From an uncultured Acidimicrobiaceae bacterium (GTDB lineage Bacteria; Actinomycetota; Acidimicrobiia; Spongiisociales; UBA5794): a stretch of 64,000 nt of DNA. The notes under the pieces were generated by a model, which worked only from the letters and a program-made list of their open reading frames with translations, was not told where the DNA came from and ran no database searches. Of the stretch, positions 1-64,000 are shown piece after piece. How positions within the stretch are numbered: the first letter of the stretch is position 1; every line of letters begins with the position of its first letter. The translations under genes and the position numbers were made by a program. The stretch covers positions 59,034-123,033 of the forward strand of contig CAMYMC010000021.1 of the NCBI GenBank assembly GCA_947259365.1, written 5' to 3'.

Positions 1-1503
1 GCTGTCGCAGTGCATCTCGTGGGCGCCGATGCCGGCCCCGTTCGGCCAGCGGATGACGAGGGGGAGGGTGGCGTGGCCCTGGGTGCGGAACCGGATCCTG
101 CCGACGTGGCTCATCATCTGGTCGAAGCCGGCATAGACGAACCCGTCGAACTGGATCTCGGCGATCGGGCGGGAACCTGCGATCGCCATCCCGATGGCGC
201 TCCCGACGATGCCGGCCTCGTTCAGCGGCGTGTCGATGACCCGCCCGGCGCCGTAGCGATCGAGAAGCCCCTCCGTGATACGGAACACGCCACCGGCGAC
301 GGCGACGTCCTCCCCGAGCACGATGGTCGAGTCGTCGCGCTCCATCGCCTCGTGCAACGTCGCGTTGATCGCCTCGGCCATGTTCCAGCGCTCGGTCGGC
401 CCCGCCACATCCGGATCGGGACCCGTCGGCCAGAGCTCGCCGGGCCCGAACGACGTGGGCGCTTCCCCGGAGCCGATCTCGAGCTGGTTCAGCTCGCGGA
501 CGAGGATGTCGGGGATCCGGCTGTAGACGTGGCGGACGATGCTCGCCCGCGGTGGTTCCGGTATGGCCTCCACCGCGCGGAGGGCGGCCTCGAAGGCGTC
601 GCCCGATGCGGCGACGAGTGCGGTTTCCCGGTCCTCGTCCCACAGCTCTCGCCCTTCGAGGAACGCGCGAAAGCGCGGGAGCGGATCCCGGGCTCGCCAC
701 TCCTGCTCTTCCTCCCGGTCTCGGTAGAGGTGAGGGTCGTCTGCGGTTCCGTGACCGCCGTAGCGGTAGCACATCGCCTCGATGAGGGTCGGTCCGTCGC
801 CGCGGCGCGCCCGATCCACCGCCTCACGGGTCACGTCGTAGGTGGCGAGGACGTCCATGCCGTCCACCCGGATGCCGGGTATGCCGTACGCCCGCGCCTT
901 GTCGGCGATCGTGTCTGCCGCAGTCTGGTTCGCGAACGGCATCGAGATCGCATAGAGGTTGTTCTCGCAGACGAACACGGTCGGTGTCTTCCACACGCCG
1001 GCGAAGTTGAGCCCGGCGTGGAAATCGTTCGCCGATGTCGCTCCGTCCCCGAAGTACGTTGCGGTGACGACGGGCTCGCCGCGCAGCCGGGCGGCGTAGG
1101 CGTGGCCCACCGCGTGGGTCACCTGGGATGCGATCGGCACCGCGATGCTCATCATGCCGAACCGGTGGACGTCCCAGTCCTCGCTGGGCAGCCCCCGCCA
1201 GTACGTGAGCATGACGTCGAGCGGCATCCCCCGGGTCAGCATGACGCCGTGCTCGCGGTATCCGGGGTAGACGAAGTCCTCGGCGCCGAGCGCGTAGGCA
1301 GAGCCGACCTGGGCAGCTTCCTGGCCTTCCAGCATCGGGTAGGTGCCGATCCGGCCCTGGCGCTGCGCGGCGAGCGCCCTCTGGTCGAAGTCGCGGCTGC
1401 GCACCATGAGCCCGTACAGCTCGATGAGCTGTTTGTCGTCGAGGTCGGGGAGGTCCCCGATGACGCTGCCGTCTGGGGCGAGCACTCGTCGCATGTCGGT
1501 CAT
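1..1503 (-). CDS. 2-oxoacid (pyruvate/branched-chain/acetoin-type) dehydrogenase E1 component; alpha (TPP-binding) and beta (transketolase-like) parts in a single frame; 3' end beyond the window start
   Basis: My reverse-complement translation from ATG at 1503 (MTDMRRVLAPDG...) gives E1-alpha hallmarks (DTIADKARAYGIPGIRVDGMDV, MCYRYGGH). It continues without a stop into E1-beta hallmarks (MAEAINATLHEAMERDD, PIAEIQFDGFVYAGFDQ, RWPNGAGIGAHEMHCDS). The ORF is absent from the track, presumably because it runs off the edge. The 10..1779 + ORF is its antisense. Confidence 0.6.
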   Translation of the reverse strand, partial: MTDMRRVLAPDGSVIGDLPDLDDKQLIELYGLMVRSRDFDQRALAAQRQGRIGTYPMLEGQEAAQVGSAYALGAEDFVYPGYREHGVMLTRGMPLDVMLTYWRGLPSEDWDVHRFGMMSIAVPIASQVTHAVGHAYAARLRGEPVVTATYFGDGATSANDFHAGLNFAGVWKTPTVFVCENNLYAISMPFANQTAADTIADKARAYGIPGIRVDGMDVLATYDVTREAVDRARRGDGPTLIEAMCYRYGGHGTADDPHLYRDREEEQEWRARDPLPRFRAFLEGRELWDEDRETALVAASGDAFEAALRAVEAIPEPPRASIVRHVYSRIPDILVRELNQLEIGSGEAPTSFGPGELWPTGPDPDVAGPTERWNMAEAINATLHEAMERDDSTIVLGEDVAVAGGVFRITEGLLDRYGAGRVIDTPLNEAGIVGSAIGMAIAGSRPIAEIQFDGFVYAGFDQMMSHVGRIRFRTQGHATLPLVIRWPNGAGIGAHEMHCDS

Positions 1504-2582
1504 CCTGTGGTGTCGGGGACGTTGTCGAGAGCGTGGAGGAATCGCCGGTTCTCCCGCTCGGTGCCGACCGAGACACGGATCCAGGGCCCCATCGGTCGGA
1601 CGATGACGCCTTCGTGGAGAAGGGCGGAGGCGGTGGCGGCGGGGTCTCCGGCGGGGCGCCACAGCACGAAGTTCGTCTGGCTGTCGATCACGGCGAGACC
1701 GCGTCCTCTGAGCTCGGTGGCGAGCAGCTCCCTGCCGATCGCGTTCTCCTTGACACGCTCCACGACACGGTCGGGATGACGGAGGGCCTCGATGGCGGCG
1801 ATCTGGGCGAGCGTCGAGGTCGCGAACGGCACCTGGGGTCGCCGCAGCGCCTGCAGGGTCTCCGGCTTGCCCATCGCGTAGCCGACGCGCAACCCGGCGA
1901 GCCCGTAGACCTTGGAGAAGGTTCTCGTCACGACGACGTTGTCGCGCTCGAGAGCCAGCGGGATCGCACTGGCGTAGTCGGGGGCGGTGACATATTCGGC
2001 GTAGGCCTCGTCGATGAGGATGAGCACACGCTCGGGGACGAGGCCGACGAGGCGATCGATGTCGCCCGCCGGCGAATACGTCCCGGTCGGGTTGTTGGGG
2101 TTGCAGTAGAAGAGGACGACCGTGTCGTCGCGGATCGCCGCCGCCATCGCCTCGGGATCGTGGCGGTGATCGGCGTCGATGGGCACGTCGATCACGTCGC
2201 CCCCGGCGATTGCCGCTGCGATCGAATACATGACGAACGACGGCCTGGCGACCACGACCGAAGTGTCCGCCCGCACCGTGGCGAGCGACGCGGAGAGGAG
2301 GAGGCTCGTGCTGCCGGGGCCGACCCACACCGAGTCGCGCTCGATGCCGTGATGGGCGGAGAGTGCCTCGGCGAGGTAGTACGCCGACGTCTCCGGATAG
2401 CGGTGGACGGTCCCGGCAGCGGCGGCGATGGCGCTCTGCACTTCAGGGAACGGCTCGGTCGGCGATTCGTTCGAGGCGAGCTTGACGATGTCCTCGATGC
2501 CGAGCTCGCGGGACACCTCTTCGATCGGCTTCCCCGGGTTGTAGGTGATGAGCCCGTCGAGGTCGGGGCGAAACGTCGGCAT
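1500..2582 (-). CDS. hisC: histidinol-phosphate aminotransferase
   Basis: Class I/II aminotransferase with PLP lysine context (TFSKVYGLAGLRVGY) and CNPNNPTG motif. Start taken at internal Met (MPTFRPDLDG). There is a 4-nt overlap with the upstream E1 gene on the same strand. Confidence 0.85.
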   Translation of the reverse strand: MPTFRPDLDGLITYNPGKPIEEVSRELGIEDIVKLASNESPTEPFPEVQSAIAAAAGTVHRYPETSAYYLAEALSAHHGIERDSVWVGPGSTSLLLSASLATVRADTSVVVARPSFVMYSIAAAIAGGDVIDVPIDADHRHDPEAMAAAIRDDTVVLFYCNPNNPTGTYSPAGDIDRLVGLVPERVLILIDEAYAEYVTAPDYASAIPLALERDNVVVTRTFSKVYGLAGLRVGYAMGKPETLQALRRPQVPFATSTLAQIAAIEALRHPDRVVERVKENAIGRELLATELRGRGLAVIDSQTNFVLWRPAGDPAATASALLHEGVIVRPMGPWIRVSVGTERENRRFLHALDNVPDTTG

Positions 2583-2650
2583 CGTCTCGTGTCCTCCCCG
2601 TCGGCTGCGGTCGCGCTCCGCCACCGCCGTCAGGCCCGGCGAAGCGCACT

Positions 2651-2712
2651 TTGTACAGCAAGCATCAGCGGTGTATCGTCCTCTGTCAACTGAGTGATAT
2701 CTTGCTATACAA
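2651..2712. promoter_or_regulatory. inverted repeat in the AT-rich hisC / lrp divergent intergenic region
   Basis: TTGTACAGCAAG (2651-2662) and CTTGCTATACAA (2701-2712) are reverse complements with one mismatch. The local GC is far below the window average. Confidence 0.4.
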
Positions 2713-2742
2713 TCTGTTCAAGATCAGACGAGACGATCTGGC

Positions 2743-3228
2743 ATGACTGCGCAGACTGGCCACCGGCTCGACGACCTCGACGTGCGGCTCATCCGAGACC
2801 TCGCGACGCACCCGAGATCGGGGATCCTCGAGACGGCGCGCCGGCTCGGCGTCGCGAGGAACACGGTGTACGCCCGTCTCGCCAGGCTCCAGGACCGCGG
2901 CGTGATCGTCGGGTTCGGGCCGGACGTCGACCTGGGCGCGATCGGCTACGGGGTGATGGCCTTCACGACGATCGAGGTGATCCAAGGCAGGTTCAACGAG
3001 GTCGTCGCCGAGCTGGTGAAGATCCCCGAGGTGATCGAGGCGCACACCGTCGCCGGCGAGGGGGACATGTTGTGCCGTATCGCCGCCGCGTCGAACGCGC
3101 AGATCATGTCGGTCGTCGAGCGCATCGTCCACATTCCGGGCGTCGACCGGACCCGGACCGCGATCTCGCTCGCCGAGCAGATCCGCTACCGGACGATGCC
3201 GCTCGTCGAGCGGGCTCGCTCGGGGTGA
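2743..3228 (+). CDS. Lrp/AsnC family transcriptional regulator
   Basis: 161 aa with an N-terminal HTH (LDDLDVRLIRDLATHPRSGILETARRLGVARNTVYARLARLQDRG) and a C-terminal RAM/AsnC_trans_reg domain. It sits divergent from hisC across an AT-rich intergenic region. Confidence 0.85.
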   Translation: MTAQTGHRLDDLDVRLIRDLATHPRSGILETARRLGVARNTVYARLARLQDRGVIVGFGPDVDLGAIGYGVMAFTTIEVIQGRFNEVVAELVKIPEVIEAHTVAGEGDMLCRIAAASNAQIMSVVERIVHIPGVDRTRTAISLAEQIRYRTMPLVERARSG

Positions 3229-4043
3229 GCGCCGCCGGCCTCCGGATGTGCTCCTCGGTCCGCCGAGGCCATCTCGGCGGCGAGCGCGAGGTGAATGGCG
3301 GCTGCGTCGGCGGAGTACACCGCATCGACGTGCCACTGCGACGCCCCGGTCGTCGCCACTCCGAGCACCCGGGTCGCCTCCGGGTGTGCGACTGCGATCC
3401 ACTCGGCAACGCGGGCCCACGCCTCGAGGTCCACGCTGCCGTGGCGGACGATGCCGGCGACCTCGGTGCCGACCATGACGCCGTGGAGGTGGCCCCTCTC
3501 CGCCGGTAGGCCCAGTCGTTCGAGGACGCCCCCGCTCGTCTCGTACGCGCAGGTGGCGAGGAGCGCCTTGGGTCCGCCGCCCCAGCTCTCGCAACCGGAG
3601 ATGCGGATCGATGAAGACAGCCCGGCGAGGTACGACACGAAGCCCTCGACCCGCTCCCGATCGAGCGCGCCGGCGGACCACAGGCCGGCGTCGGTCGGGA
3701 GCAGCGGCCACTCGGAGGTCCCGACCCCGTGGAGATCGGGGAGCACCGCAACGAGCCGTCCGGCGACCGCGGCGGCGTCGCCGGCATTGACGGACGCGAC
3801 GAAGTCCTCGAACGCGGCGAGGACCTCCGGAGTCGGGAACGAGGGGAGCAACGACACGCCGGGGGCCGCGTCGGCCACCGTCAGTGCCGGGATGCCGGAT
3901 GTCGTGGTGGGCCCACCCGGCGCAGCGGCGCGGGCGTCACCATCGGGCCCGACGTCCGCCGCGACGGTGGACCGACCCGGTCCCGCCCACACCGCGACCA
4001 TCGCCACGACCACGATCGCGCCCGCGACGAGGCGGGGCCGCAA
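3186..4043 (-). CDS. hypothetical secreted/membrane-anchored protein
   Basis: High GC3 throughout, including the 43-nt convergent overlap with the Lrp gene. Signal/TM-like N-terminus (RPRLVAGAIVVVAMVAVWA). Start uncertain: I placed it at a TTG at 4043, and ATG 4001 is the alternative. The 5' part of the 445-aa track ORF is Arg-rich junk. Confidence 0.4.
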   Translation of the reverse strand: MRPRLVAGAIVVVAMVAVWAGPGRSTVAADVGPDGDARAAAPGGPTTTSGIPALTVADAAPGVSLLPSFPTPEVLAAFEDFVASVNAGDAAAVAGRLVAVLPDLHGVGTSEWPLLPTDAGLWSAGALDRERVEGFVSYLAGLSSSIRISGCESWGGGPKALLATCAYETSGGVLERLGLPAERGHLHGVMVGTEVAGIVRHGSVDLEAWARVAEWIAVAHPEATRVLGVATTGASQWHVDAVYSADAAAIHLALAAEMASADRGAHPEAGGAHPERARSTSGIVR

Positions 4044-4283
4044 GGCTCCACCGGGAACCGGTGCCGGGCCGCCCCGATCCTCAATGGGGTCGAGGACTCT
4101 GATCGCGCTCGTGATGTCCGGCCTTCGCCGCTGCCGTGCCGGATTGTCGCCGTTCGCACCGGCCGGGGCGACCGCACGGAGTCGGGCGCCGCGAGTCCGA
4201 CGGCTGGAGCACGAGGCGACGATGTCGTGTTGGGTGCGGGCGGTACCTATGGTTGGCGCAGCCCCGGCGTTTGGAGTCCCCCG

Positions 4284-4901
4284 ATGGCAACGACGAGACG
4301 TCTCTTCGGTGTGCTCGCGGTTGCCCTCGCGATTGCGCTCGCCGGCTGCGGCGGAGACTCCGGGACGGGTGCAGGTTCCGACTCGCGCGTGCCCGCTCCG
4401 TCGACGAGCGAAGCTCCTTCGACCTCGGCGCCGTCGACCACCACGACCGCAGCGACCGTGACCGAGGCTCCACTGCCGGGAGCGAGCGCGGCCGTCAGCC
4501 AGGGCAACACGGTCTCGGTTCACTACGTCGGCACGCTCGACGACGGTGAGCAGTTCGACTCCTCCCGCGACCGGGGTCAGCCGCTCACGTTCGTCGTCGG
4601 CGCCGGTCAGATGATCTCGGGCTTCGACACGGCGGTGCAGGGAATGGAGCTCGGCGAGATCAAAGCCGTGCGGCTTCTACCCGCCGAGGCCTACGGGGAG
4701 CGCAGCGACGATCTCGTCGTCGAGGTCGGGCTCGACCAGGTTCCGCCGGACACATCGATCGGTGACACGCTCATCGCGCAGGACGGGCGGTCGGTGATGG
4801 TGCTCGCGGTCGAGGGAGACGTCGTGACGATCGACGCCAACCATCCGCTGGCGGGCGAAGTGTTGACCTTCGAGATCGAGATCGTCGACATCCAGCCCTG
4901 A
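4284..4901 (+). CDS. FKBP-type peptidyl-prolyl cis-trans isomerase, lipoprotein
   Basis: Lipobox (LAIALAGCGG) followed by an FKBP domain (VHYVGTLDDGEQFDSSRDRGQPLTFVVGAGQMISGFDTAVQGMELGE). ATG at 4284. The upstream part of the track ORF is rejected. Confidence 0.85.
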   Translation: MATTRRLFGVLAVALAIALAGCGGDSGTGAGSDSRVPAPSTSEAPSTSAPSTTTTAATVTEAPLPGASAAVSQGNTVSVHYVGTLDDGEQFDSSRDRGQPLTFVVGAGQMISGFDTAVQGMELGEIKAVRLLPAEAYGERSDDLVVEVGLDQVPPDTSIGDTLIAQDGRSVMVLAVEGDVVTIDANHPLAGEVLTFEIEIVDIQP

Positions 4902-4945
4902 CGGTCGGGCACGGCATCGGGACCGGGCCGCGCACGCGGTGGAGG

Positions 4946-5620
4946 TCACGCCCTCTCTGCGTCGACGATGCGGCGGGCGACGACCTCGAGGTCCGGACCC
5001 GTGACGTCCGGCGCTGGGTAGAGCGGGTTCGCCACGGTTCCGGGACGGGTGATGAGCGCGCCGGCACAGCCGGCTCTCATGGCGCCCGCGACGTCCCAGT
5101 CGTGGGCAGCGACCATGCGGAGATCGGCCGTCCCGACGCCGAGAGTGGCCGCGGCCATCTCGTACACCGCGGCCGCAGGCTTGAACTTGCCCGTCGGCTC
5201 GACCGACATGATCCGCTCGAAGAACGGGGCGAGGCCGGAGGCATCGAGCTGGGCATCCGCAGTGGCCTGGGGTGAGTTCGTCAGCGCCGCGAGCCTCAAG
5301 CCACCGTCGCGGAGGACGCGGAGACCCGGGACCGCGTCCGGGTGGGCGGGGAGGCTGCGGATGGCCGCCCCGATCTCCGTCATCGCGTCGGGACCGAGAT
5401 CGACCTCGCGGGCCTCGGCGATCATCCGCAACGAAGCCCCCGCCACCGTGAGGAAGTCGCTGCCGTCGTCGGTGATCGTGAGGCACATCGCGTTCCGCAG
5501 GACGAGGGAGAACCACGTCTCCCGCACCGCCGGATCCCCGAACATCGCCGTGAACCACTCGTCGAGTGCTCCGAGGTCGAGGAGGGTCTCGTTGACGTCG
5601 AAGACCTGGATGCGGGCCAT
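4946..5620 (-). CDS. haloacid dehalogenase type II (HAD superfamily hydrolase)
   Basis: N-terminal 'VFDVNETLLDL' HAD motif I and overall L-2-haloacid dehalogenase-like length and layout (224 aa). Confidence 0.8.
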   Translation of the reverse strand: MARIQVFDVNETLLDLGALDEWFTAMFGDPAVRETWFSLVLRNAMCLTITDDGSDFLTVAGASLRMIAEAREVDLGPDAMTEIGAAIRSLPAHPDAVPGLRVLRDGGLRLAALTNSPQATADAQLDASGLAPFFERIMSVEPTGKFKPAAAVYEMAAATLGVGTADLRMVAAHDWDVAGAMRAGCAGALITRPGTVANPLYPAPDVTGPDLEVVARRIVDAERA

Positions 5621-5745
5621 CGTCCACCTTCACCAGCCGGGGCGCGGAATCTAGTTCGCTGCGGGCGGTTGAACATCGACGGCCCGCGAACCGAGGGGCG
5701 ATCTGGGCCGTAGTGCTGTTGAGGCGAACTCGAGGGAGCGATGTG

Positions 5746-6366
5746 ATGATCCGCAGGATGCTCATCGTCGCCGGCGCGCTTGCGCTCGTGGCGGCGGCGT
5801 GTGGCGACGACGACGTAGGGGTGACGAGCGGCCCGCCGGCGACCACGGAGGCACCGGCGACGACGGTGACCCAGGCACCGACGACGACTCTGGGGACGAC
5901 GACGGCAGCGCCTTCGACAACCGCGGCGGCGACGACCGAGGCCCCGGCTCCGAGCGGACCCTCGCCGATCGTGATCGCGTCTGTTGATTTCGCTGCGGGG
6001 ACGGCGGTGTTGCGGAATGTGGGGACCACGGACTACGACCTCGCCGGGCACTTCCTGTGCAACCGACCGAGCTACGTGCCGTTGCCCGAGGAGACGGTGG
6101 CTGCGGGTGCGACGATGACGGTCGATCTCACCGGGCTGGGGGTGAGCGCCAGCGGTGGTGAGCTCGGCCTCTACACGAGCTCGTCGTTCGGGGACGCGTC
6201 GGCGATCATCCGCTATGTCGAGTGGGGGTCGGCGGGGCACGGCCGGACGTCGACTGCGGTCGAGGCCGGGGTGTGGGCCGACGGCGACTTCGTCGACAAC
6301 GGAGGCGCCGACATCGCCTCCACCGGCGACGATCCCACCGGAGCCGCAGACTGGTCGACCTCCTGA
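5746..6366 (+). CDS. hypothetical lipoprotein (Thr/Ala-rich linker)
   Basis: Lipobox LVAAACGDD and a low-complexity TTEAPATT linker followed by a globular domain. Start taken at ATG 5746 within the longer track ORF. Confidence 0.6.
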   Translation: MIRRMLIVAGALALVAAACGDDDVGVTSGPPATTEAPATTVTQAPTTTLGTTTAAPSTTAAATTEAPAPSGPSPIVIASVDFAAGTAVLRNVGTTDYDLAGHFLCNRPSYVPLPEETVAAGATMTVDLTGLGVSASGGELGLYTSSSFGDASAIIRYVEWGSAGHGRTSTAVEAGVWADGDFVDNGGADIASTGDDPTGAADWSTS

Positions 6367-6382
6367 CCGGTTCTGGGTCGAG

Positions 6383-6814
6383 TCAACCGTCGTCCTTGGC
6401 GGTGACGGTCACCACAGTGATCGGGACGGCGCGCTGGAGCCGGCTCGGGAGATCCATACGAAGCCACTGCGACAGTTTCGTCGGCAGCGTCGAGACGATG
6501 ATCTCGTCGTAGTGCTTCAGCTGCATCCGGTGCCTCGTCGCGTGCACCGGATCGTCCTCGGTCACCTCTCCGGCAGCGACGGCGCCTGTGGCGCGCAGCT
6601 CGGCCAGCACGCCCCGCAGCCGCTGCCACGCAGCCCGATGCGGGTCGTCCGGGCTCGCCGTGCCCCGCGGCCAGACCGGGACGTGCTGGCTGCGGGCGGC
6701 GTGCGGCACGAGGAAGTAGAACGCGGACGCACCGGTCTCCGCCCGCAGCAGGAGCTCCTGTTGCAGCATCTCGGTTCCGAGCGTCTGGTTCGCCACCACC
6801 AGGTAACGGCGCAT
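6383..6814 (-). CDS. conserved hypothetical protein
   Basis: 143 aa (MRRYLVVANQTLGTE...). Coding-like composition and a clean ORF. It sits immediately downstream of the MmyB-like regulator. Confidence 0.5.
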   Translation of the reverse strand: MRRYLVVANQTLGTEMLQQELLLRAETGASAFYFLVPHAARSQHVPVWPRGTASPDDPHRAAWQRLRGVLAELRATGAVAAGEVTEDDPVHATRHRMQLKHYDEIIVSTLPTKLSQWLRMDLPSRLQRAVPITVVTVTAKDDG

Positions 6815-6913
6815 CGGGCTCCTTTCCCGTGGGCGCTCTCTGCTGAGGCTACGCGCCGTGATCGGATTCCGGGATGTCCTCTTTTCGCGATCGGGGCGGC
6901 GCCGTGTCGGGCT

Positions 6914-7711
6914 TCAGCCCGCCAGCCGCCGCAACTCGGCCTCGGACGCGGCATCCGCGGGGAAGAACGTCTCGAGACGCAGCTCCTCCACCGTCACGTC
7001 GTAGGCGGCCCCCAGTGTCGCGATCGTCCCGAAGAGGCGTAGCTCGACCCCGTCGGTGCGATAGTGGATCGGCACGAGGAGGTCGTCGCCCGAGACCGCG
7101 AGCTTGCGGGGGAGCGTGGCGACGTCAGGGTACGACTCCGCCTCGGCGAGCATCGCTTGGAGGGCCTCGTCGGTCGGGCGTTCCGCCGCCTCGCGCCGGA
7201 GCCGGTCCATGATGGTCGTCGCCACCTCCGGCCAGTTGACGGTGACCCGCCGCAGGCCCTCCGGGTGGAGGGCGAGGCGCATCATGTTGACGGCGGAGCC
7301 CGCCGAATCCGTTGCCGCCACGACGAGGACGGCCGTGAGCCGCCCCGCGGCTTCGTTGGCCATCACGACGTCCCACCTGCGATCGACCACGATCGCCGGG
7401 TAGGGCTCGTGGGAGCGGAGGAGGAACTCGAGGACGTGGCGCACCTGGGCCATCGCCGGCTCGTCGAGCCCCGTTTCCGGGTAGAGGGGGGCGTACCCCG
7501 CGGAGACGAGCAAGGTGTTGCGCTCGCGCAGTGGCACGTCCAGGACGGTGGCCAGGTGGACGACCATCTCCCGGCTCGGCCGGGCCTTGCCGGTCTCGAG
7601 GAAGCTGAGGTGACGCTGGGAGACCCCTGCCTCCGCCGAGAGGCCCAGTTGGCTGAGGCGTCTCCGCTTTCGCCAGTTGCGCAATGCCCGCCCGAAGGCG
7701 CTCGCCGACAT
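6914..7711 (-). CDS. XRE-family HTH regulator with MmyB-like ligand-binding domain
   Basis: N-terminal HTH_XRE (FGRALRNWRKRRRLSQLGLSAEAGVSQRHLSFLETGKARPS) plus a C-terminal region typical of MmyB-like regulators. Confidence 0.8.
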   Translation of the reverse strand: MSASAFGRALRNWRKRRRLSQLGLSAEAGVSQRHLSFLETGKARPSREMVVHLATVLDVPLRERNTLLVSAGYAPLYPETGLDEPAMAQVRHVLEFLLRSHEPYPAIVVDRRWDVVMANEAAGRLTAVLVVAATDSAGSAVNMMRLALHPEGLRRVTVNWPEVATTIMDRLRREAAERPTDEALQAMLAEAESYPDVATLPRKLAVSGDDLLVPIHYRTDGVELRLFGTIATLGAAYDVTVEELRLETFFPADAASEAELRRLAG

Positions 7712-7825
7712 CCCCGACCTCCTGTCGGGTGCATTATGTCGCGTGTCCTGTCCGAAGATCGATGACCCGCGAGGTCATCGATCTCATGACGAACGATGCG
7801 GGCGCAGCCCGGTGTGCCGGCGATG

Positions 7826-8239
7826 TCAGTGCGGCGGGTCCTCCGGCACGGAGTCGGGCTCGCGACCGACGGTGAACTTCAGCTCCCCGACGTCCTTCAC
7901 GTTCCAGCACAGGGTCGTGCCCCCGGCGACGGTGAGCCGGAACGGCCCTCCCTGCTCCGCCGGCAGGGTCGAACCACCGAGCGATGTCGCCAGCCATCCA
8001 CCGTCGATGATCTCTGCGATCGGGATCGAGGCGCGATAGTCCCCCGAGCGGCTGATCGCGGTGCAGAAGGCGGCGTCGGGTGCCGGCTCCGCGGCTCCGA
8101 CGACGTCGGCGAGGTGAACGGCACCTCCGACGGTACCGTCGACGACGACCGAGACGTCGGCGACGAACGACGGCAGCGATTCGAGATCCTCGCGCGACAG
8201 TGTTCCGGGCCGGGCCACCTCACCGCTGACCACGAGCAT
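7826..8239 (-). CDS. small molybdopterin-binding (sulfite-oxidase/YedY-fold) oxidoreductase-like protein
   Basis: MLVVSGEVARPGTLSREDLESLP...GGPFRLTVAGGTTLCWNVKDVGELKF resembles the Mo-cofactor oxidoreductase domain. Start trimmed to Met49 of the track ORF because the 5' extension is Arg-rich. Confidence 0.5.
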   Translation of the reverse strand: MLVVSGEVARPGTLSREDLESLPSFVADVSVVVDGTVGGAVHLADVVGAAEPAPDAAFCTAISRSGDYRASIPIAEIIDGGWLATSLGGSTLPAEQGGPFRLTVAGGTTLCWNVKDVGELKFTVGREPDSVPEDPPH

Positions 8240-8661
8240 CACGTCCTGGTTCGTCACCGCTCTCCTCCCGGCGCCTCGCTCAACTGTACGACGGCGGCGC
8301 TGGGTCATCGGTCGCGCCGGCCGGGTGGCCCGTCTCGCACCGCCTCGAGCCAGGCTTCGGGGCCCATGCTCCCCGGGGTCCATCCCTCACGCCACCACGT
8401 CGCCCCCGCCGTCGCCATCGCCGCGTTCTCGTCCGAGGCGTCGGCTCGTCAGCATGCGATCCCCCCGAGGGCGATGTCCCGTGTCAGCCCGCCGCTTCCA
8501 CGTCGGCGGCCAGCCGGCCAACGCGCGCCGGGTCGGCCCACGGCCCGAAGTTCGCGATGTCGTCGCAGTACTTCACGGGCGGTGCGGCGACCCGGAAGCG
8601 TGGAGGACGATGGCTGCGCCGGGCGCTGAGATGCATCGGCGTGTCACACGGGCCAGAGTAG

Positions 8662-10572
8662 GTGAGGCGCCGCCGCGAGGCGGTAGCCTCACCCGCTGGG
8701 AGGTCGCAGCTGAGCCTGCCAGACGACGTCGTCTACTTGTTCCGCCAGGGGACGCTCTACCGCGCCTACGACCACCTCGGGGCTCACCTCGAAGATGGGG
8801 GCTGTCGCTTCGCGGTGTGGGCGCCACACGCCTCGCACGTCGCGGTGACCGGCGATTTCAACCACTGGGACCCGGGGGCGGCGCCGATGCGTCGCGGTGA
8901 GGGGGGGCTGTGGACGACACGGGTCACGGACGTGGTCGCCGGCCAGACGTACAAGTTCGCGATCTGGACGGAAGAGGGGGACTTCGTCGAGAAGGCGGAC
9001 CCGTTCGCGGTCGCCACGGAGGTGCCGCCGAAGAGTGCATCGGTGGTGTGGCCGCTCGACTACGACTGGGGGGACGGGGAGTGGATGACGACACGGGGCG
9101 ACCGCCACCGCCTCGACGCCCCGATGTCCATCTACGAGGTGCATGCCGGCTCGTGGCGCAAGGTGGCGGTCGACGAGTCCCTCTCGTACCGCGACCTCGC
9201 CGACCCGCTCGTGGCGTATGTCACCGACATGGGCTTCACCCACGTCGAATTCCTCCCCCTGACCGAGCACCCGTACTACCCGTCGTGGGGGTACCAGGCG
9301 ACGTCGTACTTCGCCCCCACCGCCCGCTACGGCACTCCTCAGGACCTCATGTACCTCGTCGACCGTCTCCACGACGCAGGCGTCGGCGTCATCCTCGACT
9401 GGGTCCCGTCGCACTTCGCCACCGACGGCCACGGGCTCGCCTGGTTCGACGGCGCTCCCTTGTACGAGCACCCCGACTGGAGGCGCGGCTGGCATCCGGA
9501 CTGGAACAGCGCCGTCTTCGACTACGGGCGTCCCGAAGTACGCAGCTTCCTCATTTCGAGTGCCGCGTTCTGGCTGGACCGCTACCACATCGACGGGATC
9601 CGGGTCGACGCGGTCGCCTCGATGCTGTACCTCGATTACTCCAGAGGGGAAGGCGAGTGGCTGCCCAACGAGTACGGCGGCAAAGAGCACCTCGAGGCGA
9701 TCGAGTTCCTCCGCGACCTCAACAGGGCCACCTACGGCACCCACCCGGGGACGTTCACCGTCGCAGAGGAGTCGACGGCGTGGCCCAACGTGTCCCACCC
9801 GACGGACGAGGGTGGGCTCGGCTTTGGACACAAGTGGGACATGGGGTGGATGCACGACACCCTCGACTATTTCACAAAGGACCCCGTCCACCGCCGGTAT
9901 CACCAGTCGCAGCTGACGTTTCGCGGGCTCTACGCCCTCAGTGAGCATTTCATCCTCCCGCTCTCCCACGACGAGGTCGTCCACGGCAAAGGGTCGCTCT
10001 TGGCCAAGATGTCGGGCGACCGGTGGCAGCAGTTCGCCAACCTCCGGGCCCTATTCGGCTACATGTACGCGACGACCGGCAACAAGCTGGTCTTCATGGG
10101 CTCCGAACTCGGACAGTGGCCGGAGTGGAGCGTCGACGGTGAGATCGATTGGGATTGCCTCGCCGACCCGCTGCACGAGGGGATGCAGCGGTGGATCCGC
10201 GACCTCAACCACGCGTACCGGTCCAACCCGGCGCTCCACGTCGCTGACTCGGACCCGCTCGGGTTCGCCTGGACCTCGATCGACGACGCCGCGGCGTCGG
10301 TGGTCGCGTTCGAGCGGTGGGATCCAGCCACCGGCGACGTGGTCGTCTGCGTTGCCCACTTCACCCCGGCCGTCCGCGATGGGTACCGGATCGGCGTCCC
10401 CCGTGGTGGAGCATGGCGGGTGCTCCTCGACTCCGACGACGAACGGTACGGCGGCTCGGGAAGATCGTCGCAGGCGGAGGTGACCGCCGATGCCGAGCAA
10501 GCCCACGGGCGGTCGCATTCGGTGTCCCTCGACCTCCCTCCGCTCGGCGTCCTCTATCTCGCGCCCGGGTAG
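8662..10572 (+). CDS. glgB: 1,4-alpha-glucan branching enzyme
   Basis: 636 aa with a CBM48 N-terminus (YRAYDHLGAHLEDGGCRFAVWAP) and GH13 catalytic motifs (GVILDWVPSHF, GIRVDAVASMLY, EESTAWP, FILPLSHDEVVHGK). GTG start is uncertain. Confidence 0.9.
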   Translation: MRRRREAVASPAGRSQLSLPDDVVYLFRQGTLYRAYDHLGAHLEDGGCRFAVWAPHASHVAVTGDFNHWDPGAAPMRRGEGGLWTTRVTDVVAGQTYKFAIWTEEGDFVEKADPFAVATEVPPKSASVVWPLDYDWGDGEWMTTRGDRHRLDAPMSIYEVHAGSWRKVAVDESLSYRDLADPLVAYVTDMGFTHVEFLPLTEHPYYPSWGYQATSYFAPTARYGTPQDLMYLVDRLHDAGVGVILDWVPSHFATDGHGLAWFDGAPLYEHPDWRRGWHPDWNSAVFDYGRPEVRSFLISSAAFWLDRYHIDGIRVDAVASMLYLDYSRGEGEWLPNEYGGKEHLEAIEFLRDLNRATYGTHPGTFTVAEESTAWPNVSHPTDEGGLGFGHKWDMGWMHDTLDYFTKDPVHRRYHQSQLTFRGLYALSEHFILPLSHDEVVHGKGSLLAKMSGDRWQQFANLRALFGYMYATTGNKLVFMGSELGQWPEWSVDGEIDWDCLADPLHEGMQRWIRDLNHAYRSNPALHVADSDPLGFAWTSIDDAAASVVAFERWDPATGDVVVCVAHFTPAVRDGYRIGVPRGGAWRVLLDSDDERYGGSGRSSQAEVTADAEQAHGRSHSVSLDLPPLGVLYLAPG

Positions 10573-10582
10573 GCATCGGTCA

Positions 10583-10612
10583 GACGCGGGGCCGTGCCGG
10601 CGGCGGCGCGTC
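10583..10612. terminator. GC-rich hairpin between convergent glgB and the acyltransferase gene
   Basis: GACGCG...CGCGTC stems flank a GC-rich loop in the 44-nt convergent gap. No clear U-tract. Confidence 0.3.
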
Positions 10613-10616
10613 GCGC

Positions 10617-11453
10617 TCAGCTGCGCGCCCGGTGCCGGGCAACCCGGGCGGCGAGGTGATCGAAGCCGGGGTCGATCTCGTAGTCGTAGCCGTCCCAGTA
10701 CCCGTCGCGGTCCGGCTCGAAGTGGCGCGCCGGGGCGTGGCCGTTGTCCAAGGCGCGCTCGCGCATGCGTCCGGCGGCGGCGGTGAGTTCGCCGGCGGCG
10801 ACGGGGGCGAGGACCTCGAGGTACACCGGCATCCGGTACCTCAGCATGGGGGAGAAGGGCCACTCCCACACGCGGTGCCCTCCGGCGAGGACGACCGGGA
10901 GGATCGGGACTCCGAGACGGCCGGCCAACCAGTCGACACCTTCCCGGAAGGCGGTCTCGATGCCGAGGATCGTGCCCTGGGGGAACATGACGATGCTCTC
11001 CCCCTCGTCGAGCGCGGTGCGAGCCCCGCGGAGGATGGCCCGCAGCGCCGCCCGGGGCCGCTCCGGGTCGACGGTGATCTGGCCGGTGTTGCGTAGGCAG
11101 GCACCGAGCAGCCGCCATTCGACGAGCTCGTCGCGGGCGACGAAGCGCAGGTCGAGGGGGAGGTGGAAGAGGGTGGGAACGTCGGCGAAGCTCTCGTGGA
11201 GCGGTGCGACGATGTACCCACGGGCCGGGTCGACGTGGGCGAGGCCCTCGATCCTGAGATCGATGCGGAGCCGCTCGACCACCCGCCGCGACCAGGCCCG
11301 TTCGAGGCGGTGGAGCTGCTCCCGATCGCTGCGGCGCCCCGCCGCCGACAGCCGGATGCCGGCGGCGCCGAGGAGCACGGCAGCGTCCCGGGCCGCTGCC
11401 GGCCATTCACCGGCGGACTCCACCGCGATCCGCCGCCCGAGCGGGTAGGGCAT
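10617..11453 (-). CDS. lysophospholipid/1-acyl-sn-glycerol-3-phosphate acyltransferase family protein
   Basis: HxxxxD acyltransferase motif (APLHESFADV) and a PlsC-like FPQGT motif. Confidence 0.8.
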   Translation of the reverse strand: MPYPLGRRIAVESAGEWPAAARDAAVLLGAAGIRLSAAGRRSDREQLHRLERAWSRRVVERLRIDLRIEGLAHVDPARGYIVAPLHESFADVPTLFHLPLDLRFVARDELVEWRLLGACLRNTGQITVDPERPRAALRAILRGARTALDEGESIVMFPQGTILGIETAFREGVDWLAGRLGVPILPVVLAGGHRVWEWPFSPMLRYRMPVYLEVLAPVAAGELTAAAGRMRERALDNGHAPARHFEPDRDGYWDGYDYEIDPGFDHLAARVARHRARS

Positions 11454-11591
11454 GGCTAGCGCCTCGTCTCTGGTCTGTGGCGACGGCCGGACGTGCCTGC
11501 GGTCACGGTCGCCGTCCCATTTCCATCTCGATCTCGCCCCACCGCCGTGCGGGCGACAGGGAGCGAGCAGTGTCGCCCGGGTGACGGACGG

Positions 11592-12386
11592 TCACGGGCG
11601 GCGGGCGACGATGAACAGGCGCGGGTACGCCAGCACCGTCGTCCCGTCGGGTCGCGGCGGGTAGGCCGCAGCGAGAGCGTCGCGGCACCGGGAGCTGAAC
11701 GCATCGAACTGCGTCGGGTCGAGCGCGGCGATGACGGGTCGTAGCGCCGCCCCCTTGATCCACTCGAACACGGGGTTGGGGCCGTCGAGAACCTGGTAGT
11801 AGCGAGTCGTCCAGACCTCGACGGCGGCGTCCTCGGCGCTGAGGAGGTCGTGGTACCACTCCGGCGCCCGAACCCACGGCCGTTCGAAGCGGGCGCGGAG
11901 TGACTCCGGGCCGAGCGGGCCGCCGCCGGGTCCGCCGGTCGCGAGCGCCAGCCGGATCGCGGCGAACGTCGGCTCGGTGGAGGTGAGCGGCATCTGGACG
12001 GCGAGGATTCCGCCGGGAGCGAGCGTGTGGTAGAGCCTGGGGAAGAGGTCTTCATGGTCGGCGAGCCAGTGGAGGACGGAGTTGGCGAGGATGAGATCGG
12101 GCGGCGGGTCCGGGTCCCAGTTGCGCACATCCAGCCGGACCCAGCGCACCCGGCTCGGTGTGGCTGCAGCCGCCTCGAGCATCTCGGATGAGGAATCCGA
12201 GCCGATCACGATTGCCTCAGGCCATCGCTCGGCCGCGATTCGAGCGAGGTCTCCGCGTCCGCAGCCGACATCGTGGACGACCGCCGGGTGCTCGAGGTCG
12301 ACCCGTGCGAGCAGGTCGAGGGCGGGGCGGAGCCGCTCGCCCTCGAAGCGGTGGTACTCGGCGGGATCCCAGATCGGGGCCGTCAC
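11592..12386 (-). CDS. tam: trans-aconitate 2-methyltransferase
   Basis: Class I SAM methyltransferase motif (VVHDVGCGRGDL) and Tam-like length (264 aa) and termini. Confidence 0.8.
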   Translation of the reverse strand: MTAPIWDPAEYHRFEGERLRPALDLLARVDLEHPAVVHDVGCGRGDLARIAAERWPEAIVIGSDSSSEMLEAAAATPSRVRWVRLDVRNWDPDPPPDLILANSVLHWLADHEDLFPRLYHTLAPGGILAVQMPLTSTEPTFAAIRLALATGGPGGGPLGPESLRARFERPWVRAPEWYHDLLSAEDAAVEVWTTRYYQVLDGPNPVFEWIKGAALRPVIAALDPTQFDAFSSRCRDALAAAYPPRPDGTTVLAYPRLFIVARRP

Positions 12387-12390
12387 GGGG

Positions 12391-13188
12391 TCAGTGGGGA
12401 TGGATGAGCTCGATGTCGTGGGATCCGCACGTCCGGCAGCGCAGCGACGCCGCCTCGGGCCGCGGCGCGGGCACGGGCTTGCCGGGTGGCGCCGGGCGTA
12501 TCGAGGTTCCCCGCGAGTCCAGTTTCGAGGGTGAGGGGATTCCGGGGCCGCCTTCAGGGGCGATCACGGAGAGCCGGGCGTGCAGATCCGCGCCGCACGA
12601 GGCGCAGAAGTTGGCGCGGGGATGATGGGTCGCGCCGCAGCGGGGGCAGTCCTTCCACTCGACCTGCTGCTGGCCCGGGTCCGACTCGGGGGGCGGCAAC
12701 TCGGGCGTTTCCGGCTGCGGGATGGGGTCCGCCGGCTTGGCAAACGCGGGCTCGAGCCGCTCGGGCGGTTCGAGCGCTCTGGCGTGGGTGTTGCGCGGCG
12801 CGACATCTCCGTTGGCCGTGAGGTCGAAGAGGGCGACGCCCTGGGTGTCGGCGAACACGAGCGCCCCCGTCGTGTAGCCCGTCGCCGAGAACAGGATGAG
12901 CCGCACCCGCGACGTGTCCTCGACGGCGCGGAGCAGCGCGAGCACGGCGCCCTGAGCCAGCGGCGCGGCGTCGATGCGGATGCGGGCGTGGAAGCCCTGT
13001 CCGATGAGCTCGACGACGCCATCGACCGGTTCCTCGATGGCGCGGGGCACTGCCCCGGCGTGGGTCAGCCAGCGGTTGGCGACGTGATACGCCTCGCTCA
13101 ATCCGAGGCGGGGCACGTTGGGCTGTTCGGGTACCACGGGCCGCCCCTTCCTGCCCGGCGGAGAAACAGGCCTGTAATCCTGCTCCAT
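12391..13188 (-). CDS. restriction-endonuclease-fold (Mrr_cat-like) protein with C-terminal double zinc ribbon
   Basis: VVELIGQGFHARIRID...RVRLILFSATGYTTGALVFADTQGVALFDL resembles an Mrr-type REase core. The C-terminus carries CPRCG...CASCG and CRTCG ribbons. Its stop lies 2 nt from the tam start. Start could be 13188 or 13251. Confidence 0.6.
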   Translation of the reverse strand: MEQDYRPVSPPGRKGRPVVPEQPNVPRLGLSEAYHVANRWLTHAGAVPRAIEEPVDGVVELIGQGFHARIRIDAAPLAQGAVLALLRAVEDTSRVRLILFSATGYTTGALVFADTQGVALFDLTANGDVAPRNTHARALEPPERLEPAFAKPADPIPQPETPELPPPESDPGQQQVEWKDCPRCGATHHPRANFCASCGADLHARLSVIAPEGGPGIPSPSKLDSRGTSIRPAPPGKPVPAPRPEAASLRCRTCGSHDIELIHPH

Positions 13189-13243
13189 GGTATATCGGAG
13201 CGGCCGGGGAATCCCCTGAGCGTCCGGCGCCGTTGCCCTGTCG

Positions 13244-13867
13244 ATGGGCACGCTGCTCGATCGGCTCCGGGTGACGCGTCGGGGGCGCGGGGAAGTGCTT
13301 GCTACGACCTCGTGGCCGGCAGCGGTGATGACCGTCGTCTTTGCGTACTTCGTCGCCGCAGCCTCCCGTTACTCGGTCTTCGCCGTCACCGACCCGCTCC
13401 TGTACCTCATGGTCATCGGAGTCCTGGGGTGGGGCTTCGTCACGGCGTCCATCCGCCTCACCTCGGGAGCCCGCGGCCGGGCCGTCGCCGGGTGGAGATC
13501 CAGCGCCCGCCTCGCCGCGCAGTCTCATCTTCAGCTGGGGACAGCTGCGGCGGCGGTCTGTGCTTCGCCCTCCGCGCGTTCACCGCTCGCTGCCGGAGCG
13601 CTCTGGTTCCCCGCCGCCGTCATCGGTGCGGCGGCGCACGCCTCCTCCACGACCTGGGTGCAAGCCGCCGTATCCGGCGTCGCCATCGCCACGCTGCAGG
13701 GGGCCACGACCGGGCTCGCCGTGGTGCGGCTCGTCGGGCACCTGATCGGAGCTACGAACTGGCGAGCTCGTCGGGGAGGGGGAACCAGCGGAGCGCTTCG
13801 AAGTCGGCGCTCACGTCCGGCTTTCCGAACGGCACCGGAGCCGGGCCGGCGGCGACGCCGCCGATGA
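13244..13867 (+). CDS. hypothetical integral membrane protein
   Basis: High-GC3 frame with several hydrophobic helices (VMTVVFAYFVAAAS, LLYLMVIGVLGWGFV, ALWFPAAVIGAAA). The 3' end overlaps the convergent aminotransferase gene, so the true stop or start is uncertain. Confidence 0.35.
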   Translation: MGTLLDRLRVTRRGRGEVLATTSWPAAVMTVVFAYFVAAASRYSVFAVTDPLLYLMVIGVLGWGFVTASIRLTSGARGRAVAGWRSSARLAAQSHLQLGTAAAAVCASPSARSPLAAGALWFPAAVIGAAAHASSTTWVQAAVSGVAIATLQGATTGLAVVRLVGHLIGATNWRARRGGGTSGALRSRRSRPAFRTAPEPGRRRRRR

Positions 13868-15449
13868 TCCTTCGTGCCTCGTCCAGGTAATCCCGCAACT
13901 TGGTGTCGCCGTCGCGGCGGCGGTCGGGTGTGTAGCGCATCTCCCCGGAGTCGTAGCTGACGTCGTGGAGGCTCATCGGCGGCCGCGCCGGGGGATCCCG
14001 GTGTCTCCACAGGCCGGTATCGGGCTCGAATCGGTAGTAGGGCATGAGGCGCCAACCCTCCTCGGCGACGAGGTGGACGGCCTCGAGTATGAACTCGAAC
14101 ACCTGCTCTGAGATGAAGTAGTTGAAGTTGACGCGAACCCAGCCGGGCTTGATGCCCTCGCAGCCTCCTGCGATCTCTCGCTCGAACTCGTGGGAGCGCT
14201 CGATGTCGATGCCGAGGAGACGATGACCGTAGGGTCCGGCGCACGAGCATCCGCCCCGGGACTGGATGCCGAAGAGGTCGTTGAGGAGGGCGACGACGTA
14301 GTTGTGGTGCAGGTAGCGGCCCTCATGGCGGACGACGAAGGACACGATGGAGAGCCGCTCCGCCCCGGCGTTGCCGAGGATCTCGATGTTCGGGTTCTCC
14401 GACCAGGACGCAATCGCCCGCCGGATGAACGACTCCTCCCTGTCGCGAATCGTATCGGTACCGACCGCCGCTTTGAGCTGGAACACGAGCCCGGTCCGGA
14501 TGGCGCCGATGATGGCCGGGGTCCCGCCCTCCTCGCGGTGCTCGACGTCCTCGAGGTAGCGGTGCTCGAGCGGGTTGACGTAGCTGACGGTGCCGCCCCC
14601 GGGCACGGCCGGCACCCGGTTGGTGAAGAGCTCCCTCCGGGCGACGAGGACGCCGGGCGTCCCGGGGCCCCCGATGAGTTTGTGCGGGGAGATGAAGATC
14701 GCATCCTTGTATGCGAGTTCGGCATCGGGTCCGTCGTCGGCGGGTGACATCGAGATGCCGACGTACGGAGCGGCCGCGGCAACGTCCCACAGCGAGAGTG
14801 CCCCATGCCGGTGGAGGAGCACCGAGAGGGCGCGTACGTCCGTGATGATCCCGGTGACGTTCGACGCCGCCGAGAACGACCCGATCTTGAGCGGCCGATC
14901 GGCGTGGCGCACGAGCTCGTCCTCGAGATGCCCGAGATCGACGCCGCCGTCGAGGTCTTCGTGGATCGTGACCACATCGGCGATCGACTCCCGCCACGGC
15001 AGCTCGTTCGAGTGGTGCTCGTACGGCCCGATGAACACCACCGGGCGCTCCGAGGCCGGAATGTGATCCGTGAGCCGGTAGCGGTCCTCGAGCACGCTGG
15101 GGACGCGCAGCCCGAGCACACGGATGAGACGGTCGATGGCACCGGTGGAGCCGGAGCCACAGAACAGCACGACGTGCTGGTCGCCGGCACCGACGCACCG
15201 CTTGACGATGGTGCGAGCTTCCTCGCGGAAGCGTGTCGTCTGCAGTCCCGTCCCGGAGGACTCGGTGTGTGTGTTCGCATAGAGGGGGAGCACCGTCTCC
15301 CGGATGTAGTCCTCGATGAACGAGAGGGCTCGCCCGGACGCGGTGTAGTCGGCGTACGTGACCCGGCGGGGACCGAAAGGCCCGTCGACGACCTCGTCCT
15401 CACCGATGACCGAAGTGCGGATGTGCTCGATGAGCGCGTTGTCCTCCAT
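13752..15449 (-). CDS. aminotransferase class V-fold PLP-dependent enzyme (cysteine desulfurase-like, long form)
   Basis: 565 aa with the PLP-lysine region (ISPHKLIGGPGTPGV) and a class-V fold signature. The C-terminal extension is typical of long cysteine-desulfurase-related proteins. Confidence 0.85.
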   Translation of the reverse strand: MEDNALIEHIRTSVIGEDEVVDGPFGPRRVTYADYTASGRALSFIEDYIRETVLPLYANTHTESSGTGLQTTRFREEARTIVKRCVGAGDQHVVLFCGSGSTGAIDRLIRVLGLRVPSVLEDRYRLTDHIPASERPVVFIGPYEHHSNELPWRESIADVVTIHEDLDGGVDLGHLEDELVRHADRPLKIGSFSAASNVTGIITDVRALSVLLHRHGALSLWDVAAAAPYVGISMSPADDGPDAELAYKDAIFISPHKLIGGPGTPGVLVARRELFTNRVPAVPGGGTVSYVNPLEHRYLEDVEHREEGGTPAIIGAIRTGLVFQLKAAVGTDTIRDREESFIRRAIASWSENPNIEILGNAGAERLSIVSFVVRHEGRYLHHNYVVALLNDLFGIQSRGGCSCAGPYGHRLLGIDIERSHEFEREIAGGCEGIKPGWVRVNFNYFISEQVFEFILEAVHLVAEEGWRLMPYYRFEPDTGLWRHRDPPARPPMSLHDVSYDSGEMRYTPDRRRDGDTKLRDYLDEARRIIGGVAAGPAPVPFGKPDVSADFEALRWFPLPDELASS

Positions 15450-15488
15450 GAGCAGGATGCTAGGTCGGGGCTCGCGTGCTCCGCCCGG

Positions 15489-16001
15489 TCAGTTGCGGGC
15501 CCGGGCCACGGCGCTCTCGAGTGATGAGAGGAAACCGTCGTAGCTGCCGTCCCGCACGCTGCTCCGTGGCAGGATGTACGCCAGGTCCCGCGCAACGAAG
15601 ATGAACGCGCGGTCGTCGCGCTGCACGATCGTGCGGATCGCGCCGAGCGCCGTGCTCGCCTCTCCTGTGACCGAGCGATCGACGAGGGCGTGATCGGTCA
15701 GCTCCAGTTCCCGGTCGCCGAGCATGCCCGACGGAGCCGCCCGGAGGCGCCGCCCGACCATCCCGGCGACGACGCCACGCAGGAGGCGGGGCGCGATCGC
15801 CGCGTACGCGACGCCTCCGGCGAGCGCGGTCGCGAGCCCGGCGAGGGTGTTGCCGGTCCCGGCCGACACGATCCAGTACAGGGTGGCGGCCACGGCGGTG
15901 GCCACGACGGCCAGGAGGGGGCGAAGGCGGATGCCGGTCTCGGTGACGTGAACATGAAGGGCGACGACGTCGGACTCGTCGAGGTGGTAGGCGATCTTCA
16001 T
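15489..16001 (-). CDS. hypothetical membrane protein (two TM helices, YcxB-like)
   Basis: ATG at 16001 (MKIAYHLDESDVV...). Hydrophobic segment LLAVVATAVAATLYWIVSAG. The upstream 150 aa of the track ORF are Arg/Pro-rich junk. Confidence 0.55.
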   Translation of the reverse strand: MKIAYHLDESDVVALHVHVTETGIRLRPLLAVVATAVAATLYWIVSAGTGNTLAGLATALAGGVAYAAIAPRLLRGVVAGMVGRRLRAAPSGMLGDRELELTDHALVDRSVTGEASTALGAIRTIVQRDDRAFIFVARDLAYILPRSSVRDGSYDGFLSSLESAVARARN

Positions 16002-16069
16002 CGGCTGCGAAACTACCACTGGGGGTCGTCGCGGCCACCACCCGGAGTCGCTGTCCGACCGATCCCGGG

Positions 16070-16855
16070 TCAGGCTGCAGCCACCGGCCGGCAGGTCTTG
16101 CAGGACCGGTACCCGGCAGCGGCCGCCGCCGGTGCGGAGCGGAACTCGACGCGGTGTGCCGCCGTGATCCGCCTGGCATGGCGGCAGGTCGGGTGGCAGT
16201 AGACGAGCGTCGTGTCGCTTCCGATGAAACGGATCCCCCGCCTCGCCAGCTCGTCGACGGTGTCGGGGTCGGTGCCCTCGGCGCGCAACAGATCGCGTTT
16301 CATGTGCCGACCGAAGGCGTAGTCCCCGACGGATCCGTCGCTGCGACCGACGCGATGGCAGGGGAGGACGACGGGCACCGGGTTGCGGTTGAGGGCGGAT
16401 CCGACGGCTCTCACCGCACCCGCATTCCCGATCTCCCGGGCGACCCATGCGTAGGGACGAAGCTCCCCTGGCGGGATCTCGGCGGTCTTGGCGAGCACCG
16501 CCCGCTGGAACCCGGTCAGACCGCGCAGGTCGATGCGGAGCGACCCCGGCCGTCCCGTTGCAAGCACCCGCCGTAGCGCGGTCGCCTGACGCGCAGCCAG
16601 TTCCTGCTCCACTCCGAGCCGCCTCCCGGTGCGTGAGGCGTGGACGTCGGCGAACTCGCCCAGGGACCCCACCGGGGCGACGCAGCTCACCCCCTCCGGG
16701 TTGTGGGCGATGAACAGGTCGCCGCCCGGGCCTCGCACGGTGGTCCAGGCGTCGACCAGACCGGTCTCCGTGAGCACACGACCGGCCAGCGACGGTGGAG
16801 CCTCGGTGCGAAGCCCGCGAAGCGCCCCCTCGGTCGTTTCCAGGTCCTGGCTCAT
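16070..16855 (-). CDS. ogt: methylated-DNA--protein-cysteine methyltransferase (Ogt) fused to a C-terminal Ada-type zinc-binding (methylphosphotriester) domain
   Basis: PCHRV active-site motif (VVLPCHRVGRSDGSVGDYAFG) and an MGMT DNA-binding domain. The C-terminal 60 aa (TTLVYCHPTCRHAR...AGYRSCKTCRP) match the Ada N-terminal Cys4 zinc domain. Its start overlaps the sigma factor stop by 4 nt. Confidence 0.85.
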   Translation of the reverse strand: MSQDLETTEGALRGLRTEAPPSLAGRVLTETGLVDAWTTVRGPGGDLFIAHNPEGVSCVAPVGSLGEFADVHASRTGRRLGVEQELAARQATALRRVLATGRPGSLRIDLRGLTGFQRAVLAKTAEIPPGELRPYAWVAREIGNAGAVRAVGSALNRNPVPVVLPCHRVGRSDGSVGDYAFGRHMKRDLLRAEGTDPDTVDELARRGIRFIGSDTTLVYCHPTCRHARRITAAHRVEFRSAPAAAAAGYRSCKTCRPVAAA

Positions 16856-17421
16856 CGAGTCTCCTCTCCCAAGATGGTGCGCAGCCTCGCCAGGCTGCGG
16901 TGGACGTGAGATTTCACGGTGCCGAGGGGGATCCCGAGTGTGTCGGACACCTCGTCGAGGGGGAGGTCGGCGACATAGCGGAGGACGAGGACCTCGCGTT
17001 CGACGGGGCGGAGAGCGCCGAGCGCGTTGGTCACCGCGACGACGGCGACGGCATCCCCGGCCGGATCGGCACCCGCCGCCGGCTCAACGCCGCCGAGGGC
17101 GGTGTCGTGGGGTCGGCGAGATCGGGTACGGGCTCGGTTGCGGACGAGGTTCACGAGGATCGTCCACAGCCACGCCCGGAGCTGCAGGCTGCGGATCCGG
17201 TCGGGGGCGTAGCCTCCCAGCGCCCGGTAGGCGCGGACGAGTGCCTCCTGGGTGACGTCCTCTGCATCGGACGGCGCCCGGGTGAGGCGAAGGGCGGTGG
17301 CGTACATGCGGTCCTGGTAGGTCGTGACGAGCTCGGGGAATGCCGCGTCGAGGTCGCGGGCCAGTGCCCCGGCGAGCCCGGCGGCGTCGGTCACGATGGT
17401 GCTGCTCCTTGGTCCCGGCAC
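16852..17421 (-). CDS. ECF (sigma-70 family) RNA polymerase sigma factor
   Basis: Region 2 (DAEDVTQEALVRAYRALGGY) and region 4 HTH (LPLDEVSDTLGIPLGTVKSHVHRSLARLR). 189 aa. Confidence 0.85.
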   Translation of the reverse strand: MPGPRSSTIVTDAAGLAGALARDLDAAFPELVTTYQDRMYATALRLTRAPSDAEDVTQEALVRAYRALGGYAPDRIRSLQLRAWLWTILVNLVRNRARTRSRRPHDTALGGVEPAAGADPAGDAVAVVAVTNALGALRPVEREVLVLRYVADLPLDEVSDTLGIPLGTVKSHVHRSLARLRTILGEETR

Positions 17422-17743
17422 GATATCTCACCCTTCAGAACACCACCGAGTCTCGGGAGGTTGCATGGCGCCGACCGTGCCGGGCGACGTGGAATCGACG
17501 AAACGCGACTTCCGTGGCGTCGCCGGGTCCGACTGCAAGGCCCCTCCAGTCGGGGAGGCTTCAGGCCTGTCGCGACTTCACCGTCGTCGCCGCCAGGCTT
17601 TCCGCCACGGGGCTCGGCGTGGGATGGCTCGGCGCCGCGAGCATGCTGCTCATCGCAGCGGGTTGGAGCATCATCGCAGGGACGCGGCCACAGCGCCGCG
17701 ACGACCACACCCTCGAGGCCCGCTGAGCGCCGCCGCCCGTTCC

Positions 17744-18154
17744 TCAGCCGAGTGCGTCGAGCCAGGCCGCGAACCCGTCTGGGGCCTGTGGCCCCCTGGA
17801 GCGGTAGCTACCGGTCACCCGTGCCCCCCGGGCTTCGAGCGCGGCCGCCATCTTGTCGAGCATCTTGCCGGGAGACGTCTTGTACGTGCAGAACACCGCA
17901 GCCGGGGTGGCGTCCAGGCTCAGACCGCCGATGAACTCCATGGTGGCCTTCGTGGCGTGCTGGAGGATGAAGAAGAGGCCCTCGGTCCAGCTGCCGATGC
18001 ACACGGCGTCCGCGGCGGCAACATCCACCGACGAAGCCGCCTGGACGGCGACCGCAGATGCCTGGTGCCCCCGCTCGACGGCGAGCTGCGCCATTGCCTC
18101 GGCAGCAGCCTTGGTCGTGCCCGTGCGGCTGTCGTACACGATTGCGATGTTCAC
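17744..18154 (-). CDS. flavodoxin-like protein
   Basis: GTG start at 18154 preceded by GGGGAGG. N-terminus VNIAIVYDSRTGTTKAAAEAMA matches the flavodoxin FMN-binding loop. The upstream part of the track ORF is junk. Confidence 0.7.
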   Translation of the reverse strand: MNIAIVYDSRTGTTKAAAEAMAQLAVERGHQASAVAVQAASSVDVAAADAVCIGSWTEGLFFILQHATKATMEFIGGLSLDATPAAVFCTYKTSPGKMLDKMAAALEARGARVTGSYRSRGPQAPDGFAAWLDALG

Positions 18155-18290
18155 TGCGCCTCCCCGCGTCGCGAATGCGGTATCACCCGCAGGTGGGTCT
18201 GCTGGCAACGGAAGGTTACGCCCCGGGCGATCCGGGTGCCCGGCGAGGCGCGCCGGGAAGTGACGAACGAGGACTGAGGTTGCACGTCGC

Positions 18291-19514
18291 ATGGGCGCCA
18301 CCAGGCTCGCCGTGTTGGTTGCATTGGTCGCTGCGGCATGCGGCGCCGGCGGCGAAGACGGCGGGGGCAATGCCGGCTCGGGAACCTCACCACCGGCGAG
18401 CAGCCTCGCGCCGCAGTCCACGGTGGGCGAGACGACCGCTCCACCCGGCTCGAATCCGTCGACGGAGCCGTCCGTGGTGCGGCCGCCCACGGATGTGGAC
18501 CTCTCCCTGAGCAGCGTTCCGCTCGGCGACGTCTACTTCGACACGTTCGATGGCGGCTCGGTGCGTCTCAGCGACTCGACACCGGCCCTGCGCGCCCGCC
18601 TCCTCGATGCCATTCCACCGATCGACGGTCCGGTCTACGAGTCGGCGGAGTCTGCCGACTCATGGCTCGGCGCGGACGACCTCGTGCTGGGCTACGTGGG
18701 AGGCGGTCGCGCCCACGCGTTTCCCTTCCGCATCCTCAACTTCCACGAGATCGTCAACGACGTCATCGGTGACGTACCGGTGCTCGTGAGCTACTGCCCG
18801 CTGTGCCGGTCGGCGATCGTCTACGAACGTGTCGTCGGGGAAAGGGAGTTGTCGTTCGGCAACACGAGCGCGCTCTACGAGTCGGATCTCGTCATGGTCG
18901 ACCGCGAGACCTTCTCGTACTGGTGGCAGGTTGCGGGCGAAGCGATCGTTGGCGAGCTCACCAGGACGCGGCTCGAACCGCTCCCATCGACTGTGGCGAC
19001 CTGGGCGCAATGGAAACAGTCACATCCCGGCACGATCGTGCTCTCCCGGGACACCGGGTTCGAGCGGCCGTACGACCGCGACCCCTTCCTCGGCTACGAG
19101 GAGATCATCGACGAGGGTCGGTTCGCCTTCCCCGTCGGCGACGCGGCACGGGACCCGCGACTCGCCGCGTCCGCGCTCGTCGTTGCCGTCGAGGTGGGGT
19201 CGGTCGTCAGGTCCTATCCGGTCGAGCGCGTCGCTGGCCCGGTCAACGACACGGTCGACGGCGTGCCGGTGGTCGTTCTGCCGGTGACAGGCGGAGCGGC
19301 GGTCTTCTTTCCCGTGGTCGGCGGTGACGTGCTCGAATTCGTCGAATCGGGCGGGGTCTGGTCGGACACCTCCACCGGCTCGACATGGGACGGGACCGGC
19401 GCCGCGGTGGCCGGCCCGCTCGCCGGGTCCCGGTTGGAGCCGGCTCCCTCCCGCACGTCATTCTGGTTCGCCATCGTCGGTGCCTTTCCCGACACCGAGG
19501 TGTGGGCCGGGTGA
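18291..19514 (+). CDS. DUF3179 domain lipoprotein
   Basis: Lipobox LVAAACGAGG. Conserved FPFRILNFHEIVNDVIGDVPVLVSYCPLCRSA core, paralogous to the 61128..62561 gene. Confidence 0.8.
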   Translation: MGATRLAVLVALVAAACGAGGEDGGGNAGSGTSPPASSLAPQSTVGETTAPPGSNPSTEPSVVRPPTDVDLSLSSVPLGDVYFDTFDGGSVRLSDSTPALRARLLDAIPPIDGPVYESAESADSWLGADDLVLGYVGGGRAHAFPFRILNFHEIVNDVIGDVPVLVSYCPLCRSAIVYERVVGERELSFGNTSALYESDLVMVDRETFSYWWQVAGEAIVGELTRTRLEPLPSTVATWAQWKQSHPGTIVLSRDTGFERPYDRDPFLGYEEIIDEGRFAFPVGDAARDPRLAASALVVAVEVGSVVRSYPVERVAGPVNDTVDGVPVVVLPVTGGAAVFFPVVGGDVLEFVESGGVWSDTSTGSTWDGTGAAVAGPLAGSRLEPAPSRTSFWFAIVGAFPDTEVWAG

Positions 19515-19755
19515 CGGGTCTCAGACCGCGGCGCGACGGCGCCGGCGGTCGCGGCGACGAACCCAGGCCCGGCCTTCCCGGCGCCAGACCAGCTCCAGCG
19601 GGGGATGGGGCCCGTCGTGTTCGAGCAGGTCTGAGACGAGGACACCGGCAGCAAGGTCGTGATGGCACCCCATGGCGCAGGTGCGGAACGGATCGCGAGG
19701 GGCCGCAGTCATCGCGCCGTCCCCGTGGACTCGATGGTCCGGAGGGCGGCGCCCA

Positions 19756-19998
19756 TCAGCCGGCGATGGGCTCCCGCGAACGGCGGGTGCTCGGGTGCCT
19801 GCGGCTGAGACCCGTCGGTACGACGCGCCGCGCCACGGCGGTCCCCACGGCTCCGCCGATGGCGAAGACAGCCGCGGTGAGCAACCCGTCGACGATTCGG
19901 GGAGCAAAAGGATCGGTGAGGCCGGTGTACGCGGCTGCTGCGGCGACCGCGAGGGCGAACCCGGCCAGGAGTTGGGGGACGGTGCGGAGGATGGGCAT
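19756..19998 (-). CDS. small hydrophobic protein (about 80 aa)
   Basis: ATG at 19998 preceded by GAGGAG. One or two TM helices (LLAGFALAVAAAAAYTG, LLTAAVFAIGGAVGTAV). Confidence 0.35.
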   Translation of the reverse strand: MPILRTVPQLLAGFALAVAAAAAYTGLTDPFAPRIVDGLLTAAVFAIGGAVGTAVARRVVPTGLSRRHPSTRRSREPIAG

Positions 19999-20190
19999 TC
20001 TTGACTCCTCGATGCGCTCACTGCCTATATCGGCGTTATGCGGGCACATCCTGGGGAGGGTTCTGGCCGCCGTCGGTCGGACTAGCCCCCGTCGAGGGTG
20101 CGAGGCACACCCCGTCTCTGGCGGCAGCAAGGCGGAGGAGGGCGAGGGACGCCGCACCAGGGCTCGCGACACGAAGGAGTCAGGGGCCGG

Positions 20191-20379
20191 TCAGCGCCGG
20201 CTGAACCTCCGGTGGGGCACCTCCCGGTAGCGGGCGAGGAGGCCGCTGACGAGCCAGATGCCGATGACGATGACGAGACCGAGCATGAAGTCGTACACGC
20301 CGGCGGGCCGGCCGAGGACGAGGACGACACCGGCCACCCCGAGGAGGCCGACGAGGAGCTCCTCGGCGTTCCTGGTCAC
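20191..20379 (-). CDS. small hydrophobic protein (about 62 aa)
   Basis: GTG at 20379 preceded by GAGGGA. LLVGLLGVAGVVLVLG...MLGLVIVIGIWLVSGLLA. In tandem with the preceding small membrane ORF. Confidence 0.3.
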   Translation of the reverse strand: MTRNAEELLVGLLGVAGVVLVLGRPAGVYDFMLGLVIVIGIWLVSGLLARYREVPHRRFSRR

Positions 20380-20578
20380 GAGCGAGCTCCCTCGATGGAC
20401 GGATCCGCCGTATGGCGCTGTGTGCCGTACCGGTCCTCCAGTGATGCCCGGGAACGACTCCCGGGATGAAGGAGCGAACGCCCGAAACGCCACGGCGACG
20501 GTGCGCGGCGGTGCTTGACCCATACCGCAATCGCACCTCGATCAGTACGCTTCGAGGACGACAAGGAGGGAGTCCATC

Positions 20579-21541
20579 ATGCAAGCGGTTTGCCGCGTCC
20601 TTCGCGCCGTGCGCTCTCGAAGAGCGCTCTGGCTCGCCGTCGGCGGCCTCGTCGCGGCCGGGTTGATGGTGCCGACGGCCGTCTGGGCGTCACACCGGTT
20701 CACCGATGTGCCGACGTCGGACGTGTTCCACAACGACATCACGTGGCTGGCCGACACCGGCGTCACCAAGGGCTGCAACCCGCCGGCGAACGATCAGTTC
20801 TGTCCGAACGACGCCGTCACCCGGGCTCAGATGTCGGCGTTCCTGCACCGGCTCGCCGTCAACCGCGTCGTCGACGCCGCATCGGTCGAGGGACTGGATG
20901 CCGCCGACCTGCTGGACAAGGCGACGTACGACCCGGACGACGACGGCGCCGTGACGAGCGCAACGAACGCTGAGCAATTCGCCGGCAAGTTCCCGAGCGA
21001 CTTCTGGCAGCGCACCGACGCCGTCGACGCCGATACCCTCGACGGTCTGGACGCGACGGCATTCCTGGGAGCGTCGGCGAAGGCGGCGGATGCCGACCTT
21101 CTCGATGGTCTCGACTCGACCCATTTCGAGGTTCGCGTCTCCGGTGCCCAGGGAACCGACCAGTCCGGCGCCGTGGTGGGATCGGCCTACAGCGCGATCC
21201 TCAACGAATCCGTCACGGTTCCGGAGTCGGGAACCGTCCTCATCACCTACCACTTCTCCGGGTTCGTCACCGGTGGCGACGCCCCGACGTCGTTCCGGGC
21301 GGGCATCGCCATCGACGACGACGCGTGTGGGACCGTGATCGCCGACACCCACGTCTACGGATCGGTCGGGCCCTTCGTCGGCAGCGACATGGGAACCGCG
21401 TCTGGTTCCTACGTTGCAGCTATGACGGCGGGGACCCACGATGTCACGTTGTGCGTGCAGACGTTCCCGACGGTGTTCATCGGCGCCGGGGTCGTGAGGC
21501 ACGCTGCGTCGGGGCTGCAGGTCGTCTTCACCGGGGTCTGA
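20579..21541 (+). CDS. secreted S-layer-homology (SLH) domain protein
   Basis: Signal peptide followed by an SLH motif (FTDVPTSDVFHNDITWLADTGVTKGC...AVTRAQMSAFLHRL). The C-terminal domain is of unknown function. Confidence 0.75.
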   Translation: MQAVCRVLRAVRSRRALWLAVGGLVAAGLMVPTAVWASHRFTDVPTSDVFHNDITWLADTGVTKGCNPPANDQFCPNDAVTRAQMSAFLHRLAVNRVVDAASVEGLDAADLLDKATYDPDDDGAVTSATNAEQFAGKFPSDFWQRTDAVDADTLDGLDATAFLGASAKAADADLLDGLDSTHFEVRVSGAQGTDQSGAVVGSAYSAILNESVTVPESGTVLITYHFSGFVTGGDAPTSFRAGIAIDDDACGTVIADTHVYGSVGPFVGSDMGTASGSYVAAMTAGTHDVTLCVQTFPTVFIGAGVVRHAASGLQVVFTGV

Positions 21542-21577
21542 CGCAGCCGGTACGATCGGGCGCCGTCGATCCCCGGG

Positions 21578-22549
21578 GTGCGCATGCGCGCCAGCGTGAA
21601 CCTGTTGCCGGACGCGGAGCCGGCGCGCATCGTCGCGCTCGCCGTCGAGGCGGAGCGGCTCGGGTACGCCCGCTGCTGGGTGTACGACGAGGGCCTCACT
21701 GCGCGCGACGTCTACGTGACGCTCGCCGCCATCGCCTGCAACACCGAACGGGTGATGGTGGGCACCGGCATCACGAACCCGTTCACCCGCCATCCAGGGT
21801 CGACGGCGGCTGCGATCGCCACCCTCGACGAGCTGTCCGGTGGGCGGGCGTTCCTCGGCCTCGGCGCCGGTGGCGGTCTCACCCTGGGGCCGATGAGGAT
21901 CGAGCGGCACCGGCCTATCACCGCGGTCCGGGAGATGGTCGAGTCGCTGCGCGGCCTCTTCGCCGGCGAGACGGTGGATCGGGACGGCGAGCCTGTGCGC
22001 TTTCGCAACGCCACGCTCGGCTTCGCGAGGCCCGACATCGAGATCTGGCTGGCCGGGAGGGGACCGAGGATGCTGCGGCTCGGGGGAGAGGTGGCCGACG
22101 GGTTCGTCCTCAGCTACGTCCACAAGGACACGATCGGCGACAGCATCGCCCTCCTCGGCGCCGGCGCCCGGGGCCGCGCCCAGCCGCCCCGGGTCGCGTA
22201 CTCGACGATGGTGTGCACGACAGACCGGGATCTCGAGGCCGCGAAATCTCATCTCACCTTTCGCCTCGTCGACTCGCCACAACCGGTGAAGGAGATGCTC
22301 GGTGTGTCCCCCGCCGACGTCGCCGCCTTGCGCGCCGCCCTCGGCGAGGGCGGGCCTCGAGGGGCCGCCCATCTCGTCCGCGAGGAGTGGTTGCACCCCT
22401 TCGTGATCGTGGGCACCCCGGCGCAGTGCCGGAGCGAGCTCGCCGCGCTCATGGACGAGCACGGCATCGACGAGTTCCTCCTGCCGGTTCAGGAGGCGGA
22501 CACCGGCGGCGAGCTGATGGAGGCTGCGGCCGCGATCGTCCCGGGTTGA
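21578..22549 (+). CDS. LLM-class flavin/F420-dependent oxidoreductase
   Basis: Luciferase-like monooxygenase TIM-barrel signatures (ERLGYARCWVYDE, AFLGLGAGG) similar to F420-dependent methylene-H4MPT-reductase-like proteins. Confidence 0.8.
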   Translation: MRMRASVNLLPDAEPARIVALAVEAERLGYARCWVYDEGLTARDVYVTLAAIACNTERVMVGTGITNPFTRHPGSTAAAIATLDELSGGRAFLGLGAGGGLTLGPMRIERHRPITAVREMVESLRGLFAGETVDRDGEPVRFRNATLGFARPDIEIWLAGRGPRMLRLGGEVADGFVLSYVHKDTIGDSIALLGAGARGRAQPPRVAYSTMVCTTDRDLEAAKSHLTFRLVDSPQPVKEMLGVSPADVAALRAALGEGGPRGAAHLVREEWLHPFVIVGTPAQCRSELAALMDEHGIDEFLLPVQEADTGGELMEAAAAIVPG

Positions 22550-22555
22550 ACGCCG

Positions 22556-23128
22556 CTAGCGCTCCGGCGAACCGGTCCAGCGGTCGATGGCGTCGACCTC
22601 GACGCCGAGATGGCCGAGCGCCCTGGCCGCTGAATGGGTGACGATGTCGTCGAGTGAGACCGGCCGGGTGTAGAACGCCGGCACCGGTGGGAACATCACC
22701 GCGCCCATCTCGACCACTCGTTCTGCGAGCCGGAGGTGGCCGAGATGCAGCGGTGTCTCGCGGACCATGAGGACGAGGGGCCGCCGCTCCTTCAACACGA
22801 CGTCGGCGGCCCTCGTCAACAAGTCGGCGGCGAACGAGTTGGCGATGGCCGACAGCGTCTTGATCGAGCACGGGGCAACGATCATCCCCTCGGTGCGGAA
22901 CGAGCCGCTGGCGATCGACGCTCCGATGTTCTTCACGCTGTGGGTCACCGCGGCGAGCGCCTCGAGGTCGTCCATCGTGAGGTCGGTCTCGATCCCGAGC
23001 GTGGTGCGGGCGGCGGGGGTCACGACGAGGTGGGTCTCGACGTCATCGACGCCGGCCAGCAGCTCGAGCGTCCTGATGCCGTATACGATCCCGCTCGCCC
23101 CGGAGATCCCGACGATGACCCGTCTCAT
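22556..23128 (-). CDS. ubiX: flavin prenyltransferase (UbiX/Pad1 family)
   Basis: 190 aa beginning RRVIVGISGASGIVYGIRTLELL, the flavoprotein fold of UbiX. Immediately downstream of ubiD. Confidence 0.85.
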   Translation of the reverse strand: MRRVIVGISGASGIVYGIRTLELLAGVDDVETHLVVTPAARTTLGIETDLTMDDLEALAAVTHSVKNIGASIASGSFRTEGMIVAPCSIKTLSAIANSFAADLLTRAADVVLKERRPLVLMVRETPLHLGHLRLAERVVEMGAVMFPPVPAFYTRPVSLDDIVTHSAARALGHLGVEVDAIDRWTGSPER

Positions 23129-23135
23129 CCCGACC

Positions 23136-24479
23136 TCACTTCAGGTACCGGCCGAGGTCGACCGGTGGATATACGACCCGCTCGCCGTAGTCGCGACGCT
23201 CCGGCTTGTAGGTGGCGTCGATGCCGAGTTTCGTCGCCACTCCCCGCGTGTCGGCGACCGGGTCCATCTCGTGGCCCTGGGCGCCGGGGGCGGTGAAGAC
23301 GTCCCGCTGCCAGTCGACCCGGTTGGTGATCGCCCACAGCACCTCGGCGGGGTCGTAGATGTCGACGTCGCGATCGACGACGACGACGTTGCGGATGTTG
23401 ATGTGAGCCGTCATCGCCGCCATCGCGAGGTTCTTCGGTTGCCCGGGGTTGTCGCGCTCGATCTGGATGACGGCGAGGAACCCGTTCCCGTACGGGGGAA
23501 TGTGGACGACGGCCGCGGGTTCGATGTGGCGGATGAAGCGCCGCAGCAGCGGCTCGCGGGGCAGGACGTTGCCGATGTAGACGTGTTCGTACCACCCGGG
23601 GATGATCGTCTGGAAGACAGGGTCGTTGCGCCACGAGATCGCGGCGACTTCGACGGTCGGGCTGTTCCACAGCTCCCCGTGGTACCCGTGGAACTCGGCG
23701 AGGGGGCCCTCCGGAGCCCGCTCCTCGGGCCGGATGACACCCTCGATGACGATCTCGGCGTCGGCCGGGATGTCGACGTCCGCGGTCACACCGGGGCACA
23801 CGGGAATGCCGCGGCCCCGGATGGCGCCGGCGATGAGCAGCTCGTCGAGCTCCGTCCGCACCCCCGCCGCGATCGTGATCGCCGGGTCGAGCCCGATGGC
23901 GAGGGCCACGGGGAACGGAGCTGCGGGGTCGTCGCGGCGCTTCATGAACGTGCCGACGTCCCGCCACTCGTTGACGTTGAACCCGAGGAGGTTGCGGCCC
24001 ATGCGGAGCATGCGGTTGTAGGACAGATTCCCTCGCCCGCTCACCGGGTCCTTCGTCACCGTCACCGCACCGGTGATGAACGCGCCGCCGTCGCCCCTGG
24101 AGTGCGTCGGAATGGGGAGGACGCCCAGGTCGACGTCGTCTCCCTTCAGTGTGTTGTCGTGCCAGGCCGCGGCGCCGCCCCGTACCGGTTCGAGCCCACG
24201 TGCCGGGTCGAGGACGCGCTCCATCTCGTCGACGACGTCGTCGACGGTGCATCCCAGGGCGAGGGCGGCTCGATCCCGACTTGCCACCGCTCCGGCGAAG
24301 ATGGGCCACGGGCTGTCGACGACGTTGTCGAACAACGGCGCCCCGCCGCCGGTGCGGGCGAGCGTGGCCGCGACGTCTGCGAGCTCGTGGTCGAGCGACA
24401 CCGGTGTCGAGATGCGGGCGAGGCGTCCTGCGGCCTCGAGTGCGCCGATGTAGGTTCGCAGGTCGGTGATGTCGCTCAT
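23136..24479 (-). CDS. ubiD: UbiD-family (prFMN-dependent) decarboxylase
   Basis: 447 aa from ATG 24479 (MSDITDLRTYIGALEAAGRLARI...). UbiD signatures include ITGAVTVTKDP, AEFHGYHGEL and IVVVDRDVDIYDPAEVLWAI. The N-terminal extension of the 950-aa track ORF is rejected. Confidence 0.85.
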   Translation of the reverse strand: MSDITDLRTYIGALEAAGRLARISTPVSLDHELADVAATLARTGGGAPLFDNVVDSPWPIFAGAVASRDRAALALGCTVDDVVDEMERVLDPARGLEPVRGGAAAWHDNTLKGDDVDLGVLPIPTHSRGDGGAFITGAVTVTKDPVSGRGNLSYNRMLRMGRNLLGFNVNEWRDVGTFMKRRDDPAAPFPVALAIGLDPAITIAAGVRTELDELLIAGAIRGRGIPVCPGVTADVDIPADAEIVIEGVIRPEERAPEGPLAEFHGYHGELWNSPTVEVAAISWRNDPVFQTIIPGWYEHVYIGNVLPREPLLRRFIRHIEPAAVVHIPPYGNGFLAVIQIERDNPGQPKNLAMAAMTAHINIRNVVVVDRDVDIYDPAEVLWAITNRVDWQRDVFTAPGAQGHEMDPVADTRGVATKLGIDATYKPERRDYGERVVYPPVDLGRYLK

Positions 24480-24602
24480 GGGGATGGCCCAAGGACGGTA
24501 GCGGGTCGTAGCGTGCGCGGCCCGGCGGACGTGTCGCCGGAGCCGCGGAACCTCCGGCAGGGCCGACGGCGTCGGACCGGGAGGCGCCCAAGGAGGAGGG
24601 GT

Positions 24603-25073
24603 ATGAGGACCGCGATGGTGGCCCCGACGCTGGCCGGGCTTCTCTTTGTCGCGTCGTGCGGCGCGAGTGATCCCCCGGCGGCGGAACGTGAGGCGGACCC
24701 CCCACCGGCTTCGGTCACGGCCGCCCCGGAGCCGCCGGCCGCCGGTGAGATTCGCGGCGGCATCGAGGCGCTGCAGATCGACGGGGTGTGGGTGTTCCGC
24801 CACGATCCCGATGCCGGCGATGACGCACTCCACTCCGGCACGCCCGAGATCGTCGGCGGATGTCTCTACGTCGACGACACGATCGTCGTCTGGCACGCCG
24901 ACCGGATGGGCGACGCCGCCGCCGCCGTAGCTGCCGCGAACGCCGGCGCGGATCCCCCGCTCCTCATCGGCGGGGGAGGCGTGAGCCTCGACGAAGGCGG
25001 CGACGCGACGCAGATCCCGGCCGTCATCACGCAGCGGTGCCGGACGACCGCCGTGTGGTTCGGGTCGCCGTGA
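24603..25073 (+). CDS. hypothetical lipoprotein
   Basis: AAGGAGGAGGGG RBS then ATG 24603. Lipobox LLFVASCGAS. It lies in the tail of a long antisense ORF but has its own strong RBS. Confidence 0.55.
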   Translation: MRTAMVAPTLAGLLFVASCGASDPPAAEREADPPPASVTAAPEPPAAGEIRGGIEALQIDGVWVFRHDPDAGDDALHSGTPEIVGGCLYVDDTIVVWHADRMGDAAAAVAAANAGADPPLLIGGGGVSLDEGGDATQIPAVITQRCRTTAVWFGSP

Positions 25074-25128
25074 ACCCGGCCACCTCCTCCAGTTAGGCTC
25101 CGGCCACTCCCGGCGGGAAGGAGCATCG

Positions 25129-26151
25129 GTGGAGGCGTTTCTGCGAGGGCTGCCGAAGGCCGAGCTCCATGTGCACATCGAGGGCACGCTCGAGCCCGAG
25201 CTGCTCTTCGAGATGGCGGCCCGCAACTCGGTTCCGCTGCGGTACGACGACGTCGACGAGCTGCGCGCCGCGTACCGGTTCTCCGGGCTCCAGGACTTCC
25301 TCGATGTGTACAACGAAGGAGCCACCGTGCTCCAGACGAGTCGCGACTTCACCGAGCTCGCGATCGCGTATCTGGAGCGGGCGGCGGCCGACGGGGTGCG
25401 CCGCGCCGAGATCTTCTTCGACCCCCAGACCCACACCGAGCGCGGCATCGCGATGGGCGCGGTGGTCGAAGGGCTCGCCGCGGGATGCGCCGAAGCCGGG
25501 GCCCGGCTCGGCGTCTCCACAGGGCTCATCCCCTGTTTCGTGAGACATCTCCCCCAGGAGTCGGCGATGGAAGCGCTCGAAGCGGCGCTCGCGCACCGTG
25601 AGCATCTCCTCGGCGTCGGGCTCGATTCCACGGAGCTGGGCCATCCGCCGTCCGAGTTCGCCGACGTCTTTGCCAGGGCGCGCAGCGAGGGGCTCCATGC
25701 CGTGGCCCACGCCGGGGAGGAGGGGCCGCCCGAGTACATCAGCGGCGCCCTCGACCTGCTCGGTGCGGAGCGGATCGACCACGGGGTGAGGTGCCTGGAG
25801 CACCCTGCCCTCGTCGCGCGGCTACGCGACGATGCAGTCCCGCTCACCGTGTGCCCGCTCTCCAACGTGAAGCTCGCGGTGGTGGCGCGCCTCGAGGACC
25901 ACCCCCTCCCGAAGATGATCGATGCCGGCCTCGTCGTGACGATCAACTCCGACGACCCCGCGTACTTCGGCGGATACGTCGGCGACAACTACGTCGCGGT
26001 CCACGAAGAGCTGGGGCTGGACCTGGCGGCGATGGTGGCCCTGGCCCGGGCATCGATCGAGGCGAGCTTCGCGGCCGTCGAGGTCAAGCACCGTCTCCTC
26101 ACCGATCTCGAGACGTACATCGCGGCGACGGGTGGCCAAGCCGCAGGCTGA
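25129..26151 (+). CDS. add: adenosine deaminase
   Basis: LPKAELHVHIEGTL zinc-binding motif, SLGLDSTELG, HAGE and TINSDDPAYFG, all hallmarks of adenosine/adenine deaminase. Confidence 0.85.
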   Translation: MEAFLRGLPKAELHVHIEGTLEPELLFEMAARNSVPLRYDDVDELRAAYRFSGLQDFLDVYNEGATVLQTSRDFTELAIAYLERAAADGVRRAEIFFDPQTHTERGIAMGAVVEGLAAGCAEAGARLGVSTGLIPCFVRHLPQESAMEALEAALAHREHLLGVGLDSTELGHPPSEFADVFARARSEGLHAVAHAGEEGPPEYISGALDLLGAERIDHGVRCLEHPALVARLRDDAVPLTVCPLSNVKLAVVARLEDHPLPKMIDAGLVVTINSDDPAYFGGYVGDNYVAVHEELGLDLAAMVALARASIEASFAAVEVKHRLLTDLETYIAATGGQAAG

Positions 26152-26175
26152 CGCGCTGCCGCCGGCCGTCCCCGC

Positions 26176-27570
26176 TCAGGCGGCCGAAGGGTCGGTGACC
26201 TGGCCGAGGAAGAGGATCTCGCCGGTCGACGTGCTCTCGATCCAGAAGAGGAACGGGCGGTCGACGGTGAGCGCCGCCGGCTGGGGGAGCGACGTGATCC
26301 CGAAGACGAGCGCCGTGGCGGCCGCAGCCTCGGTCCCGTCTTCGTCGAGGGCGATGAACGTCTTGTGGAGCGCATCCTGGACGTAGAGGTCCCTCGGCTC
26401 GGTGATCCCGGTGAGGTCGGCGGTGCCGTCGTCGCCGGGCACCGGCACCACGAATGCGGTGTTCATCCCCAGCGCCTGGAGGGCGGCCTTGAGTCCCACG
26501 TCGGACTCGAACTCGAATCGGGGCATCGCCAGCTCGACCTGGAAGTCACCCCAGGCGACGGCGAGGTCGTCTGCGGTGATTCGGGCCGCCAGCTCGGCGG
26601 GGGACCCGGCCCGGGGCACGGCGACGACCATCGCCGCGTCTCCGGCGTAGCGGAGGCGCACCGCTTCGAAGAGATCGGTGGCGGCGTAGCCGGTGCGCAT
26701 GTCGGCGTGCATCATCGGCACCTCGACCGTGGTCCCGTCGAGGCGGGTGAACGGCGCCGGTGCGGTGCGCTCCGGGTCGAAGGGGACCTCCCAGTTCGCC
26801 CTGAACCAGATGGCATTCACGAGGACGAGACGCGTCAACGTGGTGATGACGCCGTCGGGGATGAGGTCCTCGATCCGGCCCTCGGTGGCGTCTTCGACCC
26901 AGCCGTTGATGATGTCAGCCGATGCGTCCGGAGCGGAGGCGAAGTCGACGAGGCGGAGCCCGGCGCCGTAGCTCGTCGCCAGCCGCTCGAGGTAGGGCTC
27001 GAGAAACGGGTAGCCGCCCTGCCCCCACGCCGAGTTGGCCGGCCGGACGACGAAGGGCTCGCGGGTGTCCTCCTCGCCGGCGGGGGCGGCCTTCGACGCG
27101 AGAGCCCCCTCGATGTGCGTCCGCACCCTGTGCATGGCCTCCTCGTCGCCGGTGAGGTGAAGAACGGCCGCAATCTCGGCGGCGGTGGTGTTGCGTGCTC
27201 CCGGCAACAGCATCGAGAGCGCCGTCGCCACCGAGTACGGCGAGATCATGACGTTGTCGTCTCCGGCGACGACGCCGAGCAGGTCGAGGCCGAAAGCGGC
27301 ATCGGCCCGGGCGACGGCGGCCAGCTCGGATTCAGTGACGGCGACGTCCGCGATCGGTGCGTCGAAGCGGACGACCTCGCCCGGTACGAAGGGGACGGCA
27401 CCGGGTGTGGGGTCCGGCGCGGGCGGCGAGCCGGGAGGTGTCGAGCCGGGAGACGTCGAGTCGGGGGTGCGGCCCGGCGGCGTCGCCGCGTCGTCTGCCC
27501 CGGCGCAGGCTGCGGCGATCAGCGAGATGACGGCGAACGCGGCTGCGACCCTGCTCCGGTCCATACCCAT
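26176..27570 (-). CDS. serpin (serine protease inhibitor) family lipoprotein
   Basis: 464 aa from ATG 27570. Lipobox LIAAACAG. Serpin core motifs (NAIWFRANWEVPFD, TEAAAATA hinge region, reactive centre loop before PFLFWIE). Confidence 0.8.
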   Translation of the reverse strand: MGMDRSRVAAAFAVISLIAAACAGADDAATPPGRTPDSTSPGSTPPGSPPAPDPTPGAVPFVPGEVVRFDAPIADVAVTESELAAVARADAAFGLDLLGVVAGDDNVMISPYSVATALSMLLPGARNTTAAEIAAVLHLTGDEEAMHRVRTHIEGALASKAAPAGEEDTREPFVVRPANSAWGQGGYPFLEPYLERLATSYGAGLRLVDFASAPDASADIINGWVEDATEGRIEDLIPDGVITTLTRLVLVNAIWFRANWEVPFDPERTAPAPFTRLDGTTVEVPMMHADMRTGYAATDLFEAVRLRYAGDAAMVVAVPRAGSPAELAARITADDLAVAWGDFQVELAMPRFEFESDVGLKAALQALGMNTAFVVPVPGDDGTADLTGITEPRDLYVQDALHKTFIALDEDGTEAAAATALVFGITSLPQPAALTVDRPFLFWIESTSTGEILFLGQVTDPSAA

Positions 27571-27625
27571 CAGACGCTGGGACCGGCCGATCCGGTTCCC
27601 GACCCGTGCCGCAACGCCCGCCGCC

Positions 27626-28405
27626 TCACGAGAAGACGGTGTTGGGCCTGTCCTCTTTGACGCCGTCGAGGCGGATGTCGACCTTCTCGTTGTAGAACGA
27701 CAGATACCCGGCGATCCGGGAGGTCTCCTCGACCGGGGACGGGTACCACCACACGATGTTCTCGTACCGGGCGCCGTCGACATCGACGTGGTAGTAGCTC
27801 GCCGTGCCCTTGTACGGGCACGAGGTGTGCAGGTCCGACGGCTCGAGGAGGTCCATCCGCACGTCGGTCTTCGGGATGTAGTAGCGGGTCGGGAGGCCGG
27901 TTTCGAACACGAACCTGGCATTCGTCGAGTCGGCCACCTTCGTGCCGCCGACGAAGACCTCCACACGGCGGGAGCTGGGGAGCACGTCGACGCGGGTATA
28001 CGGGTCGCGGGGATGGACGTACACCTGCTCGTCCTCCTCGAACCACGCGTCCATCGCCCCCCAGGAGAAGGTGAGGTGGCCTTCGAGGCCCTCGATCTTG
28101 CTCTCGGTGTACCAGCGTGCGGCTCCGGGGGCCTCTTTGCCCCCGGCCTTGACGGTGTGGAGCTCGGCATCGCCGCGGCTCGGCGAGTGGTGCGTCTCAC
28201 CGGTGGGGATGAGCAGATCGGTGTCGACATCGTCCGCGAGGAAGTAGTACGTGGGGTAGAACGGCTTCTCCCAGACGAGCTTCACCCGGATCGTGTCGGC
28301 GACGAGCTCGCCGCCGAGATAGACCCGAACCCGCTTGCCCCCGTTCTCGACGCGCACCCGTCCCCGGGCTGCGGTGGCGTCCATGTCGTGCTCCCTCGTC
28401 GTCAT
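27626..28405 (-). CDS. DUF427 domain protein (two tandem repeats)
   Basis: Duplicated RVRVYLGGELVADT / RVEVFVGGTKVADS modules typical of DUF427. ATG 28405 preceded by GGGGAA. Confidence 0.7.
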   Translation of the reverse strand: MTTREHDMDATAARGRVRVENGGKRVRVYLGGELVADTIRVKLVWEKPFYPTYYFLADDVDTDLLIPTGETHHSPSRGDAELHTVKAGGKEAPGAARWYTESKIEGLEGHLTFSWGAMDAWFEEDEQVYVHPRDPYTRVDVLPSSRRVEVFVGGTKVADSTNARFVFETGLPTRYYIPKTDVRMDLLEPSDLHTSCPYKGTASYYHVDVDGARYENIVWWYPSPVEETSRIAGYLSFYNEKVDIRLDGVKEDRPNTVFS

Positions 28406-28509
28406 GTCGTTCCCCATCCGAACGCGTTCCGGCAGCGAACGATTCCCGGGACCGGGCATCTCGCCCCGGCGGAGTGGCAAACTGAGGTGACCCGACCCGA
28501 GAGAGCCGC

Positions 28510-30957
28510 GTGCGAATCCTCATCGCAGACTCCTTCCCCGGGCCTCAGATCGAGCGTCTCGAGGCCATGGGCCACGACGTCACCGTCGATCCGGGCCGGG
28601 ATGCCGGCGCGCTGGCGGAGGTCGTCGCCGGCTACGAAGCCCTCGTCGTGCGCAGTACCAAGGTGACGGCGGAGACGATCGAGGCTGCCGACCGCCTCGC
28701 CCTCATCGTCCGGGCCGGCGCCGGGGTGAACACGATCGACACGAGGGCGGCTGCGGACCACGGCGTCATCGTGGCCAACACGCCTGGCAAGAACGCCGTC
28801 GCCGTCGCCGAGTTGACGATGGGTCTCATCATGGCGATCGACCGCAGCATCCCTGACAACGTGGCGGAGCTCCGGGCGGGGGTGTGGAACAAGAAGCGCT
28901 GGTCGGAGGCCGACGGACTCCACGGCAAGCGCCTCGGCATCGTCGGCATGGGTGCCATCGGGGCCGAGGTCGCTCGCCGGGCGCATGCGTTCGGGATGGA
29001 GATCGTCGTCGTCGACCGCCCGGGCCGGCGACCGGAAGTCGGCGCCCTCATCGAGGATCTCCGTTGCCGGCTCGTGCCCGATCTCCCCAGGCTGCTGGGG
29101 ACGTCCGACATCGTGACGTTTCACATCCCGGCATCCGGCAACACCGCCGGCATGATCAACCGAGAGATGCTCGGCCATCTGCGGCTGGGCACCGTCCTCA
29201 TCAACACGTCCCGGGGCGACATCATCGACGAGGAGGCGCTTCTCGAGGCGATCGAGGCCAAGGGCCTGCGCGTCGGCCTCGACGTGTACGCCGACGAACC
29301 CGGGGAGGGCTCGGGCACCTTCACCTCGGCGCTCGCCGCCCATCCCAACGTGTACGGGACCCACCACATCGGGGCGTCGACGAAGCAGGCGCAGCGGTCC
29401 ATCGCCGACGAAGTCGTCGCCATCATCGAGAGCTTCGGGCGCGGTGCGGTGAGAAACGCGGTGAACGTCGCTGCCGAGCCGGTCGGAGCGTCAGTCATCA
29501 CGGTGCGCCACTACGACAGGGTCGGCGTGCTCGCTGGGGTCCTCGAGGTGCTGCGTCGCGCCAATCTCAACGTGGAGCAGATGGAGAACACCGTATTCGC
29601 CGGGGCCAATGCGGCGAGCGCGTCGATCCACCTCTCTGCGCTTCCCGACTCGGCAACCGTCGAGGCCATCTCCGGGCTCGAGCACGTCATCGCGGTCTCC
29701 GTCGGCGCGGTCGGCGCCTCGAGCGCCCTCGTGCGGCCCTTCCCCGGGTTCCTGCCCCGGCCGGACATCGCCGACGAGGTAGCGGCGCCTCCGCTGTCGG
29801 TCATCACCGCGGATCGATACGACCGCCTCGTCGCCGACCACCCGCTGTCGATTCTCCACGTTCTCCGCACCGCGATCGACACCGCCGACGGGGTGCCGGA
29901 TCCGGCACTCGCCGACGCCCACGGCGCCGCGCACCTCGCCCGGCTCATCGACGATGGCGCCCTCTTGCCCCAGCCTGCTCCTGCCTACTACCTGTACCGG
30001 GTCGGCACGCAGCAGGGTTCCCACATCGGCGTCATCGCCGAGGTCGCCACGTCGGGGATCGGTGAAGGGACGGTGCGCCGACACGAGGGCACCAGGCGTG
30101 AAACCGAGGACCTCGTCCTGCGCCACCTCACGACCGTGCGTGCCCACACCGACCCGGTGGCGATGACGTATCGCACCGACCCGGGTCTCGCCGACGTCCT
30201 CACCGCCCGCTGCGCCGCCGAGACCCCCGTCCTCGACTTCGAGTCGGACGACGGGGTCCGTCACCAACTGTGGGTTGTCGCAGATGCGGCCGGTGTCAAC
30301 GAAATCGGGACCCGCCTCGCCATGGTCGAGACGCTGTACATCATCGACGGGCACCACCGTTCGGTGGCGGCGCGGAGGCTGGCTGCCACCGAGGCCTCCG
30401 AGAACCGGGGCCACACGGGAGCGGAGCCGTACAACTACTTCCCGGCGGTGCTCTTCGCCGAGGACCAGCTCGTGCTCGAGGGCTACCACCGGGCCCTCAC
30501 CGATCTCGGATCGATGACACCGCGCGAGTTCCTCGCTTCGATGCGAGACAGGTTCGACGTCGAGGACCTCGCCATACCGTGGGCCGAGGAGGCGCGGCCC
30601 CGCGAGCCGGGAGCGGTCGCCATGGTCGTCGACGGCGAGTGGTACCGGGTCACGCTGCCGAAGCCGCCCGCAGACGGCGACGTCTACGCCCGACTCGACG
30701 CCGTCGTGCTCCAGGAGCACATCCTCGGACCGCTGCTCGGCATCACCGAGCCCGCCACCGATCCGAGACTCCAGTACGTCCCCGGCCCCGCCGGCCTCGG
30801 CGAGTTCAGCCGACTCAGTGCGATCGTCGGATTCGCCCTCCACCCGCCGTCGACCGCCGAGGTGATGGCGGTCGCGGATGAGGGCCTCGTCATGCCGCCG
30901 AAGTCCACCTGGTTCGAGCCCAAGGTCCGCGCCGGGCTCGTCGTCCGGAAGTTCTGA
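28510..30957 (+). CDS. serA: D-3-phosphoglycerate dehydrogenase (SerA, with ACT domain) fused in-frame to a DUF1015 domain
   Basis: The first ~395 aa carry the Rossmann motif GIVGMGAIGAEVARRA, catalytic NTSRGDIIDEEAL / HIGASTKQAQ and an ACT domain. A DUF1015 module (LVRPFPGFLPRPD...YIIDGHHR...LQEHILGPLLGI) follows with no stop codon. The whole is one 815-aa ORF. Confidence 0.75.
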   Translation: MRILIADSFPGPQIERLEAMGHDVTVDPGRDAGALAEVVAGYEALVVRSTKVTAETIEAADRLALIVRAGAGVNTIDTRAAADHGVIVANTPGKNAVAVAELTMGLIMAIDRSIPDNVAELRAGVWNKKRWSEADGLHGKRLGIVGMGAIGAEVARRAHAFGMEIVVVDRPGRRPEVGALIEDLRCRLVPDLPRLLGTSDIVTFHIPASGNTAGMINREMLGHLRLGTVLINTSRGDIIDEEALLEAIEAKGLRVGLDVYADEPGEGSGTFTSALAAHPNVYGTHHIGASTKQAQRSIADEVVAIIESFGRGAVRNAVNVAAEPVGASVITVRHYDRVGVLAGVLEVLRRANLNVEQMENTVFAGANAASASIHLSALPDSATVEAISGLEHVIAVSVGAVGASSALVRPFPGFLPRPDIADEVAAPPLSVITADRYDRLVADHPLSILHVLRTAIDTADGVPDPALADAHGAAHLARLIDDGALLPQPAPAYYLYRVGTQQGSHIGVIAEVATSGIGEGTVRRHEGTRRETEDLVLRHLTTVRAHTDPVAMTYRTDPGLADVLTARCAAETPVLDFESDDGVRHQLWVVADAAGVNEIGTRLAMVETLYIIDGHHRSVAARRLAATEASENRGHTGAEPYNYFPAVLFAEDQLVLEGYHRALTDLGSMTPREFLASMRDRFDVEDLAIPWAEEARPREPGAVAMVVDGEWYRVTLPKPPADGDVYARLDAVVLQEHILGPLLGITEPATDPRLQYVPGPAGLGEFSRLSAIVGFALHPPSTAEVMAVADEGLVMPPKSTWFEPKVRAGLVVRKF

Positions 30958-30968
30958 GCCGGCCGGGA

Positions 30969-31820
30969 ATGGCCACAGACGTCGTCCTGCTCGGAACCGG
31001 CACGCCCCGCACCGTCCCGGGGAGCAGCGGCCCGGCGACGGCCGTGATCGCCGACGGCACGCCGTATGTCTTCGATTGCGGGCCGGGGGTCGCGATCCAG
31101 CTCTCCTCCGGATTCCATCACGGGATCGAGGGGCTCGCGTTGGCGGGTGTCGAGCACGTCTTCATCACCCACCTCCACTCGGACCACACCCTCGGCCTGG
31201 CGTCGCTGATGCTGACGCCGTGGATGTTCGGACGGGCGGTTCCGCTCGTGGTGCGGGGCCCGCTCGGCACGGCGGCGATGGCACGCCACGTCGCCGCGGC
31301 ATACGAGGCCGACGTCGCCAAGCGGATCCACAGTGAGCCGCTCGAACCCGGAGGTCACGCAGTGGTAGCAACCGACATCGGGCCCGGGGTCGTCCACGAG
31401 GACGATCGCGTCAGCGTCGAGGCGTTTGCCGTCGAGCACGGCGACTGGGTGGCGGCGGTGCACGGGCCGACGCCGGCCCTCGGCTACCGGGTGCGCTCCG
31501 CCGACCGCACCGTCGTCATCTCGGGAGACACCGGTCCGTTCCCCTCCATGGAGGCGACGTACGGAGGCTGTGACGTGCTCGTCCACGAGGTCTACTCGAG
31601 CGCCGGCCTCGTCTCCCGTCCCCCTCGATGGCGGGCCTATCACGAGCGAGCGCACACCTCGGGCGAGACGTTGGGCCGGCTGGCGGCGCGGCTCCAGCCC
31701 GGGATCCTCGTGCTCACGCATCAGTTGCTGTGGAACACCCCCGAGGGCGACCTCGTCGACGAGGTCGCCGGCGTCTACGACGGCGTCGTGCGCTACGGCC
31801 GCGACCTCGACGTGATCTGA
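30969..31820 (+). CDS. MBL-fold metallo-hydrolase (RNase Z/ElaC-like)
   Basis: HxHxDH motif (ITHLHSDHTLG) and overall beta-lactamase fold. Confidence 0.8.
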   Translation: MATDVVLLGTGTPRTVPGSSGPATAVIADGTPYVFDCGPGVAIQLSSGFHHGIEGLALAGVEHVFITHLHSDHTLGLASLMLTPWMFGRAVPLVVRGPLGTAAMARHVAAAYEADVAKRIHSEPLEPGGHAVVATDIGPGVVHEDDRVSVEAFAVEHGDWVAAVHGPTPALGYRVRSADRTVVISGDTGPFPSMEATYGGCDVLVHEVYSSAGLVSRPPRWRAYHERAHTSGETLGRLAARLQPGILVLTHQLLWNTPEGDLVDEVAGVYDGVVRYGRDLDVI

Positions 31821-31848
31821 GGCGGCGCCGCCTCCCTAACCTCGCGTC

Positions 31849-32643
31849 GTGGATCTGTTCACCGATCGCCGCATCGAACGAGTCACGACCGACGGGCGCA
31901 GCGGCGCCGACGACGCCCTCGTCACGGAAGCGCCCATCGAGTACCGCCTCGGGGACGTCCCGATCGCAGTGCTGATGCGGACTCCGGGTGACGACGCCGC
32001 CCTCGGCCTCGGGTTCGCGATCACCGAGGGCATCGTCCTCGGCCCCGACGAGGTGAGCGACGTCCGCCTCCGCACCGCCGGTGCCGACGGGGATCGATGG
32101 GACCTCGTGCTGGCGCCCGGCGTCGACGTGGATCCGGAGCAGTTCCGCCGGAGCACCTACACGACGTCGTCGTGCGGCGTGTGCGGGAAAGCGTCGATCG
32201 ACGCGGTGCGGATCGCGGCTCCGGCGCCTCCCACCGGCCCCGTCGTCGACCGGAGCCTCCTGTTGTCTTTGCCGGAGCGGATGCTCGAAGCGCAGACCGG
32301 CTTCGCCGCCACCGGCGGCATCCACGCCGCGGCGCTCTTCGCCCCGGACGGCTCGCTGCTCGCTCTCCGCGAGGACGTCGGCAGGCACAACGCCGTCGAC
32401 AAGCTCGTCGGCCTCGTGGCACGTCGGCGCTGGCCTCTGGGCGAGGTGATTCTCGTCGTCAGCGGCCGGGTGAGCTTCGAGATGGTGCAGAAGGCCGCCG
32501 TCGCCGGGATTGCCATGGTGTGCGGGGTCTCGGCGGCGTCGTCGCTCGCCGCCGAGCTGGGGAGCGAGCTGGGGCTGACGGTCGTGGGATTCCTCCGTGC
32601 CGGCGGCTTCAACGTCTACGCCGGCTCACACCGCGTCCTCTGA
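31849..32643 (+). CDS. fdhD: formate dehydrogenase accessory sulfurtransferase
   Basis: Conserved SSCGVCGK cysteine motif and FdhD-like length. GTG start. Confidence 0.85.
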   Translation: MDLFTDRRIERVTTDGRSGADDALVTEAPIEYRLGDVPIAVLMRTPGDDAALGLGFAITEGIVLGPDEVSDVRLRTAGADGDRWDLVLAPGVDVDPEQFRRSTYTTSSCGVCGKASIDAVRIAAPAPPTGPVVDRSLLLSLPERMLEAQTGFAATGGIHAAALFAPDGSLLALREDVGRHNAVDKLVGLVARRRWPLGEVILVVSGRVSFEMVQKAAVAGIAMVCGVSAASSLAAELGSELGLTVVGFLRAGGFNVYAGSHRVL

Positions 32644-32686
32644 GATGCCGCGAATACGCGACGGGGGGCTCCGGTAGCATCGGCCC

Positions 32687-33262
32687 GTGGCCATCGACAT
32701 CGCCGGATTCATCACCTACCTCAAAGACCACGCGGTCGAGCACGGATTCCACGTCCACGACGAGCGTCATTTCATCGAGACGTACTCGCTGCGCCAGGCG
32801 TTCGAGGTCGACATGCACCCGGAGGTCGCCTGCAACGGGCCCCTCGACCTCAATCTCGCCCTCGACGTCGATCCGAGGACGTTGCTCGACCTCGACGACC
32901 GCATGGCGGAGATGGACGACGACTTCGCCGAGCCGGAAGGGGACTGGCGCCAGCAGGTGCTCTTCAACTGGGGGCTTCCCGCCCTCCAGTCGCCACCGGA
33001 CGTCGTGATCCTCGCCACCGAGCTCGCCGGGATCGCCGGGCCCACGATCCCGATCGAGGTGTCCGCCGTCGACTCGTTCGGGCCGCTGTCCGAGTCGCCG
33101 GAGCGGAGGTTGTCTCTCGTCGGTCGCTTCGAGGTCTCGCTCGTCGACGTCATGTTGGGGCGGGAGAAGCTCTGCGATGTGCTCGACCGCTGCCGTGAGG
33201 TCAGCGAGTACCTCGTCAGCGCCGCCGAGGACTGGAAGCCCGTGTACCCCGAAGGGGACTGA
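32687..33262 (+). CDS. acidic hypothetical protein
   Basis: 191-aa clean ORF with coding-like composition. No recognisable motif. Confidence 0.5.
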   Translation: MAIDIAGFITYLKDHAVEHGFHVHDERHFIETYSLRQAFEVDMHPEVACNGPLDLNLALDVDPRTLLDLDDRMAEMDDDFAEPEGDWRQQVLFNWGLPALQSPPDVVILATELAGIAGPTIPIEVSAVDSFGPLSESPERRLSLVGRFEVSLVDVMLGREKLCDVLDRCREVSEYLVSAAEDWKPVYPEGD

Positions 33263-33298
33263 GCGACGGGTTCGCCATGCCGTCCCTAACCTCGGTGC

Positions 33299-34045
33299 AT
33301 GGACGTCACCGGCAAGGTCGCGATCGTCACCGGAGCCGCCTCCGGGATGGGGGCGGCGACCGCACGTGCCCTCGCCCGGCGCGGGGCCACCGTTGTCATC
33401 GTCGATCGCAACGCCGAGGGAGCCGGGGCGATCGCCCACGAGATCGAGACGGCGACCCCCGTCGTCGGTGATGTCGCATCGTCCGCGTTCTGCGACGGGG
33501 TCGTTGCCGACACGATGGAGACCCACGGCCGCCTCGACGTGCTCGTCAACGCCGCCGGCGTGATCGTCCGGGCGCCGGCCCACGTGACGAGCGACGACGA
33601 GTGGCGCCGGATCTTTTCGGTCAACGTCGACGGCGTCTTCTACATGAGCCGGGCCGCCGTCCCGGCGATGCTCGAGGGCGGCGGGGGCGCCATCGTCAAC
33701 TTCGGTTCGATCTGGGGCGATGTCGGCAGCGGCGGCCACGCCGCCTACGCGGCGACGAAGGGCGCCGTCCACCAGCTGACGAGGTCGATGGCGCTCCAGC
33801 ACGCGAGGGAGGGGATCCGGGTCAACGCGGTGTGCCCCGGTGAGATCGACACGCCGATGCTCGTCTCGGAGCGCCCCGCACCGCCGACGCCCGATGAGCT
33901 CGAGGCTATCGCCGAGTCCGTCCCGATGGGAAGGCTCGGCCGTCCCGACGAGGTCGCCGCCGTCGTGGCGTTCCTCGCCTCCGACGAGGCCAGCTACATG
34001 ACGGGCGCTCTCGTCGCCGTCGACGCCGGGTACCTGGCCCGGTGA
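33299..34045 (+). CDS. SDR-family NAD(P)-dependent oxidoreductase
   Basis: TGAASGMG glycine motif, NAAG, and a YxxxK catalytic pair (YAATK). Confidence 0.85.
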   Translation: MDVTGKVAIVTGAASGMGAATARALARRGATVVIVDRNAEGAGAIAHEIETATPVVGDVASSAFCDGVVADTMETHGRLDVLVNAAGVIVRAPAHVTSDDEWRRIFSVNVDGVFYMSRAAVPAMLEGGGGAIVNFGSIWGDVGSGGHAAYAATKGAVHQLTRSMALQHAREGIRVNAVCPGEIDTPMLVSERPAPPTPDELEAIAESVPMGRLGRPDEVAAVVAFLASDEASYMTGALVAVDAGYLAR

Positions 34046-34809
34046 GCCGGTTCGAGGGCATCCGGGTGCTCGTCACCGGCGGCAATTCGGGGATCGGTCG
34101 TGCCACGGCGCAGGCGTTTGCCGCCGAAGGCGCCGCCGTCGCCGTCGCCGCCAGGGACGAGGCCCGCAGCGACATCGTGGCCGCGGAGATCGAGTCGGCC
34201 GGCGGCCGGGCCGTCGCCGTGCGGTGCGACGTCACCGACGAAGCGTCGTGTCGGAGCGCCGTGGACGCCGTGGTGGCGACACTCGGAGGCCTCGATGTGC
34301 TGTTCAACAACGCCGGTGTCATCTACCGGGAACGGACCGCACCGGAGACGACGCCCGAGGAGTGGGACCACACGTTCGCCGTCAACGTCCGGGGGACGTT
34401 CCTCATGTCGCGGCTGGTGGTGCCGGTGATGATCGAGGGCGGGGGCGGTGTGATCGTCAACAACGCCTCCTACTTCGGGCTCGTTGGCGGCAAGGGGACG
34501 GCCGCGTACAGCGCCGCGAAGGGCGCCGTCGTGCTCCTGACGAAGGCGATGGCGCTCGACCACGCCCGTGACGGCATCCGGGTCAACTGCGTGTGCCCCG
34601 GCTCGGTCGATACTCCGATGCTGCGCGGCGAGATGGAGGAGATGGGTGGTGCGGATGCGGTCCGGCACCGTTTCGAGGACAAGCACCCCGTCGGCCGGAT
34701 CGCCACCCCGGAGGAGGTCGCCGCGGCCGTCCTGTATCTGGCCTCGGCAGAGGCTGCGTTCGTGACCGGTGTCGCGCTGCCGATCGACGGCGGGCTGACG
34801 GCGCAGTAG
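34042..34809 (+). CDS. SDR-family NAD(P)-dependent oxidoreductase
   Basis: TGGNSGIG, NNAG and YSAAK motifs. There is a 4-nt overlap with the preceding SDR gene. Confidence 0.85.
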   Translation: MSRFEGIRVLVTGGNSGIGRATAQAFAAEGAAVAVAARDEARSDIVAAEIESAGGRAVAVRCDVTDEASCRSAVDAVVATLGGLDVLFNNAGVIYRERTAPETTPEEWDHTFAVNVRGTFLMSRLVVPVMIEGGGGVIVNNASYFGLVGGKGTAAYSAAKGAVVLLTKAMALDHARDGIRVNCVCPGSVDTPMLRGEMEEMGGADAVRHRFEDKHPVGRIATPEEVAAAVLYLASAEAAFVTGVALPIDGGLTAQ

Positions 34810-35214
34810 GGCTTTGGCCGAGGAGTTCGCGGGGCGAGTCCGCTGGGTGGCTCAGCTCGTTGGGCACGGGCAACCGCGGCCCAGGTGGGCTCGGCCCAAG
34901 GGGAACCCCGTTCGATCTCGGGCCAGGTAGCAGCGGTGGGCGCTCCCGTGATGAGCGCGATCTCCGCTACGTGAATCGCGACCGGCAGGTGCCGGGCAAC
35001 GTCGTCGGAGGCCTGCCGGAGCTCCGTCTCTGTCCCACGATCGCCCACCGTGAGCCGCGGTACGGGATTCGGCGTGGCTCGCCCCGTGCGGCGGTACTCC
35101 AGCCACCTGCCAAACGCGGCGTCCATCAGCCTGTGGAACCGTCGCCCGGCTGCGGTGCCACATGCACCACCTCGTCGCCGAGCGAGCCGGAAACGCCCGC
35201 GATAGCATCGCATC

Positions 35215-35475
35215 ATGGACGAGAAGGAGATCCTCAGGGAACTGAGCGCCGTCATGGATGAGCTCAGCGCTCTCCCGGTAGACGCGTTCTCCGAGCGCTT
35301 TCCGCTGGTCGAACGACGGGACGAACTGCGGCGTCTGCTTGCCGAAGCTCAGGTGGAGGCGGGTCGGGACGCGAGTGAGGCCTGGGCCAACCAGGCAGCC
35401 CGCAAGGGACCCGATGACGCGGAGACGTTCATCGAGGCACACCTCCCGGAGGCGGGCGCGAGCGGCCTCGGGTAG
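35215..35475 (+). CDS. small acidic helical hypothetical protein
   Basis: 86 aa in a high-GC3 frame. Preferred over the overlapping 239-aa minus-strand ORF, whose wobble positions coincide with first codon positions of this frame. Confidence 0.35.
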   Translation: MDEKEILRELSAVMDELSALPVDAFSERFPLVERRDELRRLLAEAQVEAGRDASEAWANQAARKGPDDAETFIEAHLPEAGASGLG

Positions 35476-35618
35476 CGGCCGACGCGGCGCACGTCGGCGG
35501 TCCGGGATCGGAGATCGAGTCGTCGCGAACAGGTCGTAGGCGTCCGCGTCCCAGGCGTGTGTGAAGTCCATCGGGACGTCATGGTCCCGGCGTCACCCGC
35601 CGCGCCGGGAGCGCCCCC

Positions 35619-36416
35619 CTACCCGCCGCCGAGGAACCCCGCCATGGCGTCGATGACCGCGTCGGGCCGTTCGACGTAGAGGTGGTGACCGGCATGGGGC
35701 ACGACGACCGTCACGGAATCGGAGATGGCTTCGGCGAGCGGAGCGGCGGAGGCGGGGCGCAGCATGCGGTCCTCCTCTCCGAGGATGAGAAGCGTCGGGC
35801 ATCGCACTCCGGCCGCGGCGTCGAGCGCCCCGGTGTACGCGGCGCTGGCCGTGAGGTCGACGTACAGCGCCTCGGGTGGCTCTGAGGCGAGGACCCGGGC
35901 ACCGCCGCCGTGGAGCCACAGTCCGGGCGTCTTGTGGCCTCCGAGCAGCGAGCGGCGCGAGAGGCTCCATTGCATCACCATCTCGTGCGCCCGCGCCGGG
36001 TCGTCCCGCGCCGCGGCGAGGAGGTCCGGGTTGACCGGCATCGCCGCTGCGGTGGCGACGAGCACGAGGTGGCTGACCGCCGCGGCGTGGGCGGCGGCGC
36101 AATGGAGGGCCACGGCAGAGCCGAGGCTGTGACCGACGAGGGCGGCGCGCTCCCAACCGGCGGCCGGTACCAGCTCTGCCGTCCAGCCGGCGATGTCCTC
36201 GACCGAAGCGAGGAGCGGGCCTTCGCTGCCGCCGTGACCGGGCAGGTCGACGGCGAGGACCGACCAGCCGTGGGAGGCGAAGTATCGCGTCTGGAGGGCC
36301 CACACCGTTCGGTTTGCCCCCGAGCCGTGGAGGAACACGAGCAGCGGCCGATTGGGGTCGAGCGGCCTTCCACCGGTGGTAGCCCGGACCCGCCTGCCGT
36401 CGACCTTCAGCTCCAT
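35619..36416 (-). CDS. alpha/beta-fold hydrolase
   Basis: GxSxG nucleophile elbow (VGHSLGS) and HGSGAN oxyanion region. ATG 36416 lies 1 nt from the metY stop. Track ORF trimmed by 14 codons. Confidence 0.75.
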   Translation of the reverse strand: MELKVDGRRVRATTGGRPLDPNRPLLVFLHGSGANRTVWALQTRYFASHGWSVLAVDLPGHGGSEGPLLASVEDIAGWTAELVPAAGWERAALVGHSLGSAVALHCAAAHAAAVSHLVLVATAAAMPVNPDLLAAARDDPARAHEMVMQWSLSRRSLLGGHKTPGLWLHGGGARVLASEPPEALYVDLTASAAYTGALDAAAGVRCPTLLILGEEDRMLRPASAAPLAEAISDSVTVVVPHAGHHLYVERPDAVIDAMAGFLGGG

Positions 36417-36417
36417 C

Positions 36418-37698
36418 TCACGACCTCTGTGATGCCCGCAGCGCCCTGCGGAGATCATCGACGAGATCGTCCACCGACTCGAGCCCGACGGAGAGGCGGA
36501 CGAGGTCTTCGCTGATGCCGGCGGCTTCGAGCTGGTCGACGCTCATCGTCGCATGCGTCGTCGAGGCGGGGTGGATGACGAGGGATTTGGCATCGCCGAC
36601 GTTGGCGAGGTGCGAGAAGACGGTGAGGGCCTCGATGAAGCGCCGGCCCGCCTCGCGGCCACCCTCGATGCCGAACGAGAAGATCGCCCCTGCTCCCTTC
36701 GGCAGGAGCTTGCGGGCAAGCTCGTGGTCGGGGTGAGCCGAGAGCTCCGGGTAGCTCACCCACGCCACCTCGTCTGCGGCATCGAGGAACGTCACGACGG
36801 CGCGCGTGTTGGCGACGTGGCGCTCCATCCGCACGGCGAGCGTCTCGATCCCCTGGAGGAGGTAGAAGGCGTTCGCCGGGCTCATCGACGCGCCGAAGTC
36901 ACGCAACCCCTCGACGCGGGCCCGGGTGATGAACGCCTGAGGGCCGAACTCCTCGGTGAAGGAGAGGCCGTGATACGACGGGTACGGCTCGGTGAGGGTG
37001 GGGAACCGGCCCGATGCTTCCCAATCGAACCGCCCGCCGTCGACGAGCACCCCACCGATGGCGACGCCGTGACCGCCGAGGAACTTCGTCGCCGAGTGGT
37101 ACACGAGATCAGCCCCCCAGTCGAACGGCCTGAAGAGGTACGGCGTGGCGAACGTGTTGTCGATGAGCAGCGGGACCCCGGCGTCATGTGAGATCGCGGC
37201 GACCTCGGGGATGTTCATGATCTCGAGCCCGGGGTTGCCGAGCGTCTCACCGACGACGAGGCGGGTCGCCGGCCCGATCGCATCCCGGATGGCGCCGAGG
37301 TCCCGGGCGGGGACGAGTGTCGTCTCGATGCCGAAGCGTGGCAGCGTCTGGACGAACAGGTTGTTGGTGCCGCCGTAGACGTTGCGCGACAGCACGACGT
37401 GGTCGCCCGCGTTGACGATCGTGGCAACGGCCAGCCAGAGCGCAGCCTGGCCCGATGCGGTCCCGACCGCCCCTACTCCGCCCTCGAGCGCGGCAACCCG
37501 CTCCTCGAGCACGGCGACGGTGGGATTCGAGATCCGTGTGTAGATGTGGCCCTGCCGCTCCAGGTTGAAGAGCCCTGCCGCGTGCTCGACGTCGTCGAAC
37601 AGGTACGACGTCGTCTGGTAGATGGGCACCGCTCTCGCCCCGAAGTCGGTGTCCGGGTGGTGCCCGGCGTGCAGGCTCAGCGTCTCGAAGTCGTACAC
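36418..37698 (-). CDS. metY: O-acetylhomoserine aminocarboxypropyltransferase (sulfhydrylase)
   Basis: Cys/Met-metabolism PLP enzyme motifs (IYTRISNPTV, HSATKFLGGHG). 426 aa. Confidence 0.9.
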   Translation of the reverse strand: MYDFETLSLHAGHHPDTDFGARAVPIYQTTSYLFDDVEHAAGLFNLERQGHIYTRISNPTVAVLEERVAALEGGVGAVGTASGQAALWLAVATIVNAGDHVVLSRNVYGGTNNLFVQTLPRFGIETTLVPARDLGAIRDAIGPATRLVVGETLGNPGLEIMNIPEVAAISHDAGVPLLIDNTFATPYLFRPFDWGADLVYHSATKFLGGHGVAIGGVLVDGGRFDWEASGRFPTLTEPYPSYHGLSFTEEFGPQAFITRARVEGLRDFGASMSPANAFYLLQGIETLAVRMERHVANTRAVVTFLDAADEVAWVSYPELSAHPDHELARKLLPKGAGAIFSFGIEGGREAGRRFIEALTVFSHLANVGDAKSLVIHPASTTHATMSVDQLEAAGISEDLVRLSVGLESVDDLVDDLRRALRASQRS

Positions 37699-37805
37699 CC
37701 GCTCCTCCCGGTCGTGGCGGCGCCGACCTTACCGGGGCCGTCGCGGCTTCGGCAGGTCCGGGCGTGCACCGGAGCCGCCGCAGCGGTGGCCCCGGTGCGT
37801 CGTCG

Positions 37806-40358
37806 TCACTCGTAGCCGATGGCCTCGAGAATGTTGAGTCTCGCCGCCTTCCTCGCCGGCCAGATCGCAGCGATCACGCCGGCAACCCCGGCGAGCACGA
37901 GGGCGATGAAGACCTGTCCGTAGGGGATGGCGAACTCGCCGAGACCCTGGTCCTTGAGGGCCTGGATGACGGCCCAGCCGAAGAAGATGCCGATGGCGAC
38001 GCCGAGGATGGCGCCGAAGAGGGCGATGATGACCGCCTCCCATCGCACCATGCGTCGCACCTGGCGCCGCACCATCCCGACCGCCCGCAGCAGTCCGATC
38101 TCGCGGGTGCGCTCGTAGATGGAGAGCGCCAGGGTGTTCGTGATGCCGAGGACGGCGATCATGACCGCGAAGAACAGCAGCCCGTTGAAGAGGGTGAGGG
38201 CGAGGTCGATCTGATCCTCAGCCTCGCCGACGATCTCCGACTTCGTCTGTACCTTGACGTTGCCGTAGGGCTCGGCGATCCCGTCGACGGCCTGCTGGGC
38301 GGCGGCGAGGGTGACTCCCTCGGCGGCATTGGCGAAGACGACGCCGTCACCGAGCACGGTGAAGTTGTCCTCGTACGTCTGGCTCGAGAAGTAGAAGTTG
38401 GCGAAGTCGTTTGCCTCGAACGCTCCTGCGATCGTGATCGGCACCACGCCGGTGGCGGAGAACTCGACGTCGATCGCGTCCCCCACCACCCAGCCCTCGT
38501 CCTCGAGCCGGGCCGTGGACACGAGCATCGAGTTCGCGGCATCGAGCGCGATGAGCGCATCGCCGACGGGTTCGAGGGCGAACACCTCGCCGATCGTCTG
38601 CGGCTCGATGGCGCCGATCAACTGGGTGGCGCCTTCGATCTCGACCCGGCCGAACTGGAGCGCAGAGACCGCCCCGAGCTCGTCGAGCTCACGCATCTCC
38701 GCGGTGAACGCAGGGCTGAACGGGGCGGGGAGCTCCGGGTCGGTCTGGCTCGTCGACTGGACGGTGAGATCGGCTGGGAACAGCTCGAAGATCGTCTCCT
38801 CGACTGATGCCTTCGTCGACGCAGCGAAGATCGTGAAGAAGGCGACGAGGGCGACTCCGATCATGAGCGCCGACGCCGTCGACGCGGTACGACGCGGCTG
38901 GCGCTTCGTGTTCTCACGGGCCAGCGTTCCGCTCACCCCGTAGAGCCTGGCGACGGGGCGGCCGATGAGATCGGCTACGGGTTGCGCGGCGAGCGGCGCC
39001 AGGATCGAGACGCCGATGAACATGACCGCGGCACCGGCGCCGACGAGGGCGATGGCGTTGTCGATGCCGCCGAAGAGCCCGATGAGAAGGCCGATGACGC
39101 CGAGTGACGTGATGGCCACTCCCCAGATGGTGCGGGTGCGGAATGACTTGCGCTTCGGTGTCAACAGGTCCTCGCGCATTGCCGCCACCGGCGGCACCCG
39201 CGACGCCCGGCGTGCCGGCAGCACCGCGGAGGCGACGGTGAGGACAACGCCGACGAGCAGGCCGACGACGATCGTCCTCGGCAGGAGGAGGAGCGAAGCT
39301 GCGGGGAGCCCGAAACCCACCGCGTTCATGAGTCCTCTGATGGCGAGCGCCATGCCGAACCCGAACGCGATGCCGACGACGGAGGCGAACACGCCGACGA
39401 GGACCGCCTCGAGCACGACGAGCCACGTGACCTGGCGCGCCGTGGCACCGACGGCCCGCATGAGGGCCAGCTCCCTCGTCCGCTGGGCCACGATGATGCG
39501 GAATGTGTTCTGGATGATGAACCCGCCGACGAAGATCGCAACGCCGGCGAACGCGAGCAGTCCGATGCTGATGAAACTGAGGCCCTCGTTGATCTGGTCG
39601 GCCTGCTCGTTCTGTTGGGTCTCGCCGGTGACGGCCTCCAACCCGGCGGGCAGCGCCGCTTCGATCCGGGTGGTGAGCTCGTCGCCGGACACGCCTTCGT
39701 CGGCGATGATCGAGATCGACGTGAACTCGTCCATGTAGCCGAACAGCCTTCGCGCCTCGTCGAGCTCGAACGCCGTCAGGGTTGCTCCAAGCAGACTGTC
39801 GGAGTCGCCGAAACTCATGATGCCGACCAGCTCGAACTGTTCCGGGCCGGCACCGGTGACGACCGTCACGAGGTCGCCGAGGGCGAAGTCGTTGTGACTC
39901 ACGGTGTTGGCGTCGATGCCGACCTCACCGGGCGCGGCCGGCGCCCGGCCGTTGCCCTCCTTGATCTTCAGCGGGTTCAGCGCGGCGGTCTCACCCCAGG
40001 AGAACCCGAGGGTGGGGGGCCCGTTGCCGCCGATGGGGCTGCCGTCCTTGCCGAGGATCTGGGCGGTGATGCTGCTCACGCCCCCCTCGGCATACTGGAC
40101 GCCCTCGACGGCGACCACGTCGTCGAGGACTCCGGCGGCGAATGGCTCCTCGAAGCCGGAGAAGTCGGCCTGGGTCTTGCGAACCGAGACGTCGATGCCC
40201 GAGAAGATGTCGTCGAGGAGCGTGTTGAACTGGCTGTTGATCGTGTCGGTGAAGATGAACGTCCCAGACACGAGGCTCACGCCGAGCACGATGGCCAGCG
40301 CCGTGAGCCCGAGCCGGACCTTGTGGGCGAGCACGCCCTTGATGGCGGCGCGGACCAT
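37806..40358 (-). CDS. ABC transporter permease, FtsX/MacB-type with large extracytoplasmic domains
   Basis: ATG at 40358, 2 nt after the ATPase stop. Two FtsX-like 4-TM bundles separated by periplasmic domains. The N-terminal 120 aa of the track ORF are Arg-rich junk. Confidence 0.85.
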   Translation of the reverse strand: MVRAAIKGVLAHKVRLGLTALAIVLGVSLVSGTFIFTDTINSQFNTLLDDIFSGIDVSVRKTQADFSGFEEPFAAGVLDDVVAVEGVQYAEGGVSSITAQILGKDGSPIGGNGPPTLGFSWGETAALNPLKIKEGNGRAPAAPGEVGIDANTVSHNDFALGDLVTVVTGAGPEQFELVGIMSFGDSDSLLGATLTAFELDEARRLFGYMDEFTSISIIADEGVSGDELTTRIEAALPAGLEAVTGETQQNEQADQINEGLSFISIGLLAFAGVAIFVGGFIIQNTFRIIVAQRTRELALMRAVGATARQVTWLVVLEAVLVGVFASVVGIAFGFGMALAIRGLMNAVGFGLPAASLLLLPRTIVVGLLVGVVLTVASAVLPARRASRVPPVAAMREDLLTPKRKSFRTRTIWGVAITSLGVIGLLIGLFGGIDNAIALVGAGAAVMFIGVSILAPLAAQPVADLIGRPVARLYGVSGTLARENTKRQPRRTASTASALMIGVALVAFFTIFAASTKASVEETIFELFPADLTVQSTSQTDPELPAPFSPAFTAEMRELDELGAVSALQFGRVEIEGATQLIGAIEPQTIGEVFALEPVGDALIALDAANSMLVSTARLEDEGWVVGDAIDVEFSATGVVPITIAGAFEANDFANFYFSSQTYEDNFTVLGDGVVFANAAEGVTLAAAQQAVDGIAEPYGNVKVQTKSEIVGEAEDQIDLALTLFNGLLFFAVMIAVLGITNTLALSIYERTREIGLLRAVGMVRRQVRRMVRWEAVIIALFGAILGVAIGIFFGWAVIQALKDQGLGEFAIPYGQVFIALVLAGVAGVIAAIWPARKAARLNILEAIGYE

Positions 40359-40360
40359 GG

Positions 40361-41113
40361 TCAGCTCCCCAGCTTCTTCATCTCGTCGAGCACCGTCTCC
40401 GGGGTCGGGTTGAAGATCTCGTGGACGATGGCGCCGTCGTCGAGGAAGACGATGCGGTCGGCGTAGCTGGCGGCGACCGGGTCGTGGGTGACCATCACGA
40501 TCGTCTGGCCGAACTCCCTGACCGCGGAGCGCATGAAGTCGAGCAGCTCGGCACCCGAGGTGGAGTCGAGGTTGCCGCTCGGCTCGTCGGCGAAGACGAT
40601 GTCGGGGCGCGACACGAGGGCGCGAGCAGCGGCCACCCGCTGCTGCTGGCCTCCGGAGAGCTCTGAGGGGCGATGGGTGAGGCGGTCGTCGACGCCGATC
40701 GTCGTGACGACCTGGCGGAACCACTCACCGTCCGGCTTCTGCCCCGCGATCGACAATGGCAGGAGGATGTTCTCCTCCGCGGAGAGCGTCGGGATGAGGT
40801 TGAAGGCCTGGAAGACGAACCCCACGCGGCTGCGCCGCAGCATCGTGAGGTCGCGGTCGTTGAGCGTGCCCAGCTCGGTGTCACCGATGAAGACGTGGCC
40901 TTCGGTGAGATCGTCGAGCCCGGCGAGACAATGCAGGAGCGTGGACTTGCCGGAGCCGGACGGCCCCATGATCGCCGTGAACTGGCCGCGATCGAAGGCG
41001 ACGGTCACGTCGTCGAGGGCGCGAACGGCCGCTTCGCCCTCGCCGAAGATCTTCGTCCCGTTCTCGATCCGGGCTGCGGTCACACCCAAGCCCGTCGCGG
41101 GTGATGCGGTCAC
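40361..41113 (-). CDS. ABC transporter ATP-binding protein (MacB/LolD-type)
   Basis: Walker A GPSGSGKST, signature LSGGQQQRV and Walker B IVFADEPSGNLD. GTG 41113 preceded by GAGGGAGG. Confidence 0.85.
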   Translation of the reverse strand: MTASPATGLGVTAARIENGTKIFGEGEAAVRALDDVTVAFDRGQFTAIMGPSGSGKSTLLHCLAGLDDLTEGHVFIGDTELGTLNDRDLTMLRRSRVGFVFQAFNLIPTLSAEENILLPLSIAGQKPDGEWFRQVVTTIGVDDRLTHRPSELSGGQQQRVAAARALVSRPDIVFADEPSGNLDSTSGAELLDFMRSAVREFGQTIVMVTHDPVAASYADRIVFLDDGAIVHEIFNPTPETVLDEMKKLGS

Positions 41114-41239
41114 GATGCCTCCCTCGACGATACGTCTGCAGTTGTCGGGTTGATCGTCCCGAACGCTACGCAGCGGCGGGGCCGTTGTCGTCGGTCGGGT
41201 GGCGGATTCGAGCCTCATCCGCAGGGATGACGGCCTCCG

Positions 41240-41914
41240 TCAGGGTGAGCCGGCTCCGGGGACGACGAGGCCGCTCTCGTAGGCGACGACGACCGCCTGG
41301 ACCCGGTCGCGCAGGTCGAGCTTGGTGAGGATGTGCGAGACGTGGGTCTTGATCGTCGTCTCACTCACGTAGAGCGCCGTGGCCATCTCGGCGTTGGACA
41401 TACCCTTGGCGAGGTGGCGCAGCACCTCCGTCTCCCTCTCGGTGAGGTCGGCGAAACCGGCGTGGGGCCGGGCGGCGCCGGGCCGTCTGGCAAACTCCTC
41501 GATGAGCCGCCTCGTCACCGACGGCGCCAGCAACGCATCGCCGCCGGCCACGATCCTCACCGCGTTCACGAGGTCGTCGGGCGGGGTGTCCTTGAGGAGG
41601 AACCCGCTCGCGCCGGCCCGGAGCGCGTCGTAGACGTAGTCGTCGAGGTCGAACGTCGTGAGAATGATCACGCGCGGCTGAGGGTCGAGGTCGGTCCGGC
41701 AGATCTCCTCGGTGGCGGCGAGCCCGTCCATCTCGGGCATCCGCACGTCCATGAGGACGACGTCGGGCCGTTCCCGCTTCGCCGCGGAGACCGCCTGCAC
41801 GCCGTTGTCGGCCTCGGCGACGACCTCGAGATCGGGTTCGGCCTCGAGGATCATCTTGAAGCCCGTCCGCACCAGCGCCTGGTCGTCGGCGACGACGACC
41901 CGGATGGTGTTCAT
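41240..41914 (-). CDS. NarL/LuxR-family response regulator
   Basis: Receiver domain (VVADDQALVR...VVLMDVRMPEMDG) and LuxR HTH (LTERETEVLRHLAKGMSNAEMA). ATG 41914 overlaps the kinase stop. Confidence 0.9.
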   Translation of the reverse strand: MNTIRVVVADDQALVRTGFKMILEAEPDLEVVAEADNGVQAVSAAKRERPDVVLMDVRMPEMDGLAATEEICRTDLDPQPRVIILTTFDLDDYVYDALRAGASGFLLKDTPPDDLVNAVRIVAGGDALLAPSVTRRLIEEFARRPGAARPHAGFADLTERETEVLRHLAKGMSNAEMATALYVSETTIKTHVSHILTKLDLRDRVQAVVVAYESGLVVPGAGSP

Positions 41915-43113
41915 GTGCCGATCGGGATGACGGCCCGGACCCGGTACCCGCCGCCGGCGCGAGGTCCGGTGGAGATGTCCCCTTCGAGCATGGAGACTCG
42001 CTCGCGCATGCCGACGATGCCGTGCCCCTCCCCGTTGCCGCCGCCGAGACCTCGTGCTGCTCCCCTCCCGTCGTCGATGACCTCGATCTCGAGGTCGGCC
42101 TCGCCGAAGGTGAGCCGGACGCTGGCTCGGACGGTCGGGCCGCCGTGCTTGAGCGTGTTGGTGAGGGACTCCTGGATGATCCTGTAGGCGTTGAGGTCGA
42201 CACCCGCAGGCAGCGGGCGGGGATCGCCGGCGATGGCGACTGAGACGGCGAGGCCGGCCTCTTCCATCTGGTCGACCAGGCCGCCGAGTCTGCCGAGGCC
42301 GGGCTGCGGAGCGAGCTCCGCCGGGTTGTCCTCGTCGCGGAGCAGCCCGAGCAACCGGCGCATCTCCTGGAGCGCCTCGTGACCGGACGTCTCGATGGTC
42401 GCGAGAGCGTCCTCGGCCTGGTCCGGGTCGCGGTGGACGGTCTTGCGTGCCGCCGCCGCCTGGATCGTCATCACCGTCATCTCGTGGGCGACCACGTCGT
42501 GGAGCTCGCGGGCGATCCTCCCCCGCTCGGCACGAACCGCCTCCGAGGCGCGGGCCTCCCGCTCGTGCTCGGCCCGCTCGGCCCGCATCGAGGCCGCCGA
42601 CTCGGCTCTCCGGCTCTCGTGGATGTCGCGCCCGAGGAGGAACGGCAGTCCGGTGAGAGCCGCGAGCGACACCGCCGACTCCCAGCCCACGCCCTCCTGA
42701 ACCGCAACTCCGAGCAGCGTGAAGCCGACGACGACGATGAAGCCGACGATGCCGGTGACGAGCGATGCCCGCCGTTCGAGGTCGCTCCCGGCGGCGTGGA
42801 AGGCGAAGCCGAGCGCGAAGAGGGCGAGGGTCGCCGGGTACTCGGCGAGGCGGTCGACCATGAAGGCGAGGATCGTCGTCGTCACCACCGTCGCCGGCAG
42901 CCGTCGCCGCAGCGCCAGCGGCAGGGTCATCGCCAGGGTGAGGGCGACGGCCCATCCGTCGGGCTCGCGGTGAGGCCCGATCGGCTCGGTCCCGACGAGG
43001 AGCTGGGCGATCCCGATCCCGGCGAGGACGACGGCGAACATCGCGTCGATCCAGTAGTTCGGGCCGCGTCTCTCCACGTCCTCATCGTACGGCCGGCCGC
43101 CGAGACGCCGCAT
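41911..43113 (-). CDS. sensor histidine kinase (HisKA_3 / NarX-DesK type)
   Basis: N-terminal TM helices. H-box ERGRIARELHDVVAHEMT. HATPase_c G-boxes (VIDDGRG, GHGIVGMRER). Confidence 0.85.
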   Translation of the reverse strand: MRRLGGRPYDEDVERRGPNYWIDAMFAVVLAGIGIAQLLVGTEPIGPHREPDGWAVALTLAMTLPLALRRRLPATVVTTTILAFMVDRLAEYPATLALFALGFAFHAAGSDLERRASLVTGIVGFIVVVGFTLLGVAVQEGVGWESAVSLAALTGLPFLLGRDIHESRRAESAASMRAERAEHEREARASEAVRAERGRIARELHDVVAHEMTVMTIQAAAARKTVHRDPDQAEDALATIETSGHEALQEMRRLLGLLRDEDNPAELAPQPGLGRLGGLVDQMEEAGLAVSVAIAGDPRPLPAGVDLNAYRIIQESLTNTLKHGGPTVRASVRLTFGEADLEIEVIDDGRGAARGLGGGNGEGHGIVGMRERVSMLEGDISTGPRAGGGYRVRAVIPIGT

Positions 43114-43161
43114 CCTGCGGGGGAACGATCCGCGTCTCGTTCGGGGGGAGGACGAGCGGAT

Positions 43162-43815
43162 TCAGCCGCTCTCGACGACGACGCCGTAGCGATGGCGCAG
43201 CTGGCGCCCCACCTCGCCCCTCCACTCGGCGTAGGGCCGGCCCGCCGCCGCATCCACCCATCGCGTTCGGTACCCGTGGCGGTCGGTGACGACGGCCCGC
43301 GGTCTGGGAGCTCTCGTCACGAACCTGGTGCCGAGGGGCATGCGACCGGGCAGGACGGTGAGCGGGCCGACGACCCTCGCATGCTGGGCCCGGTGGGCAC
43401 GATCCGTCTCGAGGATGTGTCCGGTCAGCTCGACGAACCCGGTGGCGATCGGCACGCCCCGGGGCACGAGGTCCAGCTGGGGCTCGACGAGCGCTCCCCT
43501 CGATGCGTAGATCCCACACGTGCAGTCCGGATCGGGGATGAGGCGGTGGTGACGGTCGACGGTGGGCCGCCCGGGGTGGCCGGTGCGATCCCAGTCCTGG
43601 ATCGTGCACTTGGCGTCGAGCTCGGCGCTGCGCCACGGGAAGCCGAAGAGCCCCGTGAGCAGGGGGACCGTGTCCCCGCCGGGGCGTCGCTCCGGGACGA
43701 TCAGCCACGTCCGCCACACGACGAGGGGTTCCCGGCTCGTCCGGACCGTCGGCAGCTCGGGCTCCGGCAACAGCACGTCGGAGCGCCGGTCGGGTCGGCC
43801 GATCATTCGCAGCAT
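43162..43815 (-). CDS. hypothetical protein
   Basis: High-GC3 frame. GGGAAG RBS before ATG 43815. Conserved-looking Cys/His cluster (CTIQDWDRTGHP...DCTCGIYA). No family assigned. Confidence 0.5.
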   Translation of the reverse strand: MLRMIGRPDRRSDVLLPEPELPTVRTSREPLVVWRTWLIVPERRPGGDTVPLLTGLFGFPWRSAELDAKCTIQDWDRTGHPGRPTVDRHHRLIPDPDCTCGIYASRGALVEPQLDLVPRGVPIATGFVELTGHILETDRAHRAQHARVVGPLTVLPGRMPLGTRFVTRAPRPRAVVTDRHGYRTRWVDAAAGRPYAEWRGEVGRQLRHRYGVVVESG

Positions 43816-43864
43816 CGTTCGCTTCCCGAGTCGTCCCGGGGCTGAGGGTATCAACCCGCAGCGG

Positions 43865-44533
43865 CTAGCGCGACGGGTCGACGACGGCGAAGGCGCGGAC
43901 GGGGAACGTTGCCAGGCCCTGGATGCGGGGCGGAACGGCGAAGAACCGGAACCCCTCGTCGGGGAGGGCGTCGAGCCGGGTCAGATGCTCGACGATGGGG
44001 ATGCCGGCGCCGAGCAGGTCGGTGTGAGCGGGCCGGGTCCCGTCGGCGGTGCCGTCGATGTTGAGCGAGTCGATGCCGACGATGGCTGGCCCGGCGGCGA
44101 CGAGGATGTCGACGGTGTCGGGGTGGAGGTGAGGATGGTCGGTGAGGTACGCCTCGGTTCCCCACCGTTCAGACCAGCCCGTGTCGAAGAGGACGGCGCG
44201 CCCGCCGAGGCCGTGCCCGGCGACGGCCTCGGGTCCGACGGCTCGCGCCTTCAGGCTGCGGCAGCGGATGACGACGCCGGGGACGTCGGCGACCGACGCC
44301 AGGTCGAGCCCGGTGAGATCCCAGCCACCCCGGTGGCGATGAGCAGGGGTGTCGAGGTAGGTGCCGGTGTTGGCGGCGAGCTCGATCCGGCCGATCTGGA
44401 ATTCCGTGCCGGGTGCATAGTGGGGCCGGGACTCGTCGAAGGAGAGGAACGTGGAGACGCTGGGCGGCGGGATGCCGGGGTACGTCGTCATCCCGTCGAC
44501 GATCGCGTGGCTGAGGTCGACGAAGCCTCCCAC
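43865..44533 (-). CDS. cyclase-family protein (kynurenine formamidase-like)
   Basis: Cyclase-family signature GTYLDTPAHR and overall length. Confidence 0.75.
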   Translation of the reverse strand: MGGFVDLSHAIVDGMTTYPGIPPPSVSTFLSFDESRPHYAPGTEFQIGRIELAANTGTYLDTPAHRHRGGWDLTGLDLASVADVPGVVIRCRSLKARAVGPEAVAGHGLGGRAVLFDTGWSERWGTEAYLTDHPHLHPDTVDILVAAGPAIVGIDSLNIDGTADGTRPAHTDLLGAGIPIVEHLTRLDALPDEGFRFFAVPPRIQGLATFPVRAFAVVDPSR

Positions 44534-44566
44534 TGCGCTCCTCCCGGCGGGTTCCTCGCACGATAG

Positions 44567-45820
44567 GTGGCTCGACCGGCCAGATTCCTACACCATCGGC
44601 CCGGAACCGTCGATGATGGGTCGGTGAGGTCTGCATCGCTCGCCGGGCCGGCCGGAGTCCTCGCCGGCGCCTTGCTCGTCGCCGCGGCGTGCTCGGGGGG
44701 CTCCACCGAGCCGACGGAACCGACCGCGATCGTCCCACCCCAGGAGGCGGCGCCGTCCTCGACGGCTCCACTCGCTGCGGAGCCGACGACGTCCGCCCCG
44801 ACGACGTCGGAGCCTCCGCCGCCGACCGAGCCACCACCGGTCCGACCGTCGCCCCTCGATGCCGCCCTCGACGACGTGTCCCTGCTGACGCTGGGGACTC
44901 GCCCGTCTGACCCGCCATCGGGCCGGTTCCGTATCGAACCCGGCCCCGGTACGTCCTACCTCATGCCGGTCGAGGGCCATTACTGGGCAACCGAGGCGGG
45001 CAACGTCTACACCAGCCTCGACGTCGACACGGGCGCTGTAGCTGCGGGAGTGACCCGCCTCGTGGGTCATCTCGAGCGCATCGGGGGCCAGCCGGGCGAC
45101 AGCGCCTACCTCGAGTCGCTCCGCAGCCACTATCGGGGCAACGAGTTCCAGATCGGCCTCGCCGCCGTCGTCCGCTGGATCGGGGCGGGGCCGCCACCGT
45201 TCGAGTGGATGGAGCAGTACGCCGGCTTCTCGGAACGGCCCGATACGCAGCCGCCGGAGATGACGGCGTGCCTCGACGGCATCGGCGCGTACGACGTCGC
45301 GCTCGGTGAGTTCGTCCGCGGGCTCGACAGAGTTCCGGTGCCGGCTGGCGATGGGTCCCGGTCGTGGCGTTTCCCGATGGAGCTGCTCGCCGACGAGCTG
45401 GCCGGGGAGATGGCGGCTGCGGCCGTGTGCGATGTCTTCGTCGAGACCGAGAACGGCGACATCGAGCTTCGCGTTGCCGTCTTCGAAGAGGCCGACCAGA
45501 TTCGGATCGAGGTGTTCGCCGATCGCGGCATCTACACCGATCGCGGCGAGGAGCTGGAGCTCAGGGTCGTCATGTCACCGGACGCGGCGGTGGACGACCC
45601 CCCCGAGGATCCCGACCCGGCGCCGTTGCTGACGTTGCGCAGCACCTATCTCGTTGCGGTCGCCGTCTGCGGCGAGCTGCCGTGGTCGTACTCGAACTTC
45701 GCCGCCGCCGACACGTACTACTCGCCCGAGAGCGGCTTCTACACGGGCCCGACGATCTTCGAGTCCGACTGGTTGTGCGCCGACGAGGTCCCCGAAGGGC
45801 GACGCGACGACGGGGAATGA
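44567..45820 (+). CDS. hypothetical lipoprotein
   Basis: Lipobox LLVAAACSGG and a Pro/Thr-rich linker. No recognisable catalytic motif. Start uncertain. Confidence 0.6.
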   Translation: MARPARFLHHRPGTVDDGSVRSASLAGPAGVLAGALLVAAACSGGSTEPTEPTAIVPPQEAAPSSTAPLAAEPTTSAPTTSEPPPPTEPPPVRPSPLDAALDDVSLLTLGTRPSDPPSGRFRIEPGPGTSYLMPVEGHYWATEAGNVYTSLDVDTGAVAAGVTRLVGHLERIGGQPGDSAYLESLRSHYRGNEFQIGLAAVVRWIGAGPPPFEWMEQYAGFSERPDTQPPEMTACLDGIGAYDVALGEFVRGLDRVPVPAGDGSRSWRFPMELLADELAGEMAAAAVCDVFVETENGDIELRVAVFEEADQIRIEVFADRGIYTDRGEELELRVVMSPDAAVDDPPEDPDPAPLLTLRSTYLVAVAVCGELPWSYSNFAAADTYYSPESGFYTGPTIFESDWLCADEVPEGRRDDGE

Positions 45821-45844
45821 CCCTGCGGTCTCAGCGGGCGGGCG

Positions 45845-46321
45845 TCACACCTCCCTCGGCACCTTGCCGGCGACCGTGAAGACGACCCGCATCGCCTTGT
45901 GACCGAAGTCCGACGTCGGGCCGAACATGAGCGGGCAGCCGCCGTCGATGACGGTGATGCCGTGCTCCCGCCCGTATGCGGTGGCTGCGTCCGACACGCT
46001 CCCGGCCCCGAAGGAGCGGTGCATCCAGACGTGGGCGATGCCGAGGTCGGCGCATTCCCTCATCGTTGCCTCGGCGTGGTCCGGGCTCGTTGCGATGACG
46101 ACGGCGTCGACGCCGCCGGGGATGGACGCCACGTCCGGGTGGCAGGGGTCGCCCTCGACCTCTCCGGCGTTCGGGTTGACGGGGAACACCTCGTAACCAC
46201 GGCTGCGGAGCCGCTGATACACGATGTTGCCCCCGTGGCCCTGGGGGTTCCGGGACACGCCGGTCACCGCGATGCGTCGGTTGGCGAGGAATGCAGCGGC
46301 GGCTTCCTTGACACTGGCCAT
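45845..46321 (-). CDS. CoA-binding domain protein (YccU-like)
   Basis: AVTGVSRNPQGHGGNIVYQRL...VDAVVIATSP matches the CoA_binding_2 fold. Start at internal Met. Confidence 0.7.
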   Translation of the reverse strand: MASVKEAAAAFLANRRIAVTGVSRNPQGHGGNIVYQRLRSRGYEVFPVNPNAGEVEGDPCHPDVASIPGGVDAVVIATSPDHAEATMRECADLGIAHVWMHRSFGAGSVSDAATAYGREHGITVIDGGCPLMFGPTSDFGHKAMRVVFTVAGKVPREV

Positions 46322-46541
46322 GGTGGGGTCCCTTCTCGGCGGCCGATGCGGGCGGGGGAGGCCCGACAGCCCAGCATCGGGCACCGCGAGGTTCCGTGCC
46401 AGGGCCGAACGTCACCGGAGGGCCCGGCAGCGCCGACGCAGACTATTTGTATGATAAAGATGACAAATATCGGGTTGCGAGATCTCTGCAATTGTCATTA
46501 CGGTGAGCAATGGACAGTGCCCGAGCGATGGAGGAGGAGCG

Positions 46542-47723
<1,182 letters not shown>

Positions 47724-47764
47724 GGCGCCTATCTCCGCTGCCGGATCGGCGGGCGCGGGGCCGG

Positions 47765-48253
47765 TTGCGAGCGCCGGCCTACCATGGCCATACTCGCCCG
47801 GTGCGCTCCGACGCCGCGACGGTTGATGAGTACCTCGACGAGCTGCCCGATGATCGAAGGGGAGCCATCGAGAAGGTGCGCACTGTCGTGTTGGAGAACC
47901 TTCCTCCGGGTTACGAGGAGGCCATGGAGTGGGGGATGATCACGTATCAGGTCCCCCTCGAGACGCACCCCGACACCTACAACGGCAAGCCGCTGATGTA
48001 TGCGGGGCTCGCGTCGCAGAAGAACCACATGGCGCTGTACCTCACGGGGGTCTACGCCATGGAAGGAGAACGTATCCGTTTCGAGGAGGCGTTCGCCGCA
48101 TCGGGGAAGCGCCTCGACATGGGCAAGTCGTGCGTGCGGTTCAAGAGGCTCGACGACCTCCCTCTCGAAGTGATCGCAAGCACGATCGCAGCGGTGAGCG
48201 TGGAGTCCTTCGTCGCCCACGTCGAGTCGGTGCGGCGCTCTCGCCTGCGTTGA
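47765..48253 (+). CDS. DUF1801 (YdhG-like) domain protein
   Basis: TVDEYLDELPDDRRGAIEKVRTVV...KSCVRFKRLDDLPLEVI is a typical DUF1801 layout. Confidence 0.65.
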   Translation: MRAPAYHGHTRPVRSDAATVDEYLDELPDDRRGAIEKVRTVVLENLPPGYEEAMEWGMITYQVPLETHPDTYNGKPLMYAGLASQKNHMALYLTGVYAMEGERIRFEEAFAASGKRLDMGKSCVRFKRLDDLPLEVIASTIAAVSVESFVAHVESVRRSRLR

Positions 48254-48606
48254 AGGGAGGAATCGGCGTCGTTTCGTCGAGCTGAGCTACCCGCACACGG
48301 GGCCCGCACCGTCCACACAACAGCGCCTGTGCCCGCCTGCCGCGTCGCGTGGCAGATTCGTGAACGAGGGTGCGTCGTGGACGTGAGCCGAACGACCCGA
48401 GTGCCGTGTCGTGGCTGGGCGCTACCACCATGTGTGCCTCGACATCGGCGACCTCTCAGTGGGTAGAGTCCGGAATGTGAGTGAGGCGGACGAAGCATTT
48501 GCGACACGTGGATCGTATGCAGCTCGGGCCTCCCCAGTCAGTCGGCCTATCACCGAGGAGTGACTGGGCCAAACGCAACGAGACCGCGAATCATGGAGGG
48601 GAGCAC

Positions 48607-49983
48607 ATGAAGAGAACGAAGTGGCTGATCGCACTCACCGCGCTGGTGTTGGTGGCAGCTGCCTGCGGCGATGATGAGGGCACAACAGCGGATACGGTCG
48701 TGGTGACTTCAATCGTCACTGAAGTCGTGACAGAAACCTCGATCGTCACCGAGACCTCAGTCGTCACCGAGACGATGGACCGAGAGCCCATCACGATCAT
48801 GGCCTCCTGGGGTGGAGATGAGCAGGCCGGATTCTTCGAGGTGCTCAACGCTTTCACCGCTGAAACAGGGCTGCCGTGGGTTTACGAAGGTCAGCGTGAG
48901 CTGGTCACGGTGCTGCAGACCCGCATCGCCGGTGGCAACGCGCCTGATCTGGCGATGATTCCTCGCCCCGGTTTCCTGGCATCGTTCGTGGCAGACGGCG
49001 TCGTTACACCGCTGTGTTGCGGCGGCGACGACATCATCGACGAAGACACCCTGACCGCGAACTACGGTTCCGGTGCGCTCGGGTTCGGCACGATCGACGG
49101 CACCGTGTACGGGCTCCTCGCAAAGGCCAACTCGAAGAGCACTTTCTGGTACAAGCCGGCTTCGTTTGCTGAACTCGGAGTCGAGCCCCCCGAGACGTGG
49201 ACTGAACTCCTGGCGATCGTTGACGCCTACGTCGCGGCTGGCAAGACGCCGCTGTCCCTGGGCGGTCAGGACGGTTGGACGCTGACTGACTGGTTCGAGA
49301 ACATATACATTCGAACCGCAGGGCCGGAAGCGTACGGCCAGCTCTTCGAGACGGGTGAGATCCAGTGGACCGATGCCTCGGTCGTGGAGGCCATGGAACG
49401 CTTCCAGGAGATCATCGCTCCGACCGCGGACAAGCTCGCAGGCGGAGCCGCAGGTGCCCTCTCAACAGGCTTCATCGACGCTTTCGACGTCGTGCTCAAC
49501 GGAGATGCCGAGATGTACTACGAGGGTGGGTTCATGGGCTCATTCGCAGCGCAGAACTTCCCCGACCTCGTACCGGGTGAGGACTACGCGTTCTTCACCT
49601 TCCCGGAGATCAACCCGCAGTACGGCAAGCCGATCGTAGGCGGGGGTGACCTTGCGGCGGTCTTCAACGACACCCCAGAGGTCAGAGAACTCATGAAGTT
49701 TCTTGCCGGCAAGGAAGCCAACGAGGTTTGGGCTTCCGCCGACAAGGGGGCTGTGATTTCGCCGAACAATCAAGTCTCGCTCGATATCTACGCGCCGCTC
49801 ACCCGTCTCGAAGCTGAAGGAGTCCTCGGTGCCTCCATCTTCGTGTTCGACGGGTCCGACCTGGCAGACCCGGCAGTCGGCGGAGACGCCATGTTCACCG
49901 GCCTTCAGGACTTCATCGACAACCCAGATGACATCGACGGCGTCCTTGGATTCATCGAATCGGTAGCCGCTGGGGTCAGATAG
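48607..49983 (+). CDS. carbohydrate ABC transporter substrate-binding lipoprotein
   Basis: GGAGGGGAG RBS before ATG 48607. Lipobox LVAAACGDD. Type-1 SBP fold features. Unusual VVTSIVTEVVTETSIVTETSVVTET repeat linker. Lower GC3 than neighbouring genes. Confidence 0.85.
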   Translation: MKRTKWLIALTALVLVAAACGDDEGTTADTVVVTSIVTEVVTETSIVTETSVVTETMDREPITIMASWGGDEQAGFFEVLNAFTAETGLPWVYEGQRELVTVLQTRIAGGNAPDLAMIPRPGFLASFVADGVVTPLCCGGDDIIDEDTLTANYGSGALGFGTIDGTVYGLLAKANSKSTFWYKPASFAELGVEPPETWTELLAIVDAYVAAGKTPLSLGGQDGWTLTDWFENIYIRTAGPEAYGQLFETGEIQWTDASVVEAMERFQEIIAPTADKLAGGAAGALSTGFIDAFDVVLNGDAEMYYEGGFMGSFAAQNFPDLVPGEDYAFFTFPEINPQYGKPIVGGGDLAAVFNDTPEVRELMKFLAGKEANEVWASADKGAVISPNNQVSLDIYAPLTRLEAEGVLGASIFVFDGSDLADPAVGGDAMFTGLQDFIDNPDDIDGVLGFIESVAAGVR

Positions 49984-49999
49984 CGAAGCTTGCTGGATT

Positions 50000-50029
50000 G
50001 GTGGGGCCGCCGATACCGGCGGCCCCACC
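50000..50029 (+). other. perfect 12-bp stem-loop between the SBP and first permease genes
   Basis: GGTGGGGCCGCC-gatacc-GGCGGCCCCACC, with no U-tract. Typical of intercistronic mRNA-stabilising hairpins after ABC binding-protein genes. Confidence 0.5.
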
Positions 50030-50038
50030 TGCATACGA

Positions 50039-51019
50039 GTGGAGAGGGGAGGCGCGGAGCTGGCTGACAAGGCGATCGAAGAGTCTGTGGGACCAGTCGC
50101 GCCTCTGACGCCCTTGGCGAGCGGCAGGGGGGCTTTCAACTGGCGCCCATGGGCGTGGGCGTTCCCGGCTCTGTTCCTGCTGGGTGTGTTCCTGCTGTGG
50201 CCGGTGATACGCACGATCCAGATCAGCTTCTACGACGGCACCGTCATCAATCCCACACAGGAATTCGTCGGACTCGACAACTACGACCGATTGCTCACCG
50301 ATGACCCGTTCTTCATCCGCCGGGAGCTGCCGCCATGGTCGGCGCTGTTCAACAGTGCCCTATGGGTGGTGCTGTTCACGTCCGGCGTCGTGGGAATGGG
50401 GCTGCTGGTCGCGGTTCTAGCCGACAGGGTCCGCTACGAGAAGTTGGCCAAGGCCATCATCTTCTTGCCGTTGGTGATCTCGTTCACCGCTGCGTCTGTT
50501 GTGTTCCGTCTGGTCTATGCCAGCAATCCCGACATCGGGCTGATCAATGCAGTGGTCGATGGAGTCGGTTTGGAGCCAATCGCCTTCCTCGGGGAGGCCA
50601 ATTGGGTGAACTTTGCCATCATTGCCGCGGGCATCTGGGTGTGGACCTCTCTCGCGATGACCATCCTGGCCGCCGCCTACAAATCGCTTCCCTCCACCGT
50701 CTTGGAAGCAGCTGCGATCGACGGCAGCAACGCCTGGCAGACCTTTTGGCGGGTTTCGGTGCCCATGATGATGGGCCCGATCATCGTCGTCTCCGTCACC
50801 ATGATCATCAACGCCCTCAAGGCCATCGATCTCGTGCTGGTGATGACGGCTGGCGGACCCCGAGGGAGCAGCCGGATAGTGGGTTACACGGTCTTCTTGG
50901 AGATCTTCAACAACAACAAGGCGGGGTACGGCAGTGCGGCCGCTGTTCTGCTGCTCGTGTTGATGATCCCAATGATGTGGTACCAGCTGCGGCAGATTCG
51001 CCAAGGGGCGGAACGATGA
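50039..51019 (+). CDS. carbohydrate ABC transporter permease (MalF/UgpA-type)
   Basis: Six TM segments and an EAA-like loop (LEAAAIDGSNAWQTFWRVSVPM). Confidence 0.85.
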   Translation: MERGGAELADKAIEESVGPVAPLTPLASGRGAFNWRPWAWAFPALFLLGVFLLWPVIRTIQISFYDGTVINPTQEFVGLDNYDRLLTDDPFFIRRELPPWSALFNSALWVVLFTSGVVGMGLLVAVLADRVRYEKLAKAIIFLPLVISFTAASVVFRLVYASNPDIGLINAVVDGVGLEPIAFLGEANWVNFAIIAAGIWVWTSLAMTILAAAYKSLPSTVLEAAAIDGSNAWQTFWRVSVPMMMGPIIVVSVTMIINALKAIDLVLVMTAGGPRGSSRIVGYTVFLEIFNNNKAGYGSAAAVLLLVLMIPMMWYQLRQIRQGAER

Positions 51020-51906
51020 CCACCCAGGAATCGCCCCCTAGAACGCTCGGCGCCCAGCTTACGAGGGTGGTTAGCAAGGGAGGCATCCACTTCGTTCTCG
51101 TCGGTGTGGCGCTGTTGTGGCTGGTGCCGTCCCTCGGCCTTTTCGTGACGTCGCTCCGGACAAGGGCAGCCAGCTCGCAGTCGGGATGGTGGACGGCCAT
51201 CACCGACTTCGACTTCACACTCGAGAACTACGACACTGTCCTCCAGTCGGGTGACCTTCCTCCCCCCGGGTTCGCCGACAACTTCATCAACACCTTCATC
51301 ATTGCTATCCCGTCGACCCTTCTCCCGATCATCATTGCGGCGGTAGCGGCCTACGCCTTTGCCTGGATGGAGTTCAAGGGACGTGACTGGATCTTCCTGG
51401 GCGTAGTGACGCTACTGGTGGTGCCGCTGCAGGTGACCTGGGTGCCGGTTCTGAAGATCTTCAATCAGTTCAACTTGACTGGGGAGTTCTGGGGTCTGTG
51501 GCTGGCTCACACGGCCTACGGACTGCCGTTCGCCATCTTCCTGTTACGGAACTTCTTCGCTGATCTACCCAAGGAGCTCTTCGAATCGGCCCGCATGGAC
51601 GGAGCCTCCGAGACAAAGGTCTTCCTCCGCATAGTCGTGCCGCTGTCGATTCCCGCGCTCGCTTCGCTGGCGATCTTCCAGTTCGTGTGGGTGTGGAACG
51701 ATCTGATGAACGCCCTGATCTTCCTTCAGGACGTGGACAAGTTCCCACTCACAGTCGGGATCAACAATCTGCTCGGCCAGTACGGCAACGAGTGGCACCT
51801 CCTTGCTTCGGGAGCATTCATCAGCATGGTGGTGCCGTTGGTAGTGTTCTTTGCCTTGCAGCGCTTCTTCGTGCGGGGCATCACCGCGGGAGCGGTGAAG
51901 GGTTAG
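51016..51906 (+). CDS. carbohydrate ABC transporter permease (MalG/UgpE-type)
   Basis: ATGA overlap with the upstream permease. EAA loop (ESARMDGASETKVFLRIVVPL). Confidence 0.85.
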   Translation: MTTQESPPRTLGAQLTRVVSKGGIHFVLVGVALLWLVPSLGLFVTSLRTRAASSQSGWWTAITDFDFTLENYDTVLQSGDLPPPGFADNFINTFIIAIPSTLLPIIIAAVAAYAFAWMEFKGRDWIFLGVVTLLVVPLQVTWVPVLKIFNQFNLTGEFWGLWLAHTAYGLPFAIFLLRNFFADLPKELFESARMDGASETKVFLRIVVPLSIPALASLAIFQFVWVWNDLMNALIFLQDVDKFPLTVGINNLLGQYGNEWHLLASGAFISMVVPLVVFFALQRFFVRGITAGAVKG

Positions 51907-51909
51907 GCG

Positions 51910-52848
51910 GTGGCTGCGGCCCCCCTCAAGGCCCTCCTCGGATGGCTGGTCGTGGTTCTCGTGGGTGTGATAGCCGCTCTCGTGTGGGTGCGACCAGGCA
52001 GTGCATCCGTGATCGAAGTGCCCCGTGACCATCCGACGATTTCCCAGGCCCTGTCTGCAGCGGCGGATGGGGCCACGATCCGGCTGGACCAGGGGGTGTA
52101 CGAGGAGTCACTCCTCATCGACAAGCCCGTGACCCTGGAGAGCAAGCGGGACGGAGCCGCGGAGGTGCGAGGCTTCGCTGGCGCACCGACGATCAGCGTA
52201 CTGAACACCTCCGACGTCACAATCCGACTTCTCACGATCAGTGGAGGCGAAGTCGGCGTGCTGGTCCGCAACAGCAAGGACGTGACGATCACCGAGAACA
52301 CGATCTCTGACAACCACATGCGAGGTGTCCGAGTCGTCTTCGGTTCCGCTCGGATATCCGAGAACCTGATTGCCGATACCTCGGGCCGCGGAGCGAAAGG
52401 GATTCACATCGCAAACGCAACGAGCTGGCCGGAGTCCACGATCTCGGGCAACGTCGTAGAACGCAGCGGTGCCGAGGGGATCCTCACGAACCTCGCTCAC
52501 GTGACTATCGAGGACAACGTGGTGCGAGACAACGACGGAGGGGGCATCGCCATCAGCGAGATGTCGGTTGCGTCAGTTCTGGGTAACACCGTGACCGGGA
52601 ACGCTGAGACAGGCATTCTCGTTCTGGACATGTCGACAGCGAGCGTCGACGACAACGATATCGAAGTGGCGGTGGGCGACGGTATTCGGCTCGAGTTCCA
52701 CTCGGAAGCTCAGCTCTATGGCAACCACATTCTTAGCGAGAGCGGATGTGGCATCGTCGTCGGTGGGGCAAGTTTCATCGCCGGTGGCAGGAACAGACTT
52801 CTCGGCGCAACTCAGGTGTGTGGTCAGTTTCCCGACCTCGTCCGCTGA
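51910..52848 (+). CDS. right-handed parallel beta-helix repeat protein with N-terminal signal anchor
   Basis: N-terminal TM helix (LLGWLVVVLVGVIAALVWV). Repeated NTISDN / ENLIAD / ISGNVV / EDNVVRDN / GNTVTGN turns are typical of pectin-lyase-fold / NosD-like beta-helices. Confidence 0.7.
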   Translation: MAAAPLKALLGWLVVVLVGVIAALVWVRPGSASVIEVPRDHPTISQALSAAADGATIRLDQGVYEESLLIDKPVTLESKRDGAAEVRGFAGAPTISVLNTSDVTIRLLTISGGEVGVLVRNSKDVTITENTISDNHMRGVRVVFGSARISENLIADTSGRGAKGIHIANATSWPESTISGNVVERSGAEGILTNLAHVTIEDNVVRDNDGGGIAISEMSVASVLGNTVTGNAETGILVLDMSTASVDDNDIEVAVGDGIRLEFHSEAQLYGNHILSESGCGIVVGGASFIAGGRNRLLGATQVCGQFPDLVR

Positions 52849-52972
52849 CGGGCGGCCCACGGCTCGTTGAGTCGGTGCTTGGATCATCGGTCTGTGTGCC
52901 AGTCGGCGGTCAGCAACGGCGCCAAGGGCTGCCGGGAACGCTTTCGGTACGAGCGATCCGCTCTCACACTGG

Positions 52973-53992
52973 TCAATGGGCGGGCGGACCAGTCGATTCC
53001 CGGACAATGAGATCAACCGGGACCGTGTGATGCGCGACCGGCGTTGTTGGCTCGGCGATGGAGGCTAGGAGCAGCTCGGCTGCCTCTTCACCGATGCGTC
53101 TCGCGGGCTGGCACATCGTGGTCAGCCCGAAGGACTCCGACAGGTCATGGCCGTCGAAGCCGATGATGGAGACGTCGTTGGGAACAGACACTCCCAGCGC
53201 TCGGGCCCTTCCCATGGCCCCCATCGCCGTCTCGTCCGACAAACAGAACATCGCGGTGGGGTGGCCGGGGAGGTCGAGGAGACGGTCGAAACCCTCAGCG
53301 CCACCCTCGACCGAGAGCTCGCAGTCGATGTCGAGCGCAGGGTCCGGGTCGATCCCGGCGTCGCGGAGCGCGGCGCTGTATCCCGCCTGCCGCGCTGTCA
53401 ACGCCGGGGACTCGATGAGGTGAATGTCCTGTGTGCCCAATAGCCCTATCCGGCGGTGTCCCAGCGCGAGGAGGTGCCGGACGCTCTCGATCGCTGCGGT
53501 CACGTTGTCGATCGCCAGCGAGTTCACCGAGTCGACGTGCTCTCCGATGGCGACGAGGGTGATCCTCGACTCGAGGAGGCGCGCGAGCTGGGACTCCTCC
53601 GGCGAGAAGTCGACGAGCAGCATCCCGTCGACCCTGGTCTGCAGCGAGGCGGATCGCGCCGCGAACCGGTCGCGCTGCTCCGCTGTTTCGGCTGCATAGA
53701 CCGTGAGGTCGTAGCCGGCATCGGAGAGCACTCGCTCCACGCCGGCGAGGACCCGGCCGGTGTACCACACGTCGAAATACGGCGCGGCGACGCCGACCGT
53801 CATCGTCTTGCCCGACGCCAGCCACGAGGCGGCGGTGTGCGGTTGGTAGCCGAGGCGATCGGCGACCGTGACGACCTTCGCCCGCGTCTCCTCGGCGACA
53901 TTCGCCTTTCCCCGCAGGGCTCTGCTCACGGTGGCGACCGACACGCCCGACTGGCGCGCCACGTCTTGGATCGTCGCCCGATGGCCGCTCAC
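52973..53992 (-). CDS. LacI-family transcriptional regulator
   Basis: N-terminal HTH (ATIQDVARQSGVSVATVSRALRG) and a periplasmic-binding-protein-like sugar-binding core. Confidence 0.85.
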   Translation of the reverse strand: MSGHRATIQDVARQSGVSVATVSRALRGKANVAEETRAKVVTVADRLGYQPHTAASWLASGKTMTVGVAAPYFDVWYTGRVLAGVERVLSDAGYDLTVYAAETAEQRDRFAARSASLQTRVDGMLLVDFSPEESQLARLLESRITLVAIGEHVDSVNSLAIDNVTAAIESVRHLLALGHRRIGLLGTQDIHLIESPALTARQAGYSAALRDAGIDPDPALDIDCELSVEGGAEGFDRLLDLPGHPTAMFCLSDETAMGAMGRARALGVSVPNDVSIIGFDGHDLSESFGLTTMCQPARRIGEEAAELLLASIAEPTTPVAHHTVPVDLIVRESTGPPAH

Positions 53993-54078
53993 GATTTCGC
54001 CCGGGCCGTCGAAGCGGTCTCGAGGCCGGTGACGACCGGCCGCGGCTCGTCCTCGCTCACGATCCTCCCCGCCCCCCC

Positions 54079-54092
54079 GGTAAACGCTTACA
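54079..54092. promoter_or_regulatory. cre-like LacI-family operator candidate
   Basis: GGTAAACGCTTACA has 2 mismatches from the palindromic cre core TGTAAGCGCTTACA. It is centred about 95 nt upstream of the LacI regulator start in a divergent promoter region. Confidence 0.35.
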
Positions 54093-54187
54093 GCAGCGTA
54101 GCAACCGGTGCGGACCCGACAGCATGTTGGGCGGGAACTCCTCCGCCCCCGCCGGGTCGTAGCCGGAGCGACGCCAAAGGAGGCACC

Positions 54188-54610
54188 ATGGCATCTGTCG
54201 AAGCGATCGAAGGCATCGGACCCGCATACGCGGCCCGGCTCACGGCTCAGGGTGTGCGGACGACCGGGGCGCTGCTGGCCCGGGGCTCGACAAAGCGCGG
54301 GCGCGAGGATCTCGCCGCTGTCGCGGGGCTCTCCGAGAGCCTGATCCTCGAGTGGGTCAATCGGGCAGACCTCATGCGGATCAAAGGCGTCGGTTCCCAG
54401 TTCTCAGACCTCCTCGAGGCGGCCGGCGTCGACTCCGTTCCCGAGCTCGCCAACCGCAACCCGGCGAACCTCGCCGACAAGATGGAAGGGGTCAACGACG
54501 CGAGCATCGAACGGAGCGGTCGGTCGATCGTCCGCAGGGTGCCCAGCGCCAAGGAGGTCACCGGCTGGGTCGCCCAGGCGCGCATCCTCCCGCGTGTCGT
54601 CACCCACTGA
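54188..54610 (+). CDS. DUF4332-like helix-hairpin-helix domain protein
   Basis: AAGGAGG RBS before ATG 54188. IEGIGPAYAARLTAQGVRTTGALL and IKGVGSQFSDLLEAAGVDSVPELA HhH-like repeats. Confidence 0.55.
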   Translation: MASVEAIEGIGPAYAARLTAQGVRTTGALLARGSTKRGREDLAAVAGLSESLILEWVNRADLMRIKGVGSQFSDLLEAAGVDSVPELANRNPANLADKMEGVNDASIERSGRSIVRRVPSAKEVTGWVAQARILPRVVTH

Positions 54611-54660
54611 GCATCGCGGCCGGCTGCGGGGTCGGTCTGCCTGTGGCGGGGCCGGCACGC

Positions 54661-55506
54661 TCACGCCGGCGTTCGGGCGACGACCTCGCCGTGGAGGAAG
54701 GCGAACCAGCCCGAGCGATGACTCGCCCAGCGATCCCAGTCCGCCGCCATTGCGGCGAGGTCATCCCTGGTGGCGAGTTCCAGCTCGATGGCGAGTTCCC
54801 CGAGCCGGCCGTCGAGGAGTCTTGACGTCCACGAGTCTGCCCACCACCGGCGGCGGGCCGGCTCGGCGAACGTCCAGGTCGAGCTCGATGTGGTGACGGG
54901 GTCCGTGAGGCCGGCGGCGAAGAACCACTGCGGGAGAAGCCGCCCGGCGTCGGCGCACACTCCGGTCCGGCGCGCCACCTCTCGATACAGCTCTCGCCAC
55001 CGCTCGATGCCCTCGAACTGCGGCGAGTGGACCATGGTGCCGTAGTCGGCGTCGCGGGCTGCAACGAGGCCGCCGGGGACGACGACACGACGCATCTCGG
55101 CGAGGGCGGCGACGGGCTCCCGAAGGTGCTGGAGGAGCTGGTGGGCATGCGCGGCGTCGAAGGTGGCGTCGCCGTGGGGGAGCGCGTACGCGTTCGCCTG
55201 CTCGAAGATGACGGTGCCGAGGTGCAATGCGGCGGCCCGCTCCGCGGCCGTGCGCAGCACGCCGGCGTCGGCGTCGACCCCGACGACCGTGCCGGGAGCA
55301 ACGGCCGCCGCCAGCTCGCAGGTGATGCTGCCGGGCCCGCACCCGACGTCGACGAGCCGCATGCCGCGGTTCAGATGGGGGGAGAAGTACTCGGCCGAGT
55401 CGGCGATCGTGCGCTGGCCGTGGGCGAACACGACGGCCACGTCGTGACCGTGGCCGTAGGTCTCGGCGCCCGGCATGACCGGGAGTGTACGCGCCTCGGG
55501 GGCCAT
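54661..55506 (-). CDS. class I SAM-dependent methyltransferase
   Basis: Motif I VDVGCGPGS and motif post-I VGVDAD. Confidence 0.75.
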   Translation of the reverse strand: MAPEARTLPVMPGAETYGHGHDVAVVFAHGQRTIADSAEYFSPHLNRGMRLVDVGCGPGSITCELAAAVAPGTVVGVDADAGVLRTAAERAAALHLGTVIFEQANAYALPHGDATFDAAHAHQLLQHLREPVAALAEMRRVVVPGGLVAARDADYGTMVHSPQFEGIERWRELYREVARRTGVCADAGRLLPQWFFAAGLTDPVTTSSSTWTFAEPARRRWWADSWTSRLLDGRLGELAIELELATRDDLAAMAADWDRWASHRSGWFAFLHGEVVARTPA

Positions 55507-55631
55507 GGATCGGGCCGGGCTCCCTCACGGGCCGAGCACCTCGATCTCCCGCGGTGTGCTCGCGGTGCGGGGCGGCCGCTCGGCCATCCACGGGCGTCAA
55601 GCGCCGCCGGCTGCGTACCGATGATGTTCAG

Positions 55632-55659
55632 GGGAGGGAACGCAGCAGTGTTCCCTCCC
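55632..55659 (+). other. perfect 10-bp stem / 8-nt loop hairpin upstream of the glycosylglycerate cluster
   Basis: GGGAGGGAAC-gcagcagt-GTTCCCTCCC lies ~90 nt upstream of the GpgS-like start. No U-tract. Confidence 0.45.
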
Positions 55660-55750
55660 GATGGTACGGAAACAGCGGACAAGCAGGTAGCCTGAGGCTG
55701 CTCATTTGGCCAGGAAGCGTGGGTAACCCGACAAACCACCCATCATCGTT

Positions 55751-56896
55751 GTGAGCCTCGTCATCTTCCCCTTCAAACAGGAACGCCCCGACGTCCTCAT
55801 CGCGAACGTGCGGAAGGCGTCCCGGCACGCTCGCGTGTCGGAGGTACTCGGCATCGGCTACGAGAACGAGGAGACCTACCGCGCCCTCGAGACGGCGGCG
55901 CCCGCGATCGCGGGCGAGACCGGCGCCGAGATCAACCTCGCACTCCAGCGGCGCATCGGCAGCCTGCGGCCGGGGAAGGGCGATGCGATGAACACGGGAC
56001 TCGACTACTTCCTCGCGTCGTCCCACGACCGCCTCCACTTCTACGACGCCGACATCGTCAGCTTCGGTGAGGGCTGGATCGACAAGGCGGAGACCGCGGC
56101 AGACCGCGGCTACGACGTCGTCCGCCACTACTTCCCCCGGGCCCGGACCGACGCAATGATCACCTGGATGATCACGAGGACGGGGTTCTCTCTCCTGTGG
56201 CCGGACTCCGAACTCGTCCACATCGAGCAGCCCCTCGGGGGCGAACTGTTGCTCACCCGAGCGGCGGCGAAGGTCCTCGTCGACGAACCCCGGGTGCGGG
56301 CGCAGAGCGACTGGGGCATCGACACCGTCTACACGTTCGTCCTGACGAGAGCCGGGCTCCCGCTGGCCGAGGTCTACATCCCGGAGGGCAAGATCCACAA
56401 GCTCTACGGGGCGCTCTCCGACCTGAGGACGATGCTGAGGGAGTGCTTCGCCGCGGTGCAGAGCCTCCGTGGGCTCGACATCGGCTCCGGCTACGGCCAC
56501 GAGATCGAGCGCCCCGGCCCGGTGCCGGCAGCGGTGGCGAGCCAGAACGGCTACAACCTCGAGACCACGCTGCGGCTTCTCACCGAGAACTGGACCCAAG
56601 GCCAGGAGGAGTTGCTCGAGCTGTTTCCCGGCCACGTCCGGGACGGGTTGCTCGAAGCCCGGACCTACCCCCGCTTCGGGTACATGGACGACGAGACGTG
56701 GTACGAGTCCTATCGCATCCTGCTCGACCATTTCGATCCGGCCGGCGAAGACTGGGCCGAGCTCCTCTTCAAGCTCTGGGTCGCCCGGGTGCTGCATTAC
56801 ACCGCGAACGTCGCCCTGCGCGGATTCGACTTCTCCTCCCGCTACCTCCACGACATGGTGGTGGCCTACGCCAAGCGATCGGCACGGGCCGGCTGA
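55751..56896 (+). CDS. glucosyl-3-phosphoglycerate synthase-like retaining glycosyltransferase (GT81-like)
   Basis: RPGKGDAMNTGL and FYDADIVSF (DxD) correspond to the GpgS motifs RPGKGEALWRSL / FIDSDLI as I remember them. GT-A fold with C-terminal extension. Confidence 0.7.
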   Translation: MSLVIFPFKQERPDVLIANVRKASRHARVSEVLGIGYENEETYRALETAAPAIAGETGAEINLALQRRIGSLRPGKGDAMNTGLDYFLASSHDRLHFYDADIVSFGEGWIDKAETAADRGYDVVRHYFPRARTDAMITWMITRTGFSLLWPDSELVHIEQPLGGELLLTRAAAKVLVDEPRVRAQSDWGIDTVYTFVLTRAGLPLAEVYIPEGKIHKLYGALSDLRTMLRECFAAVQSLRGLDIGSGYGHEIERPGPVPAAVASQNGYNLETTLRLLTENWTQGQEELLELFPGHVRDGLLEARTYPRFGYMDDETWYESYRILLDHFDPAGEDWAELLFKLWVARVLHYTANVALRGFDFSSRYLHDMVVAYAKRSARAG

Positions 56897-56969
56897 GCAC
56901 GCCGGGCGAGCGCGCGACCTCACACGTCCGGCGGATCTTCGATATCCTCAAAGGACCTCCCCGCCCGGC

Positions 56970-58271
56970 GTGACGGAGGCGAGTGTGCGTATCGAGGTAC
57001 CGATCAACTCGGAGCGGTTGGGCGCCGTCCACCTCTTCGACACCGTCGATGTCTACGAGCTCGATTCCGGTCTCGAGAAGAGCGTGAGCGAGGTCGATCT
57101 CGGCTGGCACCAGGTCCGACACGTCCCGTTCGACGAGATCAACGAGATCGAGCGGCGGATGGCCATCGTCGTGCCCTGCAAGGACGAGCGGCTCAAGCTC
57201 CTCAAGGGCGTGCTCTCGGGCATCCCGCACGACTGTCTCGTCATCCTCGTCTCCAACAGCGCAGGGGTCCCGGTCGATCGTTTCGAGATGGAGCGGGAGG
57301 CGCTCGAGGCGTTCTGCCGTCTTCTCGACCGGAGCGCCATCATCGTCCACCAGCGTGACTCGGGTCTCGGTGCGGCGTTCGTCGAGGCGGGCATGCCCGA
57401 GCTCGTCGACGACGAGGGCAGGGTCCGTCACGGCAAGGGCGAGGGAATGATGGTGGGTGTGGCCCTCGCCAAGCTCACGGGCCGGGACATCGTCGGGTTC
57501 ATCGATGCCGACAACTACGTGCCCGGAGCCGTCCACGAGTACGTCAAGTCCTACGCCGCGGGATTCGCCGTCAGCCCGTCGCCTCACACCATGGTGCGGA
57601 TCTCCTGGAGCTCGAAGCCGAAGATCCAGGGCGGCGAGCTGTTCTTCAACCGCTGGGGCCGCACCTCACAGGTCACGAACCGGTTCCTCAACCTGCTGCT
57701 CTCCGAGATCACCGGGTTCGGGACCGAGATCATCACGACCGGCAACTCCGGCGAGCATGCGATCTGTCTCGACCTCGCCCTCCTCATGAACTTCGGGAGC
57801 GGCTTCTCGGTAGAGCCCTACGAGTACCTGAACCTCTTCGAGCTCTTCGGGGGGCTTGCGGAGTCGCCGCACCCAGAGGTCATGCGACAGGGGGTGCGGG
57901 TGTACCAGATCGAGACGCGCAACCCCCACTTCCACGAGGACAAGGGTGCCGATCACCTCCAGGAAATGCGGCTCCAGGCCCTCAATGCTCTCTACCAGTC
58001 GCCGATCTGCGGTCCGCGGACCCAAGAGGAGATCAGCGCATTCTTGGGAGGACAGGGGACGTCGCCGGCGGATGATGCGACCGCGGTCACCAGCTACCCG
58101 GCGCTCGCCAACCTCGATTGGAACCGGTTCCTGGAGCGCCTCGCCTCGGTACCGACGTTCGAGCAGTTCGAGTTCATCGAGTCGGCGCACGTCGTCACGC
58201 GCGCCCCGATCTCATTCCCCTCGGTGGAGGGGGATGATGAGGGCCATCGCCGGGAGGCGCGACCCGCTTGA
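56970..58271 (+). CDS. mpgS: mannosyl-3-phosphoglycerate synthase (GT55 family)
   Basis: VVPCKDERLKLLKGVLSGIPHDCLVILVSNS, RHGKGEGMMVGVALAKL, GFIDADNYVPGAVHEYVKSYAAGF and RNPHFHEDKG match archaeal/Thermus MpgS blocks as I recall them. GTG start could be 56970 or 56982. Confidence 0.8.
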   Translation: MTEASVRIEVPINSERLGAVHLFDTVDVYELDSGLEKSVSEVDLGWHQVRHVPFDEINEIERRMAIVVPCKDERLKLLKGVLSGIPHDCLVILVSNSAGVPVDRFEMEREALEAFCRLLDRSAIIVHQRDSGLGAAFVEAGMPELVDDEGRVRHGKGEGMMVGVALAKLTGRDIVGFIDADNYVPGAVHEYVKSYAAGFAVSPSPHTMVRISWSSKPKIQGGELFFNRWGRTSQVTNRFLNLLLSEITGFGTEIITTGNSGEHAICLDLALLMNFGSGFSVEPYEYLNLFELFGGLAESPHPEVMRQGVRVYQIETRNPHFHEDKGADHLQEMRLQALNALYQSPICGPRTQEEISAFLGGQGTSPADDATAVTSYPALANLDWNRFLERLASVPTFEQFEFIESAHVVTRAPISFPSVEGDDEGHRREARPA

Positions 58272-59071
58272 GCAGCGGCCGACCCGTACTCCTGTTCACC
58301 GACCTCGACGGGAGCCTGCTCGGGGAGCACGACTACCAGCCGGCAGAGGCCGCGTCCGCGGTCGCGGCACTGCGATCGAGCGGCGTCGGCGTCGTCTTCT
58401 GCTCGGCGAAGACGGAGACCGAACAACTGGCGATCCGCCACCGACTGGGGGTGACGGGGCCCTACATCGTCGAGAACGGGGGAGCCCTGCACGTCGATGG
58501 GAACACGACCCGCTTTGGCGTGTCGTATGCCCGGGTGTGCGCCGGCCTGGAGGACGCTGCACGGGCTGCGGGCGTCGTCGTGCGCGGGTACGCGTCGATG
58601 ACCGCGGATGAGGTGTCGGCCGTCACCGGGCTCGACCCGGATGCGGCGGGGAGGGCGAAAGACCGCCGCTATAGCGAGACGTTCGTCATCGAGGAGGGCT
58701 CGTCGTTCTCTCCTGCCGCCCTCGCTGCGGAGCTGCAGGCGCGAGGCCTCCGGCTCGTGCGGGGCTCCAGGTTCTGGACGGCCCAGGGCGACCACGACAA
58801 AGGAACCGCGGTGCGGGCCCTGCTCGATCTCTCCAGGGGCCAGGACGCTCCACGTACGTACGCAATCGGCGACGGGCCCAACGACGCCGCGATGCTGGCT
58901 GCGGTCGACGTGCCGATGCTCGTGAAGCGCCGAGACGGGACGTGGACCGACGTCGACGTCCCCGGCGTCGTGAAGATCGACGGGGTGGGACCGGCGGGCT
59001 GGGCCAAGGGTGCGGCCACCATCGTGCGTGCTCTCGGCCTCGTGAGCGGACCCCGTCAGATCCCCCGGTAG
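58268..59071 (+). CDS. mpgP: mannosyl-3-phosphoglycerate phosphatase (HAD-IIB, YedP family)
   Basis: HAD motif I (LLFTDLDGSLL), motif II (FCSAKT) and motif IV (IGDGPNDAAML). There is a 4-nt overlap with mpgS. Confidence 0.8.
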   Translation: MSSGRPVLLFTDLDGSLLGEHDYQPAEAASAVAALRSSGVGVVFCSAKTETEQLAIRHRLGVTGPYIVENGGALHVDGNTTRFGVSYARVCAGLEDAARAAGVVVRGYASMTADEVSAVTGLDPDAAGRAKDRRYSETFVIEEGSSFSPAALAAELQARGLRLVRGSRFWTAQGDHDKGTAVRALLDLSRGQDAPRTYAIGDGPNDAAMLAAVDVPMLVKRRDGTWTDVDVPGVVKIDGVGPAGWAKGAATIVRALGLVSGPRQIPR

Positions 59072-59224
59072 CGGCCACATCTCTGGCCCGGTCCGACGGT
59101 CGAGTCGCCGGATCGGGCGACGACGGACGCTCGTGCCGGCCCGTCCGGGCGCCGCGGCTGAACGCGTGCTCTGAGGCGGGGCGTTGTCCGGGACCGGCAG
59201 ATTCGCAGGCCTGTCCGGCCTCGA

Positions 59225-60028
59225 TCAGACGGCGCGTCGATACGCCCGCACCGCCAGCGGGACGAACACGAGGAGGAGGACGAGGATCCACAGGCCGGCC
59301 TGCCACAGGCGTGGCGTGAGCGTGGTTCCGAGGATGAGCGCCCGGATGGCGTCGACGATGATGGTGATGGGGTTGACCTTGGCGAACGCCTGTAGCCAAC
59401 CGGGAAAGCCGGAGATCGGCACGAACGCGGAGCTGGCGAACGTGAGCGGGAAGACCCAGACGAACGTCGCCGCCTGGGCGCTCTCGACGTCGCGCACGGA
59501 CAGCCCGATGGCAGCTGAGATCCAGCTGAACGCAAAGCCGAACGCGACCGCGAGCAGCAAGGCACCGAGCGCATTGATCGGCCCGGCCTGGAAGCGAAAG
59601 CCGACGATGTACCCGACGACGGTCATGAGCACGACGACGAAGGCATTGCGGGCGCCGTCGGAGAGCGTCCTCCCGACGAGCACCGCAGACCGGCTCATCG
59701 GCAACGAGCGGAATCGGTCGACGAGGCCCTTGTTCATGTCCTCGGCGAGGCCCACCCCCGTCTGGGTGGAGCCGAAGACGGCTGTCTGGGCGAAGATCCC
59801 CGCCATGAGGAAGTTCGTGTAGTTGACGCCCGGGACGTTGATCGCGCCGCCGAAGACGTAGACGAACAACAGGACGAACATCACGGGCTGGATCGTCGAG
59901 AAGACGAGCAGCGTGGGAACCCTCGTGTATTTGAGCAGGTTTCGCCTCGTCATCACGAAGGCATCCGATGCCAGCCGGCCCCTCGGGCGCAGAGCCGGCT
60001 GCGTCGTCGTTTCCGTGCCTGCCGTCAT
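59225..60028 (-). CDS. ABC-2 type transporter permease
   Basis: Six TM helices and an ABC2_membrane-like layout. Overlaps the ATPase stop. Confidence 0.85.
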   Translation of the reverse strand: MTAGTETTTQPALRPRGRLASDAFVMTRRNLLKYTRVPTLLVFSTIQPVMFVLLFVYVFGGAINVPGVNYTNFLMAGIFAQTAVFGSTQTGVGLAEDMNKGLVDRFRSLPMSRSAVLVGRTLSDGARNAFVVVLMTVVGYIVGFRFQAGPINALGALLLAVAFGFAFSWISAAIGLSVRDVESAQAATFVWVFPLTFASSAFVPISGFPGWLQAFAKVNPITIIVDAIRALILGTTLTPRLWQAGLWILVLLLVFVPLAVRAYRRAV

Positions 60029-61014
60029 GTCGTCCTCCGTCCTGGTCGGCCACGGTCGGGTACCGGCGGCTCCTCCGTGTCGACGCTGGTGCCGGTGAGG
60101 GTGAGGAACACGTCGTCGAGCGTGGGTCTGCGGATCGCGAGATCGCGAAGCCGGATCCCGGCCGAGTCGAGCCGGCGCACCGTCTCGGTGATGACACCGA
60201 CGGGGCTGGAGACGGGGATCCGCACTCGGCCCTCGACCTCGTCGATGCGGGGTGGTTCGGTTCCAACACCGCTCACAGCGTCGGCCGCCGCACCGACCTG
60301 GGCATGATCGGCGACCTCGAGTTCGATGACGTCGCCGCCGATCCGCTCCTTGAGTTCATCTGCGGTCCCTTCTGCGATCACCCGGCCTCTGTCGATCACG
60401 CCGATGCGATCGGCGAGCCGGTCGGCTTCCTCGAGGTACTGGGTCGTCAGCAGCAGCGTGGTACCGCCGTCCACGAGGCCTTCGATGAACTCCCACAGGC
60501 CGATGCGGCTCCGGATGTCGAGACCGGTTGTGGGTTCGTCGAGGAAGAGCACCTCGGGCTCGGCGACGAGGCTGGCGGCGAGGTCGAGGCGTCTTCGCAT
60601 CCCTCCGGAGTAGGTGCGGACTTGGCGGTTGGCGGCGTCGCTGAGCCCGAAACGATCGAGAATGTCCCCGGCGCGACGTCTCGCCTGGGCGGCGCGCAAC
60701 CCGTAGAGCCGGCCGACCATCTCGAGGTTCTCGAATCCGGTGAGGATGTCGTCGACGGCTGCGTACTGGCCGGCAAGGCCGATGGCCGCGCGGAGCTGAG
60801 CGGCGTCGCGTACCACGTCGAAGCCGGCCACGCGTGCTCGTCCACGGTCCGGTTTCAGCAGCGTGGTGAGGATGCGCACCGCCGTGGTCTTGCCGGCCCC
60901 GTTTGGCCCGAGCAGCCCGTAGACGGTGCCGGCTTCGACCTCGAGATCGATGCCGTCGAGGGCGCAGACGTCGCCGAATTGCTTGGCCAGGCGCGACACT
61001 TCGATGATGGGCAC
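60025..61014 (-). CDS. ABC transporter ATP-binding protein (DrrA-like)
   Basis: Walker [10 protein letters not shown], signature YSGGMRRRL and Walker [12 protein letters not shown], plus a C-terminal extension. Confidence 0.85.
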
Positions 61015-61127
61015 GAGTTGCTCCGGGGAGACGAGGGCGGCAGGTTAGGGCAGTCGTGAGGCGCGGCGGGCGGTGGGCCCATCGCCGAACCCGACGTATG
61101 CTCGGGCCGACCCGACGGAGCGCAATC

Positions 61128-62561
61128 ATGTCTCGCTGGTACGTTGCTGCGGCATTCGCCCTCGTCGCCGGCGCTTGCGCCGGGGACGAGCTTCCGGCGC
61201 TCGACCCCGACGCCGACGGGGCGCTCGTCCCGCCACCGGTCGCAGCTCCGGCGCGCAATCAGGTGGGGTTCGCGTTCCCCGATCCTCCGCCGGCACCGGA
61301 AGGCCCGCTCGAACCCTCGCTCGCCGCCGACCTCGACACGTTCTTTTCGCAGGTGGCGGTGAACCTGGACATCGCGGCGCTGCGGCGGATCGGAGCGTCC
61401 GGTGACCCCCGGGTGGCGTGGCTGTTGTCGGATCTCCTCCGGTTTCTCGCCCCCGGACCGGTCCGCGAGCTCGCCATCGAAGGCTTCGAGCAGCTCACCG
61501 GAGCCGACCTCGCGGAAGACCCGGTGGCGGCGCGCAGCACGTGGCAGTCCCTCACCGACCACCTCATCGCATGGGACCTCCCCGAGCCGCCCGGCTACCT
61601 GAGGTGGAAGGCCATGCTCTTCACGGTCGTCGAGCCGCGCTGGGCGCCGTTCTTCGAGGATGAGAGCGCAGCCATCGACTGGCGCCACCTCTCCTGGGGC
61701 GGGGTCCTCATCGACGACCGGCCTCTCGGCGACACCGAACCGTGCGAGCGCGGCTGCATCCCCGCGCTCGACGACCCGGTGGTGACGCCGGCGGCGGACG
61801 GAGGGTGGTATCCGGACGACGCCGTCGTTTTCGGGGTCACCGTCGGTGATGAGTCGAGGGCGTATCCGAAGAACATCATGGAGGTCCACGAGATGGTGAA
61901 CGACACGCTGGGGAACCGCCGTCTCGGGATCCCCTACTGCACCCTGTGCGGCTCGGCCCAGGCGTACTTCACCGATTCGGTCTCCGGGGCGCCGGAGCCG
62001 TCGGTGTTGCGGACCTCCGGTTTGCTGTCGCGTTCGAACAAGGTGATGTTCGACCTCGCGACGTTCTCGGTGTTCGACACCTTCACTGGCCGGGCGCTGT
62101 CGGGCCCGCTCCACGACGCTGAGGCCGTACTCGACCAGACGACGGTCGTCACCTCCACCTGGGGTGAGTGGAAACTCGCCCATCCGGAGACGACGATCGT
62201 TGCGGAGGACGGCGGGATCGGCAGGAGCTACTCACCCGACCCGCTGCGCGGGCGTGACGACGACGGACCGATCTTCCCCATCGGCGACGTCGACGACCGC
62301 CTTCCTGTCCAAGAGCAGGTGCTCGGCGTCGCCGCGGCCGATGGGACGCCGGTTGCGTTCCCGGTTGCGGCCGCGGTTGCCGAGCTCGAGGCGGGGGGCA
62401 CGGTCCAGCTCCTCGGGGTCAGGGTGGTCGCCGATGGCTCCGGGATCCGGGCAGAGTCGGCTGACGGGACCGAGGTCGTCGCCCACCAGGCCTTCTGGTT
62501 CGCGTGGAGCCAGTTCCACCCCGACACCGTCGTGTGGGCCGCCGCCCCGGGAGGCGGCTGA
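61128..62561 (+). CDS. DUF3179 domain lipoprotein
   Basis: Lipobox LVAGACAGD. Core YPKNIMEVHEMVNDTLGNRRLGIPYCTLCGSA parallels the 18291..19514 paralogue. Confidence 0.75.
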   Translation: MSRWYVAAAFALVAGACAGDELPALDPDADGALVPPPVAAPARNQVGFAFPDPPPAPEGPLEPSLAADLDTFFSQVAVNLDIAALRRIGASGDPRVAWLLSDLLRFLAPGPVRELAIEGFEQLTGADLAEDPVAARSTWQSLTDHLIAWDLPEPPGYLRWKAMLFTVVEPRWAPFFEDESAAIDWRHLSWGGVLIDDRPLGDTEPCERGCIPALDDPVVTPAADGGWYPDDAVVFGVTVGDESRAYPKNIMEVHEMVNDTLGNRRLGIPYCTLCGSAQAYFTDSVSGAPEPSVLRTSGLLSRSNKVMFDLATFSVFDTFTGRALSGPLHDAEAVLDQTTVVTSTWGEWKLAHPETTIVAEDGGIGRSYSPDPLRGRDDDGPIFPIGDVDDRLPVQEQVLGVAAADGTPVAFPVAAAVAELEAGGTVQLLGVRVVADGSGIRAESADGTEVVAHQAFWFAWSQFHPDTVVWAAAPGGG

Positions 62562-62625
62562 CGCGCTGCGGCCAGTTACCGGGTGGAAGACCTGTCGGTG
62601 CCCGCCGCCCGTCGCGACGCCCGGA

Positions 62626-63234
62626 TCAAGGCACGTACTGCTCGTGGAGTTCCACGACGGCGCCGCCGTCGATCGTCAGCCACACCCCGGGCTGGTAACC
62701 CCGGGTGTCCCGCACGTCGAGCCAGTCTCCGTAGGTGATGGTCTGCTCCGTCGCCGGATCACCCGGATTGGGAAGCCACGTGACGCTGGCTCCCGGCGCC
62801 ACACCGAGGCTGCGGGCGGCGTCGTTGACGTTGCGCACGTAGAAGTCGTTCGGCGGCGGGGACTCCTCGCCGTCGTCCGTGGCGGCGCGGGCTGCAGCCT
62901 CACCGGTGAACCAGCAGGCGAGGTCGAACCTCACCTCGCCGGCTGCTGCAGCGTCGACGTAGCCGAACCACTCGCCTGCGGGGAGGGCGGCCGCCGTGCC
63001 GGGGGTGCACCCGGAACCGGCGGCGAGGGAGCTGACGTCGGGGCTCGTCGTCGCACGGGCGGTGGTGACGGGTGTCGTGGTCACGGTGGCTGCTGTGGTG
63101 CCGGTGGTGTCGGGCGCGGCCGTCGTGGGGGTGGGGGAGGTGTCGTCCGATCCGCATGCCGAGGCGGCAAGCGTCAGGACCGCCACGAGGACTGCGGCGG
63201 TTGCCGTCCGGCGCCCCGGTGGGTTCGTGGTCAT
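62626..63234 (-). CDS. hypothetical lipoprotein
   Basis: ATG 63234. Lipobox LTLAASACGS. Thr/Pro-rich linker then a globular domain. Confidence 0.55.
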   Translation of the reverse strand: MTTNPPGRRTATAAVLVAVLTLAASACGSDDTSPTPTTAAPDTTGTTAATVTTTPVTTARATTSPDVSSLAAGSGCTPGTAAALPAGEWFGYVDAAAAGEVRFDLACWFTGEAAARAATDDGEESPPPNDFYVRNVNDAARSLGVAPGASVTWLPNPGDPATEQTITYGDWLDVRDTRGYQPGVWLTIDGGAVVELHEQYVP

Positions 63235-63433
63235 CGATGGTCTCCTCGATCGTGCCGGAGGCTCCTGCGCCCGGCTGTGCGGGCATGGCGACGTGGTGGG
63301 TGCTCCGGCTGTGGTCCCGTCCACCGTATCGCCGCGTAGTTATCGCGTCGTCGGCCTCGAGGGTGATCGCGGCGTCATCCTGAAGGACGAATCGCGCCCC
63401 GGCGTCGCCGACGCGCAGAGGACGCCGACCGGC

Positions 63434-64000
63434 TCAGCAGTCGCCGTCGACGGCGCAGACGAGGCCCTCGATCGCGGTCGGGTAGGCGTCGGTGAGCCAG
63501 CGGGTGAGCGCCGGCTCGAGGTCGGCGTAGGGGAGGAACCCCCGGGTCACCATGACGAATCCGTCCTCGGTGCGCAAGACGAGGGCGGGGAAGCCTTCGA
63601 TGCCGAGGCGCCGCGCCTCGCCGAAGTCGCGCCAGGCGGCGTCGCGAGACGCGTCGGTCTCGAGCCGGTCCATGAAGGTGCCGGCGTCGACGGGGAAGCC
63701 CTCGACAAGGGGCGGGTACGCCGAGGGATCGGTGACGTCGACCCGCTCGGCGTAGAACGCCCGCTGGAGCCGGGTGAAGAACGGCAGCGTCTCGTCGGGC
63801 GACACCTCCCGCATCGTGACGACGGCCCGTGCCGGCAGCTCGGTGTCGTACACCCAGTCGTCGCGATCGAGGCCGGCCTGATCGAACGGCTGGCCGGAGC
63901 GGGCCGCAACCTGCTCCCAGTGGTGGATGAGGTAGCGCCGCATGCGGGCGGTGAGCGGTTCGGCGCTCGGCCCGGGACGGAGCCCTCCGACGACGGTGCG
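63434..64000 (-). CDS. DsbA-like thioredoxin-fold protein (N-terminus beyond the window end)
   Basis: The frame stays open upstream of the listed Met to the window edge. The C-terminal part resembles DsbA/FrnE-family oxidoreductases. No CxxC is seen in the window, which is consistent with truncation. Confidence 0.45.
   Translation of the reverse strand, partial: RTVVGGLRPGPSAEPLTARMRRYLIHHWEQVAARSGQPFDQAGLDRDDWVYDTELPARAVVTMREVSPDETLPFFTRLQRAFYAERVDVTDPSAYPPLVEGFPVDAGTFMDRLETDASRDAAWRDFGEARRLGIEGFPALVLRTEDGFVMVTRGFLPYADLEPALTRWLTDAYPTAIEGLVCAVDGDC

Follow-up and report, generated by a model that had tools for sequence, protein, structure and literature searches.

An ECF sigma factor gene overlapping the gene of an Ogt–Ada zinc-domain protein: a candidate sigma/anti-sigma pair for DNA alkylation damage

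Why should the gene of an ECF sigma factor run directly into the gene of a DNA-alkylation repair protein? Among bacterial signal-transduction systems ECF sigma factors form the third large class, and they are known to respond to cues such as envelope, redox, metal and light signals. The question was addressed using the window (the whole stretch of DNA analysed, 64,000 nt) together with homologous loci from other genomes. As judged from the sequences, the ECF sigma factor most likely has its cognate anti-sigma-like partner in the Ogt–AdaZn protein encoded here, the two forming an alkylation-damage system.

Two minus-strand open reading frames make up the locus, the sigma gene at 16852..17421 (189 aa, GTG start) and the partner gene at 16070..16855, stop codon included (261 aa, ATG start). 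The partner reads as a putative anti-sigma remnant followed by an Ogt and then an Ada zinc domain. The TGA stop of the sigma gene shares 4 nt with the ATG start of the partner gene (ATGA, 16852..16855, minus strand), an arrangement for translational coupling; the overlap and the coupling claimed in an earlier reading of the letters alone (the sequence-only reading) are thus upheld by the ORF calls. A Shine-Dalgarno-like stretch, GGAGAGGAG, lies within the 3' end of the sigma gene. A second Shine-Dalgarno sequence, AAGGAG (17410..17405, minus strand), is placed 10 nt 5' of a GTG codon at 17394. Because the source annotation of the sigma factor (P0241) is 180 aa long, this GTG is probably the true start and 17421 marks just the longest ORF; close homologues are 181 aa.

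The sigma factor was matched by Pfam to Sigma70_r2 at residues 31-103 (E 9e-15) and to Sigma70_r4 at residues 133-181 (E 1e-14), with Sigma70_r4 and r4_2 together spanning residues 129-181. Regions 2 and 4 are its sole Pfam domains, and region 3 is absent. Domains 2 and 4 alone, in a protein of 180-189 aa, are the build of an ECF (group 4) sigma factor, and the NCBIfam sigma70-ECF model was scored at 85 bits (cut-off 42.9). The protein is below the cut-off of every NCBIfam equivalog and subfamily model, the best being the SigE family of Streptomyces (116.6 vs 141.55).

The partner was matched by Pfam to DNA_binding_1 (PF01035) at residues 116-194 (E 1e-26) and to Ada_Zn_binding at residues 209-257 (E 5e-9; 36.4 bits, cut-off 23). 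TIGR00589 was scored at 84.5 (cut-off 46.4). No HTH/AraC domain was matched by Pfam, and the domain order is opposite to that of E. coli Ada. The order described by the sequence-only reading (Ogt, then Ada zinc domain, with the HTH missing) and its assignment of the C-terminal tail are both confirmed by these matches. By sequence, residues 101-195 match E. coli Ada-C (1sfe, E 1e-15) and residues 213-259 match residues 31-76 of N-Ada (1adn, E 2e-4). The NCBIfam Ada equivalog PRK15435 gave 89.6 vs a cut-off of 345, which places the protein outside the E. coli-type Ada.

The partner was modelled with AlphaFold (pLDDT 95.2, pTM 0.87), and the model was aligned with Ada-C (1sfe) by Foldseek at a TM of 0.80 over 165 columns. 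Since the predicted structure superposes on Ada-C, the partner is considered to contain a full two-domain Ogt, with an N-terminal alpha/beta domain and a C-terminal helix-turn-helix domain (16241..16753, minus strand; N-domain about 35-105, C-domain about 106-205). The earlier statement that the first ~200 aa are a complete Ogt is therefore right as to the fold and wrong as to its limits, the fold beginning at about residue 35. The active site is P165-C166-H167-R168-V169, and the codon of the alkyl-acceptor Cys166 occupies 16358..16360 (GCA on the plus strand, TGC on the minus strand). Residues Y135, R149, N158, C166, H167, R168, Y179 and E193 of the Ogt are invariant in 76 homologues, and the PCHR cysteine, Asn hinge, Tyr, Arg finger and Glu of the catalytic network of Ogt/MGMT proteins are all present.

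The Ada-type Cys4 zinc domain (residues 206-261; 16073..16240, minus strand) carries the four ligands of PF02805, C-x3-C ... C-x2-C, as Cys220 (= Ada Cys38), Cys224, Cys252 and Cys255, the first being the methyl acceptor. C220, C224, C252, C255, R250 and P257 are invariant. From these residues the partner is predicted to be a catalytically intact Ogt joined to an Ada-type methylphosphotriester zinc domain. Cys166 is constant in the family apart from three Cys-less subfamilies; these are also without the Ogt DNA-binding motif and still carry AdaZn, so that the AdaZn tail may serve as a sensor. Both the Ogt and the zinc site are under selection for repair, and this calls for no regulatory role.

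Homologous loci were surveyed for the gene pair. The sigma gene lies directly 5' of the Ogt gene in 69 of the 74 informative loci (those with upstream DNA), a pairing too regular to be chance. In the reverse test, a PF01035 gene lies downstream of all four sigma homologues taken at 44-52% identity (4/4). The pair occurs in at least eight phyla (Actinomycetota, Chloroflexota, Dormibacterota, Eremiobacterota, Acidobacteriota, Gemmatimonadota and Methylomirabilota, with Entotheonella), and culturable carriers are Pseudonocardia acaciae DSM 45401, Saccharothrix obliqua, Actinokineospora spp. and Thermogemmatispora spp. The stop/start gap is -14 to +4 nt in 66/68 loci and exactly -4 in 34/68, counts in which the chosen start codons favour small gaps; for L081-L084, L086 and L088, however, the junctions agree with those called independently by the source databases. 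The conserved neighbourhood consists of the sigma and partner genes alone, which leaves no other candidate for an anti-sigma. It had been reasoned that the proposal would fail if the Ogt–AdaZn architecture were common and never linked to sigma factors. The architecture is common (158 clusters at 50% identity), but it is almost always sigma-linked, and for that reason the objection as a whole does not apply. A locus considered as a sigma–Ogt fusion (L062) was rejected, its sigma gene being frameshifted. P0501 is a natural 464-aa fusion.

The part of the partner that precedes the Ogt fold is an N-terminal extension (residues 1-34; 16754..16855, minus strand), in which helices 5-14 and 23-30 flank an invariant Pro20 and whose motif is L..L...AP..L...VL..TGL. 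It was present in 67/67 scored sigma-linked members and in 0/5 sigma-less members (Fisher p = 7e-8). At a Chloroflexota locus (L057 and L066, syntenic) the sigma gene and the extension are missing together. Members that bear AdaZn and are extension-less (L057, L066, L067 and L068) are sigma-less, and members without AdaZn (L070, L076 and the Eremiobacterota family A2) are sigma-linked. Sigma linkage follows the N-terminal extension rather than the Ada zinc tail, and the tail is accordingly not supported as the sigma contact. The sigma/anti-sigma-like pair proposed earlier is retained in so far as the Ogt–AdaZn protein is, on the comparative evidence, most likely the cognate partner; the linkage has to be reassigned from AdaZn to the extension.

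Relatives 42-45% identical to the partner bear a full ZAS domain (HxxxCxxC). Partner residues 15-34 align with residues 54-71 of P0391 and 52-69 of P0379, about 20 residues past the CxxC, and also with helix 62-70 of the P0391 model. HxxxCxxC, Ogt and AdaZn were found together in 14 clusters (50% identity). Pfam zf-HC2 reached its cut-off in P0391, P0459, P0392 and P0396, and it was matched in 44/54 members of the Eremiobacterota sister family. The model of one ZAS-bearing relative matches RsiW, MucA, RslA and RskA, and the P0391 gene too overlaps a sigma gene. On the basis of the pairwise alignments with these longer relatives the extension was assigned to the anti-sigma type, and it is proposed to be the sigma-binding element, corresponding to helix IV of a class I anti-sigma domain with the end of helix III. 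By the same alignments the partner itself opens with a putative ZAS-type remnant, which the earlier statement that no conventional anti-sigma gene is present overlooks. Residues 1-34 of the window protein are without ZAS ligands and do not form the HxxxCxxC three-helix bundle. In members whose zinc anti-sigma domain is complete, the signal could be thiol/redox stress instead of DNA lesions.

In class I anti-sigma factors helices I-III cover sigma domain 4, and helix IV covers regions 2.1/2.2, blocking the binding of core RNA polymerase. The extension is without helices I-III, and a single helix may be insufficient to inhibit the sigma factor alone. Searched by itself against anti-sigma families and structures, the extension gave no significant profile match. 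Its profile gave chance matches only among PDB sequences, hhalign of A1 against A2 aligned the Ogt part alone, and hhalign of the N-terminal parts gave an E of 0.2, which is not significant. In the monomer model the extension is packed on the protein body with a pLDDT of 80-94, and in view of this confident packing it is possibly a structural element.

The absence of a profile match and the packing onto the enzyme would both suit an ordinary operon, in which Ogt–AdaZn is co-transcribed with the sigma gene as its chief target, transcription or an unlinked regulator governs how active sigma is, and the extension is a structural part of this Ogt subfamily; downstream genes are commonly transcribed by ECF sigma factors. 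Such an operon is considered quite unlikely. The extension and the sigma gene are gained and lost together, and the 42-45%-identical relatives hold a complete ZAS anti-sigma domain at the same position. The stop/start overlap across at least eight phyla suits stoichiometric partners, and no other conserved neighbour is fit to be the anti-sigma.

The sigma gene of the window is preceded by an ECF-type promoter (17465..17438, minus strand) with a -35 element TGCAACC (17465..17459), a 15-nt spacer and a -10 element GTGTTC (17443..17438). The consensus before the sigma gene is TGCAACC-N15-G(T/G)GTTC, a motif that specifies about 13-14 bases. Scanned with a weight matrix, the window promoter scored 23.4 and was the sole match of at least 12 in 64 kb, as against 0-1 in shuffled sequences. 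The strict pattern was found 5' of the sigma gene in 46/68 upstream regions, with the spacing GCAAC-N18-GTTY constant in 42/46 sites; the dyad GCAAC/GTTC was present in 34 of 67 sigma upstream sequences (at most 11 in shuffles), and the weight matrix placed a site near the sigma/Ogt pair in most loci. No sigma-70-type promoter was found at the operon. The ATGA overlap, the 69/74 pairing, the upstream promoter in most loci and the 4/4 reverse test together give the layout of a sigma/anti-sigma operon.

The weight-matrix scan of the 64 kb gave no second target in the window, where the autoregulatory site stands alone, and tblastn of the window found neither an AlkA-like nor an Oxygenase-NA gene. 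In three actinomycetes (L045, L048 and L051) the same promoter motif also lies 5' of Oxygenase-NA (PF09859, E 1e-72). In L086 an Oxygenase-NA gene is close by, but the sigma-type promoter motif is absent from it. The product of Oxygenase-NA is a predicted DNA-demethylating oxygenase (dioxygenase). Adjacent repair genes are HhH-GPD in 11 loci and Oxygenase-NA in 7 loci, and no neighbours recur, nor do additional promoter targets occur, other than alkylation-repair genes (AlkA-like glycosylase, Oxygenase-NA dioxygenase).

An Ada-box-like activator site was sought and rejected, nothing being conserved upstream of the -35 element across 36 aligned promoters. This counts against the partner as a positive co-factor which, once alkylated, joins the sigma factor or promoter DNA in the manner of methylated Ada on region 4 of sigma-70, as do the lack of an HTH in the partner, the inhibitory anti-sigma nature of the homologous N-terminal domains of the relatives, and the persistence of sigma linkage without AdaZn. 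That reading is considered very improbable, even though methylation raises the DNA affinity of AdaZn (PMC10779285) and E. coli Ada contacts the sigma subunit of RNA polymerase, as indicated by the entry for Landini et al. 1998 listed in PMC4437013.

The reading preferred here is an autoregulated sigma/anti-sigma module in which the cytoplasmic anti-sigma is a suicide DNA-alkylation repair protein restraining an ECF sigma factor, and it is held with moderate confidence. In the undamaged cell the extension would bind sigma domain 2, the domain bound by helix IV of class I anti-sigma factors (PMC7406223), and further contacts may be made by the Ogt–AdaZn body. An alkyl group would then be transferred from O6-alkylguanine to Cys166, from a methylphosphotriester to Cys220, or both; the corresponding chemistry of Ada Cys38 and Cys321 has been reviewed (PMC4437013). 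This irreversible modification would alter or destabilise the partner and so free the sigma factor. Alkylation is known to destabilise AGTs and to open them up, with loss of contacts between the N- and C-domains (PMC10779285), and the Caulobacter response is switched on when the cysteine in the Ogt domain of Cada2 becomes methylated (PMC10957082). The free sigma factor would transcribe its own operon and, in some lineages, other repair genes too; the repair protein newly made from the operon would at the same time be new anti-sigma. The response would end once unalkylated partner again outnumbers sigma, the activity of which would thus report how much repair protein had been consumed. By this route a cell that repairs methylated DNA probably turns on repair genes of its own.

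The partner could also be an anti-sigma whose signal is electrophile or thiol stress, DNA being uninvolved, as in RsrA/SigR. The targets would be the zinc-thiolate of AdaZn or of the ZAS domain of the relatives, or Cys166, and the agents SN2 methylators, electrophiles or oxidants. The genuine ZAS motif of the relatives speaks for this, as do the three subfamilies that retain AdaZn without the Ogt cysteine and the DNA-binding motif. However, the DNA-binding and base-flipping residues Y135, R149 and N158 of the Ogt are invariant in most members, the associated genes encode DNA-repair enzymes and not thiol homeostasis, and residues 1-34 of the window protein are without ZAS ligands. A signal of this kind is accordingly judged unlikely.

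A more specific form of the alkylation-responsive module is offered tentatively, as somewhat short of an even chance: a "consumable anti-sigma" would act as a lesion counter that closes a stoichiometric homeostat, and would be an ECF-sigma form of the adaptive response to alkylation, the main such response in five phyla (Actinomycetota, Chloroflexota, Acidobacteriota, Eremiobacterota and Dormibacterota). Each repair event would irreversibly methylate and inactivate one anti-sigma molecule; with one anti-sigma lost per repair, free sigma would rise in proportion to the O6-alkylguanine or methylphosphotriester lesions repaired. The family history forming part of this proposal would run from a zinc anti-sigma domain with Ogt to a truncated anti-sigma helix with an Ada zinc domain, and in some Streptomyces-like lineages the Ogt cysteine would have been lost, leaving a pure regulator.

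A literature search found no paper linking an ECF sigma/anti-sigma with Ogt/Ada, although the supplementary tables of ECF groups may hold an entry. The link is unmentioned in the main text of the 2021 ECF reclassification, and the word "sigma" is absent from a 2023 review of the alkyltransferase family (PMC10779285). Databases name the family "methylated-DNA--protein-cysteine methyltransferase" or "MGMT family protein" only, and since these are repair-enzyme names the regulatory role would be invisible in annotation. If the module operates as proposed, DNA alkylation damage joins the inputs of ECF sigma factors with a repair enzyme as the anti-sigma, a clear example is gained of a signal that is an irreversible, stoichiometric covalent transfer, and the control of alkylation repair is explained for major phyla of soil and fresh water, for the most part uncultured, that have no E. 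coli-type Ada. With just two genes and a single 28-bp promoter, the cassette is compact as well as orthogonal and could be used as a genotoxin biosensor.

Among known systems, the class I (ZAS) pairs RsiW/SigW (5wuq), RslA/SigL (3hug), RskA/SigK (4nqw), MucA/AlgU (8z6g) and RsrA/SigR share with the locus a sigma gene followed by an overlapping partner gene and an autoregulated ECF promoter. The relatives of the window protein have their C...HxxxCxxC and an N-terminal domain of three helices plus a fourth, whereas the window protein, which is without zinc ligands, would retain helix IV and the end of helix III only. In place of a transmembrane or periplasmic sensor it has a repair enzyme as its C-terminal part, presumably signalling through an irreversible alkyl transfer. 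ChrR/SigE of Rhodobacter sphaeroides is likewise soluble, an N-terminal anti-sigma domain being combined with a cytoplasmic sensor domain that controls sigma release; its sensor is a cupin domain for singlet oxygen, unlike the alkyltransferase here. The split Ada of Bacillus subtilis (AdaA/AdaB) illustrates that zinc and Ogt domains can be redistributed between adaptive-response proteins; unlike the window partner, AdaA retains the AraC HTH and is an activator, and no sigma factor is involved.

E. coli Ada resembles the partner in combining a zinc methylphosphotriester acceptor (Cys38 = Cys220 here) and an Ogt (Cys321 = Cys166) in one polypeptide. It too is consumed by repair with induction of its own gene, and AlkA-type and dioxygenase genes take part in its response (PMC4437013). 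The partner differs in its reversed domain order and in having no AraC-type HTH, the promoters here are without an Ada box, and the output would pass through a dedicated ECF sigma factor, most likely by release and not by gained DNA binding. A similar switch is known from Cada2 of Caulobacter crescentus, where methylation of the PF01035 cysteine, not of the N-Ada cysteine, triggers the alkylation response and a dioxygenase/methyltransferase operon is controlled (PMC10957082). Cada2 acts as a transcription factor of the one-component type that itself binds DNA, whereas the protein at the present locus has no DNA-binding regulator domain, is partnered by a sigma factor and carries a putative anti-sigma remnant in place of the HTH.

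The ECF sigma gene was located on the minus strand at 16852..17421, where the longest open reading frame (189 aa) begins with GTG; its Pfam domains were Sigma70_r2 and r4 alone. It passed the NCBIfam cut-off for the ECF superfamily and attained none of the named equivalog cut-offs. The 189-aa version had no exact entry in the protein collection. The actual start is probably GTG 17394 rather than GTG 17421 (interval 17392..17421, minus strand), because the same gene is annotated at source as 180 aa (P0241; homologues are 181 aa); a Shine-Dalgarno-like AAGGAG was read on the minus strand 10 nt upstream of GTG 17394. The 261-aa partner was identified by ORF call, Pfam and structure match at 16070..16855 on the same strand. 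The 4-nt overlap noted in the sequence-only reading was borne out, an ATGA common to both frames supplying the sigma stop and the partner start.

In the partner, DNA_binding_1 (Ogt, residues 116-194) precedes Ada_Zn_binding (AdaZn, 209-257), both above Pfam cut-offs, as had been claimed for the C-terminal Ada zinc domain and the Ogt-first order. The sequence matched E. coli Ada-C and, separately, N-Ada residues 31-76. The earlier claim that the first ~200 residues form a complete Ogt held in part: in the predicted structure (pLDDT 95.2, pTM 0.87) residues about 35-200 superposed on Ada-C (TM 0.80), but the first 34 were modelled as a two-helix extension, not Ogt.

Relatives were sampled by scanning one genome per species, which yielded 80 loci. 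With the window sigma as tblastn query, 69 of the 74 loci that include upstream DNA had a sigma gene immediately ahead of the Ogt gene in the same orientation. In the reverse test, the gene right after each of four sigma homologues (44-52% identity) encoded PF01035, and three of these genes also encoded PF02805. The adjacency of Ogt-AdaZn genes to ECF sigma genes, for which the sequence-only reading had suggested a survey, is systematic across these loci. The Ogt start codon fell -14..+4 nt from the sigma stop in 66 of 68 loci, with exactly 4 nt of overlap in 34; start-codon choice in this count favours small gaps, and independent source-database gene calls gave the same junctions. Carriers were found in Acidimicrobiia (whose MAGs are the nearest relatives of the window), Pseudonocardiales, Frankiaceae, several Chloroflexota classes, Dormibacterota, Eremiobacterota, Acidobacteriota, Gemmatimonadales, Methylomirabilota and Entotheonella, and when 1.84 billion representatives were searched exhaustively, 158 clusters at 50% identity (E <= 1e-30) were found. 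Among the clustered flanking ORFs only the sigma and Ogt genes were conserved, so what is conserved is a cassette of two genes. In a Dormibacterota MAG (L062, 3300..4750) the sigma gene preceding Ogt-AdaZn is split over two reading frames, and is either a pseudogene or misassembled. In one genome only (GCA_001279695.1; L085, 4001..5395) a single 464-aa ORF (P0501), followed by a stand-alone Ogt gene, joins sigma (region 4 detected), extension, Ogt-like domain and AdaZn; this is a genuine sigma/anti-sigma fusion or else the result of a frameshift.

That no conventional anti-sigma accompanies the pair, as first proposed, stands insofar as no other candidate gene was found among the clustered flanking ORFs, but the partner's own extension had been missed. 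More distant sigma-linked relatives carry what is, by sequence, a complete zinc anti-sigma N-terminus. C...HxxxCxxC precedes Ogt and AdaZn in 14 clusters, with Pfam zf-HC2 at or above cut-off in four, and in an Eremiobacterota sister family built as zinc domain plus Ogt with no AdaZn, 44 of the 54 members matched zf-HC2. Two such relatives, P0391 and P0379, share 42-45% identity with the window protein in alignments that extend into the extension: residues 15-34 (LRTEAPPSLAGRVLTETGL) align with P0391 54-71 and P0379 52-69, about 20 residues past CxxC. Class I anti-sigma domains cover sigma domain 4 with helices I-III, and domain 2, at regions 2.1/2.2, with helix IV, which prevents core binding (PMC7406223). 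This alignment and domain layout suggest that the window extension is equivalent to the last part of helix III together with helix IV; the main weakness of the anti-sigma assignment is that the extension alone, being too short, gave no significant profile match. Sigmas of Chloroflexota loci L005-L030 start MC.DCP, which places a CxxC pair at the very beginning of the protein, and no such cysteines occur in the window sigma.

In the family alignment sigma-linked members begin with L..L...AP..L...VL..TGL, in which Pro20 is invariant, and the motif is absent from five sigma-less members (L057, L066, L071 and the Nostocales pair L067/L068). Extension against sigma linkage counted 67/0/0/5 (Fisher p = 7e-8). 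In thirteen Chloroflexota loci a proline-racemase-like gene comes first, then sigma, then an Ogt gene of about 270 aa; in the syntenic L057 and L066 the next gene after that same upstream one is an Ogt-AdaZn gene lacking the extension, so sigma and extension were lost together. In L067 (Halotia wernerae) and L068 (Nostoc calcicola) no sigma gene lies upstream, the N-terminus is degenerate and the Ogt-AdaZn gene is overlapped by a downstream AlkA-like gene; the fusion therefore also occurs as a plain repair operon. That the sigma-linked pair is a plain operon, with no protein-protein regulation, is considered quite improbable.

We infer instead that the extension holds the sigma, that alkyl transfer to the partner would set it free, and that the freed sigma would transcribe its own operon. 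Release is plausible since alkylation destabilises alkyltransferases and breaks N-/C-domain contacts (PMC10779285), Ogt-domain cysteine methylation is the regulatory switch of Caulobacter Cada2, whose Cys-to-Gly mutant is constitutively on (PMC10957082), and Ada Cys38 methylation is a charge switch (PMC10779285, PMC4437013). In the window protein the extension is attached directly to the Ogt N-domain. The full model is held to be fairly probable; among its steps, confidence is highest for the partner as the cognate sigma-binding protein and lowest for alkylation taken up from DNA as the signal that frees the sigma.

Both sites of the family look functional from the alignment, in which the Ogt acceptor Cys, His, Arg, Asn hinge, Tyr and Arg DNA-binding residues and catalytic-network Glu are invariant, as are the four AdaZn zinc cysteines. 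Three clusters, P0426, P0438 and P0479, have the Ogt cysteine replaced (PGHRV, PTHRL and PTYRI, respectively) and the RAVG DNA-binding motif gone, and keep the extension and an intact four-cysteine AdaZn. P0426 (L086, 4001..4900) retains the 4-nt overlap with its own sigma gene, and their operon carries a strong promoter motif. That operon runs MFS transporter, sigma, P0426; on the opposite strand an Oxygenase-NA gene, with a canonical Ogt gene behind it, starts ~0.5 kb upstream of the operon. The Eremiobacterota family, L070 and L076 are sigma-linked though without AdaZn, and AdaZn is, on these sequences, neither necessary nor sufficient for sigma linkage. Given the members that lack one site or the other, either cysteine site could be the sensor, varying by lineage. 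A partner sensing electrophiles or thiols directly is an unlikely alternative to such an alkyl-transfer sensor.

Upstream of the sigma genes a GCAAC/GTTC dyad was present in 34 sequences, as against <=11 in shuffles, with fixed spacing (TGCAACC-N15-G(T/G)GTTC) in 42 of 46 sites. The window copy of this ECF-type motif (17465..17438, minus strand) is the sole match within 64 kb. Nothing conserved was found 5' of the -35 box among the upstream regions, which argues against an Ada-like activator site; that the partner is a positive co-factor is judged very improbable. In many loci, including L005-L030, the -10 box and the start codon are just 7-8 nt apart, so the transcripts are probably leaderless. 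A second copy inside the sigma 3' end, just upstream of the Ogt start (L030 3937..3969, score 22.4; L077 3875..3907, 26.4), might raise sigma-dependent expression of the partner by itself. Additional flank copies precede one gene family, Oxygenase-NA (PF09859, E 1e-72), in three Pseudonocardiales genomes (L045, L048, L051); these 2OG-Fe(II) dioxygenases are predicted to demethylate damaged DNA. Near the pair, Oxygenase-NA genes occur in 7 loci and AlkA-like HhH-GPD glycosylase genes in 11, the latter directly downstream within the operon in five Chloroflexota loci. The predicted functional theme of neighbours and motif targets is alkylation repair. A class I SAM-dependent methyltransferase gene (Methyltransf_11/25) is convergent just downstream of Ogt-AdaZn in 17 loci (e.g. 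L054 4794..5651, minus strand; L001, L004, L057, L066), two of them sigma-less.

The window itself (69% GC) has flanking genes unrelated to repair: a class V aminotransferase, a 170-aa membrane ORF, a flavodoxin-like protein and DUF3179. The 170-aa ORF (15489..16001, minus strand; two hydrophobic stretches, no Pfam family) may be co-transcribed with the pair, as the gap from the Ogt-AdaZn stop to its start on the same strand is 68 nt and holds no terminator; it was not found adjoining the pair in other loci.

No ECF sigma and Ogt/Ada pair is described in the literature searched, the main text of the ECF reclassification or the 2023 alkyltransferase review. As in the Ada response, a repair protein would be consumed and its own gene induced; unlike Ada, the partner lacks an HTH and has the reversed domain order, both as originally read, and misses the Ada equivalog cut-off. 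The organisation is that of a ZAS anti-sigma/ECF sigma pair, although the window protein does not have the zinc motif that defines the ZAS type. If this reading is true, the pair belongs to a known kind of system, sigma with anti-sigma, and differs in having a new sensor that is enzymatic and irreversibly consumed.

Follow-up and report, generated by a model that had tools for sequence, protein, structure and literature searches.

A predicted surface-tethered lipoprotein serpin of inhibitory type in an environmental Acidimicrobiia bacterium

Introduction

Little is known of what serpins do in prokaryotic physiology, and most of the prokaryotic proteins bear N-terminal transport peptides, membrane anchors included (PMC8233489). 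A lipoprotein serpin has already been characterised in miropin of Tannerella forsythia, a surface-displayed inhibitor with Lys368 at P1 (bioRxiv 10.1101/2025.09.05.674453), which uses more than one bond of its loop and is anchored in the outer membrane of a diderm Bacteroidota host living in humans. Among actinobacteria, the serpins of Bifidobacterium (B. longum; B. breve SerU) are extracytoplasmic and inhibitory and are thought to protect surface proteins, and that of B. breve is controlled by the adjacent SerRK two-component system (PMC7822027). Chloropin of Chlorobium limicola (PDB 8gxv) carries a P1 Arg that was confirmed by mass spectrometry and numbered Arg383, and its activity is accelerated by DNA and heparin (PMC10090351). 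In archaea, Tk-serpin and Pnserpin inhibit subtilisin-like or chymotrypsin-like proteases of their own organisms (PMC8233489), which provides a precedent for an endogenous protease/serpin pair, although these are proteins of thermophiles and not lipoproteins. Very few natural protease/serpin pairs have been defined in bacteria so far.

The serpin described here is encoded in a 64-kb stretch of Acidimicrobiia DNA that was analysed at its full length (hereafter, the window). It is of a kind already known from miropin, but its organism is an environmental one, unlike the gut commensal Bifidobacterium, and the family to which it belongs in Acidimicrobiia is experimentally unstudied; no paper pairing Acidimicrobiia with a serpin was found in the literature. 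Throughout this class of abundant and for the most part uncultured actinobacteria, there is a uniform family of inhibitory-type serpins that are predicted to be anchored and have unusual P1 residues (Thr or Glu); some members are immediate neighbours of a tethered S1C protease or of a two-component system. Paired loci of this type are candidates for an endogenous bacterial serpin target, while the gain for the window gene itself is small and lies chiefly in an accurate annotation and in dropping a horizontal-transfer reading.

The Serpin Gene and Its Surroundings

Three genes make up the immediate locus:
26176..27570, minus strand: serpin coding sequence, 464 amino acids plus stop; Pfam PF00079 (E=3e-93); GC3 0.907
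27626..28417, minus strand: DUF427 gene, Pfam PF04248, on the same strand and 55 bp before the serpin start
25129..26151, plus strand: adenosine deaminase gene, Pfam PF00962 (E=6.7e-90), convergent with the serpin

The two neighbours are those already named from the letters alone. The serpin frame starts at the ATG at 27570, with a second in-frame ATG at 27564, and stops at 26176-26178 on the minus strand, and no other in-frame start occurs upstream of the serpin ATG as far back as the DUF427 stop. The GC3 value backs this coding frame. An opposite-strand open reading frame of 431 amino acids (26365-27660) was set aside as a high-GC artefact, since it is the minus-strand frame that has the coding-type GC3 and the domain match. 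The DUF427 gene and the serpin are possibly co-transcribed. No terminator-like site was detected between them by a terminator scan, in which the single such site around the serpin fell inside DUF427 on the other strand, and a promoter scan around the serpin gene returned 0 promoter-like sites.

Architecture and Fold of the Protein

From its N-terminus to its C-terminus, the protein comprises the following elements, all on the minus strand:
27508..27570: signal peptide, residues 1-21 (MGMDRSRVAAAFAVISLIAAA), with a positive n-region (R5, R7) and a hydrophobic h-region
27505..27522: lipobox L17-I-A-A-A-C22, whose Cys22 is predicted to be lipidated and to begin the mature protein
27391..27504: Pro/Thr/Ser-rich disordered tether, residues 23-60, from composition and the AF2 model
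27304..27390: family-specific conserved N-terminal extension, residues 61-89, preceding helix A, with the motif F-x-P-G-E-V-V-R-x-D-x-P
26188..27303: serpin domain, residues 90-461, from Pfam, PDB sequence and Foldseek matches
26278..26343: reactive-centre loop, P17 Glu410 to P5' Pro431 (EDGTEAAAATALVFGITSLPQP), with an invariant hinge and variable P4-P1, P2' and P4'
26290..26295: predicted scissile bond between P1 Thr426 and P1' Ser427, 17 residues counted from P17
26239..26271: PROSITE signature PS00284, LTVDRPFLFWI, residues 434-444, a regular-expression match to the full pattern

The sequence-only reading had called this a full-length serpin, and the domain searches agree: the PF00079 match scores 313 bits against a cut-off of 27 and spans profile positions 3-370 of 370, so that, with PS00284, the protein belongs to the serpin superfamily (PF00079 / MEROPS I4); NCBIfam returned no family for this protein. 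A PDB sequence search gave 202 serpin matches, headed by chloropin (2.5e-56), for which no lipoprotein anchor has been described, and followed by the leukocyte elastase inhibitor SERPINB1 (clade B; 4ga7, 1e-51), a eukaryotic, intracellular protein without a signal peptide. The likeness to SERPINB1 reflects a conserved serpin 'hub' and not recent common ancestry (PMC8233489). The AF2 model (pLDDT 87.3, pTM 0.82) retrieved only serpins as its top Foldseek matches (TM ~0.9, rmsd ~2 A), among them the miropin structures 5ncu, 5nct and 5ncw at TM ~0.9, although the structural alignment gives only ~32% identity between miropin and the window serpin.

Within the domain, residues S110, P111, S113, N252, W260 and H402 are invariant in a 58-sequence alignment of the family. 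By motif, they presumably correspond to the shutter/breach residues Ser53, Pro54, Ser56, Asn186, Trp194 and His334 of alpha-1-antitrypsin. The segment PFLFWIE (residues 439-445), which had been labelled a shutter region, is instead the C-terminal s4B/s5B signature within PS00284; this label was the single descriptive error in the sequence-only reading.

Proposed Function and Candidate Targets

With a probability of about 0.8, the protein leaves the cytoplasm by the Sec pathway, is lipidated at Cys22 and acts, tethered to the surface, as a suicide inhibitor of extracytoplasmic serine proteases. After export and lipid modification, a flexible tether of ~40 residues would fix the serpin to the outside of the cytoplasmic membrane in the monoderm Acidimicrobiia cell. 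A serine protease would attack Thr426-Ser427, or a site beside it, in the exposed reactive-centre loop, upon which the hinge (P15-P9, GTEAAAA) would insert into beta-sheet A and trap the acyl-enzyme, and the protease would be irreversibly inactivated at the cell surface. In this way, the serpin most likely keeps extracytoplasmic serine proteases of the wall zone in check or removes them. Two groups of presumed targets can be proposed, namely the lipoprotein-tethered S1C proteases of the cell itself (Trypsin_2, HtrA-like without PDZ), which adjoin the serpin in some relatives, and proteases released by neighbouring organisms.

The observation that no partner protease gene is adjacent to the serpin holds, and it extends to the whole 64-kb window, in which Pfam scans of ~50 proteins found no protease domain and catalytic motifs of the S1 or S8 type were absent from all called genes in a motif scan. 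HExxH occurs once in the window, in a protein of the metallo-beta-lactamase fold (30969-31820), and a protein without a Pfam family (3186-4043) shows a loose signal-peptidase-like motif. The window serpin is thus not part of a protease/serpin operon. Across bacterial serpin loci with usable flanks, an open reading frame with an S1 motif lay within 6 kb in 2/40, and the S8 motif in 0/40; the metagenome-scan loci, mostly serpins of 35-45% identity from other lineages on short contigs, served as background for this protease-adjacency count and not for family synteny.

These counts favour a narrower reading that we regard as possible, but to which we give well under an even chance, namely defence against foreign proteases only, in which the tethered serpin shields surface proteins from proteases of competitors, predators or hosts and has no endogenous partner. 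The same role has been proposed for miropin, itself a surface lipoprotein that inhibits the proteases of another species, and for the Bifidobacterium serpins. Moreover, P1 and the neighbouring specificity residues change fast between close relatives, as would be expected if targets vary: P1, mostly Thr or Glu among the homologues, changes from one close relative to the next in groups obtained by average-linkage clustering, the residues being Thr, Glu, Val, Leu, Ile and Arg, and a single conserved endogenous target is therefore hard to reconcile with the family.

Against a purely foreign target stands one related locus, L016. There, a 527-aa lipoprotein protease of the Trypsin_2 (S1C) type, with a GNSGGS motif and a T-rich linker, is encoded at 6378-7961, and its gene stops 40 bp short of the serpin gene at 8001-9341, which has the same orientation. 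This is the only locus in which protease/serpin adjacency was directly seen; from equal lengths and the same sources, we infer three more same-contig pairs (3199, 17352 and 30337 bp), and together these loci suggest that one subclade or more has an endogenous target. The L016 serpin has a Glu at P1, not the Thr of the window serpin. The L016 protease belongs to a large family of Acidimicrobiia, 109/120 members of which bear a lipobox, and tblastn with this protease revealed no homologue in the window. Restriction to foreign proteases differs from the suicide inhibitor proposed above in the origin of the target alone and is compatible with it.

Two relatives (L015 and L019) resemble the protease-responsive SerRK circuit, as their serpin genes are immediately preceded by those of an OmpR-type response regulator and a histidine kinase with HAMP, a resemblance that fits defence against foreign proteases. 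The idea that this two-component system is the HtrA-adjacent one of L012, L013 and L016 was rejected, the regulators sharing 38% identity and the kinases ~30%. Unlike the Bifidobacterium serpin genes, the window serpin is adjoined by no two-component system and, thus, its locus is not of the SerRK type with adjacent regulator and kinase. The sole two-component pair of the window (41240-43113) lies 14 kb from the serpin and has a HisKA_3-type kinase, its regulator being identified from the N-terminal sequence alone.

A more far-reaching proposal, which we consider rather unlikely, is that the serpin family and the S1C proteases form a dedicated system for the control of proteolysis at the monoderm surface, in which the tethered serpin would irreversibly titrate tethered S1C proteases of the same cell. 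Both partners would stand on similar Thr/Pro-rich stalks, the adjacent two-component sensor would set expression in some lineages, and the switching of P1 between Thr, Glu, Val and Leu would track the specificities of paralogous proteases. If true, this would give a defined endogenous role to the serpins of prokaryotes, a group still described as enigmatic in function.

Lipoprotein Signal and Tether

The N-terminus of the window serpin has the features of a bacterial lipoprotein, with a charged n-region, an h-region, a lipobox Cys and a conserved +1 Cys. The hydrophobic stretch covers residues 8-21, where the AF2 model places a helix at 5-20, and both the PROSITE PS51257-type rule and the G+LPPv2 pattern matched with Cys22. 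A lipobox with the same signal-peptide layout is present in 109/110 full-length homologues, the one apparent exception (P0080) being a miscalled start. The tether holds 12 Pro, 5 Thr and 4 Ser in 38 residues (23-60), and residues 21-59 are disordered in the AF2 model (pLDDT <50). These pattern tests, together with the composition, bear out the lipobox and the Pro/Thr-rich tether read from the sequence, and an extracytoplasmic location is supported as a prediction; lipidation of Cys22 and display at the surface are likewise predicted from these features. Within the 64-kb window, neither an lgt nor an lspA gene was found.

It is improbable, though not without some basis in the sequence, that signal peptidase I instead cuts after A19-A20-A21 and releases the serpin into the medium: an A-x-A motif directly precedes Cys22, and the residue at -3 of the lipobox is Ala and not the classical Leu, Val or Ile. 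Nevertheless, the +1 Cys is invariant across 58 aligned homologues and the lipobox almost universal, neither of which a signal peptidase I site needs, and in the homologues the Cys is always followed by a low-complexity T/P/S spacer of variable length, typical of tethered actinobacterial lipoproteins.

Between tether and domain, the N-terminal extension lies outside the Pfam serpin match; AF2 gives it an ordered structure that includes a short strand (67-69). Its residues F61, G64 and D70 are invariant or nearly so in the 58-sequence alignment. To our knowledge, miropin has neither a Pro/Thr-rich tether nor such an F-x-P-G-E-V extension.

Hinge, Reactive-Centre Loop and P1

The hinge motif is the mark of inhibitory competence according to Spence et al. 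(PMC8233489). In the window serpin, it reads E410-D-G-T-E-A-A-A-A-T419, with TEAAAATA at residues 413-420, and the family consensus E-x-G-T-E-A-A-A-A-T (P17-P8) is invariant at P17, P15-P12, P10 and P9 in 119 homologues, with Ala at P11 in 117/119 and Thr at P8 in 118/119. The loop has the canonical length, as it aligns without gaps to SERPINB1 and nearly so to chloropin, which shares the same hinge, and the distance from P17 to D-R-P-F is 27 residues in 113/119 family members. The hinge first noticed in the letters is intact and of inhibitory type.

Aligning the loop, a step already suggested for predicting P1, gave Thr426. In the PDB sequence alignments, Thr426-Ser427 pairs with Arg-Ser of chloropin and with Cys-Met of SERPINB1; the aligned chloropin Arg was equated with P1 through the 17-residue count in the 8gxv chain, not through shared numbering, and the SERPINB1 residue is Cys344, which we take to be its P1. 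More fully, Ile425-Thr426-Ser427 stands opposite Phe-Cys-Met of SERPINB1, a serpin that acts on chymotrypsin-like and elastase-like enzymes through two neighbouring reactive sites. A Thr at P1 is unusual, as compared with Arg in chloropin and Lys in miropin, and the true scissile bond could lie at the better conserved P2 Leu/Ile; the multiple bonds used by miropin offer a plausible model for the Ile425/Thr426 pair. Both the position of the bond and inhibition itself are predictions from the loop sequence.

Some serpins, such as the eukaryotic ovalbumin and HSP47, are non-inhibitory, and these characteristically lose the small-residue hinge. The atypical Thr at P1, the absence of a known target and the AF2 model, which places the loop in the sheet, could be taken to mean that the window serpin likewise keeps the fold for another surface role, e.g., as a chaperone or binding protein. 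The inserted loop is regarded as a modelling bias and at most shows that the loop is compatible with insertion. Moreover, P15 Gly, P14 Thr and the Ala residues at P12, P10 and P9 never vary in the homologues and P11 hardly does, the loop length is canonical, and variability among the core columns is close to its highest at P4-P1, P2' and P4' (78th-92nd entropy percentile) while hinge entropy is zero. Variable specificity positions next to a fixed hinge are the usual pattern of a functional inhibitor, and we consequently give a non-inhibitory role very little credence.

Family and Inheritance

The best 120 homologues share 56-85% identity and the same architecture and come from Acidimicrobiia where named; no named close homologue falls outside Acidimicrobiia and Actinomycetes. 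A scan of GTDB genomes recovered one locus of the family (L001, 49% identity), the other seven loci being distant serpins of 31-34% identity (Bacteroidota, Firmicutes and others). GC and GC3 of the serpin (0.713/0.907) lie within one SD of the window genes (0.692+-0.035/0.884+-0.039). Furthermore, a 14-kb block around the serpin is collinear with a related metagenomic contig (L009/L010), in which the neighbours are 71-97% identical to those of the window and the serpin 85%, a divergence within the range of the neighbours.

These results, together with phylogenetics by Spence et al. that found no evidence of horizontal transfer for prokaryotic serpins (PMC8233489), do not support the framing of the sequence-only reading, in which bacterial serpins are sporadic and usually laterally acquired. 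The serpin locus lacks deviant composition, mobility genes and a synteny break, and, on sequence grounds, the serpin is an unexceptional member, handed down vertically, of a large family that runs through the environmental Acidimicrobiia. Vertical carriage in relatives alongside a known partner had also been envisaged; inheritance indeed looks vertical, but there is no conserved partner. A recent horizontal acquisition that dropped the serpin between housekeeping genes is very improbable, since the differing genomic neighbourhoods of family members, one MAG with two paralogues (one beside an integrase-like gene) and the horizontal origin proposed in older literature (summarised in PMC8233489) stand against the average composition, the collinear block with its evenly diverged serpin, the taxonomy of the named homologues, the phylogenetics cited above and the absence of any tRNA, integrase or repeat near the serpin, the tRNA and Rfam scans of the 64-kb window being empty. 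Across 13 family loci, no neighbour gene is conserved, and the adjacency of DUF427 and adenosine deaminase to the serpin is shared with the closest relative alone.

Serpin fold and export signal

The minus-strand gene at 26176-27570 most probably (roughly 0.8) encodes an inhibitory serpin that is anchored and acts on serine proteases outside the cytoplasm, and its product carries every feature of an inhibitory serpin and of a lipoprotein that can be tested in sequence. The gene, the parts of its product and its immediate neighbours are as follows.

Features of the serpin and its locus
26176-27570, minus strand: serpin coding sequence, 464-aa product
Residues 1-21: signal peptide, with Arg5/Arg7 and a hydrophobic core
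Residues 17-22: lipobox L17-I-A-A-A-C22, passing both the PROSITE lipoprotein rule and the G+LPPv2 pattern for Gram-positive bacteria
Residues 23-60: tether, with 12 Pro, 5 Thr and 4 Ser among 38 residues
27304-27390, minus strand (residues 61-89): ordered, family-specific N-terminal extension F-x-P-G-E-V-V-R-x-D-x-P, preceding helix A
55 bp upstream of the serpin, same strand: DUF427 gene, with no terminator between
Adjoining the serpin, convergent: adenosine deaminase gene

The stop-to-stop ORF extends to 28230, its upstream portion overlapping the DUF427 gene in a different frame, and the ATG at 27570 is the first usable one after the DUF427 stop, with a second ATG two codons on. A complete Pfam Serpin domain spans residues 90-461 (313 bits, E=3e-93) and aligns to profile positions 3-370 of 370; no model matched in the NCBIfam scan. 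A PDB sequence search matched 202 distinct serpins, headed by chloropin from Chlorobium limicola (8gxv, 2.5e-56) and human SERPINB1 (4ga7, 1e-51). The AlphaFold2 model, with 58 homologues as input, reached a mean pLDDT of 87.3 and a pTM of 0.82, and its best Foldseek matches in the PDB are all serpins (TM ~0.9 on target, rmsd ~2 A). The complete domain, the PDB matches and the serpin-like model bear out the claim of the sequence-only reading that this is a full-length serpin. In the model, loop residues 412-424 are inserted as a strand, cleaved serpins being the closest likeness; this is treated as the predictor's known bias towards the more stable state, which says nothing on the native protein.

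The lipobox and Pro/Thr-rich tether, likewise claimed from the sequence, hold under both pattern rules and by composition, and residues 21-59 are disordered in the model. The Pfam serpin model does not reach the extension at residues 61-89, which links the tether to helix A.

Reactive-centre loop and its variation in the family

The TEAAAATA hinge noted earlier is present within E410-D-G-T-E-A-A-A-A-T419. Counting 17 residues from P17, the predicted loop places Thr426 at P1, Ser427 at P1', Ile425 at P2 and Phe423 at P4. In the HMMER alignment, Thr426-Ser427 stand opposite the Arg-Ser of chloropin, whose P1 Arg has been established by mass spectrometry (PMC10090351). The SERPINB1 loop aligns without gaps, with Ile-Thr-Ser facing Phe-Cys-Met. 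PROSITE PS00284 is matched by LTVDRPFLFWI (residues 434-444), so that the PFLFWIE segment, formerly labelled as shutter, belongs instead to the C-terminal s4B/s5B signature. Residues S110, P111, S113, N252, W260 and H402 are invariant across the family, and we take them to be the shutter/breach residues equivalent to Ser53, Pro54, Ser56, Asn186, Trp194 and His334 of alpha-1-antitrypsin.

When 5.8 billion proteins were searched, 5787 of the candidates scored matched at E<=1e-10. The top 120 share 56-85% identity with the window serpin over nearly the whole length and mostly have 435-460 aa; those with names are nearly all 'serpin family protein [Acidimicrobiia bacterium]', with one 'Actinomycetes' and one 'bacterium'. 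Among these 120, a lipobox followed by a Thr/Pro/Ser-rich spacer occurs in 109 of the 110 full-length members, and in the apparent exception (P0080) an in-frame start farther upstream yields a perfect lipobox.

Across 119 homologues, positions P17, P15-P12, P10 and P9 are invariant, and Ser occupies P1' in 111, Pro P3' in 108 and Leu P2 in 79. At P1, Thr (58) and Glu (49) predominate, followed by Val (6), Leu (4), Arg (1) and Ile (1). Column entropy is zero at the hinge and lies at the 78th-92nd percentile of the serpin core at P4, P2, P1, P2' and P4'. Clustering on the loop-masked scaffold separates broad Thr-type and Glu-type groups, and the switch also occurs between close relatives with the same synteny (P0079, LTS, versus P0032, LES). 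One MAG, GCA_947259275.1, holds two family paralogues with unlike loops, P0011 (LES) and P0059 (VTS), at loci L012 and L102, and an integrase-like gene adjoins the second. The G-L-T-S-x-P loop recurs in many distant environmental serpins of 35-45% identity (metagenome loci L031-L096) and is thus widespread rather than peculiar to the window serpin; this shared core suggests a widespread, uncharacterised Thr-P1 specificity class.

A P1 Thr, or the Val, Ile or Leu of relatives, would suit elastase-like, alpha-lytic-like or HtrA-type S1 enzymes, which prefer small or beta-branched aliphatic residues, and the Glu found at P1 in the sister group would match S1 enzymes specific for Glu. SERPINB1 and miropin each have dual sites; by analogy, the better-conserved P2 Leu/Ile could be the real P1, directed at subtilisin- or chymotrypsin-like enzymes.

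Origin of the gene

Lateral acquisition, proposed by the sequence-only reading, is not supported. GC is flat at ~0.70 across the region, and both the GC (0.713 versus 0.692+-0.035 for window genes) and the GC3 (0.907 versus 0.884+-0.039) of the serpin lie within one standard deviation. Its closest homologue, P0001 (85% identity), is found on metagenomic contigs (L009/L010) that stay collinear with the window for 14 kb or more, in the common order flavodoxin, DUF3179, luciferase-like, UbiX, UbiD, small lipoprotein, adenosine deaminase, serpin, DUF427, dehydrogenase-DUF1015 and metallo-beta-lactamase. Neighbour identities in this block are 71-97%, a range that includes the 85% of the serpin. No tRNA, integrase or repeat was found at the locus, and the tRNA scan of the whole window was empty; in composition, synteny and mobility genes, the locus lacks the marks of a horizontally acquired island. 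Moreover, neither phylogeny nor composition gave Spence et al. evidence for horizontal transfer of prokaryotic serpins, most of which, they note, carry N-terminal transport peptides, membrane anchors included (PMC8233489).

Partner genes and probable target

Adenosine deaminase and DUF427 are the immediate neighbours, as originally described, and the absence of an adjacent partner protease extends to the entire 64-kb window: Pfam scans of ~50 window proteins revealed no protease, and a catalytic-motif scan (S1, S8, HExxH and others) of every called gene detected no S1 or S8 motif. Its two matches look like chance: an HERAH in the metallo-beta-lactamase-fold protein at 30969-31820 and, in a protein without Pfam family at 3186-4043, a loose motif resembling that of signal peptidases. 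Among 40 bacterial serpin loci flanked by 2 kb or more on each side, an S1-motif ORF lies within 6 kb in two and a subtilase motif in none; an 'orphan' serpin is therefore the rule and not an anomaly. Neighbours vary across 13 family loci, and thus there is no conserved operon.

Relatives show two associations. In L016, the serpin (8001-9341) is preceded on the same strand, at a distance of 40 bp, by the gene for a 527-aa Trypsin/Trypsin_2 protein (6378-7961, plus strand) that has the lipobox VAGGC, the active-site motif GNSGGS and a spacer rich in Thr. Its family, annotated as S1-C protease and found in Acidimicrobiia, Chloroflexota and Actinomycetes, gave 1574 matches at E<=1e-10 among the candidates scored, with a lipobox in 109 of the best 120. 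Three more protease/serpin pairs have the same source and equally long contigs (P0123/P0042, 3199 bp; P0130/P0078, 17352 bp; P0255/P0047, 30337 bp), from which we infer that each pair shares a contig; for P0123/P0042, a shared contig of just 3199 bp would mean adjacency. The serpins of all four pairs are of the Glu-P1 type. In L015 (8158-9968) and L019 (6027-7963), the serpin is preceded on its own strand by genes for a response regulator of OmpR type and a histidine kinase with HAMP domain, which stop 33-38 bp short of it. This pair resembles SerRK, which controls the serpin SerU in Bifidobacterium breve (PMC7822027). It is not orthologous (38% and ~30% identity) to the one beside HtrA in L012, L013 and L016, which lies 5-10 kb from the serpin. 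The window serpin itself stands in neither a protease/serpin operon nor a SerRK-type locus.

The fold, hinge, loop length and lipobox, and their conservation, are shown; from established knowledge of serpins and actinobacterial lipoproteins, the protein would be exported by Sec, lipid-anchored, held outside the cytoplasmic membrane on a flexible stalk, and would trap serine proteases via classical loop insertion. An endogenous, surface-bound target is plausible, since a tethered S1C protease adjoins the serpin in relatives. Action against foreign proteases fits equally well, since P1 changes rapidly and a partner gene is usually lacking, although in at least one subclade the S1C protease suggests a target made by the cell itself. 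That a dedicated system of tethered protease and tethered serpin applies to the window serpin itself is rather unlikely.

Functionally, this predicted anchored inhibitor comes closest to miropin, a lipoprotein serpin on the surface of Tannerella forsythia; taxonomically, its nearest analogues are the Bifidobacterium serpins, and chloropin is the closest solved structure by sequence. The literature search found no paper linking Acidimicrobiia with serpins, and the family is thus uncharacterised, although its kind is already known.

Other features of the window

Further observations on the window
18495-19514, plus strand: DUF3179 protein
20609-21541, plus strand: secreted protein with a single S-layer homology (SLH) domain
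24603-25073, plus strand: 156-aa lipoprotein, lipobox FVASC, without Pfam family
28510-30957, plus strand: 815-aa ORF, dehydrogenase-DUF1015 fusion
About 48000-53000: stretch of GC 0.61-0.63, versus 0.70 elsewhere
55751-59071, plus strand: mannosylglycerate synthesis genes
61128-62561, plus strand: second DUF3179 protein, with a lipoprotein signal and a long N-terminal extension

The 156-aa lipoprotein, two genes from the serpin, is kept at the same place in L009/L010 with 75% identity. The SLH domain occurs here in an actinobacterial genome, and SLH-annotated proteins are also near family serpins in L014 and L101. In the 815-aa ORF, a module resembling D-3-phosphoglycerate dehydrogenase (2-Hacid_dh, NAD-binding, ACT) is joined to a complete DUF1015 domain, an arrangement also present in L010 and called as two genes in L009, which hints at a functional link of DUF1015 with 2-hydroxyacid or serine metabolism. 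The low-GC stretch encodes the solute-binding protein and two permeases of a sugar ABC transporter, together with a LacI-like regulator and a right-handed beta-helix/NosD-like protein, and may be an acquired island. At 55751-59071, a mannosylglycerate synthase (single-step route) directly precedes the two-step route, which consists of mannosyl-3-phosphoglycerate synthase and HAD phosphatase, and thus both routes to the compatible solute mannosylglycerate are encoded side by side.

Follow-up and report, generated by a model that had tools for sequence, protein, structure and literature searches.

An in-frame fusion of ACT-bearing SerA to a DUF1015/SerBK module, a predicted last-step enzyme of serine synthesis, in an uncultured Acidimicrobiaceae bacterium

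Introduction

Within the 64,000-nucleotide stretch of DNA analysed here (the window), from an uncultured Acidimicrobiaceae bacterium, one reading frame combines a SerA-like D-3-phosphoglycerate dehydrogenase (PGDH) with a complete DUF1015 module. Such a locus raises the questions of whether the two halves really belong to one gene and, if so, what DUF1015 would contribute to the first enzyme of the phosphorylated serine pathway. A preliminary description, made from the sequence alone, took DUF1015 to have no assigned function, a statement that is now outdated. The family has been put forward as the phosphoserine phosphatase that Clostridioides difficile was missing (Hofmann et al. 2018), and its member CBO1128 has since been found to complement an E. 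coli serB::kan mutant (Price et al., bioRxiv 10.1101/2024.10.14.618325). In the July 2026 version of that preprint, DUF1015 is described as having a serine-kinase-like structure and is named SerBK. The same work reports that serB is mostly absent from genomes with a serA-linked DUF1015 gene, that growth on L-serine as nitrogen source needs BT1151, and that a serine kinase running in reverse is thermodynamically unfavourable (Keq ~4e-4). The functional link between serA and DUF1015 is already public, through gene neighbourhoods and complementation, and the role of a missing phosphoserine phosphatase, which the preliminary description had offered as one possibility, is the published role of the family. 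Since these data are already available, the fusion opens no new field; nevertheless, the fusion architecture itself is apparently undescribed, and the preprint does not mention fusions.

A single gene with an end-to-end junction

The whole fused gene, serA(ACT)-DUF1015/serBK, lies at 28510-30957 on the plus strand, as do all features below unless stated otherwise, and consists of 815 codons plus a stop, with a GTG start preceded by the purine-rich stretch GAGAGAG. It appears in the list of open reading frames as one uninterrupted ORF of 815 aa, and the GC pattern by codon position is unbroken between 29680 and 29770 (GC3 ~0.8-1.0, GC2 ~0.3-0.6). Around the gene, scans for promoters and terminators returned nothing above chance, and an Rfam search of the 64-kb window detected no RNA family.

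Comparison with split relatives, ortholog alignment and the structural model placed the junction at residues 400-407 (29707-29730), an 8-residue linker with the sequence AVGASSAL. Judging from the sequence M-S-x-P-L-I-R-P-F of split relatives, this linker represents the former end of serA followed by the former N-terminal leader of DUF1015. In an exhaustive search, proteins of the parental types aligned to residues 1-~398 or to residues ~405-815, and the join is therefore end to end. Low confidence in the AlphaFold model was confined to residues 401-404, in the ACT/junction region, and the pTM of the full-length model was 0.55, a value at which the inter-domain arrangement is uncertain.

The fusion might in principle stem from an assembly or sequencing error that removed a stop codon or a frameshift separating two neighbouring genes. 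Four database homologs (P0043, P0045, P0047 and P0025) are visibly frameshifted and the frame changes in locus L010, which had been a candidate fused locus on the basis of stop-to-stop ORFs and was rejected, its translation being a wrong-frame ORF typical of high-GC DNA. Moreover, strains of the P0021 lineage that are at least 90% identical carry either split or fused forms, the fused one retaining the internal DUF1015 initiator Met, and indel errors could explain part of this variation. Against an artefact stand the continuity of the coding-frame signal across the junction and its recurrence: the same junction was found in P0386 and P0387, which are at least 90% identical but not identical to the window sequence and come from other NCBI assemblies, and a junction of identical length, also in frame, was found in six orthologs of 53-65% identity obtained by independent projects (separate NCBI, ENA and JGI assemblies). 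A more distant version of the same fusion was present, in frame and without a stop, in the genome of the isolate Marmoricola sp. URHB0036 (GCA_000426045.1; L001), in agreement with an independent read assembly (L002), and locus L005 was likewise fused in frame with no stop. An artefact is thus scarcely credible. The SerA(ACT)-DUF1015 fusion is one genuine gene, as seamless as first described.

The SerA half is a dehydrogenase with a predicted ACT domain

The catalytic module spans residues 3-319 (28516-29466), which match the Pfam family 2-Hacid_dh (PF00389) with 97 bits, and contains the NAD-binding domain at residues 104-288 (28819-29373; 2-Hacid_dh_C, PF02826, 151 bits, E 3e-44), with the GxGxxG motif GMGAIG at residues 146-151 (28945-28962). 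Alignment to E. coli SerA confirmed the catalytic Arg/Glu/His that had been proposed for this half: R235 (29212-29214), E263 (29296-29298) and H286 (29365-29367) correspond to R240, E269 and H292. Among 29 fusions R235 and H286 are invariant and E263 is nearly so.

The ACT domain was assigned to residues 328-399 (29491-29706) from the AlphaFold secondary structure, a weak Pfam ACT match and the alignment to E. coli SerA, which extends from the catalytic domain into the ACT domain. In the full-length model this region adopts the expected beta-alpha-beta-beta-alpha-beta fold, and H334, D336 and N354 of the predicted ligand loop align with E. coli H344, N346 and N364, which we take to be the serine-binding residues of that ACT domain. 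These three positions are invariant in the 29 fusions. The preliminary assignment of an ACT domain is favoured by the predicted fold and by two of three ligand residues identical to those of E. coli (H334 and N354), with the reservations that D336 replaces an Asn and that the Pfam match (residues 329-359, 23.1 bits) falls under the 27-bit cut-off. With the ACT segment alone as query no solved relative was retrieved, and it was the longer query that aligned it to E. coli SerA. Overall, the half has the same order of catalytic, NAD-binding and single ACT domains as the E. coli-like type II SerA (PDB 1PSD, 1YBA, 2P9C), with the R/E/H residues kept; it differs in that 8 residues separate the end of the ACT domain from a second enzyme, an arrangement that may affect tetramerisation through the ACT domain.

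The N-terminal half could also be another D-2-hydroxyacid dehydrogenase, such as a 2-oxoglutarate or hydroxypyruvate reductase, in which case the pair would act on a different phosphorylated or hydroxy-acid substrate. The bit scores for the NCBIfam PGDH equivalogs missed their cut-offs (265 vs 454 for TIGR01327; 206 vs 404 for NF008759), in comparisons with models that span longer or different C-terminal regions than the fused SerA half, and JGI labels some homologs [quoted passage not shown]. In addition, neither SerB nor SerC was found within the 64-kb window, where a class-V aminotransferase-fold protein (13755-15449) was tested and rejected as a SerC candidate and two HAD proteins were rejected as SerB, being a type II dehalogenase and an MPG phosphatase. 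Nevertheless, the top NCBIfam matches of the N-terminal half are all PGDH models (TIGR01327 best), its closest solved relatives in the PDB are PGDHs too, E. coli SerA aligns on into the ACT domain, and relatives of the gene occur in operons with a bona fide SerC. We therefore consider a different dehydrogenase improbable and treat this half as SerA.

The DUF1015 half has a serine-kinase-like predicted fold

Residues 408-815 (29731-30954) form the DUF1015/SerBK module, made up of a ParB/Srx-type core and a second domain, as in SerK and SbnI. As originally noted, the module is complete and begins at the VRPF motif: Pfam DUF1015 (PF06245) matches residues 408-731 over profile positions 1-324 of 325, with 240.5 bits against a gathering threshold of 25.8 (E 3e-71), and standalone DUF1015 members of 412 aa are 49-52% identical to this half. 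The SerBK members CDIF630erm_01132 (C. difficile), CBO1128 (C. botulinum) and BT1151 (B. thetaiotaomicron) belong to the same Pfam family, although identity to the clostridial and Bacteroides lineages with tested function is ~29-31% in the best segment. The C-terminal half shares with them the partnership with serA and serC, the serine-kinase-like predicted fold and the invariant motifs. It differs in following on covalently from the C-terminus of SerA with its ACT domain; the members characterised so far are encoded by standalone genes of ~410 aa.

The model of the DUF1015 half was confident (pLDDT 93) and its fold matches were exclusively free serine kinases, SerK (TK0378 of Thermococcus kodakarensis; PDB 5X0B) and SbnI (Staphylococcus aureus and S. 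pseudintermedius; PDB 5UJE, 5UJD, 6NR6), whose two-domain fold is reproduced in the predicted structure. From a comparison of motifs and secondary structure, DUF1015, ~170 residues longer than SerK and SbnI, differs from them by an apparent N-terminal extension and a ~50-residue insertion between core strands 2 and 3. At the motif level it appears to share with them an H-E pair where the catalytic base lies, a Y-x-x-x-D-G-H-H-R box and a C-terminal P-x-x-x-T-x-F. In the fusion the first of these lies within R-R-H-E (residues 523-526; 30076-30087), and H525-E526 would be equivalent, at the motif level, to the catalytic-base residues H29-E30 of SerK and H19-E20 of SbnI. The second, D-G-H-H-R (residues 613-617; 30346-30360), is identical in SerK and aligns with D58-G-V-H-R62 of SbnI, the GxxR phosphate-binding box of the ParB fold. 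The third, M-P-P-K-S-T-W-F-E-P-K (residues 795-805; 30892-30924), aligns with VPAGVTRF of SbnI. The H-E, DGHHR and MPPKSTWF motifs, which match those of SerK and SbnI, were all invariant in 59 DUF1015 proteins.

Comparison with hhalign gave a weak match to SerK/SbnI (E 0.007, low probability) that aligned the DGHHR and C-terminal motifs and did not reach the H-E motif, and phmmer searches of PDB sequences with the DUF1015 half, together with a search using the 59-sequence profile, produced no relevant match. Because these PDB searches came back empty, DUF1015 is tied to SerK and SbnI solely by fold comparison, and because sequence homology is not detectable, we regard it as a structural relative of that family and not as a member.

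The fold is ParB/Srx-like, matches free serine kinases and is not that of a PLP enzyme, and SerC is a separate protein in related operons, so the aminotransferase role that had been floated for DUF1015 is disfavoured. A purely regulatory role, also raised at the outset, would make this half a non-catalytic regulator or scaffold, a nucleotide- or serine-sensing ParB-fold module acting on the fused SerA. ParB-fold proteins often serve as scaffolds or nucleotide switches (PNAS 2025), and the 11 NTP binders listed by that study do not include a purified Firmicutes DUF1015, from which we infer that this protein did not bind NTPs in DRaCALA; moreover, the module directly follows the allosteric ACT domain. 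Yet none of the 59 diverse members departs from the proposed equivalent of the SerK/SbnI catalytic Glu or from the DGHHR box, a DUF1015 protein on its own makes up for the loss of serB in E. coli, a host with a SerA unrelated to that of the donor, and about one third of the sampled DUF1015 loci (24 of 76) have no serA within their 6-kb flanks. Since the catalytic motifs are invariant, a regulatory-only role is less likely than a catalytic one, and we hold it to be quite improbable.

Gene neighbourhoods and split relatives

Frame-aware tblastn was used to classify 80 loci from species-representative genomes, the best-ranked matches and hence a biased sample, in which serA adjoins DUF1015 in 51 (same strand, within 2.5 kb, more than 12 phyla). 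The gene order is serA-DUF1015 in 25 loci and DUF1015-serA in 26. One gene intervenes in 5 of the 51, a class-V aminotransferase in every case; NCBIfam was applied to three of these and identified each as bona fide SerC (~450 bits vs a cut-off of 253). The view that the fusion signals a functional link to serine biosynthesis is supported. No serC was found next to the fused or split genes in the window, L001, L003, L004 or L005.

The window and loci L003, L004 and L005 share a syntenic slot in which a divergent DUF427 gene, the locus of interest, FdhD and a 190-aa ORF follow one another. In L003 and L004 the slot is occupied by split serA and DUF1015 genes whose stop and start codons overlap as GTGA, and in the window and L005 by the fused gene. 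The split serA genes of L003 and L004 lack the ACT domain. The fusion is rare, with about three clusters at 50% identity, and a neighbour-joining tree of DUF1015 domains fits both one ancient fusion with later fission and two independent fusions.

Predicted role of the fused enzyme

We propose, with a probability of roughly 0.7, that the gene is a natural fusion of serA and serBK whose C-terminal module serves as the last step of the pathway, in the role of SerB. What was directly observed comprises the architecture and how it recurs, the synteny with split genes, the stop-loss origin, the fold and motif conservation; the enzymatic activities, the flux direction and possible channelling are predictions drawn from them. 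Two complete genes, normally adjacent and translationally coupled, were joined: serA, encoding an ACT-bearing PGDH of ~400 aa for step 1, and serBK (DUF1015, ~412 aa), loss of the serA stop codon having let translation continue into the DUF1015 start. The ParB/Srx-fold relative of SerK and SbnI would interconvert O-phosphoserine and serine, possibly reversibly, and its activity may be that of a reversible kinase rather than a phosphatase. SerC would be supplied from elsewhere in the genome. The first and last activities would thereby reside on one polypeptide with the serine-binding ACT sensor between them, which would guarantee 1:1 expression, and both would probably act within one complex. 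The two activities fused are non-consecutive steps of the pathway, a point against the proposal, as are the unfavourable thermodynamics of a reversed serine kinase, the lack of a neighbouring serC in the loci above and the absence of the purified DUF1015 protein from the list of NTP binders.

In a more speculative reading, in which the two activities are physically associated, the end product released by the C-terminal half could act back on the neighbouring sensor in this ACT-bearing form, and the complex might allow a "reverse kinase" to reach net serine synthesis, for instance phosphoserine + ADP -> serine + ATP, with hydrolysis or the local supply of substrate as the driving force.

The same chain could instead work towards serine assimilation or O-phosphoserine supply, DUF1015 phosphorylating serine with ATP or ADP, SerC yielding 3-phosphohydroxypyruvate and the SerA half 3-phosphoglycerate; alternatively, phosphoserine would pass to an O-phosphoserine-dependent cysteine synthase, as in Thermococcus. 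Each step is thermodynamically favourable in this direction and BT1151 is required on L-serine as nitrogen source (bioRxiv 10.1101/2024.10.14.618325); in T. kodakarensis, SerK joins SerA and SerC in assimilating serine and making cysteine; DUF1015 keeps the kinase fold and motifs; and in Marmoricola an amino-acid permease gene is found two genes downstream of the fusion, beyond an APH-type kinase gene in opposite orientation. On the other hand, CBO1128 rescues a serB mutant, so that a net conversion of phosphoserine to serine can occur, serB is absent in most genomes with a serA-linked DUF1015, the ACT domain retains the feedback-type serine-binding residues typical of a biosynthetic SerA, and the serA-serC-DUF1015 operons appear biosynthetic. 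Assimilation is thus a possible but doubtful reading, which would overlap partly with the SerB-like role if the enzyme were bidirectional.

Parallel fusions and wider meaning

A second kind of fusion follows the same logic, with a SerA N-terminal half and a C-terminal ParB-fold module of the serine-kinase type. It is represented by P0111, P0087, P0101 and P0117 (582-583 aa), from an Acidimicrobiia MAG and metagenomes. In place of DUF1015 it carries a canonical SbnI homolog, recognisable by sequence (E 3e-19 against SbnI residues 8-252), it has no ACT domain, and no serine genes were seen nearby in the contexts examined. DUF1015 and SbnI-like kinases, unrelated in sequence, are each fused C-terminally to SerA, and the enzymes for the first and last steps may accordingly be in physical contact. 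Together, the two fusions support a last step with a serine-kinase fold over a HAD phosphatase.

For SerBK as the missing phosphoserine phosphatase, the fusion offers independent Rosetta-stone support of a confirmatory kind; it points to SerA and SerBK working in physical association and extends the SerBK solution to Acidimicrobiia and Nocardioidaceae. With little confidence, we also put forward a speculative generalisation, that serine/phosphoserine phosphotransfer enzymes of the ParB/Srx fold generally accompany SerA and stand in for HAD-type SerB, in Actinomycetota and more widely. The single-chain enzyme would be convenient for biochemical and structural work on whether the activity is that of a kinase or a phosphatase, on the nucleotide used and on the direction of the reaction.

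Flanking genes

The DUF427 gene of the window (27629-28480, minus strand) provides context as a conserved syntenic neighbour of both split and fused loci. Beyond the shared slot, two SDR genes follow in the window, L003 and L004 and not in L005. An MBL-fold hydrolase gene (30969-31820), which starts 11 nt downstream of the fused gene, is present only in the window and absent from the syntenic loci L003-L005; it is possibly co-transcribed with the fused gene.

Domain architecture of the fused ORF

A single ORF of 815 codons with a GTG start (28510-30957, + strand; window GC content, 69%) encodes a D-2-hydroxyacid dehydrogenase catalytic domain (Pfam, residues 3-319) that includes the NAD-binding domain (residues 104-288, E 3e-44), an ACT domain weakly matched by Pfam (residues 329-359, 23.1 bits against a threshold of 27) and an essentially complete DUF1015 domain (residues 408-731, profile positions 1-324 of 325, E 3e-71). 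Its top NCBIfam matches were phosphoglycerate dehydrogenase models, at scores below the equivalog cut-offs, and the best solved relatives of its N-terminal half were the true phosphoglycerate dehydrogenases human PHGDH, E. coli SerA and M. tuberculosis SerA. Explicit alignment placed R235, E263 and H286 on the catalytic residues R240, E269 and H292 of E. coli SerA, and H334, D336 and N354 on H344, N346 and N364, which belong to the serine site of its ACT domain. In the full-length AlphaFold model (pLDDT 87, pTM 0.55), residues 328-399 form a canonical beta-alpha-beta-beta-alpha-beta ACT fold, and low confidence ahead of DUF1015, which starts at V408-R-P-F, is limited to four residues (401-404). 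The preliminary description of this ORF as a complete SerA with its ACT domain, followed by a full DUF1015 module from VRPF, was therefore accurate.

The fusion is real but rare

Across the SerA/DUF1015 junction the frame kept its codon-position GC signature without a break. The same junction, with a few substitutions, occurred in two more proteins, which share at least 90% identity with the window protein and come from other NCBI assemblies. Its length was identical in six orthologs (53-65% identity) found in separate NCBI, ENA and JGI assemblies, one of which (locus L005) was verified as an in-frame fusion on a 1.9-Mb contig. More distantly related fusions (about 40% identity, 750-790 aa) make up a second group; one of its members is the isolate Marmoricola sp. 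URHB0036, whose gene also appears in an independent read assembly. Together these relatives show that the fusion is real and, as first claimed, seamless, with neither stop nor frameshift. Frameshifts were visible in some database homologs, so not every "fusion" entry can be trusted.

When 1.84 billion cluster representatives were searched exhaustively with the fusion (HMMER), many standalone SerA-ACT proteins of ~400 aa matched residues 1 to ~398, and many DUF1015 proteins of ~412 aa matched from residue ~405; two complete parents have thus been joined end to end. Only three two-domain representatives occurred among the best 150 matches, and the fusion is therefore rare.

In two metagenomic relatives (L003 and L004) the syntenic slot, which lies between a divergent DUF427 gene and a run of FdhD, a 190-aa ORF and two SDR genes, is occupied by two genes (L003:4997-7248 and L004:5042-7239), a serA of 320-335 aa without ACT and a DUF1015 gene of 412-415 aa; the same slot holds the fusion in L005 and in the window. 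The TGA stop of the split serA overlaps the GTG start of DUF1015 (GTGA), which indicates translational coupling. The missing ACT domain could reflect either loss after fission or divergence before fusion. The split serA ends exactly where the ACT domain of the fusion starts. In a neighbour-joining tree the window-clade fusions were sister to the syntenic split genes and the Nocardioidaceae-type fusions lay on their own long branch, and the two types may stem from one event or from two.

Within another lineage (P0021, P0389, P0391 and P0396), strains at least 90% identical have either two genes, encoding a 427-aa SerA-ACT and a 467-470-aa DUF1015 protein starting MTTGAAAPDAPRHGLPVLLPF, or one 905-aa ORF that keeps the DUF1015 initiator Met and leader MTTGAAAPDAPRHGLPVLLPF inside. 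Such retention is a hallmark of a lost stop codon and of translation running on through the short spacer; the strains would then show a fusion in the making, the alternative being indel errors in the low-complexity linker.

The DUF1015 half resembles serine kinases

A search of PDB sequences found no solved relative of the DUF1015 half. An AlphaFold model built from 59 family members was very confident (pLDDT 93.2, pTM 0.90), and its nine significant Foldseek matches in the PDB were all to free serine kinases of the SerK/SbnI type: Thermococcus SerK (5X0B and mutants, E 1e-8), its Pyrococcus homolog 1VK1 and staphylococcal SbnI (E 8e-8 to 2e-6). Beyond these, the best E was 0.02. Kinase motifs were read from alignments via a sequence-detectable SbnI homolog, and comprise H29-E30 in SerK (H19-E20 in SbnI), E30 being the residue mutated in PDB entries; Y-x-x-x-D-G-H-H-R in SerK (D58-G-V-H-R in SbnI); and V-P-A-G-V-T-R-F near the C-terminus. 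Invariant in DUF1015 are H525-E526, Y610-x-x-D613-G-H-H-R617 and M-P-P-K-S-T-W-F. A statistically weak profile-profile alignment (E 0.007) brings the second and third motifs into register, and at the motif level H525-E526 may be the equivalent of the kinase H-E pair.

Four further proteins (P0111, P0087, P0101 and P0117; 582-583 aa), the first of them from an Acidimicrobiia MAG, join a SerA without ACT to a full-length SbnI-type serine kinase (for the P0111 family, E 3e-19 to residues 8-252 of SbnI and E 5e-6 to SerK); no serine genes adjoined them in their loci (L086-L089). To our knowledge this fusion is undescribed. SerA has thus been joined independently to two serine-kinase-fold families, which strengthens the kinase-fold reading of the last step of the pathway. 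A further serine-pathway fusion, of SerA domains to a class-V aminotransferase (SerC-like) domain, was found in P0078 and P0082 (688-703 aa).

DUF1015 is associated with serine genes

Eighty loci from species-representative genomes were classed by frame-aware tblastn; because they were ranked by similarity to the full query, the resulting fractions are biased. On the same strand and within 2.5 kb, serA preceded DUF1015 in 25 of the 80 and followed it in 26 (L015, L025, L027-L040, L045-L050, L058, L059, L063 and L067), 24 had DUF1015 without a nearby serA, four had serA alone and in one the two halves lay far apart. None of the 80 contained an intact fusion, the apparent one at L010 being a wrong-frame ORF. 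The serA-linked loci came from Clostridia, Bacteroidota, Acidobacteriota, Planctomycetota, Rhodothermales, Gemmatimonadales, Chloroflexia, Myxococcota, Gammaproteobacteria and Actinomycetota. DUF1015 came first in Acidobacteriota, Rhodothermales, Planctomycetota, Gemmatimonadales, Chloroflexia, Myxococcales and Fibrobacteraceae, whereas Clostridia, Bacteroides and Actinomycetota had the opposite order; the pairing is therefore conserved and its polarity is not. In five loci a gene of ~365-390 aa lay between the two, in all five a class-V aminotransferase, and the three run against NCBIfam were bona fide SerC (NF003764, ~450 bits against a cut-off of 253), revealing serA-serC-DUF1015 operons, also in Acidimicrobiia and Nocardioidaceae. 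With serA nearby in 51 of the 80 loci, and serC in between in some, the association of DUF1015 with serine genes clearly extends beyond the window.

This link is also documented in the literature. According to Price et al. ("GapMind 2026", bioRxiv 10.1101/2024.10.14.618325), Hofmann et al. (2018) proposed that a C. difficile DUF1015 protein, in an operon with serA and serC, is the missing phosphoserine phosphatase. The same preprint, which named the family SerBK, reports that DUF1015 homologs often adjoin serA and serC, that of 50 genomes whose close homologs are linked to serA, 47 have no confident SerB, that C. botulinum CBO1128 rescues an E. coli serB::kan mutant and that Foldseek ties the family to SbnI. 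The tie to serine synthesis suggested in the preliminary description was right in substance but had already been published. SerA-DUF1015 fusions are mentioned neither in that preprint nor elsewhere in the literature searched, and the covalent SerA-ACT-SerBK architecture is rare, real and, it appears, undescribed.

Proposed function and direction

The best-supported reading is a bifunctional SerA-SerBK polypeptide with both activities predicted, which would catalyse the first step of the phosphorylated serine pathway and the final interconversion of phosphoserine and serine, with SerC encoded elsewhere than at the fused gene and the ACT domain of the SerA half sensing serine. The fusion gives SerA and SerBK, whose separate genes are already coupled in translation in relatives, a fixed 1:1 ratio, and probably reflects their physical association.

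Net flux may run towards serine synthesis, or towards serine assimilation and O-phosphoserine supply. Conservation of the ACT ligand residues and the operons of serA, serC and DUF1015 point to synthesis. The kinase fold, thermodynamics (run in reverse, the kinase reaction is unfavourable, Keq about 4e-4) and the requirement of B. thetaiotaomicron for BT1151 to grow on serine as nitrogen source (bioRxiv 10.1101/2024.10.14.618325) speak for reversibility or assimilation. For SerK, Makino et al. (2016) showed joint action with SerA and SerC, both in assimilating serine and in making cysteine. Price et al. leave open the mechanism of SerBK, a kinase run in reverse or a phosphatase, and its nucleotide. 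A Firmicutes DUF1015 protein purified in a survey of ParB-CTPase-fold proteins (PNAS 2025) is not listed among the 11 NTP binders of that survey, a caveat for a simple NTP-dependent mechanism.

Neither SerC nor SerB was found within the 64-kb window. The one protein there with a class-V aminotransferase fold resembles SufS and scores far below cut-off, and the class-I/II aminotransferase is HisC. The HAD proteins of the window were identified as a type II dehalogenase and a mannosyl-3-phosphoglycerate phosphatase.

Genomic neighbourhood

An MBL-fold hydrolase gene (30969-31820, +), whose RNase Z-like and GntH-like matches are weak and below cut-offs, starts 11 nt downstream of the fusion. As the syntenic loci L003-L005 lack it, it is an insertion specific to the window genome. 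On the other side lie a strongly matched serpin (26179-27561, -; PF00079, 313 bits), a kind of protein uncommon in bacteria, whose N-terminal region is signal-like or of low complexity, and a UbiD-family decarboxylase (23139-25988, -) adjoined by a flavoprotein of the UbiX-like prenyltransferase family (22559-23128, -). The 950-aa UbiD ORF has Pfam domains from residue 515 on, and its N-terminus is either a long unannotated extension or the product of an over-extended ORF. A mannosylglycerate synthase (55751-56896, +; GT and C-terminal domains, 364 bits) and, close by, the mannosyl-3-phosphoglycerate phosphatase (58268-59071, +) are compatible-solute genes that hint at a halotolerant or thermotolerant lifestyle. 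The window also encodes two paralogous DUF3179 proteins (18291-19514 and 61056-62561, both +).
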